The notes under the pieces were generated by a model, which ran no database searches, was not told where the DNA came from, and worked only from the letters and a program-made list of their open reading frames with translations. Made by a program: the position numbers and the translations under genes. A stretch of DNA of 64,000 nucleotides from Mugil cephalus (taxonomy: Eukaryota): contig NC_061781.1 of the NCBI RefSeq assembly GCF_022458985.1, positions 26,257,222 through 26,321,221 on the forward strand. Reading direction: 5' to 3'. This document shows positions 1-64,000 of the stretch, in pieces; within the stretch, counting starts at the first letter, position 1, and the number at the start of each line of letters is the position of its first letter.

Positions 1-566
1 ACTTTATGTTTGTTACCTAAAAAGCTCTTCAACCACCACCACCTCCCCCATAATCATCCCACATATCCATCCAGGATACCTGTTACACAAATCACCATAA
101 AATCTCAACGATTGACCTTAAATTGGAAAGAGATATGTTTAAGTGGTTTTATATCATTATTACACATATCAAGAATAATAACATTTATTATGTCAGGGTC
201 AGTGTCTCCATTAACTTAGGAACTTTATTAAATATGAAGCAAAAACAAACATTTACAGACGTTAGACACTGAATTGGGTCAAACTGACTCCAAAGACAAA
301 TAATAGGAGGGTTAAAAATAAGTGTTGGTCAAAGTGTTACAAACAGAGTTGCTATAAAAGCAAAAAGAGGACAAAGAGGAGGAAGAAGTTAAAAATGATC
401 ATTAAATTAAACACAAAGGACTTTTGAAACGAGCACTGACTAACTACAGGACTAACCAGTAGGTGTCAGATGTTATGTGAATGTATCTCGTCCTCTTCTG
501 ACTTTCTCAGAACAAAGAATTGTGTGTTGACACGTTACAGAAAGCTAACAGCTGTCTTGTCTCCAG

Positions 567-836
567 CCAACTGTGTGCTGATGGTCAGAGAGCTGAAAGA
601 TGTGGAGGTCGCGGCCCCAGACGAAGCCTGCTTTGAATGTGAGGTGTCAGACCCCGTCCTCAGGTCCCCAGTGTGGAGTCTGAATGGGGAACCGTTGCAG
701 CCTGGCCCCCGCGTACACCTGGAGAAGATGGGCACCGTCCACAGGCTGACACTCAGGCAAACCTCCCCAGAGATGAGTGGAGAGGTGGAGTTCACGTCTG
801 GGAAAGCGAAGAGCATAGCCCGGCTTCATGTTCAGG
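567..836 (+). CDS. Single obscurin/OBSL1-type I-set Ig-domain exon (phase 1-1); acceptor ctccag|CC at 566, donor CAGG|GTGAGT at 837
   Basis: Translation ...ELKDVEVAAPDEACFECEVSDPVLRSPVWSLNGEPLQPGPRVHLEKMGTVHRLTLRQTSPEMSGEVEFTSGKAKSIARLHV matches the ~90-aa tandem Ig repeat pattern of obscurin/OBSL1. One Ig per symmetric phase-1 exon is typical of that family. No further plus-strand exons were found in the window. Confidence 0.55.
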
Positions 837-972
837 GTGAGTTCAAGAAGAACATTGTTCTTATTAGTAATAACACAGCTCTCACTAGTGGAAAGCAGCT
901 ACGTATATAAATCAAGTACTGAAGGACAATGTGAGGTACTGGTAGTAGATCCAGAGGGATGAATGTCTCATG

Positions 973-1100
973 TCTGGTTCTGGTCTCATATCTGGTTCCT
1001 GGTCTCAAATCTGGTTCCTGGTCTCATATCTGGTTCCTGGTCTCATATCTGGTTCCTGGTCTCATGTCTGGTTCCTGGTCTCATATCTGGTTCCTGGTCC
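973..1100. repeat. 21-bp minisatellite (TCTGGTTCCTGGTCTCATATC)n, ~6 copies
   Basis: Direct tandem copies are visible in the sequence. Confidence 0.9.
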
Positions 1101-3399
1101 TTAAACTAATGTAAACATGTATTTGTCACATTAGAACATCAGAGCTGATTCAGACACTTGTCAACATCATCACATCAGAAACATTAGGACACTTGTTCTT
1201 CTTCATGGTTCCTAATAAACCAGGTCAGAGGGGGACCTTGTAGACCACATTAGACCCCAATTAGACCTGACAATGTTTCATTGATCTTCTCCGATTGGCT
1301 CAATGAAAACCACATGACAATAAACCTCACTGAGAGGAACCAGGACACCACGTTACCACATATGGTTCCTGGTTCCTGGAGGGTTCAACCAGAGCTCCAA
1401 CCTTTTTACACCTCTGACATCTTACAAGTTCAGTGTGTAGTTGGAGTCAAGTATCTATGAGTCGTTAACATTTTATTAAATTAATAAATGGATTATGTTT
1501 TACAGTAGGTGGAGTGATGGAAAAGAGTTCAAACCTTTCATGTAATTCACTGTTTAATCACTAGATGGAGACAACAGCACAGTCTTGGATTTGTCCTGTT
1601 TGACTGAAACCAAGTAAAGTGGATCAGAGCCTTCTCATGCGGCAGATGCAATTTGTGTTTGCTTGTATTTTTTGCTTCAATTAGCAGAGAAAAACCTTCA
1701 GACTGATTCTGAATAGTGTGGGCAGAATGCTAACTTGTGTTCATGACTTGTCATGGCTCATGTGGCACATGTAACAATAAATACAGCAAATATTTACAAA
1801 TAGTAAACTGTGTTCTGTAGATCATGAGTCTTCAACTAGGGGGTCAAAAAATTGGACGTGTATTTATTTATTGGATGTGTATTTATTGAGTTTAATACAG
1901 AACACAGTAGGGTCCCTACTCAATCTCTCCATCACTTTGGGTCCTTGGCCTGAAAAATGCTGCAGACCTCTGCTGTAAATAATATATGGTGTTTATTAAT
2001 GGTTGCACTCTATCAACAGCAGGAAACATCCTCACAGCAACTTATAGTGGAGAGAAACTGAAGTTTGAGGTTTATTATGAGGGTGAATGGCTGTAGAGCA
2101 AAGGGGTCAAACTAAAACCAACACACAGGCCAAAAGTTTGGAAGAAACTTCAAGTTTGTGTTCACGATGCCTTTCTTAAAAATCAGCATGAGTTCTATGC
2201 ATTTTATTTATTTATGTATTTACTGCATGATCAGAAACTATGATCTTTCATGTACAAATTTGATCTTGCTTCCAAACTCTTGGCCTGTTGTGCATTAATG
2301 AGCGTACACAGGTTGCATGTTAGTAGTACACGTATCCTCAGGCGTCCGGTTGAGTCAAGGAATATTATTTGCAGCTGCTTTTGCAAAACGAAAGCTTATA
2401 GTCGTAGCATTTAGTCGGGTATGACGGGTCACATGGAGGAAATATTCACACCTCTCTTACACGTCTTCCGTTTACTTTTTTCTGCCTAGACATGAGCTCA
2501 CTGATGTAGAACACTGACACTAACATAAACAGTATCACATTAGGCCGTATTAGACTCTGATTGACATGACATCATTCAGTCCCTTAAAAGGAAGCGCAGG
2601 ACGGAAAAGAAATGTCAGCCTGTGTAAAGGCTTAGTTATATTCTGTGTTCTGCTGCCGATTATGTCACAGGGTCACATTTTTGACAGAAATAGGCCTTGT
2701 TAACCGATGCTTTCTGGTCCTGAGTCACATTTTTGTCTGCTCACATTTCCCAGGTCCTCCTTAACGTCCCTTATCTGCCACCGTCTGATCGACATGGATG
2801 GATCCTATTGACACTGACGCTGCTTATGTGACTTAGAAACATGGCTGCGATTGATCTTCATGCGATTTTCATTTAATTATCTCATAACTTTAAGAAACCT
2901 CTGTTCACAGAGGACGTGACGTTTTATTTTTGTGGAAGTGTGTGAACGTGATTTGGCTGTGAGTGGGTCATGATAGCTTAAGGTGAATGTGTATTTTTGT
3001 GTGCGGTTAGATCAATACAATCCACATTAAAGTCCCATATTGTAGTCAAGTCTGAGGCCATACAGTAGCAAAACCAACTTTCTTAAACTCATGTTTATAC
3101 ATAAATGATCTATTTAAAAACTACTTGAGAGGTTTGTGTCTTGGTTCTTTGTCCAGAACCAAACTTAGACTTAGAGGTTTTACAGAGCCTATAAAAAACC
3201 CTTGGACGTATAATTAATGGAATCATGATCAATGTAATTTGCTTTAGTGCTCTAGTGTCTGAGTGAAGACAGATTTTTAGATGAGACATAACAGAACAAC
3301 TATTGTTCTTCAACAAGTTCCTCACGAGTCAAAGACACAGGAGACTGAAGTTCAACTCAAATGATGTTCTTTAGTCAAATTAGACCTTAATGCAGTGGT

Positions 3400-3560
3400 T
3401 TGTTTTCAGACTGGACGTTATGTCCCTAAACACAGAGAAACACTGGTCCCATGGTGAAGCATGGTGGTGGCAGCATCATGGACGGCTCGTAAAGGTGGAG
3501 GGTGAAAAAGTTAAATCCACACAGACCCAGTGATGAGTTGAGTGGGCAACAATGTGTGTG
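3400..3560 (+). mobile_element. Short Tc1-like transposase fragment (VKHGGGSIM)
   Basis: The plus-strand translation VKHGGGSIMDGS matches the conserved ...VKHGGGSIMLWGCF... block of Tc1/Sleeping-Beauty-type transposases. The flanks are decayed. Confidence 0.4.
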
Positions 3561-5349
3561 AACACATATACAAGCACTTATTTTACATTATATATATTTA
3601 AATAATGGTCATTACTTTGTAGAAATCTGTTTTCACTTTGACATGAAAGTATTTTTGTAAACTCTTGTCAAAAAAGCCAAAACATATTGACCCTGATTCC
3701 ATGAAAAAGCAGGTGAATCATTTTAAAATGCTCTTTTTTTTTAAACCTGATTTGCACCCCATATATCATGTCAGAGCATGGGTTTGTGTGGCTGCATGAG
3801 CTATTACCACTAAGGTCACGGGATTTTATCACTTATTCATTTGTAAAGAAACAGTTTTTTTATGTTGTGGTGAAATGTTTGGATGGAGGAAATTCTGTCT
3901 AGTAGCACAGGGCTTGTAATGTAAATACATTGGGCCAAAAATGAGGTAATTTAGGAAAGAAATAAGATTTTAAAAAAAAAAGAATTACTTCATCGCCTTG
4001 ATTGATAATCAGGGAATGCTTGAGTTACTGAAATTGCTTTGTTGAGTGAAGAATGAAAGCTGTTTTCATATGAAATCTGTTCCATATTCCATTTTTTTCA
4101 TTCGACTCGTGTCCACGTTGTGCTGAGCGTTAGTTCTGTGAAATGAAGTACTGTAGTGAAATATGACTGTTTCAATAAAACATGCTTTATTGAAGCAAGG
4201 TAAAAATGTCTCGTCATCTTTTTTTCCAGTCTTTACAGCAGAAGTTTAAAAACACACATGTTTGAACCAGTTTCTTTACTTCAGTCATAATTAGTTAATA
4301 ATTTTGTTGAATACAGTAAAAAAAAAAAAAAATTCAATTATTAATTAAAGATTTGTGGTTTATCGTGTATCACGCTGACGCTTTCACGCTCAAAGTCACA
4401 CACACACTAAAGTGAATCAAGACTCAAGTGATGTTACACATCAGTACGGCAACACACTGGACTCAGTTCATGTGAAATAGCTCAGTTCAAGTTTATCAAC
4501 AGGAGGCTTCAGGATCAAACTTCTATCTAAGACGCTTCCTCCTGCACACACACATAAAACAGGATTTCTTTACCCATTAGCTGCACACTGTGTTGACACA
4601 ACTAACAACTGAACACATAAAATGACAATAGATAAAATAACATTAAAAGCTAAGTCTTGATATCCTCTATTTACATTAATAATCTCACCACTGCTGCAGC
4701 ACACACAGTACAATAAATCCAGACTTTGTTTTGGTCTGGACAAATATTATAATTTCTATAAACATTACTAATTTGTGGTTGAGCTACAGTAACATGAGGA
4801 TGTCATGAGCCTTTTACTGTAAATCACCTACAACTTTGTGAATGTCTACTCTCTATTACACGTCTTTTAAATCGAAACGCTCCAGTGTGTGGTTCAAATC
4901 TTTGCAGTGTTCGGATGATGATTGTGTTCGTTTGACAGGACAGTCCTGAGTGTTTCAAATAATAAATGCTGCACTGACGGCTACACGGTGGTTCATACGA
5001 CTCTTCACACAGTCTGGCTTCAACAGAGGTCGCTGCTGTCACATAACAACGACATCACACACTAGCTGCACTGCAAAAGGTATCTACACAAGACATTTAA
5101 TCTCATATTATTCTGCATTAAAACAAACAAACAAAAAAAACAGTGGCTACATTAGTCAACGCTGGAGTCCTAAACCAAGCTGGAAGTTTCTTTTTTTTTT
5201 TAATCCAACATGAGATTAAATGATGACAGGTTTCATTCTGCAGTGTGGTCCTTGTAGTGGGAAGCAGAGTGGAGCTCGCGGCCCACCAGCCTCCATGGCC
5301 CCTAACCACAGCCACTGGAGAGTCTTCTCAGCCTCGCATGGTGCCTGTG

Positions 5350-5478
5350 TTAGCTGGACGTCCTCTGCTGCTGGAGAATACCGTACACGTCGTCCACTTT
5401 GCTTAGTCTCTCAAAGAAGGGGATAAGGTCCAGGAGCTCGGTGTCCGACATGTCGTCAAACCAGGACGCTACAGGAAC
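5350..5478 (-). CDS. ctdspl: ctdspl exon 7 (last) [42 protein letters not shown]
   Basis: Acceptor ctccag|GTT. Stop TAA at 5350-5352. Matches the conserved SCP C-terminus. Confidence 0.9.
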
Positions 5479-5599
5479 CTGGAGGAGTGAAAGAGCAGCA
5501 GAGCGACGACTCATTAATGTTTAACGTAGCGTTTTAGGTTTTAGTCGAGACTCCACAGAGAACCGTTAGAAACGCAGGTGAATGAGGTGAATGACGTAC

Positions 5600-5785
5600 T
5601 GCGTTGTCGGGGTGGAAGACGTAGGAAGCGGGGGAGTTGTCTATGATGATGACCTTGTTGAGGTCTCGTCCTAAACGGCTCAGGTCTTTGACGTAGTTCC
5701 CTTTGTGGAAGACGCACGACTCCCGGAAGAGACGGCTCTGGAACGCCCCCCATTTATCCAACAGGTCTGACACTGGGTCAGCGTA
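5600..5785 (-). CDS. ctdspl: ctdspl exon 6 [62 protein letters not shown]
   Basis: Acceptor ttccacag|TAC, donor GCA|GTACGT. Conserved SCP sequence. Confidence 0.9.
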
Positions 5786-6859
5786 CTGTGGAAAAAACAA
5801 GAGGTGGCTTTTTAAAATGATGTTTGTAACAGAAAATCCACTCCACTGCTAAAACAATGGCAAAATGTGCCGGACTTAGCACAAATGCTAACGTTCAGCC
5901 AGATACAGACAATGTCAACACAAATCAAAAAAAGACACAGACAGTTATATATAATATTGAAACACACAATATTATAAAAGAAAAAAAAGAAGAAGAGTAT
6001 GCATCAGATTAAGAAACCTATTTAGGCTGCGTGAGTACATGTCTGATTTATTTTTTTTAAAATAAATTAAAAAAAAAAAAAAACTTTGAAAATGAGACAG
6101 AGATCCATGAAGATTTGGTCGCTGTCCAGATCAAGAATATTATACTTTATTAAAACATTACAGTAATGAAAGTGGTTTCCTCTCTGAAAGTTTAACTGCC
6201 TTCTCAAAGAGAGACTTTGCAGGTTTTACTGTATTTTCACATTTTTGTGTGTGTCCAGGTTGTAAAACAGTAAAACAGAGCGTTTAGTTTCACTGCACGT
6301 GGAAGAATCTTCAGTCTGAAATGAACAGAACTTGTATCTTTTAATGGTAACGGTTTGATAACGTTGTTTCCTAAAGGGTCGACAGGAACCAGGATCAACT
6401 GGACAGAGCCTCTGCTTTTAACTAAGTGAACGTAATAAAACCTTCTCATCAACCTGTAAAATTATTATGTTTTAGATATTTCATCTAAAACATAATCATT
6501 CAATGTGCATTCAATTTTAATGTGCAGTGTGAGCGTAACAATGTGTGTTATATAGCTTTCAAACAATGTCCATGTGTGTGTGTGTGATTAACTGAGTAAG
6601 AACTGACCTGATGCTTCCCAGAGTTCAGGTTCAGACAGTTTGAAGTAAATGTTAGAGGTTAAAACGTCTCTGCAGCCGCCTGACAGGTATCATAAATATC
6701 TCTTTATGTGGACGGTCACAAATCACACACAGCTATTTGCCTGAGCTCCCAGTAATTCTAAGCATAATGTTTTGCTCCAGCAGGTGTCACTTCACAGACT
6801 CTTCATCCACCTGTAACACGCTGCACTTTTTAACAGGTTAAAGTGAGATGAGGACAGAC

Positions 6860-6952
6860 CTTGGACAAGCTCGCCGTGAACAAAACACACTCAAACATCT
6901 CTCCCATTCTCTTGAGGAATTCATCAACGTGGGGTCTCTTTAACACGTACAC
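6860..6952 (-). CDS. ctdspl: ctdspl exon 5 [31 protein letters not shown]
   Basis: Acceptor cacacag|GTG, donor AAG|GTCTGT. Conserved SCP sequence. Confidence 0.9.
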
Positions 6953-7329
6953 CTGTGTGGAGACACAGGAGGCAGAGAGGTAGGACATGCAAAATGTAAT
7001 CATTACTAATTCTGTCATCAGGAATCAGATCAGGAACACAAACGACTGGAAAAAATAAAGAAATAAAAGCCTCTAATCTCTGAACATGAGTTCTATCAAA
7101 ATGTCACAAAGATGTTTAATGTTACGAATGTTCAATGTTCAATGTTTTTATGTTGTTGCGGGACTGATGCAACTTGTACTTGCTTCCATGTGTTGATGGT
7201 TTGAGAAAAATAAAGATCAAATCAAATCATCAGATGGAAAGGAATAATATAAACGCCACTCTGTCTGTTTAACTCCGTTCAGTAGATCAGAAGCTGAACA
7301 GAACTACTTCCACTAAGACGCTGGCGGCC

Positions 7330-7410
7330 TTGTTTCTGAACCAAGTTATCCCGAATAGGCTTTCCCCACTTTAACAAGCCTATCCTGGATTACTTGAAAC
7401 AGACCCAGGC
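7330..7410 (-). ncRNA. mir26a: pre-miR-26a hairpin in the ctdspl intron between E4 and E5; mature 5p arm at 7377..7398
   Basis: The minus-strand 22-mer at 7398..7377 reads UUCAAGUAAUCCAGGAUAGGCU, an exact match to miR-26a-5p. The opposite arm (7341..7362, CCUAUUCGGGAUAACUUGG-like) is complementary and resembles miR-26a-3p. Intronic placement in a CTDSP-family host is the conserved arrangement. Confidence 0.9.
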
Positions 7411-7890
7411 CCTCTGGACAACAAAGCTCCTCTGGCTTCCACAGACTGGAGACACCATTTAAAAGCTGGGGGGGAAAGTCGCTGCCATCCCCAATGAGCC
7501 GCGTATAATATGCACCACAGAGTCAGATTGATGGCCAGTGATTTCTGAGAAGCCTCTTAGGCTTTCTTCATTTCGTCAGGCCACTGAAATAGGCACCTGC
7601 TGCTTGGAGCCATCAACAGGGAGGGATACAGCTCTGTCAGCCTGCGAACACAGTGTCTCCACTGCAAACTCTAAAGATGGATTTTTTTAAATTTACCCAG
7701 GTTTTTTTATGCATGATCCTTAATAAACCAGATATTTACAACAAATTTCCAGTAAGTGCACATTAAACGGTGCTCTGCAGTAATTCAGCTTGCACGGCTT
7801 TAGTTCTTTAAACAAATCTTTGGGGCAGAAAGTCCAGCAAGCTCGTAGAAAGAACAGTAAGTGATTTAAACGAACGTATCGGATTCCTAC

Positions 7891-7947
7891 CTGGTGAACT
7901 GTTCCATCAATTTCCACTGGAATGATAAAGTCTGCATTGTTCACTGG
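7891..7947 (-). CDS. ctdspl: ctdspl exon 4 PVNNADFIIPVEIDGTVHQ
   Basis: Acceptor cctgcag|CCA, donor CAG|GTAGGA. Conserved SCP sequence. Confidence 0.9.
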
Positions 7948-10102
7948 CTGCAGGAAACACACCAAGCACAAACATGAAAGAAATCATTATTTTGTGTTTG
8001 TGCTTCCTCAGATCAGATGCAACAAATCAGAGGTGAAGATGTGTCACGCAGACATGAAGACGCCACCTGTAAATACTTCGAGTCTTGACACTATGTCACA
8101 GATTGTGAGACGGCTCGTAAAAAGATCAGATTTATTTTGGCAGTTCTCACATTTGAAATATGCTCCTCACAAGCACATTCTATGTAAGGCATAACAGCAC
8201 GGCCTAAATCGGTGCACTCTGAGGTAATGCAAGCGAAACAGAGTCAGATCACATGTAAACAGAAAGCACGCATTCAGAAATCACACTGTACGCGTGTTAG
8301 GGTCAGATCCTGCAGCAGCTGCATTTAAATGATTTTGATGATGTATCTTCATCACATGTTAAATCAGAGAAAGAATCTGATGAGTCCAAAGTTAAGAACA
8401 GAGTTTGGGTTGATTCCATGATTTTTTAAATTTTTAACTTCAGCTGTTTATTTTGTCTATGTTTTCATGTCAGAGTAAAATGAGAAATACTCAAACTGCA
8501 AACATTTCAATAAAAAAAGAAAGAAATATTGGAGTGTTCTAAAACTTTTGTATGTTTTGTTCTTTTTGTTGACTCCAAATACTTCAAATACTACTCACAT
8601 CAAATAAAAATCCAACTGTTCTTTCATCTTTTCCACACCTCTGTATGTATCATACACAGATTCAAACATAATAAGAACGGGCATTATATCTTTTAATCCC
8701 CTGTGAGTCTCTTTCCGACTTTGTATACAGTATGCTGCTTTGAAACTTCCACTGTGGGATTAATTAAAAGATTATCATAACTTATTATTCAAATTATATC
8801 AAATAAAATATATCAACATATTAAATATGTCTTTAAATGTATATATATTTTTAAATGTTTTATCATCCTGTCTGTGTGGCTTCATATAATAACATTCAGA
8901 ACCAGTGGTTTTAAGCTGTGAGCAGCGTGCGAGGTGACTTGAGACGGACGTGTAATAATACTCCAGAGCTACGCTTCCTATGCTAATATACACACTAAAT
9001 ATCGACGCAATTTAAATTTTATAGTGGCTTAAAACCTTTGCCACGCAAGCCAGTGGATGTCACACACAACCAGCTGTTACACTGTGTTATTTTTAGTATA
9101 TGTGTCAAATTAAGAATGACTTTTATTATGCTCCTTGAGTTAAGCATGGAGTTCACAGAGTCTGACCCTGTTTACGCATAGCTAATGGCAATATCCAGTA
9201 TCATCCTTTAGGACAGTCTGTGACCTGAGAAGGGCTAAACACCCACCACATGGCATTCATTACATAATTTGCCGTGACACAGGCACCTTGACGTTTGGCA
9301 GTGATTACTTTGTTCACAGAATGCTACCTTAAAAGGCGTCAACGTGATCGAAAGGAAGCTGGAAAAATATAAAACCCAGTGAGCGACACATCGACGCGTC
9401 AAATATTTACTGTTCAGAGATTCGTTCTGTGTAGGCGCGCTTTATTATTAGAAAGGGAAAACAGAGATGATCCTTTTTTCTTTTTTTTTCTCAACTAACT
9501 CATAAATAAAGTCAAGTTTTAAACTCGACACTACAACTCAGGTTTCTGTGTCACATTTATTTGGGTTCGTGAAACCGGACCACTCATAAAATACATATTT
9601 CAGTTTAGTTATTATTATTTTATTATAAATTTATTTATTATTACATTTTCCAGATAGCTCTTCCAAGTGAAGTCAGTAAAACTTTGACCTTTACAGTTAC
9701 ATCAACATACTCAAAGCTCTCAAACAGTAAAAGTGCCTCATAACAATAAGTGAGTAAACACATGTCAGTGAATCTGTCTGCCAACGTCCTGGAGCTCCAG
9801 CAAATCTGACGCAACACTAGTAAAGCACACAAACTGTTGCGTACATTGTAATCCTAGTACGAGACACCATCTTCGGCGATTGTGTCGTTCTAACAGAACA
9901 CGGCTCAGTTAAGGGACATGTTAATGGCCAAGTTTAAAAGTGTCTCTGAAATCTGTTTAAATTGAAGAGTTGGAAAAAGAAACTCACCTGGACGAGTTAA
10001 CAGTTAAATACAGAAATAAAACATGAGCAGTCACGACTTTAGATATCAATTCTACACAACACAACTGCAACTTCTCAATATTGTTTTAATGTTAAATGAA
10101 TA

Positions 10103-11233
10103 TACACTCGCTTGCCACTTTATTAGGTACACCTGCTCAATTGCTTGTTAACACAAATAACTAATCAGCCAATCACATGGCTGCAGTTCATTACATTTAG
10201 TCATGCAGAGGTGATCAAGTTAAAACTGATCATCAGAACGGAGGAGAAACGGGATTTAAGTGACTTTTAACGTGGTCTGGTTGTTGGTCTGAGTGTTTCA
10301 GAAACTGCTGATCTACTGGGATTTTAACTCACAACCATCTCTAGGGTTTAACAGAGAATGGTCCCAAAAAGAGGAAATATCCAGTGAGCAGCAGTTGTTG
10401 ATGTGAGAGGTCAGAGGAGAATGGGCAGACTGGTTGGAGATGATAGAAAGGCAACAGGAACTCAAATAACCACTGGTTCCAACCAAGGAATGTAGAATAC
10501 CATCAATGAATGCACAACACGTCCAACCTTGAAGAAGATGGGCAACAGCAGCAGAAGACCACACCGGGGGCCACTCCTGTCAGCTAATAACAGGAAACTG
10601 AGACTACAGTTCACACAGGCTCATCAACACTGGACAATAGAAGATTGGTAAAACGTTGCCTGGTCTGATGAGTCTCGGTTTCAGCTGCTACATTCAGATT
10701 TCAGGGTCAGAATCTGGAGTAAACAACATGAAAGCATGGATCCATCCTGCCTTGTACCAACGTTTCAGGCTGGTGGTGGTGGTGTAATGATGGGGGGGTC
10801 ATGGTTTAAATGCCATAGTCTACCTGAGTATTGTTGCTGACCATGTCCATCCCTTTATGACCACAGTGGACCATCTTCTGACGGCTACTTCCAGCAGGAT
10901 AATGCACCATGTCACAAAGCTCATATCATCTCAAACTGGTTTCTGGAACATGAAAATGAGTTCACTGTTCTCCAATGGCCTCCACAGTCACCAGGTCTCA
11001 GTCCAATAGATAGAGGAACCTTTGGGATGTGGTGGAACGGGAGATTCTCATCATAGATGTTCAGTCGACAAATCTGCAGCAACTGTGTGATGCTGTCATG
11101 TCAATATGGACCAAAACCTCTGAGGAATGTTTCCAACACCTTATTGAAAGTATTACACCAAGAATTAAGGCAGTTCTGAAGGTAAAAGGGTCCAACCTTT
11201 TACGAGCAAGGTGTACCTAATAAAGTGGCCATG
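10103..11233 (+). mobile_element. Degenerate Tc1/mariner (Tc1-like) transposon copy in ctdspl intron 3, ending 46 bp from the exon-3 splice donor
   Basis: Terminal inverted repeats TACACTCGCTTGCCACTTTATTAGGTACACC ... GGTGTACCTAATAAAGTGGCCATG. Internal frame-broken transposase remnants (WSDESRFQLL..., QQDNAPCHKAH..., PQSPGLSPIDRGTFGMW) carry the DDE motif of Tc1 transposases. Confidence 0.8.
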
Positions 11234-11278
11234 CTATGAGGCAAGATACATATATATATGTCAAAGATGCCAACTTAC

Positions 11279-11380
11279 CTTAAATGAACTATGCACTAGT
11301 GTTTCATCCAGATCGATGACCACGCAGATCTTTCCTGCATCATTTGATTTCATTTGTGGAAGTAGCGGTTCTGCTGGAAC
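11279..11380 (-). CDS. ctdspl: ctdspl exon 3 [34 protein letters not shown] (start of phosphatase domain, DxDxT motif)
   Basis: Acceptor ttatcttcag|GTT, donor AAG|[15 protein letters not shown] is the catalytic motif of FCP/SCP phosphatases. Confidence 0.9.
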
Positions 11381-12117
11381 CTGAAGATAACAAACAAAAG
11401 CAAATTCATCCCTAATGGATGAAACATGTTTCACCTTTCTACAATATGCCCAGAAACTCCCATGTAGACAAGATGAAGCATTAAATTTAAAAAAAAAAAG
11501 TGCATTAAAAGCAGGTGTGTGTTTCCCGTCACTTAAGAGACTGAATTGAGTTGTTGTGTTTTGGTGAGAGGTTAGAAGGTTAGAAGAAACTCTGGATGCT
11601 ACAGCTGCTACCACAGTGACGGAGCCTGTAAATGTCACCACACTGTGTCTCGTCCTTCAACAACTAGTCAGTGACTTGTTGATGGGAATCCGCCTGAGAC
11701 CAAACTGGTACAACCAAACAGGTTTTATTGCAACACTGATGGATTTGTTTGTCCATGTAGAGCTGCCACGTGAGGATGACAACACGGACAAAATATGCCA
11801 AGTTGAGATCTGTGTAACACGACCTTCATGGTCCTAATAGAATTAGACTACGCAGACTTGCCTCAAATAAGAGATTCAAACTTTTTCCCAAAGTTCATAA
11901 ATCTCCACTGTTAAATAGTCAAAGACATATGACACCATATATTTATAAGCACACCCACTTCTTTGCCTTGTTTGTTGTAGTATAGCTTTACTATATATAT
12001 TTATTTATTTATTTTATTTTTTTTCAGTCCACCCACATGTGCACTGTGGGCACTGTTTGTGACGTTGAATGTTTGAATGTCTGCTGCTGTTAACAACGTG
12101 AATTCTTACTGTGGAAT

Positions 12118-12200
12118 GAATAAAGGCTTACCTTATCTTATCTTATCTTATCTTATCTTATCTTATCTTATCTTATCTTATCTTATCTCTCTTTACTTGT
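12118..12200. repeat. (CTTAT)n pentanucleotide microsatellite, ~16 copies; reads (GATAA)n on the gene strand, immediately 3' of the giant acidic exon's donor
   Basis: cttatcttatcttatc... visible in the sequence. Confidence 0.9.
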
Positions 12201-12203
12201 ATC

Positions 12204-14744
12204 TTATCTTACCTGCTCTGCTGGTGGAAAGCAGTGTTCGCATTCACATTTCTCAGAGGATTCGTCATCACTTTGCTCCTCTTCTGAATCCCCGCTTTGT
12301 TCGGAGGCCGTGCTACTCTCAGTCCTTTTCACTAGCTCGTCCTTTCCTTCAGTTTTGGTATGTTCCGGGACACTGTGGATAATATCTAGAGGGGGTCCTG
12401 TGTCTCTTGATATTTCATCCAACTTGCACTCACCAAAGTCGTCTAGTTCAATAACTTCAGTGATTCCACATGGGGCTGATTTGCCCTCCTCTGGGCAGAC
12501 TCCGGTGGCCTGTATCTCAGTGTCTTCCACATGTCCTTCATTCATGGAGGCATCCCCATCATTCATTATATTATTGTATGATGTTCTGTTCATAACAAGT
12601 TCGTTCAAGGTTTGTTTAATGGAAGACTGAATGCTTTTAATATGATATGCATAGTACTCCTCAACACCTGCCTTAAAATACTCTCCAGTGTCTTCATTAT
12701 CCACAAGGGCCAAGTATGGCTCCATTTCTGAACATGTCGGAAGCAGTTTATCTTCAGGCTCATCCTTGTCATCCTGTTTGTAGTCAGTACTTGGTGTCTT
12801 GGCCACATCACCAGGACATTCGCAGTGACTGTGGATCTTGTCTTCGTAAGCGTCACCTTCAACAGAGATCTCCTCAGCACATGGTGCAAACATTCTCTCC
12901 TCATTACAAGCAGACGGGCAGGTCTCAGCTCCTTCATTACACACCTCAGAAACATGGTCATTAAATCCACAGTCTTCTTCACCAAAGGGCTCTTTATCGT
13001 CCTCTTCCTCCTCATAAAGGCTGTAGCTCTCTGTTTCATTTTCTTCATCCACAAACATACTTGACTCTGATTTCACCATAAACTCCTCTGGTTCTGTCAC
13101 TGAGTCATAAGACCCATCTGACGGTGCTGCATCTTCTTCATATGCATCTTCAGATAAATCTTCGGTTTCTTGTACATTTATCTCCTCGTCTTCTTCCTCA
13201 TCTTCTTCTTCTTCGTCAGATTTATACGAATATTTCTCACTGTCTTTCTGCTCTTCTTCTTCACGGTACAGGCCTTCATGGATATCTCCTCCATCGAAAC
13301 AGGAGATGTAACGTTGCTTTTGTGCAAACATGAGCCCGTAATAGTCGCCTCTGTCAAACAAATCAAAGTAATCTTCAATAACGATATCAACAACAGGTGT
13401 TTTCTTCATTTCGTCATCACTTTCATTGGCGTTACTTTGCTGCGTTTCTTCATCATCCTCAAAAGACTCCCAGTCCGTCTGCTCGTCGCTGGAGTCTTCC
13501 TGAGCTCTCTTTTCAGATTCCTCGGACGAATCATAATAGGGATCAGAGTGAATACTGCCTTCAGGACAAGTCTTAAAGGATTTGGTTTCCACCGAGGAGC
13601 AATCAGAGGAACTGTCTTCTTCAATGCAGAACATTAAACTCTTCTTAGGTAGCTCTGAAGAAGAAGCACATTGCTGAGTTGGCTTATACTCTTGGGTTGT
13701 TTCAGAGTCATCATTTCCAGAGAACTCAGTGGGATCGTGGGATGTGTCTACGGCAGTAGTTTGCTGTGAGTGTTCTCCGGTGTAAAGCTGTGACTCACAC
13801 AAATCACTTGCAAGGGAGACGTTGTCACTGTTGTCCGAATAAGCAGGTGTGTCCTCTGACTGGTTATGGGACTCTTCATCACTGAGTTCAGTTTCATTTT
13901 GTTGAGGTTCATAGCTGTCATCATCATAATCTTCTTCCTCCTCTTCCTCCTCATCCTCCTCCTCTACCTCATCGTCATCAGTGCATCCAGTTTGGTTGTT
14001 ACTCTCGTCATATTCACAAATGTCAGTACCACAGTGCAATGAGTCCACAGAATCAGAGATGTTGGCCGTTTCACATTGCTCAGAGTCCTCTGTTGATGCA
14101 TCTGTCTCATAGTCAAAGCAGCCACACGGCTGATGTGATGACGGCTTGTAGTGTTGCATTAACTCAAGGTGTTCTGTGCATTCAGGTATGAAACCAGACA
14201 TTTCACACTGCTCCAAAGTGCCACAGTTTGCATCCAATTCGTCTGGATCAAAGTCTGAACACTGTGACTGTTGATCAGAGGGCTTACATTCATGAAATAA
14301 CTGGAGGTGCTGTGCGCAGTGTTCACAGCAGGGACTACATTCGCTAACTAAGCTATGATTAGCACAGAGTTCAGAGCACTCGCACGTTTTAAAACACTCA
14401 CATTGTTGATCACATTCATGGAGTGGTTGGCTTAACTCAGAAGTTTCACACATATTGAGGGTCTGGTCGGAATCAAAAAATCCGCTGCTTTCTGAATATT
14501 GCTGAGAGCTTTCAGTATGTCCATTGTAGGGTTCACTCTCATCTGTGTTCATGTTGCCATGCTCCAGAGAAGCACAAGCGTCCATTTCTCCACTGACAGT
14601 GGGCTCAGGGTACTCCACCAGGACCTTCATGTCCAGTCCAACACTTCCAGTTGAAGGGCTGGATAAGTCAGCAGCTTGGGCCTGGCATTGTTCAGCACGC
14701 ATGGCTTCAGCGGACCGGTCCCCTTCTCCAGAGTCTTTGCTTTT
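12204..14744 (-). CDS. Giant open acidic (Glu/Asp/Ser-rich, Cys-containing) reading frame inside ctdspl intron 2. It is either an 844-codon in-frame cassette exon (12213..14744) or an independent nested 832-aa gene (ATG 14702, TAA 12204).
   Basis: About 2.5 kb with no stop codon. An upstream acceptor ...tttatttggaaaactgag|AAAAGC lies at 14744 in phase 0, and a perfect donor GAG CAG|GTAAGA lies at 12213/12212 in phase 0. ctdspl exon 2 ends in phase 0 and exon 3 starts in phase 0. The protein has EEEDEEEEEEEDYDDD runs and Cys-patterned segments (CECFKTCECSELC, CSPCCEHCAQH, KCECEHC). No family was recognised. Confidence 0.6.
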   Translation of the reverse strand, partial: KSKDSGEGDRSAEAMRAEQCQAQAADLSSPSTGSVGLDMKVLVEYPEPTVSGEMDACASLEHGNMNTDESEPYNGHTESSQQYSESSGFFDSDQTLNMCETSELSQPLHECDQQCECFKTCECSELCANHSLVSECSPCCEHCAQHLQLFHECKPSDQQSQCSDFDPDELDANCGTLEQCEMSGFIPECTEHLELMQHYKPSSHQPCGCFDYETDASTEDSEQCETANISDSVDSLHCGTDICEYDESNNQTGCTDDDEVEEEDEEEEEEEDYDDDSYEPQQNETELSDEESHNQSEDTPAYSDNSDNVSLASDLCESQLYTGEHSQQTTAVDTSHDPTEFSGNDDSETTQEYKPTQQCASSSELPKKSLMFCIEEDSSSDCSSVETKSFKTCPEGSIHSDPYYDSSEESEKRAQEDSSDEQTDWESFEDDEETQQSNANESDDEMKKTPVVDIVIEDYFDLFDRGDYYGLMFAQKQRYISCFDGGDIHEGLYREEEEQKDSEKYSYKSDEEEEDEEEDEEINVQETEDLSEDAYEEDAAPSDGSYDSVTEPEEFMVKSESSMFVDEENETESYSLYEEEEDDKEPFGEEDCGFNDHVSEVCNEGAETCPSACNEERMFAPCAEEISVEGDAYEDKIHSHCECPGDVAKTPSTDYKQDDKDEPEDKLLPTCSEMEPYLALVDNEDTGEYFKAGVEEYYAYHIKSIQSSIKQTLNELVMNRTSYNNIMNDGDASMNEGHVEDTEIQATGVCPEEGKSAPCGITEVIELDDFGECKLDEISRDTGPPLDIIHSVPEHTKTEGKDELVKRTESSTASEQSGDSEEEQSDDESSEKCECEHCFPPAEQVR

Positions 14745-15778
14745 CTCAGTTTTCCAAATAAATCACAAAATTATGTGTACGTCTGGGCTACGTTTGTTCA
14801 GAGTTGCTACTCCATGCATTGGTTCCTGCAGAGACCAACTCCAAATGACTGGCACGTCATTCAGGTCCATTCAGAGTGGATATTAACGGAGCTGGTAGAG
14901 GGGGAGTCACTGAGACCACAGCCCACCCCAGGGAGTAACAGCAACAGGAGTAGCTTGCACGCTGACATGACAGGTTGTCAAGACCAAAGCTGAGACTACC
15001 ACTTGACTCAACCCTCCCTTTACCAGAGACCAAGCAATGTATTTTAGGGGCTTGGAAAGACGTGACAAATAACTTCTGGAATATCAAATCTCTATAAAAG
15101 GCTGAACTAAGGCATAAATCTGAAACTGACACCTGAGAACGTCTTGGCCACTTGATCTTCAGACCATAACTGCAAAAAGCCATGTTGTTTTCCATGAATA
15201 TACTGTGTTTATCCATAGAGATCCATAGGGGGTATTGTCAATTGGCCAGAACATTTACATAACAGAATAGTGGCCTGTCATTGGTGGATCAAGCACTTAG
15301 TTCATATCCAACATATCCATTCACACGCTGCAAACACCTCTTTAGTTTACAGGTATTTATAATTTAAAGTATTTTAATAATCTGTTCATTTTCTGTACGT
15401 ACAGTATGTTTAAACCCAATCAAGCACATGATTTTAATGATATCAGAACCTCTTCTACATAGTCATTGTAATATCTCAACTACTGCTTGTAAAAAGCAGC
15501 AGTTTCCAAGTCAAACATGCACTTGTGTAACATTTATCGCGGCCTACTTCTAACTACCTGATTAATGTCTCTTTTCACCACTGCCATATGTTACAGTCCA
15601 GGAGAGATGCACTGGTAAACATGAAAAGCTTTGAGCAAAGAAAACATGTGTTTCACACATCAAACCACTGTCAATCATAGCGACCTCATGCTGTTCAGGC
15701 AGCACCGCAGAAGACGGATGAGAGAAAGTCGATACAGGGAACTGAAAGTGAGACAGGGACGTTGAGACGGCAGCTTAC

Positions 15779-15927
15779 TTTCGACAGAGTCCCGTTTTCC
15801 TCGACCAAGAGGGGGACGTTGTTTTTTACTGACGGGGCCTCGGGCTCTTTGTGACACAGACAGCAGAGGAGCCTCTGGAGAAGGCCTCTGCTGCGAGATT
15901 TCTTCGACACTGGAACTTCATGAGAAC
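15779..15927 (-). CDS. ctdspl: ctdspl exon 2 (G)SHEVPVSKKSRSRGLLQRLLCCLCHKEPEAPSVKNNVPLLVEENGTLSK
   Basis: Strong pyrimidine-rich acceptor ...ctctctatgatctag|GT. No in-frame ATG upstream within the exon, so it is internal. Donor AAA|GTAAGC. Homologous to the CTDSPL N-terminal region. Confidence 0.8.
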
Positions 15928-17283
15928 CTAGATCATAGAGAGACAAAGAAGGACAAAGTCACACCAATCACACTGAAACCACTAATTCTTTTCTCGTCTT
16001 GGTTTCAATGCCTGAACCAGAACAGATGGCGGATACATCTGTTTACGTTTAAAATCTGTAAACCTGTATGTGTGGAACACAATGCCACATCGGACCACTC
16101 ATAACTGTGCAGGTTCATTTATTCACTGAGGTTGAAATATCGACTGTGTTCGAGTCCGATCAGGGCTCTAACCATGTGACCTCTGCTCACTCAGTGTATC
16201 TGGTCTGTGTAACATTCCAGCTGTTCAGTCAGACACGACCCTGCTATGCTTGGCTATTTTAGCTTTGTAGCAAAAGGTTAACAGGTATTGCATATATATG
16301 TAGGTGTATACATTTCAGCCCCAAAATAGTCAGGACAGTGTTTAAGTTGCTGTTGAAATTTGCTGTTAAATTCCAAGAATTTGTCAAAGTGATCACATTT
16401 AACATTAAAACACTGCCCATTTCTAGTCAGGATTTAGTCGTTAAGAACTTGTTTGTTTGTGCTTGCACAGCTATAATACCCACTCCTCTTTGAAAAGAAC
16501 GTTTGTTTCTTAATTGTCAAAAAATATATTGTAAGCTGGCATGTTAACAGTAGAGCACTACAGTAAAATTATTTAATACACTAAAATCTCCATTGCTACG
16601 GGCATTGAAAGTAAAATAGAGATTATCTGAATTTAAAATAAATGTGAAGTCTTCCTCAGCTTCAAAGTGCCCAAATAAACCAAGATTCATAATTACAAAA
16701 GCACAATTTTGGTATCTCCGTGGACGAAACTAACTGGCTAATTCACATTGTATTCACTGATATCAACGTACCACATAGGGAAGTGGTAGAAAACACCCCA
16801 GCTGGTGTCAGAGTGATGACTTACAAAGAAGGAAAAAAAATCTCTGGCAAATTAGGTGAGCCTTGATGGCTGGTCAGAGCTGTCAGCTGAGCCATTAGCA
16901 TGTTGCTCAGACGAGGCTAAATCTGTTACCTCGGTAAGGGGCGCATCACGGACCTGTCAGTCTGACGTGTGTGTGAACATGTGACGAAAGTAGCACAGAT
17001 GAGCAACAGTTACCATGTTATGAAAAATGAATGGATCCATGTTGGACCTTCACATTTGTGGTTTTTACATGAATTAATCTAGAGTCACTCACAGGTCAAA
17101 CATCAGGTTAACAATTAACACTCGTAACTAAAAGTCTTTGGAAACAACCTGATGCCATCACACTGGCCTCTGGGTAAAGGTTACAAACCTAAAGCACAAA
17201 CAACCAAATGAAACATCAATTTATTGAAGTGTGATAGAAATTGTGCATTAATTAAATGAACGTGAGCTAGATCCAGACAAGCA

Positions 17284-17306
17284 GCAGGAAAACTACTGGG
17301 AATCAA

Positions 17307-17358
<52 letters not shown>
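17284..17358. repeat. (ATT)n microsatellite, ~24 copies
   Basis: attattatt... run. Confidence 0.9.
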
Positions 17359-17359
<1 letters not shown>

Positions 17360-20300
17360 TACTATTATACCTAATTGTTCAAGCAAATACTGTGTATTTA
17401 ATATTCAACTGAACAGTAGGAGGGCAGCTCTAACACTTAGATAATTACTGTAATAATATCACAATTATATAGGTCACAGCTGACTTTAAACACAATCCCA
17501 GGTATATGCAGTATAAAATCCCAAACTGTGCTTATAATAACTTTTATTAGCATGTCTGCTTGGTCCAGTTTCCACTCCATCCCCAAACATGTCTGACCTA
17601 CTTTCAAGCGTTATTCCCTGCTGCTTTGGCCTGATGACGGCTTCATTCAGCTGACGCCTCTGGAGAACGGCCATTATGGTCAGGGCATGCTTGTTGGGAC
17701 GTAGCTCTCTTGGTTGGAAGATTAAAGGTTGGAATGCAAAACACGTGTGGAACTGGGCATTGTGAAGCAAATTCGAAGCCGAATAAAAAAAACATCACGG
17801 TGCCCAGAGCATTGGCTCTTCTGATATTACACATAAGAGTGCTTGAAACAGCTTAGCAGAGCAGCTGCTGCAGTCAATGATGGGACAACTGTGTTGTGTC
17901 ACCTACGACCTACTGTAGGAAATGGCTTAGCTTTGTGTTTACACTGCGCAGCAGGGGTTGAACAACTTCCAGTTCCTTAAGGTCTGCTAATAGATGTAGA
18001 AACTAATACTTTGTAACAGTCAAATCTAGATTCTTGACCTGAATACATATTGTCGTGTCTCACACCAAAAAAAAGCTACGGAGGCTTTTCTTCAAGGTAA
18101 CTGAAGCTTGAACAGGAGCTACTCTCAGACCACGCCAACACCATAAACACCGTCAGTCTGACACTAAAAATACGTTACAGTCGCTCTACAACCACAGCAA
18201 CAACTAATACAACAGAACAGAACCACAGAAGATCGTATGGGCTTCATGTTTAACTAATTCATTTTCACTCCTTGATGAACCCTGCGCTAGTTTGCTACAA
18301 CGATTGTCACGTGATGGGCGACTAGTCACGGCGCAGCAGTAGGGCTGGGTGGTAAACCGGTTCATACTGAATACCAGTATTTTTTCGGTTATAATCTGAA
18401 TTTTTAAGATACAGGCATATTTTTTTGGCCATGCAAACCCATTTTACTACTAGTGTGGAATTATTCTACAACATTTACTCATCATCACAGTAAAATATTC
18501 CATCATCAGTCAATCTACCGCATCAATTCCTCCCTCAACCAGTAGGAAATGCTGTGAACGGGTGATTATGCATACCACCCAGCCCTACACAGCAGTGAAG
18601 TCGGTACAATACAATTACAACTCCTCCTGTGCAGTAGTGCTTCCCTGCCTGCACAGAAAACTGCACTAAATAAAAACACTGACACTGTATACTCCCTGTA
18701 TACACACTAATTCCCAAAGCTTAGTAAGGACCATGGCTACATGGTGGTTGTCAACAAAAAACTTTATCCCAGGCTGCAGAGAATGAGTCAAGGTCCAATA
18801 TAAGAGATGCCACAAATCTGTCTTCTGATAGATAATGTTCTGTGGGGATCATAACTGTACTATTAAAAGGAGCATTGCTACATGATGAACGCCAACTAAA
18901 TGGGAACAATAATTGTACTGGGGCACCTGTTTAAAAGAAATGTGACACAAGAAAGTTAAAAGGTGCTTGGTGTGCAATGTGTGAGCTGAATGTAACTAGA
19001 AAGCGTCAAGCGGTCATGTAGAGTCTATAAATACAGTGAACGCTAACATCGGCTAGCCTGGAAGGATTTTTATTTGTTACTTGCAACCATATAGAAGCAT
19101 GAGACTGAATGAAATTATGCGCTCAGGTCCAGGATTGTTACCCACAGTAACTATAATATAGATATACTAAGTAAGTATAATATAGATACTAGTAAACAAA
19201 CCCTGTCTACAAGTGTTGGTCTGGAGTCACTCCGTTGGGAAACTGATTATGTGATGACAGACGTCATCATTGCTACCTGATCATAGAAGTATTTTCTGGG
19301 GTGTTACTAAGTCTGACTACACCAGGCTACACATCCGCATCAGCTAGTTTATAATGACAAAATGTGGACTAAATGCTGGAGCTGAAACAGAGCATGGCTG
19401 CAGGTGATGGGAATGAGTTTTACAGTTTAAGTTTTGGACAGATTAAAACGTTGACATTGTGAAAGTGCCGGAGCACTAGTCGTTACAATTCATCCAGAAA
19501 GGAAGGAAACATGAGCGCACAGACCTAGTTTCCCTGAAGTCCATCCAATAACTGTTGAGATATTTCAGTCTGGACCAAAGCGGTGGATCAGCTGAGCTCC
19601 ATCTCTAATGTGACTAAAAATAATACGGGAACGTGACATTGATGCACCATATCAATTAATCACACCAAATCACTGAGGAGCTTTATGTGACAGTTATCTG
19701 GCTTGGATCCTGCTGTGCAGGTGGGTCAGATACTCTGGTAAACCTGTTCATACTGGCCCTTTACTACTCAAAGCTGTACTGTCATTACATCCTCTGCAAC
19801 CAGATTCCTCAAGGCAGTGTGGACATTACAAACCAGTAGAGATTTTTTTTCCATTTATCATTATTTGCACATGCAATAAGTGCGGCCGGACTTCTTAACT
19901 TTATTTGCCGCTCCGTTCAGTCAGCCCAGCAATATAATGAGGTAACAGAAATGAGAAAGAAGCCAAATCTACTGCAACATTCTTCACACTGCCACGTCCA
20001 AGAAGCTAAGACACTGATAACGAGTTTACAGCATTTCTGAGGAGCAGCGATGACCTTGCGCCACATCATAAAGTTTCGCCTACTTAGATGAAAGTAGGTT
20101 TATATGGGACCCTTTCAGGAGAGGCATGTCTGTGTGCTCGGCTGCTTCTATTCCTATCCACACGCAAAAAGAATGAGGCCCCTCACGCTCCACTTTCTTT
20201 AACTTTGACACCTGATAGTCCGTTACAATCTGACAACGTGCTTCACACCCCCTGAGGAGCAAATGGTATGGCAGGATAACACTGACCAAGTTGGACTTAC

Positions 20301-22559
20301 ATTTTGTATCTGAAAAAAAAAAAAAAAAACACCTTAGAGTTCATGTCACATCCTAACACAGAAAAACTACAATAATGATCAAAGTTACAGTTACTAAACT
20401 GACATCAGTGAACAGATTTATATAGTTATACTATATAAAACATGCATACTGCAGAAATGACATATTAGAGGTAAATATGCCAATAAAACCTTCATTAAGA
20501 CAACAAGAAATGTGGTGTTTGCTTGGTTGCAACTTTGCAGAAAGTGTGCAAGATATCTTTGAAAGAAGATCTTGTAACTCCTCCATCGGCTGCGACATCT
20601 TGTGAACATGAAGAAAGTCTGAGGGGAAGCTGCCCCTTTCCTTTCTCTCTGGCCTCTCACTTCTGGACAGTGGCCATGGTTTGGACTCATGACCTCCTGG
20701 ATAAGAGGAAGTAATGTGAGAGCAGGCTGGATCCGGCCTTTTCTAGTAAACCGGACCACACTGCCACCTTGTGACGGGACTCTGCTTTACAAAACGTAAG
20801 GGCAGAAACACTCCATAGAGACTCCAGCTATGCACCGGCTCGCTGTTTTTATATCCTCCCAGCTCCTTTGCATGCAGTTTGGTTTTGGACAGACCACTGA
20901 GTGAATTTATTATTTTGAATGAATTTATCATTTAGATCCATCTGCTGAGGGGAAGGTCACGACACAAGGACTGTGTAACACATGACAACACTGCTGACTA
21001 TGACTGAAGATTTAATTACAAATAAACTGTTTATTGGTGCAGTTGATTGAGTATGTATCAATATATTTTGCATATTAAATCCATTCATTATAAATAGGGA
21101 CATGCACAATAAATCATAGGGTGATAAGAGGGTAGGGGTCAATAAGTCTGTACTTCTTCCTGCTCCTTTTTGGATATTCTTTAATTTTTTACTTTTTATT
21201 TTCATTTTTTTCTTGAAATAAACATTCACTCATTCATTCAATACTAATATTTAGTATCAATTTAAGGCACCACTACTGAGGTGGTGACCAAAATTTCACC
21301 TCCTGTTCTAAGTTAAGTTTCTTTAACTTTTTAACCTCATGCAGTAACTGTTACTCTTGTGTGATCAGGCATAACATTATGACCACCTTCCTAATATTAT
21401 GTTTGTGCCTCTAAAACAGCTGTGACTCATCAGAGGGTGGACGTGGACCTTGTGAGTAACATCCACATGAACAAATGTCAGGTCCAAAAGTTTCCCAGCA
21501 GAACAGTGAATTGTCACAAGATGGTTTAAATGATGTTTACTTCTCCTGTCAGTGGTCTGTGGTTGTGGCTGATGAGTGCATATTGTGATCCTTTTAAGTT
21601 GAATCATGGGTGGCCTGAGTTAAAGGGAGGTGCTGTCATAAGGAGCTCACCGCACTAAGTTGCTGACTAACCTAGACATGTGACTGGATCAACATGAAGT
21701 GGTTTTTAGTGAACGATAACAGACGAAGATGTTGTTTTGAAAAAGAAGATTGTACGAGGGAGGCTCACGAGGCTCATGAGAGTGAAACTATAACAGACTT
21801 CACTCATTTTTAAAAGCTGGTTTAACAAAGCATAGCCCTGTTTCAAGAGGATATGAGATGTGAGATGCTTCAGGGACTGAGGCGCTGCTTGATACATGTT
21901 TAACCACAGAATAAGATTTATTTTATCTGCACCTAAATTGTTTATTCATGGTACGTGTTTAAAATCAAATAACTACTGATACCGTCATTACATTTATAGT
22001 TGTTGACCATTTACTGTTATATTAGTGTAGTAGTTTCCACAAATAGTACATAACAGAGTTTGTAGTCAATGCAAGAAAGAGTCACTGGAGAAGGGAGGCT
22101 GATCCTCTGAGAATTAATTACAGTTTAATCCACCTGCACTGGGTAACGTTTGCAGCTCTTCAGCCTCCGAATGAATCTGAATGACACTGGGGAGATTCCA
22201 GCGTGAACATTTGTGAACAGAGGACAGAAATACATCGGTCTAATGCAACCAGTGACACCAACAGACTGAATGAACGGATCAGGAAACCTGGCTCCGTCAT
22301 TGGCAGCAGACAAGAAACAAACTGTCTGTTATCAGTCGTGTATAACCCTGACCACCCTCTCCACCAGATAATAGACCGACAACGGAGCTCCTTCTCCAAA
22401 CATTGTGTGGTATATCTACAGTATCTGGTCTGGGCCGGACTAGTAAGATAACAGCATAATAAGATATAATTAACATCAACAGATTTGTTCCGTTTGTTTT
22501 AGTGCAAAGAAGAACAAGAACTTTAAGAAAATATTTACATTTCATAAAATATCCTTTAA

Positions 22560-23300
22560 AAAAAATAATTTGGGCTCATGTCTGTCCGCTGTGTTGCTCC
22601 GTATTAGCGCGTAAATTCGCATTTTGCAAATTTACGCTTAGACCCTGTGGCTGACCGCTTTTGGACCGCGGGCCAAACGTTTGACACCCGTGGTCTAAAA
22701 CAAGAGGAGCGCATGGCGGATTGTCATAGTGTCCGTGACCCCGCCCCCTTATTACAGAAGCACTAATTCTAGTGTCCAACTCTCAGGACTATTAAAAAGT
22801 CCCCACAACACCGCGTCGTTACGCACTTTCACTTTCTACCACTCGTTTAACTTCACGTTTCTCTAGTTTCTTTTCTCCTTAAAGCGGCGAAGCTGGACTC
22901 AAAGTCCCTCAGACTCAAATGCTTTAGGAAGGTGTATGAAGGTGTGTGTTAGTGAAGCGGAGCATTGTGACGGAGAAACCTCTGACATTAGTGACACTTC
23001 CACGGGGCTTCGCAGCCCACTCGTCATGCGCAGCTCACAAAACTTTCCCCAAACTCACCTTCTCCGAGACAAGTCGCATTTTCCTCCTCGTCCCTCGACA
23101 CTTGCGTGATTATCGACAGCGGATGGTCCATTATTTCCCGACGGGACGCCGCAAGCACAGTTTAGGATCAGTTCGAAGAGTTAAAAAAAAAAAAAAGTAT
23201 TTATATTTTGCCACTCCCTGTTTGCAAACGAGCATGCTGAGAGGTCTAAAACACAGAAAGTACAGGACAGCCCACGACGCATTCCACCACGCTGGGGCAA
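22560..23300 (-). promoter_or_regulatory. ctdspl: CpG-rich region spanning ctdspl exon 1 and 5' flank, a probable promoter/CpG island; contains a 29-bp perfect palindrome GCGTAAATTCGCATTTTGCAAATTTACGC (22606..22640) in intron 1
   Basis: High local CpG density (ccgcgggcc, cgcgtcgttacgc, cgacgggacgccgc) against a CpG-poor background. Encloses the ATG exon. Confidence 0.5.
23059..23131 (-). CDS. ctdspl: ctdspl exon 1 (MDHPLSIITQVSRDEEENATCLGE + 1 nt); donor GAAG|GTGAGT
   Basis: ATG at 23131. Matches the CTDSP-family N-terminus (MDxxxIITQV). Lies in a CpG-rich region. Phase-1 donor. Confidence 0.75.
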
Positions 23301-23696
23301 ACTGTGCAAACACGCAAAAGATGTTTTACAAAAACTTATTTCTCACAGTTTGTTTGGGACTTCTTCAGTTTGACCATGGGACTAGACGGTTTCAAGGAAG
23401 CCCGGTTCTTAAAGCCACAATGCAGGATGCGAAGCTTTAAACATGTGAAGCGTTAAACATCACGGTGCGTCTTTGCCCGTTCGCTCCAGACGCTGTTTCT
23501 GCGGGAAATGTTGTTTGGACAAGTCAATAAGTTCGTTTTCCTGTTACTTCCAGGATTCTTTTATGTGTAATCACGCGTGATTAGTTCGTGTTTAAAGTCT
23601 CGTTGTGTTTCCACAAACACTGCATGTGTTTCACCGTGTTTCTGTTCTGTGGGAATGTCTAACACTATAGTAAGAGTTTGTTTCATGGCCTTTACA

Positions 23697-23697
23697 T

Positions 23698-23732
<35 letters not shown>

Positions 23733-23740
23733 GGATTTAA
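23697..23740. repeat. G44 homopolymer (C44 on the gene strand), ~570 bp upstream of the ctdspl start codon
   Basis: Uninterrupted run of G. Confidence 0.9.
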
Positions 23741-23794
23741 ATAGACAAACATCACTATTTGTAAATTCTGTCTGGGGCCTCGGCCAGAAGCCTC

Positions 23795-23950
<156 letters not shown>

Positions 23951-24246
23951 GGCAAGACACAAAGACTTGTTGTTTCCAGAAGTTTTATTAATACTAGAGC
24001 CACACTAAGCTGTTCACATACATGTATTTTTACATTTCAAGAGTCTAGCAGGTTAGAGGATCTGTTACTGACGGGCACTAACGCCGCGGCTTTGAACTGA
24101 ATGTTACGTCTGTCTAATTGTTAAATCTTCTTTGATATTTTCACCGTCAAAATAAACCACTGCACTTACATGGATAAAGTTATGTACAGCATTGATGCGG
24201 TTTAATTAGTTTCCTGAGCTCCTCGTGGTGCAGACCAGCGGCTGGA

Positions 24247-24385
24247 TCACAGGATGTCCACACGCGCAAAGGACTGGTCTGTGCCCAGGTTGTTCTCCAC
24301 AAACACTTCATACTTGCCAGCGTCGGAAAGCGTCGCTTTTTTGATGGTCAGAATTGTGCTGGTGTCACCAACGTCAAAGAACACC
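24247..24385 (-). CDS. IQ-Ig gene exon D (Ig domain 2, C-half; stop TGA 24247-24249)
   Basis: Acceptor cttccag|G. ...DAGKYEVFVENNLGTDQSFARVDIL* ends in a stop codon. Confidence 0.65.
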
Positions 24386-24473
24386 CTGGAAGACAGTTGC
24401 TATCAGCATTCTTCTTTGATATCTTGATTACGAAACCATTTTTTGCTTTTCTGTATTTTCTCAGTGATCTCAC

Positions 24474-24615
24474 CTGTCATCTTCGTCGATGTCATCTCCG
24501 TCTTTGAGCCAGGCGACATCTGGAGGAGGCTCCCCACTTATTTCAGCCTTGAGGACCACTGTCGTCCCTCTCTTGGCCTTAATGTTGTCTGGGCCTTTAG
24601 AAACCTTTGCAGGTA
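24474..24615 (-). CDS. IQ-Ig gene exon C (Ig domain 2, N-half)
   Basis: Acceptor ctcccag|TA, donor GACAG|GTGAGA. Confidence 0.65.
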
Positions 24616-24895
24616 CTGGGAGAGCATGATGCAAATACTCCGTTAGCCACATGACATGCTGAAGGTAACAGGTACTTCACGATATTGGCTCAAAGGGAAC
24701 ATTTGATGGAAGACAGTGAGAAGATAGAAACTCAAGGAACATTGGCATGATTTCCATTGGCCGCAGTGGGAGTTATGTTTGTGTGCTTTGCCCCTTCATC
24801 TGGCAAATAAGGTGTATCTGATTCCATAAAACCCTGACAAATTTAGAAAATTCCTATTCGATAAGATGGAAACAAATGCCAGCTATAGATTACAG

Positions 24896-25212
24896 TGTAC
24901 ACACCTTCGACTAGAATACAGGCAGATCCAGATGTCTGTCCAAATGGGTTCTTAATGGCGACAGTGTATTTTCCTAGATCAGCCAGAACCCCGTCTCGAA
25001 CCACAAGTGCCACAAAATCTGGGTCTTCAAAAACATAGCGGTACTTGGGGCCGTCCTTCAGCTCTTTGTCGTCCTTGTACCACACAATGAAAGGATCTGG
25101 GAAAGCGCTAACTCTGCACTCCAGCTTTGCTGCACTGCCCTCGACGAGAACCACATCCCTGAGCTCCTGCAGGATCTTTGGAGGGCCTTTCTCCCGCAGC
25201 TCCTTACGTGAC
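24896..25212 (-). CDS. IQ-Ig gene exon B (Ig domain 1)
   Basis: Acceptor ctcatgaag|G, donor GAAG|GTGTGT. Ig hallmarks LECRVS...W(Y)...DLGKYTV. Confidence 0.65.
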
Positions 25213-25376
25213 CTTCATGAGAAACAGCAAAAAAATGGCAGAGGTACTGCAAGCTTCGAACAAATCGGCTTTCCAGTATCGATATATAGGAGCGAGATAT
25301 GACGAATGTTCTGATGGTCACTTCATCATGTGGTCCATGTACACGAGATCAAACCAATAATCGAAAATTCCGGTAC

Positions 25377-25486
25377 CTGTGGCCACGATATGAGGCTTGG
25401 ATTCGGATAGCAGCCTCCTGAACCTGAGGATCAGTGATGTTTATGGTGCATCCAGGAGGTGGTGCAGTCTTAACTTTGGACATCTG
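25377..25486 (-). CDS. IQ-Ig gene exon A (ATG 25486; IQ motif IRIQASYRGH); donor CACAG|GTACCG phase 2
   Basis: ATG immediately follows cttttgcag, so an upstream 5' exon is possible. The IQ consensus IQxxxRGxxxR is present. Confidence 0.6.
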
Positions 25487-26604
25487 CAAAAGTCAGAGGA
25501 GGTTAGCACTTAACACACAACCAACTTTCTGAATTTTAGTTACAGCTCAATGCCACATGTCTTACTTTGAAGATCCTCTCCACTTCCAGTCCAGTCCAGA
25601 GCCAGCAAACCTACAAGTCTTGATGCTTTATATGAAGAGGTCAGGAGAAGTGCTGCAGGTCCAGGGGGGTTGAGGCGAGATGTCATCCAGACATTCATTC
25701 TCCTTCTATGGTTATTAGGAAATATTTACACATGACTGATTGAAGTTGGGCAACAAATGTTCCAGAGACCCATCCTTATATAGCGTTCAAATCAAATACT
25801 CTTGAGAATCCTTGGAGCAGTTAATGGTTTAGTAAATTGTTGTTTGTATAGTGTGCTGAAATATGAGTCCTCCCTCATGACAATAAGCACATACATGTTG
25901 GTCTACGGGGTCGTGAAGTGGGAGTGGTGTTTACTTAGACTTACCTTAGTTCATGTGAGTACCATTTATTACAATTCAGGTCAGTTTCAAGAAAACTTAA
26001 TTGTTTGTTACAGGGGTCTTCAACGTTTTTCAGATTAGGAAGAGACCCCCTACTTACTATAGATGTTCTGTATTAAACTTGGCCTAGTGCTATTTATAAA
26101 TATGCATTATCATTATCATTTTGCATTCAATATTAAGGTATTGAAATAATACACAGGTTCAAATATTCATTTTTTTATTTCAAACATGTGCAATAGTAGG
26201 ATGGTCGTGCACCTGCCATAATCATAAACATACCTAACTGGTACATATACACATGCACCTGGGCATTGAATAGTCCAATAGCGTGGAACCTGATAGAGTC
26301 AGCGTGTGATATGCAGCCTCATGATTGGCTCAGCAGCAATAGAGGCGGGGCCTACTGCCTACTGTGTGCAGGAGGCTTAGGCTGTGTCCGAAATCGCCTC
26401 CTAACCGTACTACTACATAGTAGATTACATCCTGTACCTTTTTCCAACAAACTTCTGCACCATGTCCATTCATGTGTCATTTATTTCTTTTATTGTTCAT
26501 AACCTCAACACCTGTCACTCCATTTCCATGCCAGATTCAGAAATGTCACGAATAAAAAGCAGAAGCTTTAACAAATACAGTCTCTCAATAAATAAACAAT
26601 TTGC

Positions 26605-26609
<5 letters not shown>

Positions 26610-26662
<53 letters not shown>
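26610..26662. repeat. (AC)n dinucleotide microsatellite, ~26 units
   Basis: acacacac... run. Confidence 0.9.
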
Positions 26663-26667
<5 letters not shown>

Positions 26668-28984
26668 GACAGTCACATTCATGTAATCAAAATAAAGAGC
26701 TAATCATTCGTTTAACAGACTGTGGGTCTACTATTCATCACAAAGCACTGCAATACATTCCACAAAATACGGCTTTTAATACAAAAATTGGAGCGTTTAA
26801 TATTTTCCAAACCCTGTTGTCTGCTGACAGTCGTCCTTTCATTCAACATCATCAAAGAGCAGAGTTAATATATTGCACAGACGTTTAGAAATGAATGCAA
26901 CATAGCATCGTCATGCTGAACTTGCATGTTTCCATTCAGGTTTAAAACAACTCCTTCTGTGATTAGTTATCTTCTACTCTGCATAGGAGAACTACTGAGC
27001 CAAAAAGAGACACAGTGCTGCAGAAAAAAGGCCAGTGTTTATCTACCAATAGCATTAGAATAGACTGAACTACTAAAATTATATGTCATAGAACAACCAA
27101 CAACCTCCGTCAGTCAATACACATATTAAAGCATCTCATGTTTTGATGTGCGAGCTTTAGATGACCTGAAGAGACACATCAGGGTCTGTTTAAAGCTTTC
27201 TAGTTAATTATAAGAATCGCTGCCAGTTGCATCAAAAACATGTTTCACATGTTGGATTGAAAGTTGACTTTGCCCTCAAATGGAAAGGCAATATAGAAAG
27301 ATGAAACTATTGAACTTAACCATTTATTTACTATAAAATAATGTGGATAGATCAAATGGTGAATGTGTCATTGACTGATTATCACTGTAAACTTTTGTTA
27401 TTGGGGAAAGTATTTGGAAATACTTCTTTGTCTACTAGAATACGTCTTGTATATAGAGCATGGAATATGAAGTGTTTCATAAGTTAATATTCCCTGGAGC
27501 TATGTTGACTCATTGTGCTTTCTACAGGCTGCAGGGGCTGCAGTGTTGTATTAAATGTGTGCGTGGATGTAAAGTGTCTTGTTAGACAAAGGCATAAGCC
27601 ACTTAATTAAGGGAATAAAAAGTTCATGTAAAAGCTAATTATCACCGTTACTTTTCACATTTATAAAACGTTATGTCATTTTCAAAACTGTCCTTTATAG
27701 AAATGACTGAACCCTACTTCAGCTTTTAGCAGCTGAAAACGACAGCTGAAATTAGAACGGTGCACTATTCTACACACAGCCCAGTTCCACCAGAGGCTTT
27801 ATGTAGTGCTTAGTTCACCACCAGTCCCCTGAATAAACCCACATCTTCAATGTCAGGTTAACATTTGTGTGCGCGGCCCGTACACTGACTCTGAAATCTT
27901 TTATCAAAAACTCTGAAAACGGCTTCTCTGAATGGAAGAGGTCAGCTGAAATGGAAGCCAGTGCTGTTTGATTATTTGTGGTGGAGGAGCCTGGCTGGGT
28001 CGCACTTACTCTGTCCACATAATCACTGGGAGACGAATAGCTTTGTTTGGAAGCTCGAAGATGACAATAGAATAAGAACTTTTAAAAAACGATTTGGCTT
28101 TTGAGAGGATCCCGTCTAATCCCATTAGGGATTAGTGTTTACATTTAAATTGTTCTATTCTAATAGCCCTTGTAGATAAGCCAACAATGCATCTTCTGAA
28201 CATCTTCTAATTAAAAAAAAAAAAAAAGTCCTTTCTGGAGCTGCTACAGTCTGAACACTCTCTATGGTGCTTTGCTAAATGTCATGTAGCACAAATTCAA
28301 CTAGTTTAGCTCAACATGAATTAGATTTATGGGTTTACGGATATTTACATAATTTACTACTGTAGTTGCAGTCAATCGAGGACAGGAAAAAAAAATCAGA
28401 TTATCAATATCAGATCAGAAAACATTTAAAATGGAACTGTGATAGTACTGAGATCAAACGTCTAAGGTGTTTGTTGTTGTACTTTTAGTTGTGTGGAGTA
28501 CTCTGTCACAATGTTGTGTTAAGAATTCTTTAAATGTAGAGTTGTGTTAATTGTACTTCTCCTAAACCAACATGTGTTCTTTACATTAATACTCTGTAAC
28601 AGCAACTTCAGGCCTTTTCAGGCAGTTACTGGACTGTATTAATGTGTCAAGTCATTCATTCAAAAAACCTCGAGGTACTAACTTGAAGACAACATCCAGC
28701 CTTGTATTAACAAGGTTCTCACTATATGAAATGCAGTCAGGCTCTTGCACATAGAGGAATATGAGTGCCCTTATGCATGAAAACACATTTTCAGATTCTC
28801 TTTCTGAAACAGAAAAGAAAAAAATGAAATCACGTCTCTGTAGATCACAGCCGCTGCTGGTTTTGTTTTCTTTCTTCTCACCAAGTTCAACAACTCAGAC
28901 CTGAAGGGACCACCCCACCTTGTGGCCCAAAGTCTTGCCTTGCACTGAGAAGGTCCACGCCCCCCCGTACAGTCTCGGGTGTTT

Positions 28985-29228
28985 TCAGTGGGTGACGGGT
29001 GTGGCGGGTGACGGCGTGCTGAGGCTAGTGGGGGTTTGTGGCGAGCTCTGGTAGGACCGCAGGAGGACTTTGTGCTTGGTGGCCTGCTCCTCTCGTCTGC
29101 GCTGCTGGTCGGCCAAGAATTCCTTGAGACGGTTAGTTGTAAAGGTGAGAGTTTGCCTGCGAAGGCGCATCAGGTAGGCATCTTGAAGCCAGGAGTTATT
29201 GAAGCAGTCCTTGATGCTTGGACGAGCC
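28985..29228 (-). CDS. speg: speg last coding exon ([81 protein letters not shown])
   Basis: Acceptor tcaacag|G completes the Trp codon. Stop TGA at 28985-28987. The conserved SPEG C-terminus is present. Confidence 0.9.
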
Positions 29229-29349
29229 CTGTTGAAGACGACATTGAGGACCCACATAATTAAAGATTTACAAAAATCTAAATTAGACAGATAAACATTA
29301 AACAACTGATCAGTTAATATCAAGTCTCCCAGTCAAAGGTTGAGCTTAC

Positions 29350-29499
29350 CAAGGGTAGCTACAGAGGATCTTTTTTAGAAACAGAGAGGCACTTTGGGAC
29401 ACATTCTGGTAGAGTTTAGAGAGGTCAAACTTTGCTGCCTGGATCCTGGCTTCAGTCTCCAGAGGATCATTTTCCATAAAAGGTGTCCTGCCGCTCAAC
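29350..29499 (-). CDS. speg: speg kinase 2 C-lobe ([50 protein letters not shown])
   Basis: Acceptor tgtccag|G, donor CCTTG|GTAAGC. Confidence 0.85.
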
Positions 29500-29764
29500 C
29501 TGGACAATCAAGAAGCAGTTCAGACACTCAGAAAACAGTGAAGATCCTGAGTAACAGGTCAATTATGTGCAATAAATGTTGCTGGTTCAGTAGGTTAGAC
29601 GTGAATTCAATCATCATAATAAGAGGAGGAAGACGTCCACATCACGAGCCATTACAATCTTTGGAAGTGAAATCAAAAATACAAAGCAGCAGACCATTCT
29701 CAATCTCAGGCCACTTCTATTTAAAGAGGGCTTGCTGGGTGGAAGCTGTGAAAGCAGCACTCAC

Positions 29765-29840
29765 ATGATGAAAGTCAGTACACCCACACTCCAGATGTCA
29801 GCTGGAGGGCCCACGACATCCCCTTTCAACATCTCTGGAG
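29765..29840 (-). CDS. speg: speg kinase 2 (SPEMLKGDVVGPPADIWSVGVLTFI)
   Basis: Acceptor ccttgaag|CT, donor ATCAT|GTGAGT. Confidence 0.85.
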
Positions 29841-30395
29841 CTTCAAGGAGAAGAAAGGGAAACATGAACTGCAAATAATATTTGCACCTTGTGTACTACG
29901 GTTTGTGACGTGTCATATGTATATGTGTTAAAGCCGAATAACTTAAATACGTGTGAACAGTTTTATTTTCTAATCCGCCTTTGTTTTCATCGCGGGAGCA
30001 CGCCCACAACTCAACAACTGTTGCATAAACCTCCTCATCTTCACAGTAACGAAGCTGAGTATTAATAGAATAAATCAACAAGCTGCCAAAATGAACAGAG
30101 TGAGATCTTTTATTTATACTTGCTTTGATATATTTTTATATCTATTACTTTCTAATCAATAATCACAGTCAAAATGACAAACAACTAATTCTGTAGTTAT
30201 GACTGTATTTTTATTTTTTTCCTAATTGGTCCTAATCTTTAAGCGTACCTTAGATTTATTTGTGGACGTATGGTAATTATTGCTTTCTTGATATTAAACC
30301 CTATTCTATCACTTTGGAATTTACTTTACGATTGATCCAGGTGTCAATAAAGGCACAAATAACCTTTAGTAGACTGACAAAAATGAAACTCTTAC

Positions 30396-30619
30396 ACATA
30401 TACTCCAGTGTCCCAATAGGAGGGCTGAACTGTTTGAGGAAGAGAGGGTTGTATGTCTGGGCACAGCCAAAGTCGATGATCTTTATGACGTTCATGTAGG
30501 TGACAATGACATTCTCCGGCTTAATGTCCAGGTGGAGGATCCGTCGGGTATGAAGGTAGTCCAGACCTTGGAGGATCTGCACAATGTACGTCACCGCATC
30601 GTCCTCTGAGTAACGGAAC
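30396..30619 (-). CDS. speg: speg kinase 2 catalytic core (RFRYSEDDAVTYIVQILQGLDYLHTRRILHLDIKPENVIVTYMNVIKIIDFGCAQTYNPLFLKQFSPPIGTLEYM)
   Basis: Acceptor tctctcag|G, donor ATGT|GTAAGA. Confidence 0.9.
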
Positions 30620-30733
30620 CTGAGAGACACCAGAGAACACCTTGTTACGGGACCATGCCAAGAATGCGTCAAGGCAGTTTGCAGACTGCCATCTTTTAAA
30701 CCAGCTTGGTCTACGCTACAAGTACAGCTTCAC

Positions 30734-30973
30734 CTGTCTATAAGGCTGTAGAGCAACTCCTTCCCACTGCAGTACTCAGAGATAAGCACCAGATAGCGTG
30801 GTGTGACATAAGCTTCGTGCAGGGCCATGATCCTGTCGTGATGAAGGGACTTGAGGATGTCATATTCCTGCAGCACTGCCTGCTTGCTGTCTGCTTCATA
30901 CGGGACAATCTTAGCCAAGAAAAGATTGCCTGTGGCATTCTCCCGACACTCACGGATCACACCAAACCGACCC
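30734..30973 (-). CDS. speg: speg kinase 2 N-lobe ([80 protein letters not shown])
   Basis: Acceptor gtcacag|G, donor GACAG|GTGAAG. Confidence 0.9.
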
Positions 30974-31321
30974 CTGTGACATAAAGACGAACAGGCAACA
31001 GCACATACAATGCTAAGTTTATGTACAGCTGCTAATCTCATATTCAGTACCCATGATGTTATTGCATCATGCAAAGTTGCGGTTACTGATTGTATAACAT
31101 TTAGATATATTTTATCCCTCAGAATGCAGTAGACAGATGCAATTTTCTAAAAATATCTATAAATCTTGCCTTTGTCTTTCTTTATTTCTAGTCAGTGTCA
31201 CATTTTAACTGTATCATCATCTTTTCAAGCTTTGTAATCGGCACCAAAATTCACATTTTAGTTGATTTTGCTTGACCCACATATTGGTATATTATCCTGT
31301 AATCCCAATCTGATTTGTTAC

Positions 31322-32165
31322 CTCGCTTTCTCATCCATGAATGTATAAGGCTTCTGTGGGACTCCCTGGCGCAGAGATCCCTCGCCAGGCTTGCCCAATG
31401 GTGTACTGCGTCCCGAAGTTGTGACCCTGTGTCCTGATGGGGTGACCCGTCCTGATGGGGTGACCCGTCCTGATGGGGTACTGCGGCTGTCGACTCCCTG
31501 CAACACTGGCGTCAGACTCTGCACCACCACCACAGTTGGGGAAACAGTCACAGGAGTGACTGCAGGTGTGCTGGTAGTCGGGGTAGAAGGACTTTGAGAA
31601 GGTGGAGTGACTCGAGCGGTGGCGGCTGGTACGTACATTGGCACGGACGAAATTGGTTTCCCAATAGGCGTAGGCGGTGATACAGGAGAAGGTGGTTTGT
31701 TGGTTAGGGGAGTAGCTGCAGGTACAGGAGTCTGAGGTTTGGGTGGGACGACAGGTGGAGGTGTTAGCTTTGTTTGGGGTTTGCTCATACTGACGCTTAA
31801 GGTGCTCTTGGCTTTGACTGGTGTGGCCTGGACAGCTGACGTCTGAGCAGGAGCCTGTTCAGCAGGGGCTGTACCAGTGGGCCCAGTAACAGCTGGACGG
31901 CTGACTTCAGTCTGTACAGCAGGCTTAACGGTTAGCGGAGAAACAGATTTAGCCACGGATGGAGCAGGAACTGACGTAGAGGCAGGGGCAGGGGTAGATT
32001 TACTCGGGGCTGGTTTAATGGGAGGCACTTTCATGGATGACATCATTACCACAGAGGGGGGAGGAGGAGTTGCAGGAACAGTCTTGACCACCACAGTAGC
32101 ACTGGATTTAGCTGGTTCTAATGGAAGACAAGTAGAGGGAGGAGGATGCATATCAAAGACTTTCT
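31322..32165 (-). CDS. speg: speg Pro/Thr/Ser/Val-rich linker exon preceding kinase 2 (…PTPIGKPISSVPMYVP…RQGVPQKPYTFMDEKA)
   Basis: Acceptor cattag|AG, donor GCGAG|GTAACA. Ends with the conserved PQKPYTF(L/M)(E/D)EKAR. Confidence 0.85.
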
Positions 32166-32389
32166 CTAATGTAGGAATACAAGTCATGTGACCATTTCAG
32201 TTTAGTTAATAATTTGGGATGCACATTTGTCTATACAACAAATATTGTACTCATAAAAACAACCTTTAATGAGTTGACCACAATAAAATACGTACAAACT
32301 AATCCCTTCAGTACGAACCTATGTTACTTAGAGACTCATCAATGAACATAATGCAATGGAATTCCATGTATATTTTGTACTGTACAAAC

Positions 32390-32554
32390 CTGAGGCATCC
32401 AAGCTCACTACTTCTGACAAGTTGCTGTAAGGGCCCTGACCAGCTTTGTTCACACAAGCCACTCTGAACCTGAAGGAGCCCCTGGCGGGAAGGTCGGTCA
32501 CATTGTAATAACAGTCTGCCACACCAGTGGCCACAATCAGCCAGTTGGTTTCCC
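32390..32554 (-). CDS. speg: speg FN3 C-half ([55 protein letters not shown])
   Basis: Acceptor ttctcag|GG, donor TCAG|GTTTGT. Confidence 0.85.
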
Positions 32555-32679
32555 CTGAGAACAGTGGTAGAGGCTCGGTGTAAAATATTTATTTCAATTT
32601 CAGTAGCAGCATGCAGTAGACACTGAAATAATCTTGTGTATAAATGTGGTTTAAACATTAGTTCATTATTAACACAGAC

Positions 32680-32802
32680 CCTCTGTTCTCCTCTCCAGTG
32701 AGTAGGTGCAAGGGGCCAAAGTGTCTGAGGGCCTCCACAACACCAAGGCTGTGTTGTTATACTTCTGAGGAATCTCTGGGGTTCCAGGGCGATTGGGCAG
32801 GC
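32680..32802 (-). CDS. speg: speg FN3 N-half (RLPNRPGTPEIPQKYNNTALVLWRPSDTLAPCTYSLERRTE)
   Basis: Acceptor tttacag|GC, donor GAGG|GTCTGT. Confidence 0.8.
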
Positions 32803-32925
32803 CTGTAAAAATGAATAGAAAATAAATCACTAGTTACGAGTTTGAAAAACTTTACTGTTGAAACCGTGTGAGGTTCTACAACTAATGTGGATTGCAACTC
32901 TCCACAAATTGCAATAAGTTCTTAC

Positions 32926-33093
32926 GAGCCAGTGATATCGTGCAAGAGCTGGACACAGAGGCCAGTGGGTTTGTAGCAACACATTCGTAGACCCCTGCAT
33001 CCTTTTTGGTGGTCTGCATGATCATCAGTAGCTGCCGGCCATCAGGGCAGGCAATCATATTCATCCTGGCATCAATCACCAGGGGCTTCTTAT
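32926..33093 (-). CDS. speg: speg Ig C-half (DKKPLVIDARMNMIACPDGRQLLMIMQTTKKDAGVYECVATNPLASVSSSCTISLA)
   Basis: Acceptor cttcag|AT, donor GCTC|GTAAGA. Confidence 0.85.
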
Positions 33094-33444
33094 CTGAAGG
33101 AAGCACACATGCATAATGGCAACTTTTGATGATGCGATGCAAAGGTGAAAATACTGAATATTTATATAAATGAGACACATTAACACACAAAAAAACCAGA
33201 CATTTACTATGCCTATTGTTTTCTAGAGTAATAAAGAATCATCATTCTTATCTCCAACAATATTTTTTCGCATTTTACAAAAACTCTCTGATGTCAGATC
33301 ATCTTATGTTTGTCTGCATCATGAAGACATTCATCAGTTCAGTGAATAATTATTTATTATCTTATATCATTGCAAATGGCAGCTAAAGTAATTCTGATTA
33401 ACCATCTGTGATTTCCTTTCTTAGCAAACATGAGCGATCCTTAC

Positions 33445-33561
33445 CTTTTATCCAGGTGATATGTGGGTGGGGGCTTCCTGCTGGCAGACAGCTAAGTGTC
33501 ACTGGGTCCCCTTCCAGCAGGACGTGGTCTCTCAGCTTGATATGGAACACTGGTGGGAAGT
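33445..33561 (-). CDS. speg: speg Ig N-half ([39 protein letters not shown])
   Basis: Acceptor ataccag|AC, donor AAAG|GTAAGG. Confidence 0.85.
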
Positions 33562-33678
33562 CTGGTATTCAAAGACATCGGACCAATTAAACTGCATGTA
33601 TTGGATATTAAGGGTCAATCCTAAATTTATGATTGAATCCGCAGGTACAACTTAAGGGGTAGTTCCAGAGTAACTTAC

Positions 33679-33828
33679 CTGAGGCCAGTTTAGAGTATTG
33701 CCGTGAACGTAAAGAACTGTTGTCTCTGGAGATTGCAGATGGTATGTCAGGCTGGGAGACAGTCTTATCTCGCCTCCCTCTGGTCAGGCCCCATCGGTCC
33801 CAGCGAGATCTGCGCTCGCCCTCTACTC
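33679..33828 (-). CDS. speg: speg exon (GVEGERRSRWDRWGLTRGRRDKTVSQPDIPSAISRDNSSLRSRQYSKLAS)
   Basis: Acceptor cttgtgaag|GA, donor TCAG|GTAAGT. Confidence 0.75.
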
Positions 33829-33911
33829 CTTCACAAGAAAAAAAATCTACTTCATTAACTGTCTGTCTGTGGTCAAACATAGAGTCATGAAGAAAAGATT
33901 CTGCTCCATAC

Positions 33912-36639
33912 CCTTTGATGTGTCCGATTTCAGGCTGGACATGGAATCTAGAGACTCTGATGATGCACCATTATTAGCCTGAGATGCCAGCGTGTTCTGA
34001 GGAACACTGGGAACCTTCATACCACGATTCTCTGATGTTGAACGACGAAGCATAGAAAGAATGGGTGTCCTTTTCTGTTCCTTTTCATCTGATGCTCTCC
34101 TTTCCTCTGAGTAGCTGCGAATTCTCGTGGAGATACCCGCCACTGTTGATTCAATCTTCCTGCGCATTGCCAATACTGGAGATTCATTAGGTTTCTTGAG
34201 CTCCTTTTCATTTTGTTCCACTGATTTATCACCTCCACCATCCATTTGCGTCATCTCTACTTCTTTCTTTTCCTGAGAACCTCTTCGGCCAAGAGTCCAA
34301 GAAAGACGGCGCCTAGAAACAGAATCTTCTTCTTTTGTCATTTCGTCCTTGTGCTCCGTTGATGGAGTTCTCTTCAAACGCATAGAGAGCCTTCTCATAA
34401 AGCCTTGGTCCTTTTGAGCTTCACGAAGGTCCTGGACCGACTTTGACTTCTCCTCTAGTCTCCTTGGCCCTAATTCCAGTGGTGCACCCACAGGCCTCGG
34501 TCTGTATATCTCTTCACCTGTCTCTGTATCGTCCGATGAAGGAGCTGGTGGCTTATCATCATTTTTTGACCGTGTAAGAAATTTAAAACTTCTTGAGAGC
34601 GAAGATTCACGTTTTTTAAAGCGGGCCTCAAAGACCTCTTCAGAGCTAATGTCCTTTAGGTCAACTCCCGGTGAGAGCTCTTGTTGTGATGGGGAATGTG
34701 TGATAGTCGTTGGTGGACTGGATTCTTTTGTGATCATTTCTGGTGACGCTACCCTGGAGTATACAGCAGGGTGCTCAGTGGTTGACGTGACGACTAGTTT
34801 TGGACTGGGTAAATCGGAGGATGTGCTGGCAGGTAAAGATGTGCCAGTTGATACTGAGGATGATGAAGTACCTGGAAAAATCACAGGTTTTGAGGGTCCT
34901 AACTGTGGGTCACTACCAACATTTTGTGAAGGGACCATGATGGTCTGCATAATACTGGCATATGCTGAAGTCCTTCCATCTGGAAGAACAACACGTGCGG
35001 GAAGGAGGGGCGTAACCAATGATGAGACAACAGTTCCTGGGGAATGCGAATAAGCTTGTGTTGGTGTCACCATAACTGAGCTTGTGCTCATGGTCATCTC
35101 AGAGGATTTCACATTGATATTGACTTCTTCTCCTACGCTTTCTTCAATAACTTCAGTATTTGATTCAACAACACTGTCTACTCTTTCCTCTTCTTCTCTC
35201 ACGATCTCTTTCTTATCTTCCTGCCTATTTTCTCCTTCTTCTTCTTCTTCCATTTTCTCATCTAGTTGAGAGCTTTGGGCCATGGGAGGAGGTGTAGAAA
35301 TTCTCTGGCTCATACATTCTGATTCAATCATTGGTTCTTCTGAAATACTCATGTCCTTCTCTGAGAAACCACTTGTGCTTGATCTCTCATCAAAATTACT
35401 ATCTGTAGTCAGCCCATCCATCTTTTCATTGATACTCTCTTCAGGCTTTGTCTCCTTCTCCATTAATGAATCCTCACTCTCTGTTTTGGATGGACTCTCC
35501 TGCATAACAAGCTCTGGTGTCTGTGGTTTTGGTGAAGGTTCCCTGGGAGTCACTGGACGAGAGTCTAACTTAATTTGCTCGGTCAGGGCTGACATAGATA
35601 TTGCCTCCTTCAGTCTTCTCTCCTCTACCTGTGCCAAGGGAATCTCCAGAGGAGCTCCAGACCGGCGGTGTAAAGGTACGGGTTCTGGATCTCCCTGACT
35701 GAAAGAAGTACTTTTGCGCAATACTTTTGGTTTGGGAACTTCATCCCTTGGGAAATCACTGGATGCAGCTCTAGTTAGTGGAGGTGGGCCGAGACGAGAG
35801 GTACGAGAGTAGCGGTCTGAGGAAATTGCACGCTTTTCATCTCCCATTCCTAATGTTTCCAACAGAGGTCCTCTCAGTCCACTCATCTTGTTGTCTGCAG
35901 AGGCACCACGAAGCAGCCGCTGTCTCATCAGCTCAAGTTTAAGAGCATAGTCTTCTTGACTCATTTTGGCAGTTCCTGGGCTGGTGCTCCTCTTTGGTAG
36001 TTCCATGGAGACAGCTTTTTTAAGAACTCTTCTGCCTTCCTCTTGGTTTCCTTCACCAGCACCTTCTTCTGGTGTAATCCGAAGCGTTAATGCACTGTCA
36101 GCTGAGCCGCCACGTCTAAGCTCGCCTCTTTGTCGTCCACCTTCTGGTTTGTCACCCTCCATGCTTGAACCCCTCCTGAGCGGTTTTCTAGAGACCTCTG
36201 ACTTTTGTTTCAATTCAGCAGGTGATTCCTCATCTGAAGAACCTCTGTCATGGTCTTGAGATAACCTTTTACTATGGCGGCCTTTACTTGCTACTTCAGG
36301 TCCTTCTTTGTCCATTTCTTTGTGGTCACTCTCCTTTTCTACTTCCTGGACCTCAGAAGGGGGCCCAGACCATTTACTTGTTCCATTCTGCTTCCTTGGT
36401 TCATCTTCATTGGTCTGAATATCATTCAGTGATATCCTTGATCCAGAGAATTCCATATTAAGTGGCATTGGAATAAAAGGCAGCTCATCAATGTCTTCAT
36501 CAGAATCAGAGGATGACGACAAAGGTAAGCCCTCCTTAAGGTGCCTGGGAACTGCAATGGAGATATGGCTGGACGAATCATTCAGTAGCTCAGGTATGGA
36601 CCTCATGACCATTTTTGATTTATAGCTGATTAGAGAACG
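33912..36639 (-). CDS. speg: speg inter-kinase exon, 2,728 nt (909 codons), Ser-rich and disordered
   Basis: Acceptor ctttttag|CGT, donor AAGG|GTATGG. Conserved blocks RSIPELL, SSSDSDEDIDELPFIPMPLNMEFSGSRISLNDI, LRGPLLETLG, PLEIPLAQVE, VLAMRRK. Confidence 0.85.
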
Positions 36640-36731
36640 CTAAAAAGGAGGAAATGTGACACAGTAAGCTCCAAGTTGGGATGATTTCACAATGCATTCT
36701 GTGTGTAGGGAAGAAATAAAAACATCATTAC

Positions 36732-36800
36732 CTGCCATTTTCGGCGAGATACAAATTTCTTTAACGCTTCCGTATTTATGGCCTTCCCCTTGCTTAATGT
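36732..36800 (-). CDS. speg: speg exon (TLSKGKAINTEALKKFVSRRKWQ)
   Basis: Acceptor ccacag|ACA, donor CAG|GTAATG. Confidence 0.75.
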
Positions 36801-36909
36801 CTGTGGAATAAGTAGACATTAAATTCAAAGGAAAGAAATAACGAACATCTTGAACATCAAGTATGAGTGATTAACACTAAAGCATTACATACCACAGGCT
36901 TTGCCTTAC

Positions 36910-36952
36910 CTTGAACCAGGGGTGTCTGAGACATTCCTGAGTATCAGGTCTC
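36910..36952 (-). CDS. speg: speg kinase 1 end (LRPDTQECLRHPWFK)
   Basis: Acceptor ttttag|G, donor AAG|GTAAGG. Confidence 0.75.
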
Positions 36953-37017
36953 CTAAAAGGTAATTATCGGATATTTCAGTTTTCTAGTTTTCTGGATACG
37001 TATGTAGGTGTATCACT

Positions 37018-37047
37018 ACCTCACCCTAACCCTAACCCTAACCCTAA
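37018..37047. repeat. Interstitial telomeric repeat (CCCTAA)4-5 in a speg intron
   Basis: ctcaccctaaccctaaccctaaccctaacac. Confidence 0.85.
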
Positions 37048-37220
37048 CACAATTAACAGTACATGTGAAATGCAGATAATATATATATCAATTGCAATAC
37101 ATGGATTAAAATGATTCCTGATGAGCATTTTGTTTTGAAATAAATCATTACATGTAAATGACCTTTGCCTCAATGTTAACATTACTCAACACTAAAAACA
37201 AAGTCAACAGTGTTACTCAC

Positions 37221-37373
37221 AGCCTGTCTGCTACCAGCAACTTAATGATGAACCCTTTAGCCTCTCTGCAGAGGTCAGCAAACATGCTCTCCTCAAAGGC
37301 CACATTATAGTTCCTGATGTTCAGTACAGAGGTGCGGTCATTCTCCCCAGCAAACGGAGAAACACCTGTCAGA
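37221..37373 (-). CDS. speg: speg kinase 1 C-lobe ([50 protein letters not shown])
   Basis: Acceptor ttatcag|T, donor AGGCT|GTGAGT. Confidence 0.8.
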
Positions 37374-37479
37374 CTGATAAGAAACACAAAGTGTTACATT
37401 TAATGTAGAACCAACAGTCCTGAACAGCTGAAATCACTGAAAACTGTAAATAATAAAGAAAATAAATTATTTTACTCAC

Positions 37480-37506
37480 CACAGATATGCTATAACTCCC
37501 ACGGGC
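37480..37506 (-). CDS. speg: speg kinase 1 micro-exon (WPVGVIAYLC)
   Basis: 27 nt. Acceptor cttag|G, donor GTG|GTGAGT. Phase 2 in and out. Confidence 0.7.
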
Positions 37507-37592
37507 CTAAGTGAAATCAAGTAATGAAGAGAATTAGAAAAAAGCAGGTTTTAAGACAGAGCAAATGAACGTGAAATGAATATCATTGATAC

Positions 37593-37765
37593 CATATGTC
37601 TGTTGCCTTTGAAACTGGCGTCTGATTGACAATCTCTGGTGCAACAAATTCAGGGGTGCCATATTTGCAGTACTGAGCTTCATCAGGTGTAAAATCCACT
37701 GCATTTCCAAAGTCACAGATTCTAATTTGATCAGCATGCGGGTCTGCCATGAGGATGTTGTCAGG
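37593..37765 (-). CDS. speg: speg kinase 1 DFG/APE segment ([57 protein letters not shown])
   Basis: Acceptor tcaccag|CCT, donor ATATG|GTATCA. Confidence 0.85.
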
Positions 37766-37933
37766 CTGGTGAAAGGATGAGAAAATCACATTTATTCATG
37801 TTCTCCCATGAAAAAAGTAAATGCAAAAACAGTTCAAGCTCATTTTGTTTAACATGTGATGTGGTTTGACCCCTTCATATCCAACAGAAGATGAAGAAAA
37901 AGACACAGAGGAAGATAATGTATGATTATCTAC

Positions 37934-38011
37934 CTTGATGTCCAGATGTATGATGTTTAGATGATGAAGGTAGTCAATTCCCTCAAGCAGTTGTCTTATA
38001 CATGAACGAAT
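37934..38011 (-). CDS. speg: speg kinase 1 catalytic loop (IRSCIRQLLEGIDYLHHLNIIHLDIK)
   Basis: Acceptor cttag|ATT, donor AAG|GTAGAT. Confidence 0.85.
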
Positions 38012-38108
38012 CTAAGAAACACAAACATTTATTATTAAATTACATAATACATTTGAATATTGAATTTAAATCAATACTGACGTGTGTAGTTGTGAACACA
38101 AGACTTAC

Positions 38109-38166
38109 ATCAGACTCCATTATTGAAGATTTCCTGATAAATCTGTCAAGCAGCTCCTCGTGGCAT
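38109..38166 (-). CDS. speg: speg kinase 1 (ICHEELLDRFIRKSSIMESD)
   Basis: Acceptor cttaaaag|A, donor GAT|GTAAGT. Confidence 0.8.
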
Positions 38167-38325
38167 CTTTTAAGATTCATTAAGGCTTTTTTTAACAAAT
38201 GTGAAATCAATGCTACACATGTAATATTTCACTTGATAACTGAACATTCTTAGAAAAGTAAATAAATATGCCAGAAATGTATTATTTTTATCATTTCATC
38301 ACATTTAGATCAGTTATAAGGACAC

Positions 38326-38526
38326 ATTTCAGTGATGATGATGACGGCATTCTTCTTCTCAAAGGCATCATGAAAGTAAAGGACTCTCTCATGGTCCAGC
38401 TTGGAGAGCATTTTCATCTCTTTCAGAGCAGAGGCCTTCTTCTTGGCCCGTGCGGAGATAAACTTTCCAGCATACTCCATTTTGTCCGATTTCTGTGTCA
38501 CATGTTTCACGTAGGAAAATGCACCT
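38326..38526 (-). CDS. speg: speg kinase 1, subdomains I-V (RGAFSYVKHVTQKSDKMEYAGKFISARAKKKASALKEMKMLSKLDHERVLYFHDAFEKKNAVIIITE)
   Basis: Acceptor tctctag|A, donor GAAAT|GTGTCC (GTGTCC donor, not canonical). Confidence 0.8.
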
Positions 38527-38674
38527 CTAGAGATGGAAGCACGAGAAGAAATTATATAATAATGTCAACTCTAGTTCTCTCTTATGTCCAGAACGAGTTT
38601 AAATAATTACAAGATGGTTTTCAACAATTATATTGTGTTTGTTGGGTCTAAATTGTGAGCTTAAAATGAATCAC

Positions 38675-38771
38675 CTTCCAATTTCCTTGTGGATGTTGTA
38701 GTAGTCAGTCAACCTGCGCATCTTCCTTATAAAATCCTCTTCATCATCCATTGCATTCTCCTTACTTTTAG
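38675..38771 (-). CDS. speg: speg kinase-1 first exon (AKSKENAMDDEEDFIRKMRRLTDYYNIHKEIG)
   Basis: Acceptor ctttag|CT, donor GGAAG|GTGATT. Confidence 0.85.
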
Positions 38772-38911
38772 CTAAAGCAATGAGGAAATATTAATCAGAT
38801 CAATTCAATTCTACAACCAGCCTCAAATAACTATAAGCACAACTGGGCGCTTAATAGGTTCCATTATTTGTTGGCTGGGCAATCAAGAGTTTTTAATGGC
38901 TAACATCTTAC

Positions 38912-39080
38912 CTTCATGAACGGTGAGTTCAGCTTTACAGGATACGGATCCTGCTAAGTTCCTAGCAGTGCAGGTGTACACCCCAGAGTCTTCTGGACGA
39001 GCATTTAACACCACCAGGGAACATTCATTGTCATCGTACACAAATGTGTAATGACAGCTCTCCGACAGTAGGATATCATT
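38912..39080 (-). CDS. speg: speg Ig C-half preceding kinase 1 ([56 protein letters not shown])
   Basis: Acceptor ctttcag|AAT, donor GAAG|GTAAGA. Confidence 0.85.
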
Positions 39081-39284
39081 CTGAAAGACATACTTAAGTT
39101 TCAATAACAGATCTTAGGGTTTATATTAAAATCTGCTCATTTTAATCAATCAAAGGTAGGTAAATTCATTGTGTAATGATTTAGCCCATTGCATCTAAAG
39201 AAAAGCTTTAAAACATAAAATATTTCGCAATGTTTCTAAAGTCGTACAGGTTCATTGTAGTAAACCTCTTAAATGGATAAAAAC

Positions 39285-39397
39285 CTTGAACCAGAGGATG
39301 TCAGGAATGGGTTTGCCTTCCACAACCACAGCAAAGCGGGGGGTCTCCCCAACACAAACATCCAAGTCCTCCATAATAGTCTCAAACGTTGGTGCAG
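39285..39397 (-). CDS. speg: speg Ig N-half ([38 protein letters not shown])
   Basis: Acceptor tctgcag|CT, donor AAG|GTTTTT (weak donor). Confidence 0.75.
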
Positions 39398-39494
39398 CTG
39401 CAGATAGAGTTGCAGAATGTAAAGTCACATTATTTTAACGTGAAATCATGGCACAGATGGAAGGATGCCTATAAATCTATTCAGACATACGTAC

Positions 39495-39667
39495 CGGCCA
39501 TCTCCACAGTGAAGTTGCAGCTGTCACTGCCGTACTTGTTGGAGGCCACAAACATCATCTCTCCAACATCAGCGCTCTTCACCTTCAGCAGCTTCAGCAT
39601 GTGCTGGTCGTCATCTGGCATTGTCATCTCATACAGGCCTGGCTTGTTTGTCAGGACAGCTCCTCTT
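39495..39667 (-). CDS. speg: speg Ig C-half (RRGAVLTNKPGLYEMTMPDDDQHMLKLLKVKSADVGEMMFVASNKYGSDSCNFTVEMA)
   Basis: Acceptor ccctag|A, donor GCCG|GTACGT. Confidence 0.8.
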
Positions 39668-40115
39668 CTAGGGACAAGATTATTTTAAACTAGGATCAAT
39701 ATGATAATACGCAGGAGGACGGGTCATGTCTGGCAATTACATGCCTGTGAGTCAAGGCATAATAATAAACTTTTTTCACTGCTCTGGAACGTTTGATAAT
39801 CACTTTGGAATGAAACAGCTGTCAGTATGCACCATCATCTTGTATTCATGCTTTCCTCATACACCGTCATTATCCCATAATAGACTGGGTCTGAACAGTG
39901 GTAACTTTATCATGTTCTACACTAGCTAACATGATATGGGTGAATCATGGAGGTTATGTTGAAAACTAACACAGCATTATTCTCTTCTGCGGGACTAAAC
40001 TACTAAATACTAAGACAAATGAATAGCGACTATTTCAATACACTCTATGTGCTGAAAAAGTGAAGTGCATGTGCGCCCTTCAAATCAATAAACTTGACAA
40101 TAGAGACACGTTTAC

Positions 40116-40239
40116 CTTTTCCAGATGACTGCTGCGTTGACATGATTGAGGGTGATAGAGATGGTGACTAACTGGTTTTCCATCACATATACGATTTCTG
40201 GTTTATCAATGATCACTGGAGCCTCCTGAAGGTATGGAC
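40116..40239 (-). CDS. speg: speg Ig N-half ([41 protein letters not shown])
   Basis: Acceptor tctcaag|GT, donor AAAAG|GTAAAC. Confidence 0.8.
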
Positions 40240-40268
40240 CTTGAGAAAAACCACAGAGGATATTTCAT

Positions 40269-40331
40269 GATTGGATGGTCGGATGGCTGGATGGATGGAT
40301 GGATGGATGGATGGATGGATGGATGGATGGA
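40269..40331. repeat. (TGGA)n tetranucleotide microsatellite in a speg intron, just 3' of the FN3 exon donor
   Basis: ggatggatggatgg... run. Confidence 0.9.
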
Positions 40332-40354
40332 TCGATCTAAAGATCTGAATGTAC

Positions 40355-40561
40355 CTCGGTCCAGGAGCTGCACAGGGTCAGTGGCAGGCGAGGGCTTGCT
40401 GAAGGCCTTGGAGGTGATCGTCAGGACCCTAAAAGCATAGCGCACACCTTTGGAGAGCGTGGTAATGGTGTAGGTGGTCTCCTTCAGGCCAGAGGCTATG
40501 ATGATCCACTGGATGGAGCCTAGGGCCTGCTGTTGGATGGCGTACATGAGTGAGCTGGGAT
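40355..40561 (-). CDS. speg: speg FN3 C-half ([69 protein letters not shown])
   Basis: Acceptor ttttcag|AT, donor CGAG|GTACAT. The flanking intron carries a (TGGA)n microsatellite. Confidence 0.85.
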
Positions 40562-41649
40562 CTGAAAATAAATAAAAAATACATTGGTCCAAGCTGCTTT
40601 ACCTCAAAGATAAAAAGCTATTTTCTATCTTAAAAGAGGCTGAAACATGATTCATGTTGTTATGCTGTGTGTTCCTGGTTAAAATACAGGCAGCAACCAA
40701 CAAACAGAAGGCCTAACAATCACTGAAGGACTGGAATGCACTCAAGGACATTAATGAGCATGTAACAGGGTGACATTAAGGACATTTTAACCCAAAGGAG
40801 AGGGCATTTATAAATGGTAACCATGAGGAGCTGACAGTTATTTAGAGGGACCTGAGAGTAACGATCAGGGAGAGGTAGAGGAGGAAGCCAGAGGGGAAAC
40901 TCCAGCAGAACTATGTGAGGGAGGTCTGGAGAGGCATGTGAACCATCACTGGTTTCAAACCAGCTGGCAACTGATGGTGTGGAAAGGTTCAATGAGCTAA
41001 ACCTGCTTTTCAACAGATTTGACACAGTGGCCCCCACCCAGCACCCCACAAACCCTTTGTGAGATGCCCATTAACACCAACAATGGTGTCACCGTACCCT
41101 CCCCCTTCTTGCAGCTCTCCAGCCCTATTCCAAATCCAACCATGATGAGCTGCATACTTAAGATTCATAGTAAAATCTGCTGGTCGCCTGATTTGCATCA
41201 GAGCACAAAATCAAATGAGAGTATATTCAGTCTGGTTCCATATACAGTATATATTACAGAATATACATATAATTTATGTATTTATTGGGTATTCGTGAAT
41301 ATTAGAAACAGACAGTGAGACTGTAAGTGACATTTTAAACCTCATCTGCTTTGTTGTGTTGCTCTTACACTAAAGGGAAAAAGTTCTCGTAGGCTGAGGT
41401 AAATCCCCTCAGCGCTTTAAGAGGAACTCTCTCAGAACGTTCCCTCAAAGTGTTTTTGTGCACAAAGTTAAGTGAATGAATCTGATCAAGATAGTTAGAT
41501 TAGAGATAACCACATTTATGTGATTAACATTAAGTGCTGCTGTCCCAAAGGAGCTAATTAAATGTTACATTACATGTCATCAGTAAAAAGACAAATCAAA
41601 ATAATTGATTTGTTTTGTCTGAAAAAAAAAAAAAAATGAATCTGGATAC

Positions 41650-41754
41650 CAATGGAAGGGTCCAGTCTCCTTGGTTTCTTCCAGCTTATGGTGATGGTTT
41701 TCCCAGTGATGGACTCAATCACCGGAGTCCCATCAGGTGGGTCAGGGAGGATGT
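41650..41754 (-). CDS. speg: speg FN3 N-half (DILPDPPDGTPVIESITGKTITISWKKPRRLDPSI)
   Basis: Acceptor ttttcag|AC, donor ATTG|GTATCC. Confidence 0.85.
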
Positions 41755-41900
41755 CTGAAAATGACAACAAAGGATTCAGAGTTTCACACATTCCTCCAAT
41801 ATGATGTTGGCTGAGGCTGTTTTACAGTCATGGATCTGCTGTGTATTTCTGACCTCAATAATCTAAAGTGTCTTTTGGAGTCAAAGAAGAAAGGACTCAC

Positions 41901-42020
41901 CTGTGACATAGAGATGAGCATAGCAGGTGGCCTTGCCTACTTTGTTAGAGATGACACTCTTGTAGACGCCACCGTGGGCGTGGCACACGGAGCGGATGAC
42001 CAGGCTGTGGACGTCACGAA
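41901..42020 (-). CDS. speg: speg Ig C-half ([40 protein letters not shown])
   Basis: Acceptor ctcttcag|TT, donor ACAG|GTGAGT. Confidence 0.85.
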
Positions 42021-42305
42021 CTGAAGAGGAAAGAGGAGAAGATGGTGAAGAGGTCAGGTACCTTTAAAAAAGTTAAATCTTAATGAAAGTGACTCTTTCA
42101 CATGTTGTTTCCAGTTATAGCAGATCAGTACAAGGTGCGTGGTGTTGTGCTAGCAGCCCACAGATTACTCATATCAATTTGTTTCATAATCGTATTGGTC
42201 ATTCTGAATAAGGCCTTGACAAAAGGCTTTTATTTTTATTAAAATATTACTTTTATTTCGATAAAATGCAGAGGAACAAATACCATTTTAGAGCTAAACA
42301 CTCAC

Positions 42306-42535
42306 ACTGTGTCATCTTTCTATCCTCTGTGCTTTGAATCCTTTTCCCATTGTGGAACCAGACAATGGTTGGATATGGCAAACCAGCAACTTTACATTTG
42401 AGCACAGCTTCCTTTCCCTCAATCACATCCAGGTCATAAAGAGGTTTGATGAAGTCAGGCATGGTGAAACGCTCCACCTCATTCTCTGGGACCTCCGGCT
42501 CTTCAGGGATTGATGGCATCTTCTCCAGCTTAGCC
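42306..42535 (-). CDS. speg: speg Ig N-half ([15 protein letters not shown]…[31 protein letters not shown])
   Basis: Acceptor ctcattag|GG, donor CAGT|GTGAGT. Confidence 0.85.
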
Positions 42536-42659
42536 CTAATGAGGAAAAGAAAGCAGATGAATCAAACTAGTACAAGCTGTAGTGGACTGTGTAATCCATA
42601 ATGTAAAAAAAAATCCAGAAAACACACAGACGAGCAAACACTGAAGAACTAACACTTAC

Positions 42660-42849
42660 ATCTGTGAGGAAATGGCTGGCCGTGGCTCCTGTATGTACAG
42701 TTCAGCAGAGCTCTCCACCTCACCGTGGCTGTTACGGGCCGTGACCGTATAGAAACCCTCGTCCTCATTGCTCACGTGAGAAATGATCAGAGAATGACGG
42801 CCGCCCTCCTGAAGAATATGAACGTCCTCACTTTCTATCAGTGGATGGT
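42660..42849 (-). CDS. speg: speg Ig C-half (DHPLIESEDVHILQEGGRHSLIISHVSNEDEGFYTVTARNSHGEVESSAELYIQEPRPAISSQ)
   Basis: Acceptor tcctcag|AC, donor CAGAT|GTAAGT. Confidence 0.85.
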
Positions 42850-43228
42850 CTGAGGAAAGAATGGGCACAAAGAAAAAAAAAGACATGGATGGTCAAACGT
42901 TCTGTGATAAATCTTCATGCAGGTGTTTGGAAATGTTTCAGTGGTTTTCACACATAATGTTCCCAAACCTAACGATACGATTAAAAATACTTATCTGAAA
43001 GGCAGACCAACAGTTTTTGTGGTGGAAAGTTGATTTGCCAGGCCAATTAAAACTGTGCAACGTAGCAACGTAGTCACATGCATCAACCAAGCACCACATA
43101 GTTCAATTAGTTTTCAACAAAATGGCTCTGATTGAGAGGTATTTTTGTATCTATATATAACACATAATGAAATCCTAGTGGTGTTACCAGACAAAAGCTG
43201 AGTGCAGGTTAACTCAATATGCTCCTAC

Positions 43229-43387
43229 CGAAGTGACTCCAGATGACCTTAGGAGATGGCGTGCCACTGACTTTACAGTCAAACCGAGCGTTGCGCCCCT
43301 CGATCACCTCCAGAATGTCCAACTTGCGAGTAAAGAGTGGCTCAATGGAGGGAAGGACTTTGAGTTTGCCACTTGAGGTCACCTCCT
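43229..43387 (-). CDS. speg: speg Ig N-half ([53 protein letters not shown])
   Basis: Acceptor cttttcag|AG, donor TTCG|GTAGGA. Confidence 0.85.
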
Positions 43388-43463
43388 CTGAAAAGCAAAA
43401 GTCATACATACTTGATGATTCAGTAAAACAAATAAATTCCTTCTCATTCCACACGTTTCCTAC

Positions 43464-43724
43464 CTTTAGCTGTGCTGAGCTTGCACATGTACGTCCCGCT
43501 GTCATCCTCGTGCACGGAGTTGAGCAGCAGTCGACACTTTCTTCCATCAAAGTGCATTTTACAGTTGAGCAGTGCCGGCTGGATGAGTTTCCCATCTGCG
43601 AGCCAGTCCACATCAGTGTCCTTCGGTCCGATGACGTGACACTCAAACAAAACCGTGTCTCCAGCCTTGGCTGTGATGTCCTTGACCGGGCGGATGACAG
43701 CGAGACCTGGCTCAATTGGTGGCG
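43464..43724 (-). CDS. speg: speg Ig exon (…[62 protein letters not shown])
   Basis: Acceptor ttcccag|CG, donor AAAG|GTAGGA. Confidence 0.85.
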
Positions 43725-43883
43725 CTGGGAATAAATTACAAAGTGATATGTTTTTATTCCCTTGGAGTTGTGCTGTGTCAGGAATTTGTAATAAATGTGA
43801 CTTTATTAGTCAATGAACCGTAATAATGTGTGGATTTGTGCATTCCTAAAGAATTCATTGGAAACATTTAAAATAAAGTTTAC

Positions 43884-44059
43884 CTTTCACCTCCAGCCGT
43901 CCTTCACACTGCTTCGTCCCGTACTCATTAATGATCCGACAAATGTAAACCCCAGAGTCTGACTTCACTGCAGACTTGATTATCATTTCAGAAGTCCCAT
44001 CTTCCTTCTCACGTACAACGTGACGTGGGCCTGTTTTCACGGTAACTCTGTCCCTCAAC
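43884..44059 (-). CDS. speg: speg APEG-1-type Ig, C-half (...SDSGVYICRIINEYGTKQCEGRLEVK)
   Basis: Acceptor tgtgcag|G, donor AAAG|GTAAAC. Confidence 0.85.
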
Positions 44060-44597
44060 CTGCACAAGAGCAAAGGAACTACTGTTACTGTGTTTGGCAA
44101 ACAAGAGGAAAATGCTTCTTTTTCTACCAGAAGTTTTTGTCTGGCTGGTATCGAGGGGGTAGAGGTGTGAATAATTTAACATTTTATTGTCTGGTATAGT
44201 TACAAAATAAGCATCAGCATCAGTAAATGTTGTCTGTGGTCAAACTTATTACAGTTTAATCCCAAACCCCCGTGATTCGGGCTGAGCAGGGTGTAAACAA
44301 TCTAACATTTGATCTGCAATTCTTCAACTGCAACATTTTTTGTTTGTTTGTTTAGACATAGACTTAGGCACAAATGCTGCATTCTTGCTGCTGTAATCCA
44401 GTTTTCGGGCAACTGAGCAGCTCCAGAAATAACTACGCTCAATAAACAGATGATTTAACAGATGATTAAAGTGGCATGCTTCAAAACCAAACCGTGAAAT
44501 CAAGAAAAATTTCAAATGCTTTGCCGTGAGAGAAAAGCATTTCCGTGTGCCATGCAAGCAATGAGTTTAAGTAGTACGATGAAGTGAGGGGACCTAC

Positions 44598-44686
44598 CAA
44601 TAGAGCATGGGTTTGGGTTGTCCACTTATTTGAACGGACATGATGACTTCCTGTCCTTCAATAACAGCTTGATCGCTCATTGTTAC
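44598..44686 (-). CDS. speg: speg APEG-1-type Ig, N-half (VTMSDQAVIEGQEVIMSVQISGQPKPMLY)
   Basis: Acceptor taaacag|GTA, donor TG|GTAGGT. Confidence 0.85.
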
Positions 44687-44922
44687 CTGTTTAAAATGTA
44701 ATGTGAGTTAGACGCAGAAAGATGCATTTTACCTGTAAGTCTCTTTGATTTATATGTTGATGGAATGAGAACACAGCAAATAATACATTCACATAAGGAC
44801 ACTTTATACATAATACATTTCCATGCACTATTTTGCAAAATTCTGGTCAAAAATGCAGTTAAACGTCAATGCTAAGCATACAAAGATCATACTCTCATCA
44901 AATCAGCCCTGTACAGTCTTAC

Positions 44923-45089
44923 CAGGAATGCAGGGGGTTTCCTGAACTGTGAATCAATAGTTCTCCTCAGCTCTGGCCCTTCAAAATCCATGGCTTCCTC
45001 CAGAGGACTGAGATACTCTTCATCAGATGTAATGGGGCTGCTCATATCCATACGCACGCCCAGGTTTCCCTTTGGCTCCTGCACAGACT
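44923..45089 (-). CDS. speg: speg linker exon (ESVQEPKGNLGVRMDMSSPITSDEEYLSPLEEAMDFEGPELRRTIDSQFRKPPAFL)
   Basis: Acceptor ttttacag|AG, donor CTG|GTAAGA. The conserved SPITSDEEYLSP block is present. Confidence 0.85.
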
Positions 45090-45529
45090 CTGTAAAAGCA
45101 AAAAGGTTCTGTCATGTGTGTGTGAAACAGTTAATGTATTAGGAAAAACAAGCCCCACTAGTTGTGGTGAAAATCTAAACAATAGTGGATTCATAGTGAG
45201 TGGAGCCAGCAAGCCTCAGTGGGCAATTTATAGGTTCAGTTTTGAACCTCTGAGTTGCCATGGTAACTATAAGTGAGGTTATTCAGCTGGAATATATGGC
45301 GCGCACGTTTTGCTCAGAGACATAATGATAAGGAAGCAGAAGAGGGATCAGCTGAAACACAATGCCAGCGTGGGAAGAGAAAACAAGATGCGTTTTAAGA
45401 TGGAGAAGACAAAGGCCTTTCAAAGAAATCCACCGGCTGAAAATGATCAAGTACGCTGAGTTTTTGAGCTTTTAAGTAAGTGTAAAGAGAAAATATAAGG
45501 CAAGAGAATAGAATTCAAATTTATTTTAA

Positions 45530-46440
45530 TAACTTGCATCAGCCAAGTTCCTCATATTGTCGTCCTGTCTCAGAGTTATGCTGAAGGAGCAGTTCATGAA
45601 TCTGTGTCCTCCAGGCTGGATTACTTCATTATTGTCCAAATATCTCTTTAAAAAGCCTCCAACTACTGATTCAAAATGCTGCAGCAAGAGCACTGACAGC
45701 TTTCCTTCATTGCCCCCCTTTAAAATGTAGAATACAATTTAAAATCCTATTGCTTACATAGATGACCCGTAAAGGCCTAGCTCCATCATATCTTAAAGCC
45801 CTCCATATTGGGATGCACCATTTCATCCCCAAAAGATCACAACAGTCTCAAAGTGCAGGACTACTTTTAGTTTCAAAAAAGAGTTTCAGCTCCCAGTTTG
45901 TGTTCGGAAGGCAGGCTCCGTCTCTACGTTGAAGGTCAGGAATAAGACTTTCCTTTTTGACAAAGCTTATAGTCAGAGCTGGACTTAACCACCGCTTAGT
46001 TATACTGCCATAGGCCTAGGCTGCTGGACATGTCCTCTACTTTCCGCTCTCTGGAACCAGCTCCTGTCCTCTAATTTCTTATCTAGTTTCTTTTCCATTA
46101 CTAGTGATACAGTTCTGTGCTGCTACTGTATAATATGTTAACTACTGGGTCTCCCCCCACCCTCCTCCCCCTCCTACTTCTTCTTGTGAGCATCTCTGTC
46201 CTAGAGTTGTGTCTTTCTGACCTGTGGAGCTCCAGAAACTATACCTATCGCTGTGGTCTCATCATCCTGCCCAGTCTCCATGGCTCCTACCTGGATGGAC
46301 TGTTCTCTATTCTGCCTATGATTCCTCTTACATTCAATCATTATAGCAGCATTTAGTCAGATTATGACAGATGCATTTTCGTCGTTTCTCCTGCTGTTCT
46401 CTTTTTTTCTGTCTCTACCCGACAAGACCCAGACAGATGG
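45530..46440 (-). repeat. Teleost interspersed repeat fragment (unclassified; decayed ORF ...APSYLKALHIG...FSFKKEFQLPVCVRKAGSVSTLKVRNKTFLFDKAY) inside a speg intron
   Basis: The sequence and its conceptual translation match a repeat widely dispersed in teleost genomes (...LSAPSYL...LWNQLP...TFKxxLKTFLFDKAY motif family). It contains no genuine exon and lies between speg exons at 45089 and 46622. Confidence 0.5.
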
Positions 46441-46621
46441 GTTCCTCCATATGAGCTTTGGGTTTCTTCCTGTTAAAAGGAAGAAAAGGATGGCCTATAC
46501 ATAATGGTGTTAATAGAATAAATTAAGATTGTCTTTCAAGTTTAGACTAATCTAATCTGGAAAAAAAAATCTTTATATACACAACAAAGATGGAAGTCAT
46601 TGATCAAAAGTAAAAACTTAC

Positions 46622-46804
46622 CTGCTTTAACTATGAGGGTGGCACTGCTGGAGGCTTTGCCCTCCTGATTAACAGCAGTTACACAGTATTTTCCACCATC
46701 ACTTATTTTTGCTGATTTGATGAGCAAACTGTGTCGTTCACCCTCCACTTTGACTGTATAATTGGCAAAGCCAGTGACTTTAGTGTTGTCTTTAGTCCAG
46801 ATCA
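46622..46804 (-). CDS. speg: speg Ig exon (VIWTKDNTKVTGFANYTVKVEGERHSLLIKSAKISDGGKYCVTAVNQEGKASSSATLIVKA)
   Basis: Acceptor ctaaag|TG, donor GCAG|GTAAGT. Confidence 0.85.
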
Positions 46805-46908
46805 CTTTAGAAGAGAAGAAAAAGAAAACAAAGAAATCAAATATCTTGAGTGTACAATTTAACATTTTCTTTGTTTTTTCTCTTTAAACATGAGGAACAG
46901 CATGTTAC

Positions 46909-47052
46909 CTTCAGGTGTAGGGGTTGCGGCAATTACACATTTTAGAAGCACATCTGCACCAGCAGATGCTACAGTGTCCACGAGGGGAAACTCAAACACA
47001 GGAGCCTCCATTGGATCTTCTCCAGCAGACACATAAGAATCATCTGAAGAAT
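46909..47052 (-). CDS. speg: speg Ig exon ([48 protein letters not shown])
   Basis: Acceptor tgtgcag|AT, donor GAAG|GTAACA. Confidence 0.85.
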
Positions 47053-47229
47053 CTGCACATTTTAGCAAAAGAAGAGCCTTAAGTATTTATTTTTGCCATA
47101 AAATTAAAGAAAAAAAACATCCCAGTAAAGAATGAATCTCTGGTTAATGAAACATTTGAAGCGAGCAGACTGAAAATTCACTGACCTACAGAAAGCTTAA
47201 CGAAAGTAGTCTTCTCAACCAACTCTTAC

Positions 47230-48723
47230 CTAACTCTGGCGACATGGGTCTTGTGCGACGGTTCTTGCCTTTGGTCTTCTGCTGCTGTCCACTTGTAGTC
47301 ACCTGTGGAGATTCCTTTGTCTTCGCAGGAACATCTTCCATTTTTTCATCTTCAACGATAATTGTAGGAATCTTAAGGCCTGGTTTGGATACCTCCTCTT
47401 CCATTTGGTCATCTACCGGAGTTACAGGTGTTCTTAGGGGTTTTTGAGGAGGTTGAGGAGTAAAGTCTTGCACGGCAACGGTTCTTTTTTGCACCAATGG
47501 GCTTTCAGGTCTGTTTTCAATTTTCCTCAGCGCCACTTCCACTGGTGTCTTTTTCGCTGTAGTTTCATCCTTTTGTGATGTTTGAACAGGAGATTCTTGG
47601 ACGTGTGGTGGTTCTTGAATTCGAGATACCCGTTGTACAAGAGGACTTGGTGGCCTTCGCTCAACCTTGCGTAATGTCATTTCTGCAACATTTCTGCTCG
47701 GTGACTCGTCTCTTTGTTGCTGGTATAGTGCCGGTGATGATGATCGCTGGATGATTTCTGTGGCGGGACTGACTCTGTTTAATCCTCTCACCGACCGTTG
47801 TCCTGGTAAGTCAGATAACTGCATCGACTCAGGGGTGCCTGCGACTTCTCCAAATCTACTGATTGTTACAGGTGCTGAACCAGGGCCTGTCTTTTGAGGT
47901 AGGGGTTTCTGCTGTTCTTGTGGTGTTTGCTGCATTGGTTGCTGACCTTGTTCGTTTTCTCTCTGTTTCTTTTCCCACTGGACACGTTCCCTTTCTTGGA
48001 GCTTTTGTAGCACTTGCGGAGGAATAGGTTCAATTTTCCTGAAAGGTTGCCGCTGCTTTCCCTTCAGGGTGAGCTGTTCAGTTGAAAAAGATTTCTTCAT
48101 ATGAGGTTTTCCAACAAGTTTCTTAATGCGCTGGAGCTCTTCGGTGAACTTGTTTTCGATGTCTTGAACTTTTTGGGAGTAGCGTGGTTTCTCCTCCAAG
48201 GAAGCGGCTCTTTGTCTGAACATAGATCTACGCTCAGCAGCATCTTCTTTCAGAGCCTCCCTGAGATCTTCCCTTGAACTCTCTCTAGAAATTCCCAAAC
48301 GGCTTCCTCCGTCATCTGAATCGACAGATCCGGCACGATTGAACCCTGCCCAGGATCTTCCAGAGATGGATCCTTCTGGAATATCAAGACTTCGCCTGCG
48401 TTCCTCTAAGCCACGGACCTTCTCAAATACCTTTGAGCTCGCCCTTGTAAGCTTTGGGGAAGGTCTGGAGGTGAATTCTTTCCGGGAGTACTCACTCAGG
48501 GGAGTCTGTGGTCGGGAGTCGTGGGTGGTACCTTGAGAAGTCGATTTTGGCTGCTTGACTTTTTCTTCAAACTCCCCAGGCACTGTGTCTTGGTAGTCAG
48601 TGGGGACAACAGTTTTCTTTAGCAGGCTGACAGGAGTGCTTGAACCAGAGCGACTTGGAATAGGAGAGGCAGGGGTTCGTTTGATCAGCCTTGGAGATGG
48701 ATGTGGGAGGACTTGAGGACATT
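47230..48723 (-). CDS. speg: speg large Ser/Pro/Gln-rich linker exon (5' boundary uncertain; extra small exons between 48723 and 49316 possible)
   Basis: Open frame 47186..48772. Donor TTAG|GTAAGA at 47230. A phase-compatible acceptor caagag|AA lies at 48723. Content (RKEFTSRPSPKLTRASSKVFEKVRGLEERRRSLD..., QRAASLEEKPRYSQ) parallels the SPEG N-terminal linker. Confidence 0.7.
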
Positions 48724-49315
48724 CTCTTGAAAATTCCAGCGACTGGTTCCTGAAGTAGAGGATTTGAAGCACAAAGTGTTGGAATCAGTAGACTGTTACT
48801 AATTCATCATCTGCCAAGTAGTGTGCCTTAGTTTAGATACAGTCGACACACAAAGTTCTAGCTGCTAAGGTGAGTTGTATGTTTCTCACTTGCCTGCTTG
48901 AGTGATCCTCATGTCCATGTGTTCTATTGTCATCTTCTTCACATTTGTCCATCACTGTATTTGATGTAAAAGAAGAGAACACTTGAGAAACTGCAAAGGA
49001 TTGGCTATGAGGGTTCTCAGGGAGCTAGGTATTGGTGTTAATTAAGCAACAAGGCAGCTTTAAGGCTGCACTAATAAATATTTTACCTCTCTTTACCCCA
49101 AATTTCCATACCAATACTTTCTGCTATAACACATTGCCACACAGCCAATAAAGCCAATAATAGCAGTAAAATTATACCCATTTTATTTGTCATTAATGCC
49201 TATAAAAGTATCATATTTTATACTGTAGCAATTTTTAAAAGTGCTTTAAAACAAAACTGAAAGACAATCCGGAATATATAATATATAATTATACTACCAA
49301 AAAAGGAATGAATAC

Positions 49316-49402
49316 CTTTAGGAACAGCCTGGTCCTCTACATCCCCACTATCTTCTTTGGTCTCAAATTGGCCTCCATCTTCATCCTCTGTTGTTTCAGA
49401 AT
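49316..49402 (-). CDS. speg: speg exon 2 (D)SETTEDEDGGQFETKEDSGDVEDQAVPK
   Basis: Acceptor gtttgcag|AT, donor AAAG|GTATTC. Acidic spacer corresponding to SETAEDD in mammals. Confidence 0.75.
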
Positions 49403-50172
49403 CTGCAAACAGACAAACCATGGGAGAACATTTCTCACTGAATGTCATTTTAATTCGGTCAGGGGCGACTGAAATCCATCTACTAAAAGAAAGATCATTA
49501 TTGATCTTGTGACACTAATGGAAAATTGTGTCCCTATAGAGGTAGTAGATGAGCCCCCGCTGTTTCTATAGGAACCAACTTGACTCTTCCACCATGTGTG
49601 GTGAACAACAACTGGATATTGCAACGCATGTCGTAGGTGACACATTTTAATTGGAGCACTTACAAATAAAAACAATTTCTGAGATTGGCTGTAGAATCTT
49701 ACTTAGAAGCACCATGATTGATGCACAGTACGGGTTTTATGCCTTGCAGGAGGCGAAAATGTAATAAAATCAGACTCGTGTTCTCACACAATTAGGGAAG
49801 AATCCCAAGTGTGACAAAATGCGTAACCAAGATTTAATTAACTTTTGTTGCTTCATCACTTCTTCTGTTGAATGTACTAAATTCACTGTACTGTACAGGT
49901 ACTAAATAATTATCTCATCATATCTGCAAATGAATATTAAGGAAGGGAATATATACACGTAATGTATCCAAAATACATTTGTCATTCAGTATTTTGGGAA
50001 ATATTTCAGCTATCGCTTATTAAATGTGAAAATTTGTCCCAGCTTCTCTCAGTCTGAGTGAAAATTCAGTTGTCGGTAGGACTCAAAATAGAAAGCGCTT
50101 TTGAGTCATTGGCATCCCAGCAGCTCTCATGAGGTGTTTGCTTCCCAGTAGGTGGAATTACTTATATATATA

Positions 50173-51788
<1,616 letters not shown>

Positions 51789-53957
51789 TATATATAAAAC
51801 AGAGGCTACGTGTTGTGCAGTAAAAGAACACAACAGGCTGTTATTGGTTGTCCTGATCGTGCTGAACGATTGTGGTCACAGTTTAAAACAAATTGTATGT
51901 TGTTCCCATGTGATGTATCCTAATGACCTAACTCCAGCTTGACAACTCACAATACATGTATTTACTTTTTCATGTTAACAGAAAGGACTGCATATTTTAT
52001 TCTGTAGAACCAGCACAGTCTGCTGTATAGATGTATACACATTCTGCACTGCATGGAGCATATAGAAGGGAATTAGGCACTTGTTTACCTGTACCTATTT
52101 ACATGAACACATACGAGGTCACACATGACATGTTACACATTCCTCCCAATCAGCTAAAAAAGTTAAAGGCAGTAATACAACAAATGTAGCAATGCACTAG
52201 AAAAGGTAAAGACCAAGGAGACAGAAAACGCATGTAAGTTAAAAATGTCTGAAAATGAAAAGAAAGACATGGACTTTGGTGAGAAGTACTGAATGCAACA
52301 TAACCACACAACATTTGATTATGATCAAATTGGCCTCAACCTAAAATAACTAGACACAAGTTAACTGGCTTGTCAGGCCTATGGTAGTGTTACACTGTAT
52401 GTGGTATCACATCAACAACTACTGTCCCAGGATATTTTAGTTCATAACCCTGTAACTCTGCAAACAAACAAGAGAACAGCGTAGCTAATGTTCCAGTTCT
52501 AGTACTGAAGTTTGTCGTTGAGGTCAGCCTCACTGAAATGTTCAGTCGTCTCTCATCATCCCTTTGAGGGTTGAGTGCATATAACAATAAAGAAGCCCTA
52601 CGTCCTTACTAACGCCAGCCTGTGAAACATCGCAGCCCTGTTTAGTGAAACTTTCTGTAATTGCTAAAGTTATTTCAAAGCTGTGGATGTGCTTTTTTTT
52701 CAGAATTACCGGTTTAATTTGAAGATGATTATATCTCACAGTGACACAGATCCTTTTCAATTAAATGTCTGAAGTCTCGCTCCAGCTCCTTAAGGCGCTG
52801 CCACTGAGTTTAACATCGTCAGCTACAAACATCCAGTTGTTGAGTGATGATAAAATCTTCCTCTTTACGTTTCAGCTGCTATATTTTACAGTGCAGTAAC
52901 GTCCCTCATGTAGAGAAGCCAGTGCAGAATAAAAACAAGGATAAATTAAAACAGCACTTGCCTGATCTTTTCTTTGGTCTGATTGTTTTTCATGGCCACT
53001 GCTCGTTTGTCCACCACAGGTATTTTTTGTCTTGGCTTGCATTCAGCAGCAGGGTATTCCCTGAGACACCCCGGGGTTTCCGAGCCATCACTACACGCCT
53101 CACTACGGATATTCTATTTGAAGACATCAGCTATTTGGATGTAAAAGCTTCAGCCTGTTATATAATGTAACTCTGCAGACGTACAGGTAAAAGATTCTCA
53201 CTCAAACGCAAAGAAATACTGAAGGCACTTCGGTCCATTATGTAACAAACAAGTCTCAGCAGTTCCTCTGAGAGAATCTGTTTCTGAAAAGCACAGAGAA
53301 TAAAGCATCCGCAGGTGGAAACGACTGTCGAATGGATATCATCCACTCTGAGGGAGCCCCCCCCCCACCTGTCCACACAATAGCCAGCGACAGCGTGAGT
53401 ATCTTCTCCTGTTGTGCATCCACCCCCCCAGTACACACCGATAGGTGGAAAAAGCAGTGGGAGTGATCCAGCCCTCTTGAGATCAGTGTTCTACAGCACT
53501 GCTTGACATTTTTAATTTTCCCCTTCCTCCCCATATGTCTCTGTCTTATTCTGCTGCTGGTGTAATGAGCCGACGTGCTGTCGCGAGGAATCGCTGCAAC
53601 AACTACAGAGACCACCTCACTCCTCTGCATTGCTGGTACACTATTCGCTCTCACAGCGAATGAGCTTCAGGCTGCTCACACAAGACGAACTCACTGCTCT
53701 GCTAATAAAACACAAGCACACGACTGTAAATACTACACTTTGGATGGCTCAGAGAAACAGCTGCTGCACGTAGAATCCTACTGTGCACAGGATAAAATAA
53801 CTGTGACTAAATTCAGAAATAAACCCACGTTTAAAAAAAGACTTACAGTGCATATATTAAGTTACATACATAAGCATTGATATAAAGGATCTAATGGTTG
53901 CAGCTACAAATGCAAATGAAATGTAGGAACCCTGTTCATGAAGGCATAAACCTGCAC

Positions 53958-53960
<3 letters not shown>

Positions 53961-54007
<47 letters not shown>

Positions 54008-54008
54008 T
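53961..54008. repeat. (GATA)n microsatellite, ~12 units, in speg intron 1
   Basis: gatagatagata... run. Confidence 0.9.
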
Positions 54009-57000
54009 AACATCACATCGTGATGACTAGAAGTTGCAGCCACAGCTGGGTGACTATGGCACAGTAGGTGGAGTGACTGAGTAACTGAGGGTTAGTGGAT
54101 CATGTGTGTGAATGAGCATGTTCTTGTAAAAACACTTTGAGCAGCAGTGAGTTGAAATGCATTGTGTGAAAATAGGAGCATTCACCAGCGTGTTATTAGT
54201 TTTTTTTTTTTTACAGGCTATGTACTGGATGAAGGGAGAGACATTCACCTACCAAAACATTGGGTAGAAAAGTGAAAAGAAATCCATTCTAATACAAAGT
54301 CCTGCAGTAACTCCCCCTTCGTGACCGTTCTCATTTTACTGTTCAGTTTACTGTGGGTTGAAACGAGGGGCGGGGGGGTCCAACTGGATGATGAGGCGTC
54401 GTTAAACTGGACTGAATCAAACACTAAAAGGATTTCTGTTAGTTAACGCAGCCCACTGACTAAAGTGGGATCATCAAAATAATAGAAACATGTCAACATC
54501 ATACGAATCAATAGCACAACAAAGCACAGACTAAAATCTGTTGAGAACACATCATACTCCAGGTAAAGGTCTGTGGGCCCATCAAATCCTCTGGGCTTCA
54601 TGCAGTGACGGACAGAACAGTAACACAGTGGAACTGATTATTGTTGTCTCAACAAAGCGACTCTGGTTAGTTGGATGATTATCCAGCTGCATGATGCATC
54701 TGTATCTGCTGCAGCCTAATGACAGCTCTCAGTTATTTGAAGCAAACGTTACTATAACCACCATGAAGACAAGATTCAGTGCAGGGCTGTTAGATTTACT
54801 TTATCACTAGTGTCCGTATTTTCTTATTTTTTTTTTCATAATTTAAATTTAGTTTCTAATTCTGTGTTTTATCTTTTCTCATGTCTGCGCACAGCACAGT
54901 TTGTAAATAAAGATCGACTGATTGATACATAATGAACTGGCCAGTGAGTGTATGTCCCAGTCTGTGAAGTTTTTTGGCTTCTTTTAGGGACTTTGGTTTG
55001 AAGATGTTTTAATTTTATGCCGCTCTCTTCTTCTGAAAATGCCACAAAAAAACTATGACACAGATGAAACGTCACTGCATACCTGGCATCTGTAATTTTG
55101 TATATAAAATGAATGAAGTAAAGGCCAAATTAGACTCCTGCGCTATCAGTGGTCAAATCAACACTTATCAAACAAATAAATACGAGCTTAGACAAAAGAA
55201 AACTCTCAATAAAATCTGTGTTCTGCTCAACGTGGACTGAAGGCCAGAGAGAAGACGCAGGTTTTCAACAGTGATAAGATGGCAACTGGTTCCAGACAGG
55301 ATTAATAATGAAACTCTGACTGTTTCAGCCATGTTCACTCATTGCTATACTCTTCTCTATTTTTATATGAGCCGTGTTTATTATGTTCTACATACAGTGA
55401 GATTTGAAGATTTTAGCTATAAAGACATGCACATACCTCCTTCTTCGTTTATTTCGATTCCGTGTCCATTAAAAACAAATCACTCAATCTACTTTTTGAA
55501 GCCACAGGGCGATAAAGGGGATTTCCACCGTGTGACTGTGGCTCCACCTGTTCACTCACATTCAGGGTCCGATGTGAAGCCAACACGGTGAGGAAACTAT
55601 CCAGACACGCTGGACACGGGGCCCAGTCACACTGCGTGGTGACATCTAAGGTTCCCACATTTAGGCCCTGCCAAGGCCTAAGACCGGCTCTATATGTTTA
55701 TTCATGAAATCCCTTTCCTGCTGTTACTGTGTCTTTGTGCTTGTTTTGGACCGTTTGCTTCAGTCTCACAGTGCTTCGCTTTACTTCCTGAAACACGGTT
55801 CAAAATGAGAGTTCTGTATTTGTTGGATGTGTCAATAGACAAATGTTTGCCAACTCAAAAGGAAATAACCTCGACGTTCAGGCACAGATGCCTCCAAATG
55901 TGCCAAAAAGAAATATTTAAGGCAAGTTGAATCATATATAAGGATCAGGATGACAGAGAATTAGCACCTGCTCAACACACTGTGCTTTAACAGCTTAAAC
56001 ATTAACGTTTCACTAAAATGCTGTGATGAAGCTGTGCACCACCTTCCACAAACACACAATGGGTCCAACTAGCTGTCGCCTGTGGTGAAGATGTTTTTGT
56101 CAGGAGAAGGGAGAGATGAGATTAAAGCTAAAAGAAAGATAAATGTTGGGATTCTGTTCATTGGGCTGAAGCACATACAGATGAATGCTATTTGTGTTTG
56201 TGTATTCAGATTCAGATTTGGATTCTAATCGGGGCCTTTACCTGATCACTGGAGGAAGAGGAGGGGAGGGGGGGTCACACAGGGCTGGGCTAAAATTAGC
56301 TGTGATGTCTTCCTGTGTAACAGGAGAAATGTTGGCCTGCTAACATCACAAAAATCTAAGGCCTGGCACATTCCACTGTATAAATAACTAGGGAGAGTTG
56401 GTGGACAAGCGGGGCGGGACAGGGAGACATTTTCAAAGATGGAGAGGGAGGGAAAGAGTCCAGGCTGTTGGACTGAGTGATGGAACAGCTGTGGAAAGCA
56501 GGAGAGAGCTGAACCAAACTGAAGGTTAAAATGGAGCGTCGGAAGAAGACTACCTACATGAAACAGCATGTACAGGACATGTGCAACCTCTGAAAGTTGA
56601 AGAGTTTAAGTGAAACTGAAACAATTAAGTTTCACTTAAAGAACGTCAATAACAAAACGAATTATCTGAAGGCAAGTAGCTTTGCAAAATATGGTCCGAA
56701 AACCCCAGAGGAAGTCTGAAGCTGAGAAAAAAATCCCTTTTAACAGGAAGAAACCTTAAACACAACCAAAGAGAGAGGAACCAGATGAACATCCATCTGT
56801 CATAGATACAAACATCTGACTAGAATCTGATGACGATGCAAATACAACATATAGCTGATGAGGTTACAGGACAGTACATCTCCATACTTGTGTCCTGCAA
56901 CCTGCCAATGATGCCTCTTATATTCAATACCAGACTGACTGATGTGCGGCTATTTACATGAAACCACTTCTTTCGTAATGTGATTAGTGTGGACATGATT

Positions 57001-58329
57001 AAACCGTGTAAAACAAGTGTGGTGAAATAGCACTTCTCTTCCTGCGTATTTCTAAACATGGTGGCTGCCCTGATGGATACATGCAATACAAGGTGTCGAC
57101 ACAGTGGCAGAGCCCTTAAAAATGAAAGCACCTGTTTAGACAGATCGATAGATCATCACATTTGCACACATCTTAACCTTTTATTACCTAGTTTTCATCC
57201 GGCCCTTGCACAAAGAATCCTGTTGCATGACATCCTAAGAAATACGTGCGCAAGCAGACAAATGATTATGTGAAACCGACTGAACTGAAACCAGCATGGA
57301 TCCGTCTTGACATCTTTGTACAAGCAAATGCACGCCATATTTATTCTATTTGCAGGAAAAAGCAACACTACACTTCCCACTACACGCTCCTGCTGAGACT
57401 TGCAGAACAAAGACCAAGTGCTGGAGCTGATACATGAAGGCCACACATGAGGCGATGCTGATGTCATTTTTCAAAGCAGCTGGGGTGGTGAGAGCACTCA
57501 GGTGAGCTGAATTTAGACCAGAGCTGGGGATGGTAGTAAAAAAAGAGGTTTTGTAGATCCGAATGCTGTGACGTCCTTCTGCGCATCCTTGGTTAGACAC
57601 TGAGGCACCTCAACACACTCAGGAACTAACATCTGTCAAAAGCACTCGTTTCCAAAATGTGTGGTGGACATTTAAAGATTCCACCATGTGCTAATTTTAC
57701 CACATGCGACAAACAACATCCTGTTGTAACTGAATAGAATATTTAGATAAAAACAATATGTGTAAAACAAATCTGCCATTTGATGTGGATTTTATACAGA
57801 AATACATCGTGTTTGTGTACTGCACACATCGTATGTACATGTAAATATATGCTTTAATAAAATGTATTTTAACTTGTACTCTGTTTTACCTTTATTTGGT
57901 GCATCATCTGATAAATAAAGTAAAATGAAGAAAAGTAAAATGATTCAGCCTGATGAAGTACTTACAGTAAGTTATAGTTCAAGTATTATTTGTATAATCA
58001 TCATTTCATACTGGAGCTAAAGGAGCTGGAGGTTGGACCTATCACTTATCTGGGGGTTGGGCCTTTTGGATGACGAGGCCATTTTCACTGAGCGTTGTGA
58101 TGTTGTGATGATGATACATTCATCACATCATGCAGACAATGACGGTTTCTGACAGTCTAATCCTGTGACGCACTTATATTGGATTATTATAGTGGAAGTA
58201 TCTTGAAGTCTGTAGTAGTTCTGCACTTAATTGGATACTACTTATTTTAAAAGTGTGATGGTTTTTAAATACCTGAAAGAGACAATCTCATTCTTGCAGG
58301 TAAAACTTGAAATGCACTTTTGACATTAC

Positions 58330-58747
58330 CTTCACCCAGATCCAAGACAGCCAGCACAGCGCTGCTCCGAGCTTCTCCCAGGTGATTATTGGCAATGCAG
58401 GTGTAGAGTCCAGCATCATTGGGTTTGCAGTCCCTTATCCAGAGCCCTCCGTACTCTTGGTTCTCCATGTTGACCAGGTCCTCGTTGTGGTACCAGTAGA
58501 GCGAAGGCTGGGGGTCTCCAGCCACCGTCACCTTGAGGCGGATGTCACAACCCGTCCCCACGGCGGCGTTCCTCATTTTGCGTACGAAAACGGGTGGAGA
58601 CGGGGTGGGATAACCGGCTCCCCGAAGTTCTGGGACAACTCGCTCCGGGCTCGCTTTGGACCGTTTTGGGGGGATGACGGGACTCGGTGGTGCCACTGCT
58701 TCATCGGCCCCTTTTTTCAAGGTCATTTGCACCTCACTTTTTCTCAT
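58330..58747 (-). CDS. speg: speg exon 1 (ATG 58747; Ig-like 1); donor GAAG|GTAATG
   Basis: MRKSEVQMTLKKGADEAVAPPSPVIPPKRSK...LAVLDLGE. Phase-1 donor. Confidence 0.85.
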
Positions 58748-61505
58748 GGTTCAACTATTTGCTTAGCTCCTCCGGTGACTTCTGTAACTCCTGTAACTGT
58801 CTACCTGGACTGTATTTGAATGACACTAGGTGGGCCCTCGTGTAGTGTTCTCAAACTAAATCCAGTCAGGGCCTTCGAGTCTAAGAACAGGGTTTACATA
58901 TATTTTTGAACACGACCTAATCTGCAAGTTTCTTTTAATAAAGAAAAATGAACATATTAGAAACATATCTGCGATGCTAATTCGCCTCTGCTTGTTGTTC
59001 TCTGACCTCAGCTGTTGCTCGAAGAAGAAACAGAAATTGTCGATCGCCGTGTAATTAGGCAGATAGAGATAGCTTCCACTCTCCTGCCCAGAGGTATTTT
59101 TAGGGCAAGACCCAACGGATCATGTTGCATTACCAGCTCCCTTGACTTGTCTCTTGGAAGTGACGGCCCTGCTTCTCCCCCTCCTTTTCCTGATGTTCTC
59201 TGACTTTTCAGTCTTTTTTAACCTTTCCCCACGAGTGTGCAACGTCTCCGCAAAACATAGTGTGCAAGTCTTCCGAGATCTGTTGAGTGTAATCATCAAG
59301 TCCTGCCCGACAAGCTGCACAGTTCACCCCTCACTCCATGTCCCATGAGTTAAACCACCCTATTCTTGATCTCCCCCTACCTCTGCCCGTCAGTCTGAAG
59401 GGGGAAATGACAGCCACAGCCGAGCAAGTCTCACAGTGACAGCTGCATGGCCATGCGCCTGCCCACTCATTGCTAAGCTCCCGCCCCCGTGTCATTTTTA
59501 GCCAAGTTAAGGTCAGTAGAACATGTGAGATGGTGCACCACTTGTAGCATAAAGGAGGGGGGTGGTTGGTATAGAAGGGCCAACGTCATCGCAGAGACGT
59601 GTTAGCAACCAAGAGGCAGTAAGTGACAGTCGTGTCGCATCAAGCAGAGCCGAGCTCACAAGCAAAAATGACAACGGCATTGACATTTGGACTATCGTGA
59701 TCTTATGAATGCTCATGTTCTTGAAAAGCACAAACATCTAGTAATCTGGTACTGAGAATTACACCGATCAGCCACAACAAGAACATGTAAGACTCTGAAA
59801 ATGAGACAGGCAAGATTTGTCTAGATCAAGGATATTAAACAGTAATGAATGTCTAACATTTTAACCAAATCATTGACCGTCTCTGTAGCAGTGTAGCTGA
59901 TGTTCACATCCTGTTCCTGCCGTCCATGGGGCTCGTGAATGTCTTGCCTGTTTACCTGCTTTTCTAGTTTTTACATAATGAAACCCATTTTTCTGTTAAC
60001 CCCCAGAGAGACCCAGTGTCCTCGTATGGGGACGTTACTTTTTAGGCCTGTTGCAGCTTATTGTGCTTCATTTAAGGAGACACTGTTGTCGGCCATGTAC
60101 TGGTAGTGAAGGGTCAATATGCTTGTTTATTTATTCTTATTAACTTTTGTAGTTTGACATCACATGAAAATTTGACAAATTCACAAATACTCGTTTGAGG
60201 ATGTTGGGATTGTTTCCAGTTCTGCTTTTGCATTAAAATAAACTGTTTTATATTCTGGTTCACACTGGTGACTTAAATTGTTATATACAGTGAAATAATC
60301 CCTGTGTTAACATAATCTTTTTCAAAAACAAAGATGATGCTTATTTTTTATACTTCTGTGTCCTGCTAATCCCAAATACACAAAGATCTTAACGTTTAGA
60401 TGCATTCCAGACGAATGCCTGTGTCTCAGGAGGTTAAATATCAAATAAAAGATGATGATTACGCCCACAGTGTTAATGTCGAAGCAGTTTTTATTTCATA
60501 GTTCCTTGTGTTTTTGTTGTGTATTGTGGGTTTTTACTATAGTCTATAGCACTTTCAGAGTTTTAATGAAAAGTGGTTTATGAAAAAGTTATTATTGTCA
60601 TGTGGATGATGTCGTCATGTCTTACTAAACAAAAGAATTTACTTCTGCTTTTTTTTCTCGAAGCAAACTGAAAGAAGAAGAGAAACGTAAAAGACTCTGG
60701 AGGCGTCTTCTATCAGCGGTTCAATGACAAACAAGACAGCAGGCTGTTTTTGATTTTTATTTAATTATTTCGAATACAGATAAAAAACAATACATGAATA
60801 AGTATGAAAAAAATATTTAGTCAAATATACACAAAGTCTTATAAAATCTAAAATCTTATAAACATTTATATGGATTTATTACTGTACATAATATATGAAA
60901 CACATTCCACCATTTAACACTAAACATTAAACAGAGCCTCAATGTGAGTCCTGGTCTGCATAGACATATATATATTTTTGGTGAAATATATTTACACTTG
61001 AAACTTAATTTTGACACACGTGACTCACATGTCCTGGTTGGTTTGGTGTCATCGCTATTAACTGGTGTATCCGGCAAATGCAGTTTATTTTTGGGACACA
61101 GACTTCTGGTATTTTAAAAAAGAAACCAGGCAACAATTCCCCATTTTTTGAGCCACTGTGATCTGACTTCGTGTATCTTAAGATTTAGAAGAAGAAGCAC
61201 AGTTCACAAAGAAGCAAATACATAAATACAGTAATTCTTTAGGCTCAGCCACTGATATATAAACTCATCCGGCAAGTCATAGTAACATACATGCAAGCAG
61301 CATTTCCGTGGTGTACACCGACTGCATCGAAACCAAAGTTAAATAAGTCAAGGGAGAAAAGTACAACAGCATACTTACAACTCTGGTTGTGTTTACGACT
61401 CATGTGTAGAGAACCATCAAAACTAACTTAGTTGCCCTTCAGTTGATAGAGCAGAACTCTGATGAGATGGATTTATCAGAACTGCTGAAATGTCTTTTGG
61501 CATCC

Positions 61506-62590
61506 TCACATGAACGTGGACGTGATTTCTGATGACATCGAGGACCTGCTGCTTCTCGACACCGACGCTCTCTCCAGCATGCCCACCTTCCTCATCATCT
61601 GCAGCAGCTTCCTTCTGAATTTCTCACCCACAAAAGCATACAGCACCGGGTTTACACAGCTGTGAAGCAGGCCCAGACTTTGGGTGGCAAACATGGCTTT
61701 ATCCACCGCTATCCTCGCTGGGCACTGGTAGGGCACGATCTTTGCCCTGAAGAAGGTGTCTGCCATCACTGCGATGTGGTACGGAGTCCAACACAGCAGG
61801 AAGGCCACCACCACGCACACGATCACTCTCATGGCTCGCTGTCGCTGAAATCCCCCACGGATGTGAAGGAGGCGCTCGATAGTTGTTCCATAACAGAACA
61901 GCATGATGCCCAAAGGGATAATGAAACCCAACACGTGCCGAAAAACTCTGGTGGCCAGTCGCCACTCGTCGGCAGAGCTGGGATCATATTGTTGAGCACA
62001 CATTACGTGAGTGGAGTTTGAAGAAGAAAAGGAAGAACTGAAGAACCCTGGCAGAGACAGAAGTGCTCCAACAGCCCAGACGCCGCCGCAAACTCCCCAA
62101 CTGACCCGCTGGCGGTCAGCCCTCCGGGCCTCCGTAGCTCGTACGATCACCATGTAACGGTCCACACTGATGCAAGTCAGGAAGAGAATGCTGGAGTAGA
62201 AGCTTAGTTCTTGGAGGATCGTGACGATTTTGCACATGGCATCTCCAAACACCCAGCCCAGCAAAACAGAGGTGGCTGAGAATGGCAGGGTGACGGCCAC
62301 CAGGAGGTCTGCAACTGCCAGGTGGAGGAGGTAGAGGTCAGAGGGACGCAGCGACTGGCTGTTTGAGCCAATCACCAGCCCCACGATCAGATTTCCAGGA
62401 ATGGCCAACAGAAAGATGAGGACGTAAAACACAGTGACGGCAATCGCCACAGGGTCTGGGACGGACAGAGCGGCACATGGCTGCGTTGCAAGGTCTATGG
62501 TAAACTCGGTGTAGTTGTAATTGTAAGTTATGTTGAGTTCGTCATAAATAAGGCCAAAGTCATCAATTAACAAAAGGGACTGGTTTGGAT
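61506..62590 (-). CDS. CXC-chemokine-receptor-like class A GPCR (cxcr3-like), main coding exon (2 nt + 361 codons incl. stop)
   Basis: Seven-TM architecture. DRYMVIV motif. ...RAMRVIVCVVVAFLLCWTPYHIAVMAD... and ...LGLLHSCVNPVLYAFVGEKFRRKLL... closely resemble CXCR3 (CWTPYH, LYAFVGxKFR). Ser-rich C-tail. The ORF-track 'M' at 62573 is a TTG. Confidence 0.8.
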
Positions 62591-62691
62591 CTGAGGAAAG
62601 AAGATAAAGATAAAATACATCAAATGAATAAAACCGTATTTGCTAATTTGCTTACATAACAAAAGGTCATTTTATGGATGGAAATACTCAC

Positions 62692-62698
62692 CAGTCAT
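62692..62698 (-). CDS. GPCR first coding micro-exon ATG ACT G (donor G|GTGAGTA), spliced to acceptor cctcag|AT at 62590 to give MTDPNQSLLLIDDFG...
   Basis: ATG followed immediately by a consensus donor. A 7-nt first coding exon is typical of chemokine receptor genes. The junction is phase-consistent. Confidence 0.6.
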
Positions 62699-64000
62699 TG
62701 TGTTGTCTTCTTAGGGCAGACACTGATTGTGTGTTGAGAGAACAAGGAACACACACTGTGTTTGTCTTTATACCCCTCCCACCAGCTCTGTCCTGACCGC
62801 CCCATACGCACACAATTCGACTTGCTCAAGAATTCAAACAAGAAGCTGTTTCCTCTCCCATTTAGATCGATGTGGTAGATGCAAACATGCAGTCGTCTTT
62901 ATATTTTGTGTTTAAAGTTATACATATATATGTATGTATATGTATATATTTATATGTATATATATATCTGTATTGCTTTCTTTTTTAAGCCTATACTGAC
63001 GTTATGTTTACATATCTGCACTAGCTATTTTTAATTCCCCTTATTCATTCCTCAGTGCTTCCCCCAAAACAAACCCAAGCCAAGGTCTGAATCTGGAGTC
63101 ATGGGATATGCTGTCACACTTTATGCTAAATCGAAAGAGAAACCATTGGTTTGTGAGGCTCATGACAGAAAAATAAAACACTGGATGGATGGACTACACA
63201 AAGAAAATAGAAAGGGAAATAAACAGTTAATTGAGTTTTGCGTGTCCTGCATTTATAAAGAGGAGAAATATAAAATATTTGCAACACGTTTATGACTCTG
63301 ATTATTATCCATTCAAAGACAAAAAATAACATCAGCTGACTGGACACTGGTGACACCCATGAGCAGAAAGTGAAATATCATTGTGACTGAACACTGCTGC
63401 TGCTGCTGAGAGGAAGTTCCCAGCTCATGACATGCATCTCTGTTGACACATGAGTGTCTAGCATCACATTTCCTGCCACACTTCTCATGTGCCCCAACAT
63501 CCAGTGTCACAAGCTTTCATTATAAGCAGCAGTGGAAGAACACAAACATGTTTTGGACATAGAATTTACAGCATCGTGGGACTGCTGTGTTGCAAGTATA
63601 AACCTCCAAAAGAAAAAAGAAAAAAAAAAAAAAAAAGACACAATCCAGTGTCAAATGAATGTAGACAAAAACAAATGACTTAGCACTGATGCCTCACAGC
63701 AACAAGCAGGTTGTGGGTTCTAATCAATCAGTTGACTGGGGCCTTTCTGTGTGGAGTTCCTACTACTGGGTGTTCACCTAAACAAGAAACTGGACTGGAC
63801 ACACAATAGTCAAAGTCCAAAGTCATCTCCACCTACTGAGAAGACTGAGGTGTTTTATAGTGTGCAGGTCACTGGTCAGGACTTTACGTGACTGAGTGGT
63901 GGCTGCTGCCATCCTGCATGCAGTGATGTGCTGAACAGTCCTGGACTGATCTCTGGACTCCATGGAGGAGGTGGATGAATCTGCATCAGAGTGTAGCTGC

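Follow-up and report, generated by a model that had tools for sequence, protein, structure and literature searches.

What is encoded by a stop-free reading frame of 2.5 kb that lies inside an intron of a CTD small phosphatase gene of Mugil cephalus? All the evidence considered, this open frame very probably serves the ctdsp1-like gene LOC125017520 as an alternative first coding exon. In the window, the whole 64,000-nucleotide stretch of DNA that was analysed, the frame lies on the minus strand at 14762-12207. It is bounded by a TGA at 14765-14763 on the 5' side and by a TAA at 12206-12204 on the 3' side, and its 852 codons slightly exceed the 844 first claimed. The ATG-initiated ORF within it (12204..14702, minus strand) encodes 832 aa and is strongly acidic, with 28% Asp+Glu (E 17.4%, D 10.8%), 11.9% Ser, a pI of 4.05 and a net charge of about -193. 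It also contains 44 Cys (5.3%), and the Cys motifs quoted in the earlier note are all present. With the base composition of the window (stop probability 0.060 per codon), an open run of 844 codons would arise by chance with P ~1.4e-23. The longest stop-free runs of the window comprise 930, 852 and 532 codons, the second being the frame under study. The other two correspond to the other large ORFs of the window, and a neighbouring gene, of the Ig I-set type, has large disordered exons.

The ORF constitutes the first coding exon of LOC125017520 as predicted in RefSeq (protein XP_047456759.1, 1018 aa); it matches XP_047456760.1 and XP_047456759.1 at 100%. XP_047456759.1 could be rebuilt exactly from six exons of the window, all on the minus strand, with GT-AG introns and in phase 0. 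The big exon (12213..14702) comprises 2,490 nt, or 830 codons, from the ATG to the donor CAG|gtaaga at 12213/12212. It is spliced 12213->11380 onto five common exons, the source of the FCP1-homology (DxDxT) phosphatase domain, and the resulting protein is 1,018 aa long. The first of these (11279..11380) carries the catalytic DLDET, and its acceptor is shared by the big exon and canonical exon 2. It is followed by exons of 57 nt (7891..7947) and 93 nt (6860..6952), both skipped in RefSeq isoform X2, then by one of 186 nt (5600..5785) and by the last coding exon (5350..5478; 129 nt including the stop codon). The canonical transcript starts elsewhere. The coding part of its exon 1 lies at 23059..23131 (minus strand; MDHPLSIITQVSRDEEENATCLGE, then a gt donor). 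Its exon 2, at 15779..15927 (minus strand), encodes ...RGLLQRLLCCLCHKEP...LLVEENGTLSK with a di-Cys palmitoylation-type motif and is absent from the long isoform. The big exon thus sits in intron 2 of the canonical transcript, and canonical exon 2 ends (15779) and exon 3 starts (11380) in phase 0, as the earlier note had proposed. In the long isoform, about 830 acidic residues take the place of the canonical N-terminus of about 74-75 aa encoded by exons 1-2.

The discovery of this exon at the sequence level is not new, since gene models already contain it. The statement that no such arrangement had been described holds for the literature, insofar as a search on ctdsp1 isoforms, on teleost or M. 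cephalus ctdsp1 and on a muscle alternative promoter found no paper on the long isoform. It does not hold for the databases, where predicted long isoforms of many species are found in RefSeq and GenBank.

A spliced mRNA of the long isoform is present in the skeletal muscle of two Sillago species, that is, in one genus and one tissue. In two Logan contigs the big exon is fused in frame to the phosphatase exons and the introns are absent; both contigs derive from muscle RNA-seq, L001 from Sillago sihama and L002 from S. aeolus (PMC7222750). Together with the rebuilt RefSeq protein, these contigs bear out the 3' end of the exon as a genuine phase-0 donor and the junction 12213->11380. The 5' leader of L001 matches window positions 14904-14719 and is colinear with the genome over 152 nt upstream. 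L002 extends upstream without splicing and covers intron 2, exon 2 and a portion of intron 1; such an extension could reflect pre-mRNA made from the canonical promoter and not an internal start. The two Mugil RefSeq proteins, looked up as exact products, yielded no M. cephalus transcript on record.

Does the exon open the coding sequence, or is it a cassette between canonical exon 2 (donor 15779) and exon 3, so that the canonical N-terminus would be retained in a protein of about 1,100 aa? All three boundaries are in phase 0, as a cassette would require, and exon 2 is contained in L002 upstream of the big exon. In that contig, however, intron 2 is retained unspliced, and the leader of L001 simply follows the genome. 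A few GenBank models do link exons 1-2 to the big exon, near its 5' end in the case of Dissostichus eleginoides (P0060) and at internal sites in three others (P0084, P0085, P0087). The five joining models nevertheless are named as hypothetical proteins or in the style of submitters, not as RefSeq LOC entries, and their acceptors disagree. Most models begin within the exon: among the 148 orthologous proteins fetched, 66 start with MYLENS and 11 with MPAEHC. Upstream translations reveal in-frame stops ahead of the exon.

The acceptor proposed for the cassette, ctgag|AAAAGC at 14744, has a history of its own. DNA alignment with a mugilid-like contig and the two Sillago mRNAs identifies 14745..14765 (minus strand) as a decayed ancestral start region. 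The ATG of the orthologues (MYLENSE...) is an ATT at 14763-14761 in Mugil, where the loss of 2 bp near 14750 also puts the ancestral codons out of frame. The acceptor falls in this region, in sequence that codes for the N-terminus in relatives, and the upstream junction 15779->14744 is seen in neither Sillago contig. The cassette arrangement is therefore quite improbable. The product would then be about 1,018 aa long, with the acidic region replacing exons 1-2, and not the 1,106-aa insertion product that had been envisaged.

It is very doubtful that the frame forms an independent nested gene, or otherwise a product devoid of phosphatase. In such a case the transcript would remain unspliced at 12213 and be read to the TAA at 12204, or would use another terminal exon, yielding an acidic protein of about 832 aa. 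The stop codon lies a mere 7 nt beyond the donor, and RefSeq contains one isoform, X2 of Channa argus (P0033, 870 aa), in which the phosphatase domain is missing and the tail differs. Yet the read-through tails past the donor measure 1-40 aa and are unconserved, whereas the EQ|gt boundary at the 3' end of the exon and its phase are conserved in all orthologues. Both mRNA contigs are, moreover, spliced to the phosphatase exons. A phosphatase-less product could be a minor isoform, but it leaves the conservation of the junction unexplained.

The distribution of the exon speaks for its being functional. The big exon was found in 120 orthologues from acanthomorphs and, further, in salmonids (in both ohnologues), Esox and Umbra. 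More than 130 orthologous frames are known in all, and the frame is kept open in more than 100 species across Euteleostei. An exhaustive profile search of 1.84e9 protein representatives returned only 26 matches, all from teleosts, and no homologue of the exon outside Euteleostei. For the big exon, dN/dS is 0.45 between Mugil and the closest contig (bootstrap 0.35-0.57) and 0.21 between the two Sillago species (0.15-0.27), the phosphatase part giving 0.04. Within the exon, conserved blocks (0.28) differ from linkers (0.55). These data show an exon that is conserved, and subject to purifying selection, throughout Euteleostei. The two checks suggested beforehand, a search in related species and a dN/dS test, have thus revealed a frame that is open throughout the Euteleostei and ratios of 0.21-0.45, not near 1. 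A fortuitous frame, kept open by its composition and untranslated, is effectively refuted by these comparative data: much of the sequence is indeed acidic and of low complexity, its linkers evolve fast and it has no Pfam or PDB match (see below), but openness in more than 100 species, dN/dS below 1 in all of 1,000 bootstrap replicates, invariant residues distributed over seven blocks of the encoded region, the spliced mRNA of Sillago muscle and a chance probability of ~1e-23 all argue, as had been supposed, for a coding frame.

Of the two names, ctdsp1 suits the host gene better than ctdspl. When compared with human proteins, its catalytic domain scores 359.8 bits with CTDSP1/SCP1, 335.2 with CTDSPL and 323.6 with CTDSP2, a modest margin. 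Several orthologues of the locus carry the name ctdsp1. The label "ctdspl" given to the gene is therefore probably wrong. PF03031 (NIF) is the sole Pfam family in the precomputed annotation of full-length orthologues, and the phosphatase domain matches human SCP1 structures with E=2.8e-107. Human CTDSP1/SCP1 (261 aa; PDB 1TA0, 2GHQ) has the same FCP1-homology DxDxT catalytic domain and the same gene layout with an intronic mir-26, and the canonical exons 1-2 with their di-Cys motif are likewise found in the window. Unlike the human protein, the long isoform of the mullet exchanges an N-terminus of ~75 aa that can be palmitoylated for an acidic, disordered stretch of ~830 residues that one exon within intron 2 encodes. 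To our knowledge, no comparable long isoform exists in tetrapods. CTDSPL (SCP3) and CTDSP2 (SCP2) possess very similar catalytic domains, both scoring below CTDSP1, and their genes host copies of mir-26 too.

More distant members of the family provide a parallel. CTDSPL2 and FCP1/CTDP1 combine a small HAD-type CTD phosphatase domain with a long, largely disordered and partly acidic extension that is thought to serve in targeting. A small phosphatase domain with a long extension is thus a general design that the mullet protein shares. The extensions are without detected sequence relationship, the exon profile having matched teleost orthologues only and no Pfam family. They also differ in origin: in the mullet the extension comes from an SCP1-type gene by way of an alternative first exon, whereas in CTDSPL2 and FCP1/CTDP1 it is a constitutive part of the protein.

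The region encoded by the big exon is predicted to be almost wholly disordered, with short conserved blocks and one helix. AlphaFold modelled it with a mean pLDDT of 45, the one confident helix being located at residues 680-713 (EEYYAYQIKSIQS). A conserved block within the acidic region reads DYFDLFDR...YISCFDGGDIH. The C-terminal CxCxxC (C819, C821, C824), located just before the junction, does not vary among 39 orthologues, nor do the corresponding Cys residues among 53 more distant ones. Several Cys between residues 97 and 139 are nearly invariant as well. The Cys clusters have pLDDT values below 50 and match nothing in Pfam or the PDB. Indeed, a Pfam scan of the 832-aa ORF at E<=1 detected no family, and a PDB profile search with the orthologue alignment gave only a chance match (E=0.22). 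When the best-conserved core of the alignment, 130 aa long, was used in a word-indexed search, nothing was returned, known orthologues included, which is a limit of the method and not evidence. An AlphaFold model of the full-length Siniperca orthologue, built with 53 sequences, had a mean pLDDT of 40 and modelled even the phosphatase domain poorly; it is thus uninformative as to the docking of conserved blocks on the catalytic domain. As for CK2 sites, 32 of the 147 Ser/Thr residues fit S/T-x-x-D/E, with no apparent enrichment over a rough estimate from the 28% Asp+Glu.

What might such an N-terminus do? Work on SCP1/CTDSP1 has dealt with its regulation of RNA polymerase II, REST, Smad and AKT, and its short N-terminus decides between membrane and nuclear location. 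The long isoform is devoid of the LLCCLC palmitoylation-type motif encoded by canonical exon 2. In human SCP1, the corresponding di-Cys motif of the N-terminus, C44/C45, is palmitoylated (PMC5404917). Lacking this motif, the long isoform would therefore escape the plasma-membrane targeting seen for human SCP1. Through its conserved linear motifs, the acidic tail would then target or regulate the same catalytic domain; it might act by binding basic partners, by binding metal or Ca2+ ions, or by masking the active site. The exchange of the N-terminus for 830 acidic residues has been retained since the euteleost ancestor, also in both salmonid duplicates, and this long retention implies an unstudied mode of regulating or targeting the phosphatase in most teleost fishes. 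A broader scenario may be imagined, although it is rather unlikely as a whole: an exon confined to Euteleostei would have yielded both a muscle-expressed SCP1 proteoform, whose hyper-acidic, Cys-bearing and disordered tail binds Ca2+, metal or basic partners and gates or retargets the phosphatase, and a second, highly conserved intronic promoter that drives mir-26 independently of the canonical one.

The region directly upstream of the big exon is of interest in this respect. A very highly conserved noncoding element of ~480 bp (14766..15250, minus strand), taken as a putative internal promoter with 5' leader, is 92% identical to the mugilid-like contig and 85% identical to Sillago aeolus, and positions 15051-15200 reach 92-100%. 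It contains a conserved CCAAT box, E-boxes and a CArG-like box (CCTTTTATAG), which are simple consensus matches and as such weak evidence. A coding function of the element itself, as a 119-aa ORF or the "MSACKLLLLLLL" mini-ORF, was considered and rejected because mismatches lack 3-periodicity (25/24/24) and indels are not in triplets. From its position and conservation the element is probably an internal promoter of intron 2, at which transcription of the long isoform would begin.

The mir-26 precursor (7329..7409, minus strand; Rfam RF00244, 61.4 bits, E=1e-12) is found in the intron that separates the 57-nt exon (7947-7891) from the 93-nt exon (6952-6860), the intron expected for a CTDSP gene. 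Because it lies downstream of the big exon, its co-transcription from either promoter would follow. The internal promoter, if real, would thus transcribe mir-26 as well and would bear on mir-26 expression apart from the host gene.

Finally, it must be noted that the orthologues of the long isoform are listed under confusing database names. "Serine/threonine-protein kinase kinX", "dentin sialophosphoprotein-like", "protein PFC0760c" and "FYV8-like" derive from the Asp/Glu/Ser-rich composition alone, and TIM50 is encountered too. Pfam reveals neither a kinase nor another shared domain behind such names, as it recognizes PF03031 alone in full-length sequences and no family in the exon. Misleading names such as kinX, dentin sialophosphoprotein-like and TIM50 should be replaced by "ctdsp1 long isoform".

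The long minus-strand open reading frame of the window (12204..14702, 832 aa, beginning with ATG) is the first coding exon of an existing RefSeq model, since it matches Mugil cephalus RefSeq proteins at 100% identity. A protein search with this frame returned 120 homologues, teleost only. The top one, fully identical, has 968 aa, contains the FCP1/NIF phosphatase domain (Pfam PF03031) and is annotated as 'probable serine/threonine-protein kinase kinX isoform X2 [Mugil cephalus]'. It clusters with the 1,018-aa XP_047456759.1, labelled 'uncharacterized protein LOC125017520 isoform X1'. The latter was reproduced exactly from six CDS segments of the minus strand: the big exon (14702-12213), 11380-11279, 7947-7891 (57 nt), 6952-6860 (93 nt), 5785-5600 and 5478-5350. 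Every boundary is GT-AG and every one is in phase 0. The short isoform instead begins with canonical exon 1 (ATG at 23131, minus strand, encoding MDHPLSIITQ...) and exon 2 (15927-15779, minus strand, ending ...LLVEENGTLSK/gtaagc). A mir-26 precursor (7329-7409, minus strand) occupies the intron that separates the 57-nt exon from the 93-nt one. RefSeq isoform X2 omits precisely these two exons (7891-7947 and 6860-6952); because this deletes 50 residues of the catalytic domain, its product is probably inactive.

The anomaly noticed in the earlier note is therefore real, and existing annotation accounts for it. The stop-free run spans 852 codons, from 14762 to the TAA at 12206-12204 (minus strand); at the base composition of the window stops are expected every ~17 codons and the chance probability of such a run is ~1e-23, in line with the claim that the frame is too long to be fortuitous. 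The donor proposed at its 3' end, CAG/gtaaga, was found at 12213/12212. The ORF product contains 28% Asp+Glu, 12% Ser and 44 Cys, with a pI of 4.05 and a net charge of ~-193. A (GATAA)n microsatellite (~12130-12205, minus strand) starts directly past the donor, and the read-through TAA at 12204 falls within it.

The host had been called ctdspl. It is rather ctdsp1-like, since its catalytic domain scores best against human CTDSP1/SCP1 (360 bits, versus 335 for CTDSPL and 324 for CTDSP2) and several of the 120 homologues carry the name ctdsp1. Database names of the long isoform disagree (kinX kinase, dentin sialophosphoprotein-like, PFC0760c, FYV8-like, and TIM50 for fragments) and are misleading, being driven by composition. 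The long isoform belongs to the SCP/FCP phosphatases and bears an N-terminal extension of which no description was found in the literature. To that extent it is indeed not a described feature, although many automated gene models include it.

The big exon had been read as a cassette spliced in after canonical exon 2 (15779->14744). Five models do join exons 1-2 to it, but these bear hypothetical-protein or submitter-style names and their acceptors differ. Among 148 proteins fetched, 66 begin with MYLENS and 11 with MPAEHC, both inside the big exon; salmonid, Esox and Umbra models start at MPAEHC or slightly more upstream. Two Sillago mRNA contigs, L001 (3,479 nt) and L002 (7,786 nt), carry the big exon joined in frame to the phosphatase exons, introns absent, which together with the exact rebuild bears out the predicted junction 12213->11380. 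Both underlying runs are muscle RNA-seq of adult females (PMC7222750): SRR10743281 from Sillago sihama and SRR10743285 from S. aeolus. L001 has a leader of 152 nt that is colinear with 14904-14719, with no splice from exon 2. L002 continues unspliced upstream across intron 2 and exon 2 into intron 1, which fits pre-mRNA read-through, and shows no exon 2-to-big-exon junction. Moreover, the proposed acceptor at 14744 lies inside a decayed ancestral coding stretch: in Mugil, ATT (14763-14761) has replaced the ancestral start codon and 2 bp are deleted beyond it, at ~14750, so that the conserved second Met (14702) is used. The big exon is thus most probably not a cassette. Nor is it likely to be an independent nested gene whose transcript reads through the donor to terminate at TAA 12204, as was also proposed, since read-through tails are 1-40 aa and unconserved and the ...CxCxxC..EQ/gt boundary is kept in all orthologues compared. 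One Channa isoform is devoid of the phosphatase domain, and a minor non-catalytic isoform is therefore possible.

Directly 5' of this probable alternative first exon lies a conserved element of ~480 bp (14766-15250, minus strand), 92% identical to a mugilid-like contig and 85% to Sillago aeolus, with a core (15051-15200) at 92-100% between mullet and Sillago. Its conservation is far above that of the big exon (~50% identity at the protein level), and it is noncoding, since mismatches lack 3-periodicity and indels are not triplets. It contains, as consensus matches only, a conserved CCAAT box, several E-boxes and a CArG-like box. We infer that the long isoform has its internal promoter and leader here; mir-26, lying downstream, would then be co-transcribed. 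A mini-ORF, 'MSACKLLLLLLLPGVGCGL...', has its ATG at 14968 (minus strand) inside the element; the equivalent ATG of Esox and Coregonus shares the big exon's frame and starts RefSeq isoform X1.

When 1.84 billion representatives were searched exhaustively with a profile, only 26 proteins were recovered, all teleost orthologues or fragments, Coregonus being the farthest. Seeding with the Coregonus N-terminus also recovered Salmo, Oncorhynchus, Salvelinus, Esox and Umbra; neither search detected a relative in other fishes or tetrapods. Given these matches and the acanthomorph orthologues of the protein search, the sequences place the origin of the big exon at least as far back as the euteleost ancestor. 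Coregonus and Salmo each have two divergent big-exon loci, indicating retention in both salmonid duplicates. In syngnathids (Hippocampus, Syngnathus) the exon is much shorter.

Estimates of dN/dS, a check raised in the earlier note, are below 1. Between Mugil and its closest contig (L003, DRR477420, 72% aa identity) the big exon gives 0.45 (bootstrap 95% 0.35-0.57), with point estimates of 0.28 for conserved blocks and 0.55 for linkers; the Sillago pair gives 0.21 (0.15-0.27), and a point estimate of 0.04 for the phosphatase part. Orthologue alignment delimits seven conserved blocks: residues ~95-140 (Cys/His-rich), 355-420 (acidic/Ser), 435-480 (DYFDLFDR..YISCFDGGDIH), 600-620 (APCAEDISVEGDAYED), 655-700 (CSEMEPYW...EEYYAYQIKSIQS), 770-778 (PPLDIIHSV) and 800-830 (SEEEQSDDES..CECEYCIPP). 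An AlphaFold prediction of the region, run with 39 orthologues, has a mean pLDDT of 45, the sole confident element being a helix at residues 680-713 (pLDDT 81-88), and Pfam and PDB searches with the region gave no match. It is best described, on these predictions, as an intrinsically disordered acidic tail with conserved short motifs. A full-length model was of too low quality to reveal any contact between tail and domain.

The long isoform has an unchanged catalytic domain and lacks exons 1-2. In human SCP1, palmitoylation of the N-terminal di-Cys C44/C45 targets the protein to the plasma membrane (PMC5404917). The counterpart of this motif is LLCCLC in mullet exon 2, and the long isoform would escape this route. 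Its tail would direct or regulate the phosphatase in muscle, perhaps through conserved linear motifs, binding of basic partners or of Ca2+ or metals, or active-site masking.

Elsewhere in the window, two Ser/Pro/Glu/Lys-rich ORFs (33847-36612, 921 aa; 47186-48772, 528 aa; both minus strand) have no Pfam match and, with Ig I-set ORFs interspersed (43209-43715 and 58265-58747, minus strand; 470-910, plus strand), look like big disordered exons from an Ig gene of the SPEG or obscurin type. A 340-aa Tc1/Sleeping-Beauty-type transposase ORF (50540-51562, plus strand; HTH_SB, HTH_Tnp_Tc3_2, DDE_3) looks intact, and a single-exon ORF of 355 aa (61506-62573, minus strand) encodes a rhodopsin-family GPCR (7tm_1, E=7e-65).

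What the first reader, a model, noticed from the sequence alone, without database searches (positions are those of the whole stretch)
24247..25486. Compact IQ-motif + two-Ig-domain gene wedged between SPEG and ctdspl
Four phase-consistent exons encode a 235-aa protein: N-terminal MSKVKTAPPP..., a neurogranin/GAP43-type IQ motif (IRIQASYRGHRSRK), then two I-set Ig domains, ending in a stop. I cannot match this architecture to a named muscle Ig protein; telokin, APEG-1 and MyBP-H lack an IQ motif. It sits 3.5 kb downstream of the SPEG stop on the same strand, and its ATG directly follows an acceptor-like cttttgcag. It may therefore be either an independent gene or an alternative 3' terminal module of a neighbouring transcript.
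Basis: partly seen in the sequence, partly recalled or inferred. Interest (0 to 1): 0.6.

Follow-up and report, generated by a model that had tools for sequence, protein, structure and literature searches.

The report
Fish copy of known SPEGNB gene
The small IQ-motif plus two-Ig-domain gene is real and correctly assembled, but it is the already-annotated grey mullet ortholog of SPEGNB ("SPEG neighbor", formerly "CAVP-target protein"), a conserved chordate muscle gene of untested function, so the finding is ordinary.

Summary
On the minus strand, four GT..AG, phase-consistent coding exons (25483-25377, 25212-24905, 24615-24474, 24385-24247) encode a 231-aa protein (not 235). It has a Pfam-significant IQ motif and two I-set Ig domains.

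The claim that it has no named counterpart is wrong. The product is identical to XP_047457689.1, "SPEG neighbor protein-like [Mugil cephalus]". It is 68-93% identical to SPEGNB / "CAVP-target protein" from shark to whale, and about 50% identical to tunicate homologs.

SPEG followed by SPEGNB on one strand is conserved in chimaera, gar, teleosts and a whale. Tunicate copies have no SPEG-like gene within 10 kb.

The evidence favours an independent gene over a SPEG 3' module:
- Four teleosts share an ATATAAAG TATA box, a GTAAG donor about 65-85 nt downstream of it, and the ..cag|ATG acceptor. This implies a short non-coding leader exon.
- A conserved block downstream of the SPEG stop ends at a double AATAAA, about 850 nt upstream of that TATA box.

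dN/dS is about 0.03.

The downstream neighbour scores closer to CTDSP1 than to CTDSPL.

The likely function is inferred, not shown: a cytosolic muscle adaptor that binds calmodulin or a calmodulin-like protein through the IQ helix and docks through a titin-like Ig tandem. Novelty: already known. Interest: low.

The parts
25773..25784 (-). Conserved upstream element GCTATATAAGGA (CArG-like / TATA-like)
   Evidence: Conserved between mullet and walleye (GCTTTATAAGGA) in alignment A1. A regulatory role is inferred only.
25754..25759 (-). E-box CATTTG inside the conserved block AACATTTGTTGC
   Evidence: 12/12 nt identical in walleye. A role as a muscle bHLH site is inferred only.
25627..25632 (-). 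TATA box (TATAAA within cttcATATAAAGcatc), 150 nt upstream of the ATG
   Evidence: ATATAAAG is present upstream of the ATG in mullet (-150), walleye (-491), catfish (-313) and Diretmus (-217), each followed by a GTAAG donor about 65-85 nt downstream.
25566..25602 (-). Inferred non-coding leader exon (5' end approximate, about 30 nt after the TATA box); ends ..GAGGATCTTCAAA
   Evidence: The donor AAA|GTAAGACATGTG is conserved with walleye (AAG|GTAAGAGATGTG) and Diretmus (AGG|GTAAGATATGTG). It contains no AUG. The 5' UTR ends of transcript contigs L003 (..gagcatctccagg) and L004 (gaggaccacag) resemble it and not the sequence just upstream of the ATG. There are no mullet RNA data, so the exon is inferred.
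25484..25565 (-). Leader intron (82 nt), GTAAGA...TTTTGCAG
   Evidence: An acceptor ..cag|ATG is present in all four teleosts.
25377..25483 (-). Coding exon 1: Met1 to the first two bases of the Arg36 codon; carries most of the IQ motif
24905..25212 (-). Coding exon 2: end of the IQ helix plus the first I-set Ig domain
24474..24615 (-). Coding exon 3: first half of the second I-set Ig domain
24247..24385 (-). Coding exon 4: second half of the second Ig domain and the TGA stop (24249-24247)
23984..23989 (-). AATAAA poly(A) signal of the gene, about 260 nt after the stop (3' UTR roughly 24246-23965)
   Evidence: The transcript contigs of relatives also end shortly after AATAAA signals. Use of this signal is inferred.
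26480..26494 (-). Context: double AATAAA where the block conserved with walleye (27389-26472) ends; probable end of the SPEG 3' UTR, about 850 nt upstream of the SPEGNB TATA box
   Evidence: Inferred; no RNA data.
28985..28987 (-). Context: stop codon of the upstream SPEG-type gene
   Evidence: ORF 28985..29323 aligns to the end of the annotated 3607-aa gene in walleye. The kinase domain lies at 30304-31074.

Best explanation
This is the Mugil cephalus ortholog of SPEGNB (SPEG neighbor protein, formerly 'CAVP-target protein-like'). It is an independent gene lying between the SPEG 3' end and a ctdsp1-like gene.

Gene structure. It has one short non-coding leader exon, transcribed from its own TATA-box promoter about 150 nt upstream of the ATG, plus four coding exons.

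Product. It encodes a 25.4-kDa acidic protein with no signal peptide. An N-terminal helix (residues 19-44) carries a complete IQ motif (IQASYRGHRSR). A rigid titin-like tandem of two I-set Ig domains follows.

Shown here: the identity, the exon structure, the architecture, strong purifying selection, the linkage to SPEG across jawed vertebrates, and the conserved promoter/leader signals.

Inferred: it is a muscle adaptor. The IQ helix holds calmodulin or a calmodulin-like EF-hand protein, as reported for amphioxus CaVPT binding CaVP (my recollection of Takagi & Cox 1990 and Petrova et al. 1996; not read here). The nearly invariant Ser31 in IQ-A-S-Y-RGH could act as a phospho-switch, as in neurogranin/GAP-43. 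The Ig tandem would dock the complex on a sarcomeric or junctional partner.

My confidence is about 0.97 for identity, about 0.85 for an independent promoter, and about 0.45 for the calmodulin-adaptor mechanism.
For: Identity: the exact 231-aa sequence equals XP_047457689.1, 'SPEG neighbor protein-like [Mugil cephalus]'. Top hits are SPEGNB / CAVP-target proteins: 92% identity in other teleosts, 79% in gar, about 75% in mammals, about 70% in sharks, 68% in coelacanth; about 50% in tunicates named 'SPEG neighbor protein-like'.

Exon structure: the same four coding exons occur in gar, walleye and Diretmus. Intronless transcript contigs exist in relatives.

Architecture: Pfam IQ above its gathering score plus two I-set domains. 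The IQ core Q29, R33, G34, R38 is invariant in 31 vertebrate and tunicate sequences; I28, S31 and H35 are at least 90% conserved. AlphaFold2 mean pLDDT 87.7, helix 19-44 followed by two beta-sandwiches. The best solved-structure matches are titin Ig tandems (2ill, target-normalised TM 0.85, rmsd 2.5 A). There is no hydrophobic N-terminus.

Selection: dN/dS 0.031 and 0.036.

Synteny: SPEG-type giant protein followed by SPEGNB on the same strand in gar, walleye, whale and chimaera.

Independence: TATA box, GTAAG donor and ..cag|ATG acceptor are conserved in four teleosts. AATAAA signals lie at the end of the conserved block downstream of the SPEG stop, upstream of that promoter. Tunicate copies have no SPEG-like neighbour within 10 kb.

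Muscle expression in other species: human tongue and skeletal muscle, at low level (PMC9846087); pig longissimus, qPCR-validated (PMC10137702); Botryllus muscle cells by FISH (PMC4893630).

IQ type: the tunicate-profile search also retrieved neuromodulin-like and igloo proteins by their IQ segment; the neurogranin and neuromodulin IQ peptides appear among the PDB hits.
Against: No RNA data for this species were available, so the leader exon, transcription start and poly(A) site are inferred from conservation and from very short (11 and 22 nt) 5' UTRs of transcript contigs of unidentified relatives.

No protein of this family has a tested function in vertebrates; PMC9846087 calls the function 'still undetermined'.

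The amphioxus CaVPT sequence could not be retrieved. The link to the only biochemically studied member therefore rests on database names and on my memory of the literature.

The neurogranin and neuromodulin matches in the PDB are weak on their own (E 0.18), and the same IQ flavour occurs in Sp17, RSP23 and CFAP91.

Human SPEGNB is expressed at very low level and carries a frameshift allele at about 6% frequency (PMC9846087, PMC11576641). That fits poorly with an essential role, at least in humans.

One automatic annotation (Diretmus) has a SPEG-type gene model whose range spans SPEGNB.
Confidence: 0.9

Rival explanations
1. The four exons are an alternative 3'-terminal module of SPEG. A SPEG exon would splice to the acceptor at 25483, or SPEG transcription would read through, so the IQ + Ig unit would be made as part of, or only together with, a SPEG transcript.
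For: Same strand and only 3.5 kb after the SPEG stop. The acceptor lies directly in front of the ATG. The SPEG-SPEGNB tandem is conserved from chimaera to whale while the next gene varies. In the Diretmus record a 3617-aa SPEG-type model's range spans SPEGNB. The SPEG locus is known to produce several products, such as APEG-1 and BPEG (my own knowledge).
Against: A TATA box and a leader-exon donor are conserved in four teleosts in front of the acceptor. AATAAA signals at the end of the conserved block downstream of the SPEG stop lie upstream of that promoter. Transcript contigs of relatives have short 5' UTRs that resemble the leader exon, not SPEG. The Met-Ser-Lys start is conserved from sharks to mammals. 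Tunicate orthologs have no SPEG-like gene within 10 kb. NCBI models it as a separate gene in dozens of species. The Diretmus model is 3617 aa, the same size as SPEG elsewhere (3607-3659 aa), so it does not appear to include the extra 195-230 residues, and no SPEG-like coding sequence lies within 3 kb either side. Rare read-through chimeras cannot be excluded.
Confidence: 0.06
2. It is an unexpressed or decaying ORF: a pseudogene, or Ig exons left over from duplication of the neighbouring giant Ig gene.
For: Human SPEGNB is barely expressed and is listed as a polymorphic pseudogene (frameshift allele frequency 0.058). No expression data are available for the mullet.
Against: dN/dS is about 0.03 with synonymous sites near saturation. 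The reading frame and all splice sites are intact. The protein is 68-93% identical across jawed vertebrates and the IQ core is invariant out to tunicates. Full-length spliced transcripts have been assembled from RNA of related fishes. Expression was validated in pig and tunicate muscle.
Confidence: 0.02
3. It is a secreted or cell-surface two-Ig protein, and the 'IQ' match is incidental.
For: Two-Ig tandems also match receptor ectodomains such as MuSK, Robo, DCC and PTP-delta in sequence and fold searches.
Against: There is no signal peptide or transmembrane segment; the highest 15-residue hydropathy window lies inside an Ig strand and the N-terminus is hydrophilic. The best matches are intracellular sarcomeric I-set domains of titin and MyBP-C. 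The IQ core is invariant across about 500 million years, which an incidental match would not explain.
Confidence: 0.01

Closest known systems
SPEGNB (SPEG neighbor protein), vertebrates; human gene at 2q35
   Same: Same family and clearly orthologous. Identical to the NCBI mullet model, and 68-93% identical in other jawed vertebrates. Same 230-240-aa IQ + 2 I-set architecture, same four coding exons, and same position just downstream of SPEG on the same strand.
   Different: Nothing of substance. Fish proteins lack the 5-8 extra N-terminal residues of tetrapods, gar and sharks. The gene after SPEGNB is ctdsp1-like in ray-finned fish, GMPPA-like in the whale, and PLC-delta-like on the opposite strand in the chimaera.
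CaVPT, the target of calcium vector protein in amphioxus muscle (Swiss-Prot CAVPT_BRALA; Takagi & Cox 1990; recalled, not read here)
   Same: As I recall the literature: about 26 kDa, an N-terminal IQ motif followed by two Ig folds, abundant in muscle, binds the calmodulin-like CaVP through the IQ segment, with binding modulated by phosphorylation. Many vertebrate orthologs of the window's protein carry the name 'CAVP-target protein' in NCBI or UniProt. The window's product is 25.4 kDa.
   Different: Sequence relatedness to CaVPT itself could not be measured here, because it was never retrieved. As far as I know, vertebrates have no CaVP ortholog, so the partner would have to be calmodulin or another EF-hand protein. 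Orthology versus mere architectural likeness is untested.
Telokin (from MYLK) and APEG-1 (from SPEG): small Ig proteins made at giant muscle kinase loci
   Same: Small, cytosolic, muscle-type I-set Ig proteins encoded at or next to a giant Ig/kinase gene. Telokin is among the sequence hits (1FHG, E 4e-14).
   Different: Telokin and APEG-1 are made from internal promoters and share exons and reading frame with the parent kinase (my own knowledge). This gene lies beyond the SPEG stop and its probable poly(A) site, shares no SPEG exon, has two Ig domains rather than one, and has an IQ motif.
Neurogranin / GAP-43 (neuromodulin) / PCP4 'calpacitin' IQ proteins
   Same: The IQ segment AAIRIQASYRGHRSRK closely resembles the IQASFRGH core of these proteins, including the Ser that protein kinase C phosphorylates in them (my own knowledge). 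Arthropod neuromodulin-like and igloo proteins and the 4E50/4E53 IQ peptides are retrieved by this segment.
   Different: Those proteins are small, disordered and neuronal, with no Ig domains. The matches are short and individually weak (E 0.18), and the same IQ flavour occurs in Sp17, RSP23 and CFAP91.
Titin tandem Ig pairs (A168-A169, Z1Z2)
   Same: Best sequence and fold matches for the two-Ig unit (3B43, E 1.5e-63; 2ill, target-normalised TM 0.85, rmsd 2.5 A, 33% identity). In the model a continuous strand runs across the domain boundary (E127-145), as in tightly coupled tandems.
   Different: This is a free-standing 231-aa protein, not part of a filament, and it has an IQ helix.

Membership tests
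SPEGNB (SPEG neighbor protein) | Full-length sequence orthology to named SPEGNB proteins | tested here: met
   Exact match to XP_047457689.1. E 7e-140 and 92% identity to teleost SPEGNB-like; 68-79% to gar, mammal, shark and coelacanth SPEGNB over 95-100% of the length.
SPEGNB (SPEG neighbor protein) | Architecture: about 230-240 aa, N-terminal IQ motif followed by two I-set Ig domains, no signal peptide | tested here: met
SPEGNB (SPEG neighbor protein) | Genomic position directly downstream of SPEG on the same strand | tested here: met
   Window: kinase-ending giant Ig gene stops at 28985 and the ATG is at 25483. Same arrangement in gar, walleye, whale and chimaera.
SPEGNB (SPEG neighbor protein) | Conserved four-coding-exon structure | tested here: met
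   tblastn exon maps in gar, walleye and Diretmus.
SPEGNB (SPEG neighbor protein) | Striated-muscle expression | not testable with these tools
   No mullet RNA data. Literature for human, pig and a tunicate only.
CaVPT (amphioxus CAVP-target protein) | IQ motif plus two Ig folds in a protein of about 26 kDa | tested here: met
   25.4 kDa, IQ + 2 I-set. The CaVPT properties themselves are recalled from the literature, not read here.
CaVPT (amphioxus CAVP-target protein) | Significant sequence similarity or orthology to CAVPT_BRALA | not tested
   The amphioxus sequence never appeared in the word-indexed searches. The exhaustive search was flooded by giant Ig proteins. Only the source-given names 'CAVP-target protein' on vertebrate orthologs point to it.
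CaVPT (amphioxus CAVP-target protein) | Binds the EF-hand protein CaVP through the IQ segment | not testable with these tools
   This is a biochemical property.
IQ calmodulin-binding motif (Pfam PF00612) | Consensus [FILV]Qxxx[RK]Gxxx[RK] scoring above the Pfam gathering threshold, on an exposed helix | tested here: met
   IQASYRGHRSR; 23.6 bits against 20.3. Invariant Q, R, G, R. Helix 19-44 in the model. Actual calmodulin binding is not testable here.
Internal-promoter Ig products of giant kinase genes (telokin / APEG-1 type) | Shares exons and reading frame with the parent kinase gene | tested here: not met
   All exons lie 3.5 kb or more beyond the SPEG stop codon and beyond the AATAAA signals that end the conserved block downstream of it. 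The gene has its own conserved TATA box and leader exon.

The most novel reading that the evidence does not exclude
The SPEG-then-SPEGNB same-strand tandem has been kept since the common ancestor of chimaera, fish and mammals, while the gene on the other side changed. This could reflect a functional coupling. SPEGNB might be a calmodulin-carrying (or other EF-hand-carrying) accessory subunit, substrate or regulator of the SPEG kinase at the triad or junctional membrane complex, co-regulated with SPEG through shared enhancers or occasional read-through. That would make it an overlooked Ca2+-sensing partner in the SPEG pathway behind centronuclear myopathy and cardiomyopathy. Nothing here tests this; the evidence only fails to exclude it.
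Probability: 0.1. Interest if true: 0.6.

Novelty: already known. Interest (0 to 1): 0.12.

Why it matters
As a genome-scan finding it does not matter much. The gene is already annotated in this species with the identical protein, and it has a name across vertebrates. Two points have some residual value. First, SPEGNB is a deeply conserved chordate muscle gene (dN/dS about 0.03, IQ core invariant out to tunicates) whose function in vertebrates is still described as undetermined. Second, this analysis gives comparative evidence that it has its own TATA promoter and a short non-coding leader exon, which explains the acceptor in front of the ATG and argues against it being a SPEG 3' module. Its constant position next to SPEG, a disease gene for centronuclear myopathy and cardiomyopathy, makes it a reasonable but speculative candidate for a functional partner.

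Tried and rejected
1. Exact-protein look-up of the window's product in the contig index found nothing on record, so the mullet locus annotation could not be read. Orthologous loci were used instead.

2. Retrieving amphioxus CaVPT failed four ways: a search with a tunicate homolog; a search with a tunicate-only profile; an exhaustive phmmer search, whose top 150 were almost all 1,000-7,700-aa multi-Ig proteins with summed domain scores; and the AlphaFold-database fold search, which is not installed.

3. The gar upstream region shows no detectable nucleotide conservation with the mullet, so promoter conservation is shown only within teleosts.

4. The N-terminally extended 'isoform X1' or longer models (P0010, P0015, P0016, P0018, P0021, P0025) have extensions that are unrelated to one another. 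P0025 even replaces the IQ exon. I treated them as prediction artefacts, not as evidence for an upstream coding exon.

5. MEF2 and SRF consensus matches in the conserved upstream block are imperfect (CArG-like with one mismatch). I list them as conserved elements only, not as identified binding sites.

6. Literature searches for SPEGNB, CaVPT and 'CAVP-target protein' found no functional study of the vertebrate gene. The original CaVPT papers are not in the library.

7. The Diretmus SPEG-type model that spans SPEGNB was checked for SPEG-like coding sequence around SPEGNB, and none was found within 3 kb either side. It remains unresolved and is probably an over-extended automatic model.
Full report

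Yes. The gene lies on the minus strand. Reading the sequence and assembling the exons gives four coding exons:

- 25483-25377 (107 nt, ATG at 25483)
- 25212-24905 (308 nt)
- 24615-24474 (142 nt)
- 24385-24247 (139 nt, ending in TGA)

All three introns are GT..AG (164, 289 and 88 nt). The quoted N-terminus (MSKVKTAPPP) and the IQ segment (IRIQASYRGHRSRK, spanning the exon 1/2 junction) are both present.

Pfam finds an IQ motif at residues 23-42 (23.6 bits; gathering score 20.3) and two I-set Ig domains (E 1e-38). The ATG is directly preceded by ..gacttttgcag.

The upstream same-strand gene ends at 28985 (ORF 28985..29323), 3.5 kb from the ATG. Its last exons encode a protein kinase domain, and I-set domains lie further upstream.

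**2. What is it?**

The exact 231-aa sequence is already in NCBI as XP_047457689.1, "SPEG neighbor protein-like [Mugil cephalus]". The window is therefore grey mullet, and the NCBI annotation has the identical CDS.

The homology search returns full-length proteins named "SPEG neighbor protein(-like)" or, in older annotations, "CAVP-target protein":

| Group | Identity to the window's protein |
|---|---|
| Other teleosts | 92% |
| Gar | 79% |
| Mammals | about 75% |
| Sharks and chimaera | about 70% |
| Coelacanth | 68% |

Searches seeded with more distant hits show tunicate members (Ciona, Styela) at about 50% identity, also named "SPEG neighbor protein-like".

In a 31-sequence alignment the IQ core residues Q29, R33, G34 and R38 are invariant from tunicates to mammals. 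I28, S31 and H35 are at least 90% conserved.

dN/dS against two transcript-derived orthologs is 0.031 and 0.036, with synonymous sites near saturation. So this is a functional gene under strong purifying selection.

**3. Gene structure and independence from SPEG**

tblastn shows the same four coding exons in gar, walleye and Diretmus. Two Logan contigs, L003 (961 nt) and L004 (1220 nt), each carry the entire CDS without introns and must therefore be assembled transcripts. This confirms the splicing pattern in related fishes.

Their 5' UTRs are short (22 and 11 nt). They do not resemble the window sequence immediately upstream of the ATG, which implies a spliced leader.

In the window, on the minus strand:

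- A TATA box (ATATAAAG; TATAAA at 25632-25627) lies 150 nt upstream of the ATG.
- A donor, TTCAAA|GTAAGA (exon end 25566), follows about 65 nt downstream of the TATA box.
- An 82-nt intron then runs to the ..ttttgcag|ATG acceptor.

The same arrangement is found in walleye, Diretmus and the distantly related catfish: ATATAAAG, then a GTAAG donor 65-85 nt downstream, then a ..cag|ATG acceptor. The TATA box sits at -491, -217 and -313 from the ATG respectively. Further upstream, mullet and walleye share a CArG/TATA-like element and an E-box-containing block.

The inferred leader contains no AUG, and the start codon has an A at -3.

Between the SPEG stop and this promoter, a 1-kb block conserved with walleye ends exactly at a double AATAAA (26480-26494). 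This is most simply read as the end of the SPEG 3' UTR, about 850 nt upstream of the SPEGNB TATA box.

Together these points favour an independent gene with its own promoter. It most likely receives a non-coding leader exon, not a SPEG exon.

All of this is comparative inference. No mullet RNA data were available.

**4. Synteny**

A 3,265-3,659-aa giant protein (Ig-rich in gar, walleye and chimaera; no Pfam hits on record for the whale model), followed by SPEGNB on the same strand, is seen in gar (8 kb apart), walleye (4.2 kb), blue whale (3.3 kb) and elephant shark (8 kb).

The gene on the far side differs between lineages:

- a NIF-domain phosphatase in ray-finned fishes
- a GMPPA-like nucleotidyltransferase in the whale
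- a PLC-delta-like gene on the opposite strand in the chimaera

In Ciona and Styela there is no SPEG-like gene within 10 kb, so there the gene stands alone.

In the window, the NIF-domain neighbour (exons at 11365-5368, minus strand) scores 354 bits against human CTDSP1, 330 against CTDSPL and 320 against CTDSP2. That also fits a 2q35-like neighbourhood: a CXCR1/2-like receptor lies at 61.5-62.6 kb. The human map positions are from my own knowledge.

**5. The protein and how it probably works**

AlphaFold2 with the ortholog alignment gives a confident model (mean pLDDT 87.7). It shows one long helix (residues 19-44) carrying the IQ motif, then two beta-sandwich domains joined by a continuous strand.

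The closest solved folds are titin Ig tandems, for example A168-A169 (target-normalised TM 0.85, rmsd 2.5 A, 33% identity). Sequence matches are likewise led by titin and MyBP-C.

There is no signal peptide or transmembrane segment. The product is 25.4 kDa with pI 5.3.

The IQ segment belongs to the AA.IQA.(F/Y)RGH..RK class. It retrieves arthropod neuromodulin-like and igloo proteins and the neurogranin and neuromodulin IQ peptides in the PDB. It also retrieves Sp17, RSP23 and CFAP91.

Expression evidence from other species:

- low, tongue- and skeletal-muscle-restricted expression in humans (PMC9846087)
- a qPCR-validated, developmentally regulated transcript in pig longissimus (PMC10137702)
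- FISH signal in muscle cells of the tunicate Botryllus, alongside Myosin-7 (PMC4893630)

From this I infer, but have not shown, a cytosolic muscle adaptor. The IQ helix would hold calmodulin or a calmodulin-like EF-hand protein. The Ig tandem would dock on a sarcomeric or junctional partner. The conserved Ser31 is a candidate phospho-switch.

This mirrors what I recall of amphioxus CaVPT (IQ + two Ig folds, binds CaVP; Takagi & Cox 1990; Petrova et al. 1996). I could not read those papers here. I also could not retrieve the CaVPT sequence, so that link is a lead, not a test.

**6. Caveats**

- Human SPEGNB is very weakly expressed and carries a frameshift allele at about 6% frequency (PMC9846087; PMC11576641). 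It may be dispensable in some lineages.
- One automatic annotation (Diretmus) has a SPEG-type model whose range spans SPEGNB. Its product length (3,617 aa) matches ordinary SPEG, and there is no SPEG-like coding sequence within 3 kb either side. I regard it as an over-extended model, but rare read-through cannot be excluded.

**7. Verdict**

It is a real gene and most likely independent, but it is not an unnamed architecture. It is SPEGNB, also known as CAVP-target protein-like, and it is already annotated in this species.

Novelty: already known. Interest: low. The only open question is the untested vertebrate function of this conserved neighbour of SPEG.

Noticed in passing
window 50163-51788 (+): A complete Tc1/Sleeping-Beauty-type DNA transposon inside a SPEG intron. 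It has 214-nt terminal inverted repeats (50163-50376 and 51575-51788, 99% complementary) around an intact 340-aa transposase ORF (50540-51562) with HTH_SB, HTH_Tnp_Tc3_2 and DDE_3 domains. It looks young and possibly still mobile.
   Followed up: partly
window 12204-14702 (-): An uninterrupted 832-aa ORF, extremely acidic (pI 4.05, 28% Asp+Glu) with a Cys-rich N-terminal part. It lies on the gene strand just upstream of the first NIF-domain exon (11365-11279) of the ctdsp1-like gene, probably inside that gene's first intron. It has no Pfam family and no tblastn hit in the gar or walleye loci, which cover only part of that gene. Unexplained.
   Followed up: partly
   Followed up: yes
window 61506-62573 (-): A single-exon 355-aa rhodopsin-family GPCR, closest to human CXCR2 and CXCR1 (E 4e-80 and 3e-78). 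It lies beyond the 5'-most SPEG-type exons seen in the window.
   Followed up: partly
window 470-910 (+): An I-set Ig domain ORF on the opposite strand at the left edge of the window, closest to MyBP-C, titin and obscurin Ig domains. It is probably an exon of another muscle Ig gene running off the window.
   Followed up: partly
window 23800-23950: A long (GATA)n/(GACA)n microsatellite, with a proline-coding homopolymer-like run just below it. It starts immediately 3' of the SPEGNB poly(A) signal and generates spurious ORFs on both strands.
   Followed up: no
L010 (Diretmus argenteus, GCA_048569125.1) 1-8340: A 3617-aa SPEG-type gene model whose annotated range spans the whole SPEGNB gene and at least 3 kb beyond it, although no SPEG-like coding sequence is detectable within 3 kb either side of SPEGNB. 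It is either an over-extended automatic model or a hint of read-through transcription.
   Followed up: partly
proteins P0010, P0015, P0016, P0018, P0021, P0025, P0124: Several database models of SPEGNB orthologs look like annotation artefacts. Six have N-terminal extensions unrelated to one another. P0025 replaces the IQ-coding exon altogether. P0124 has an internal insert at an exon junction.
   Followed up: partly
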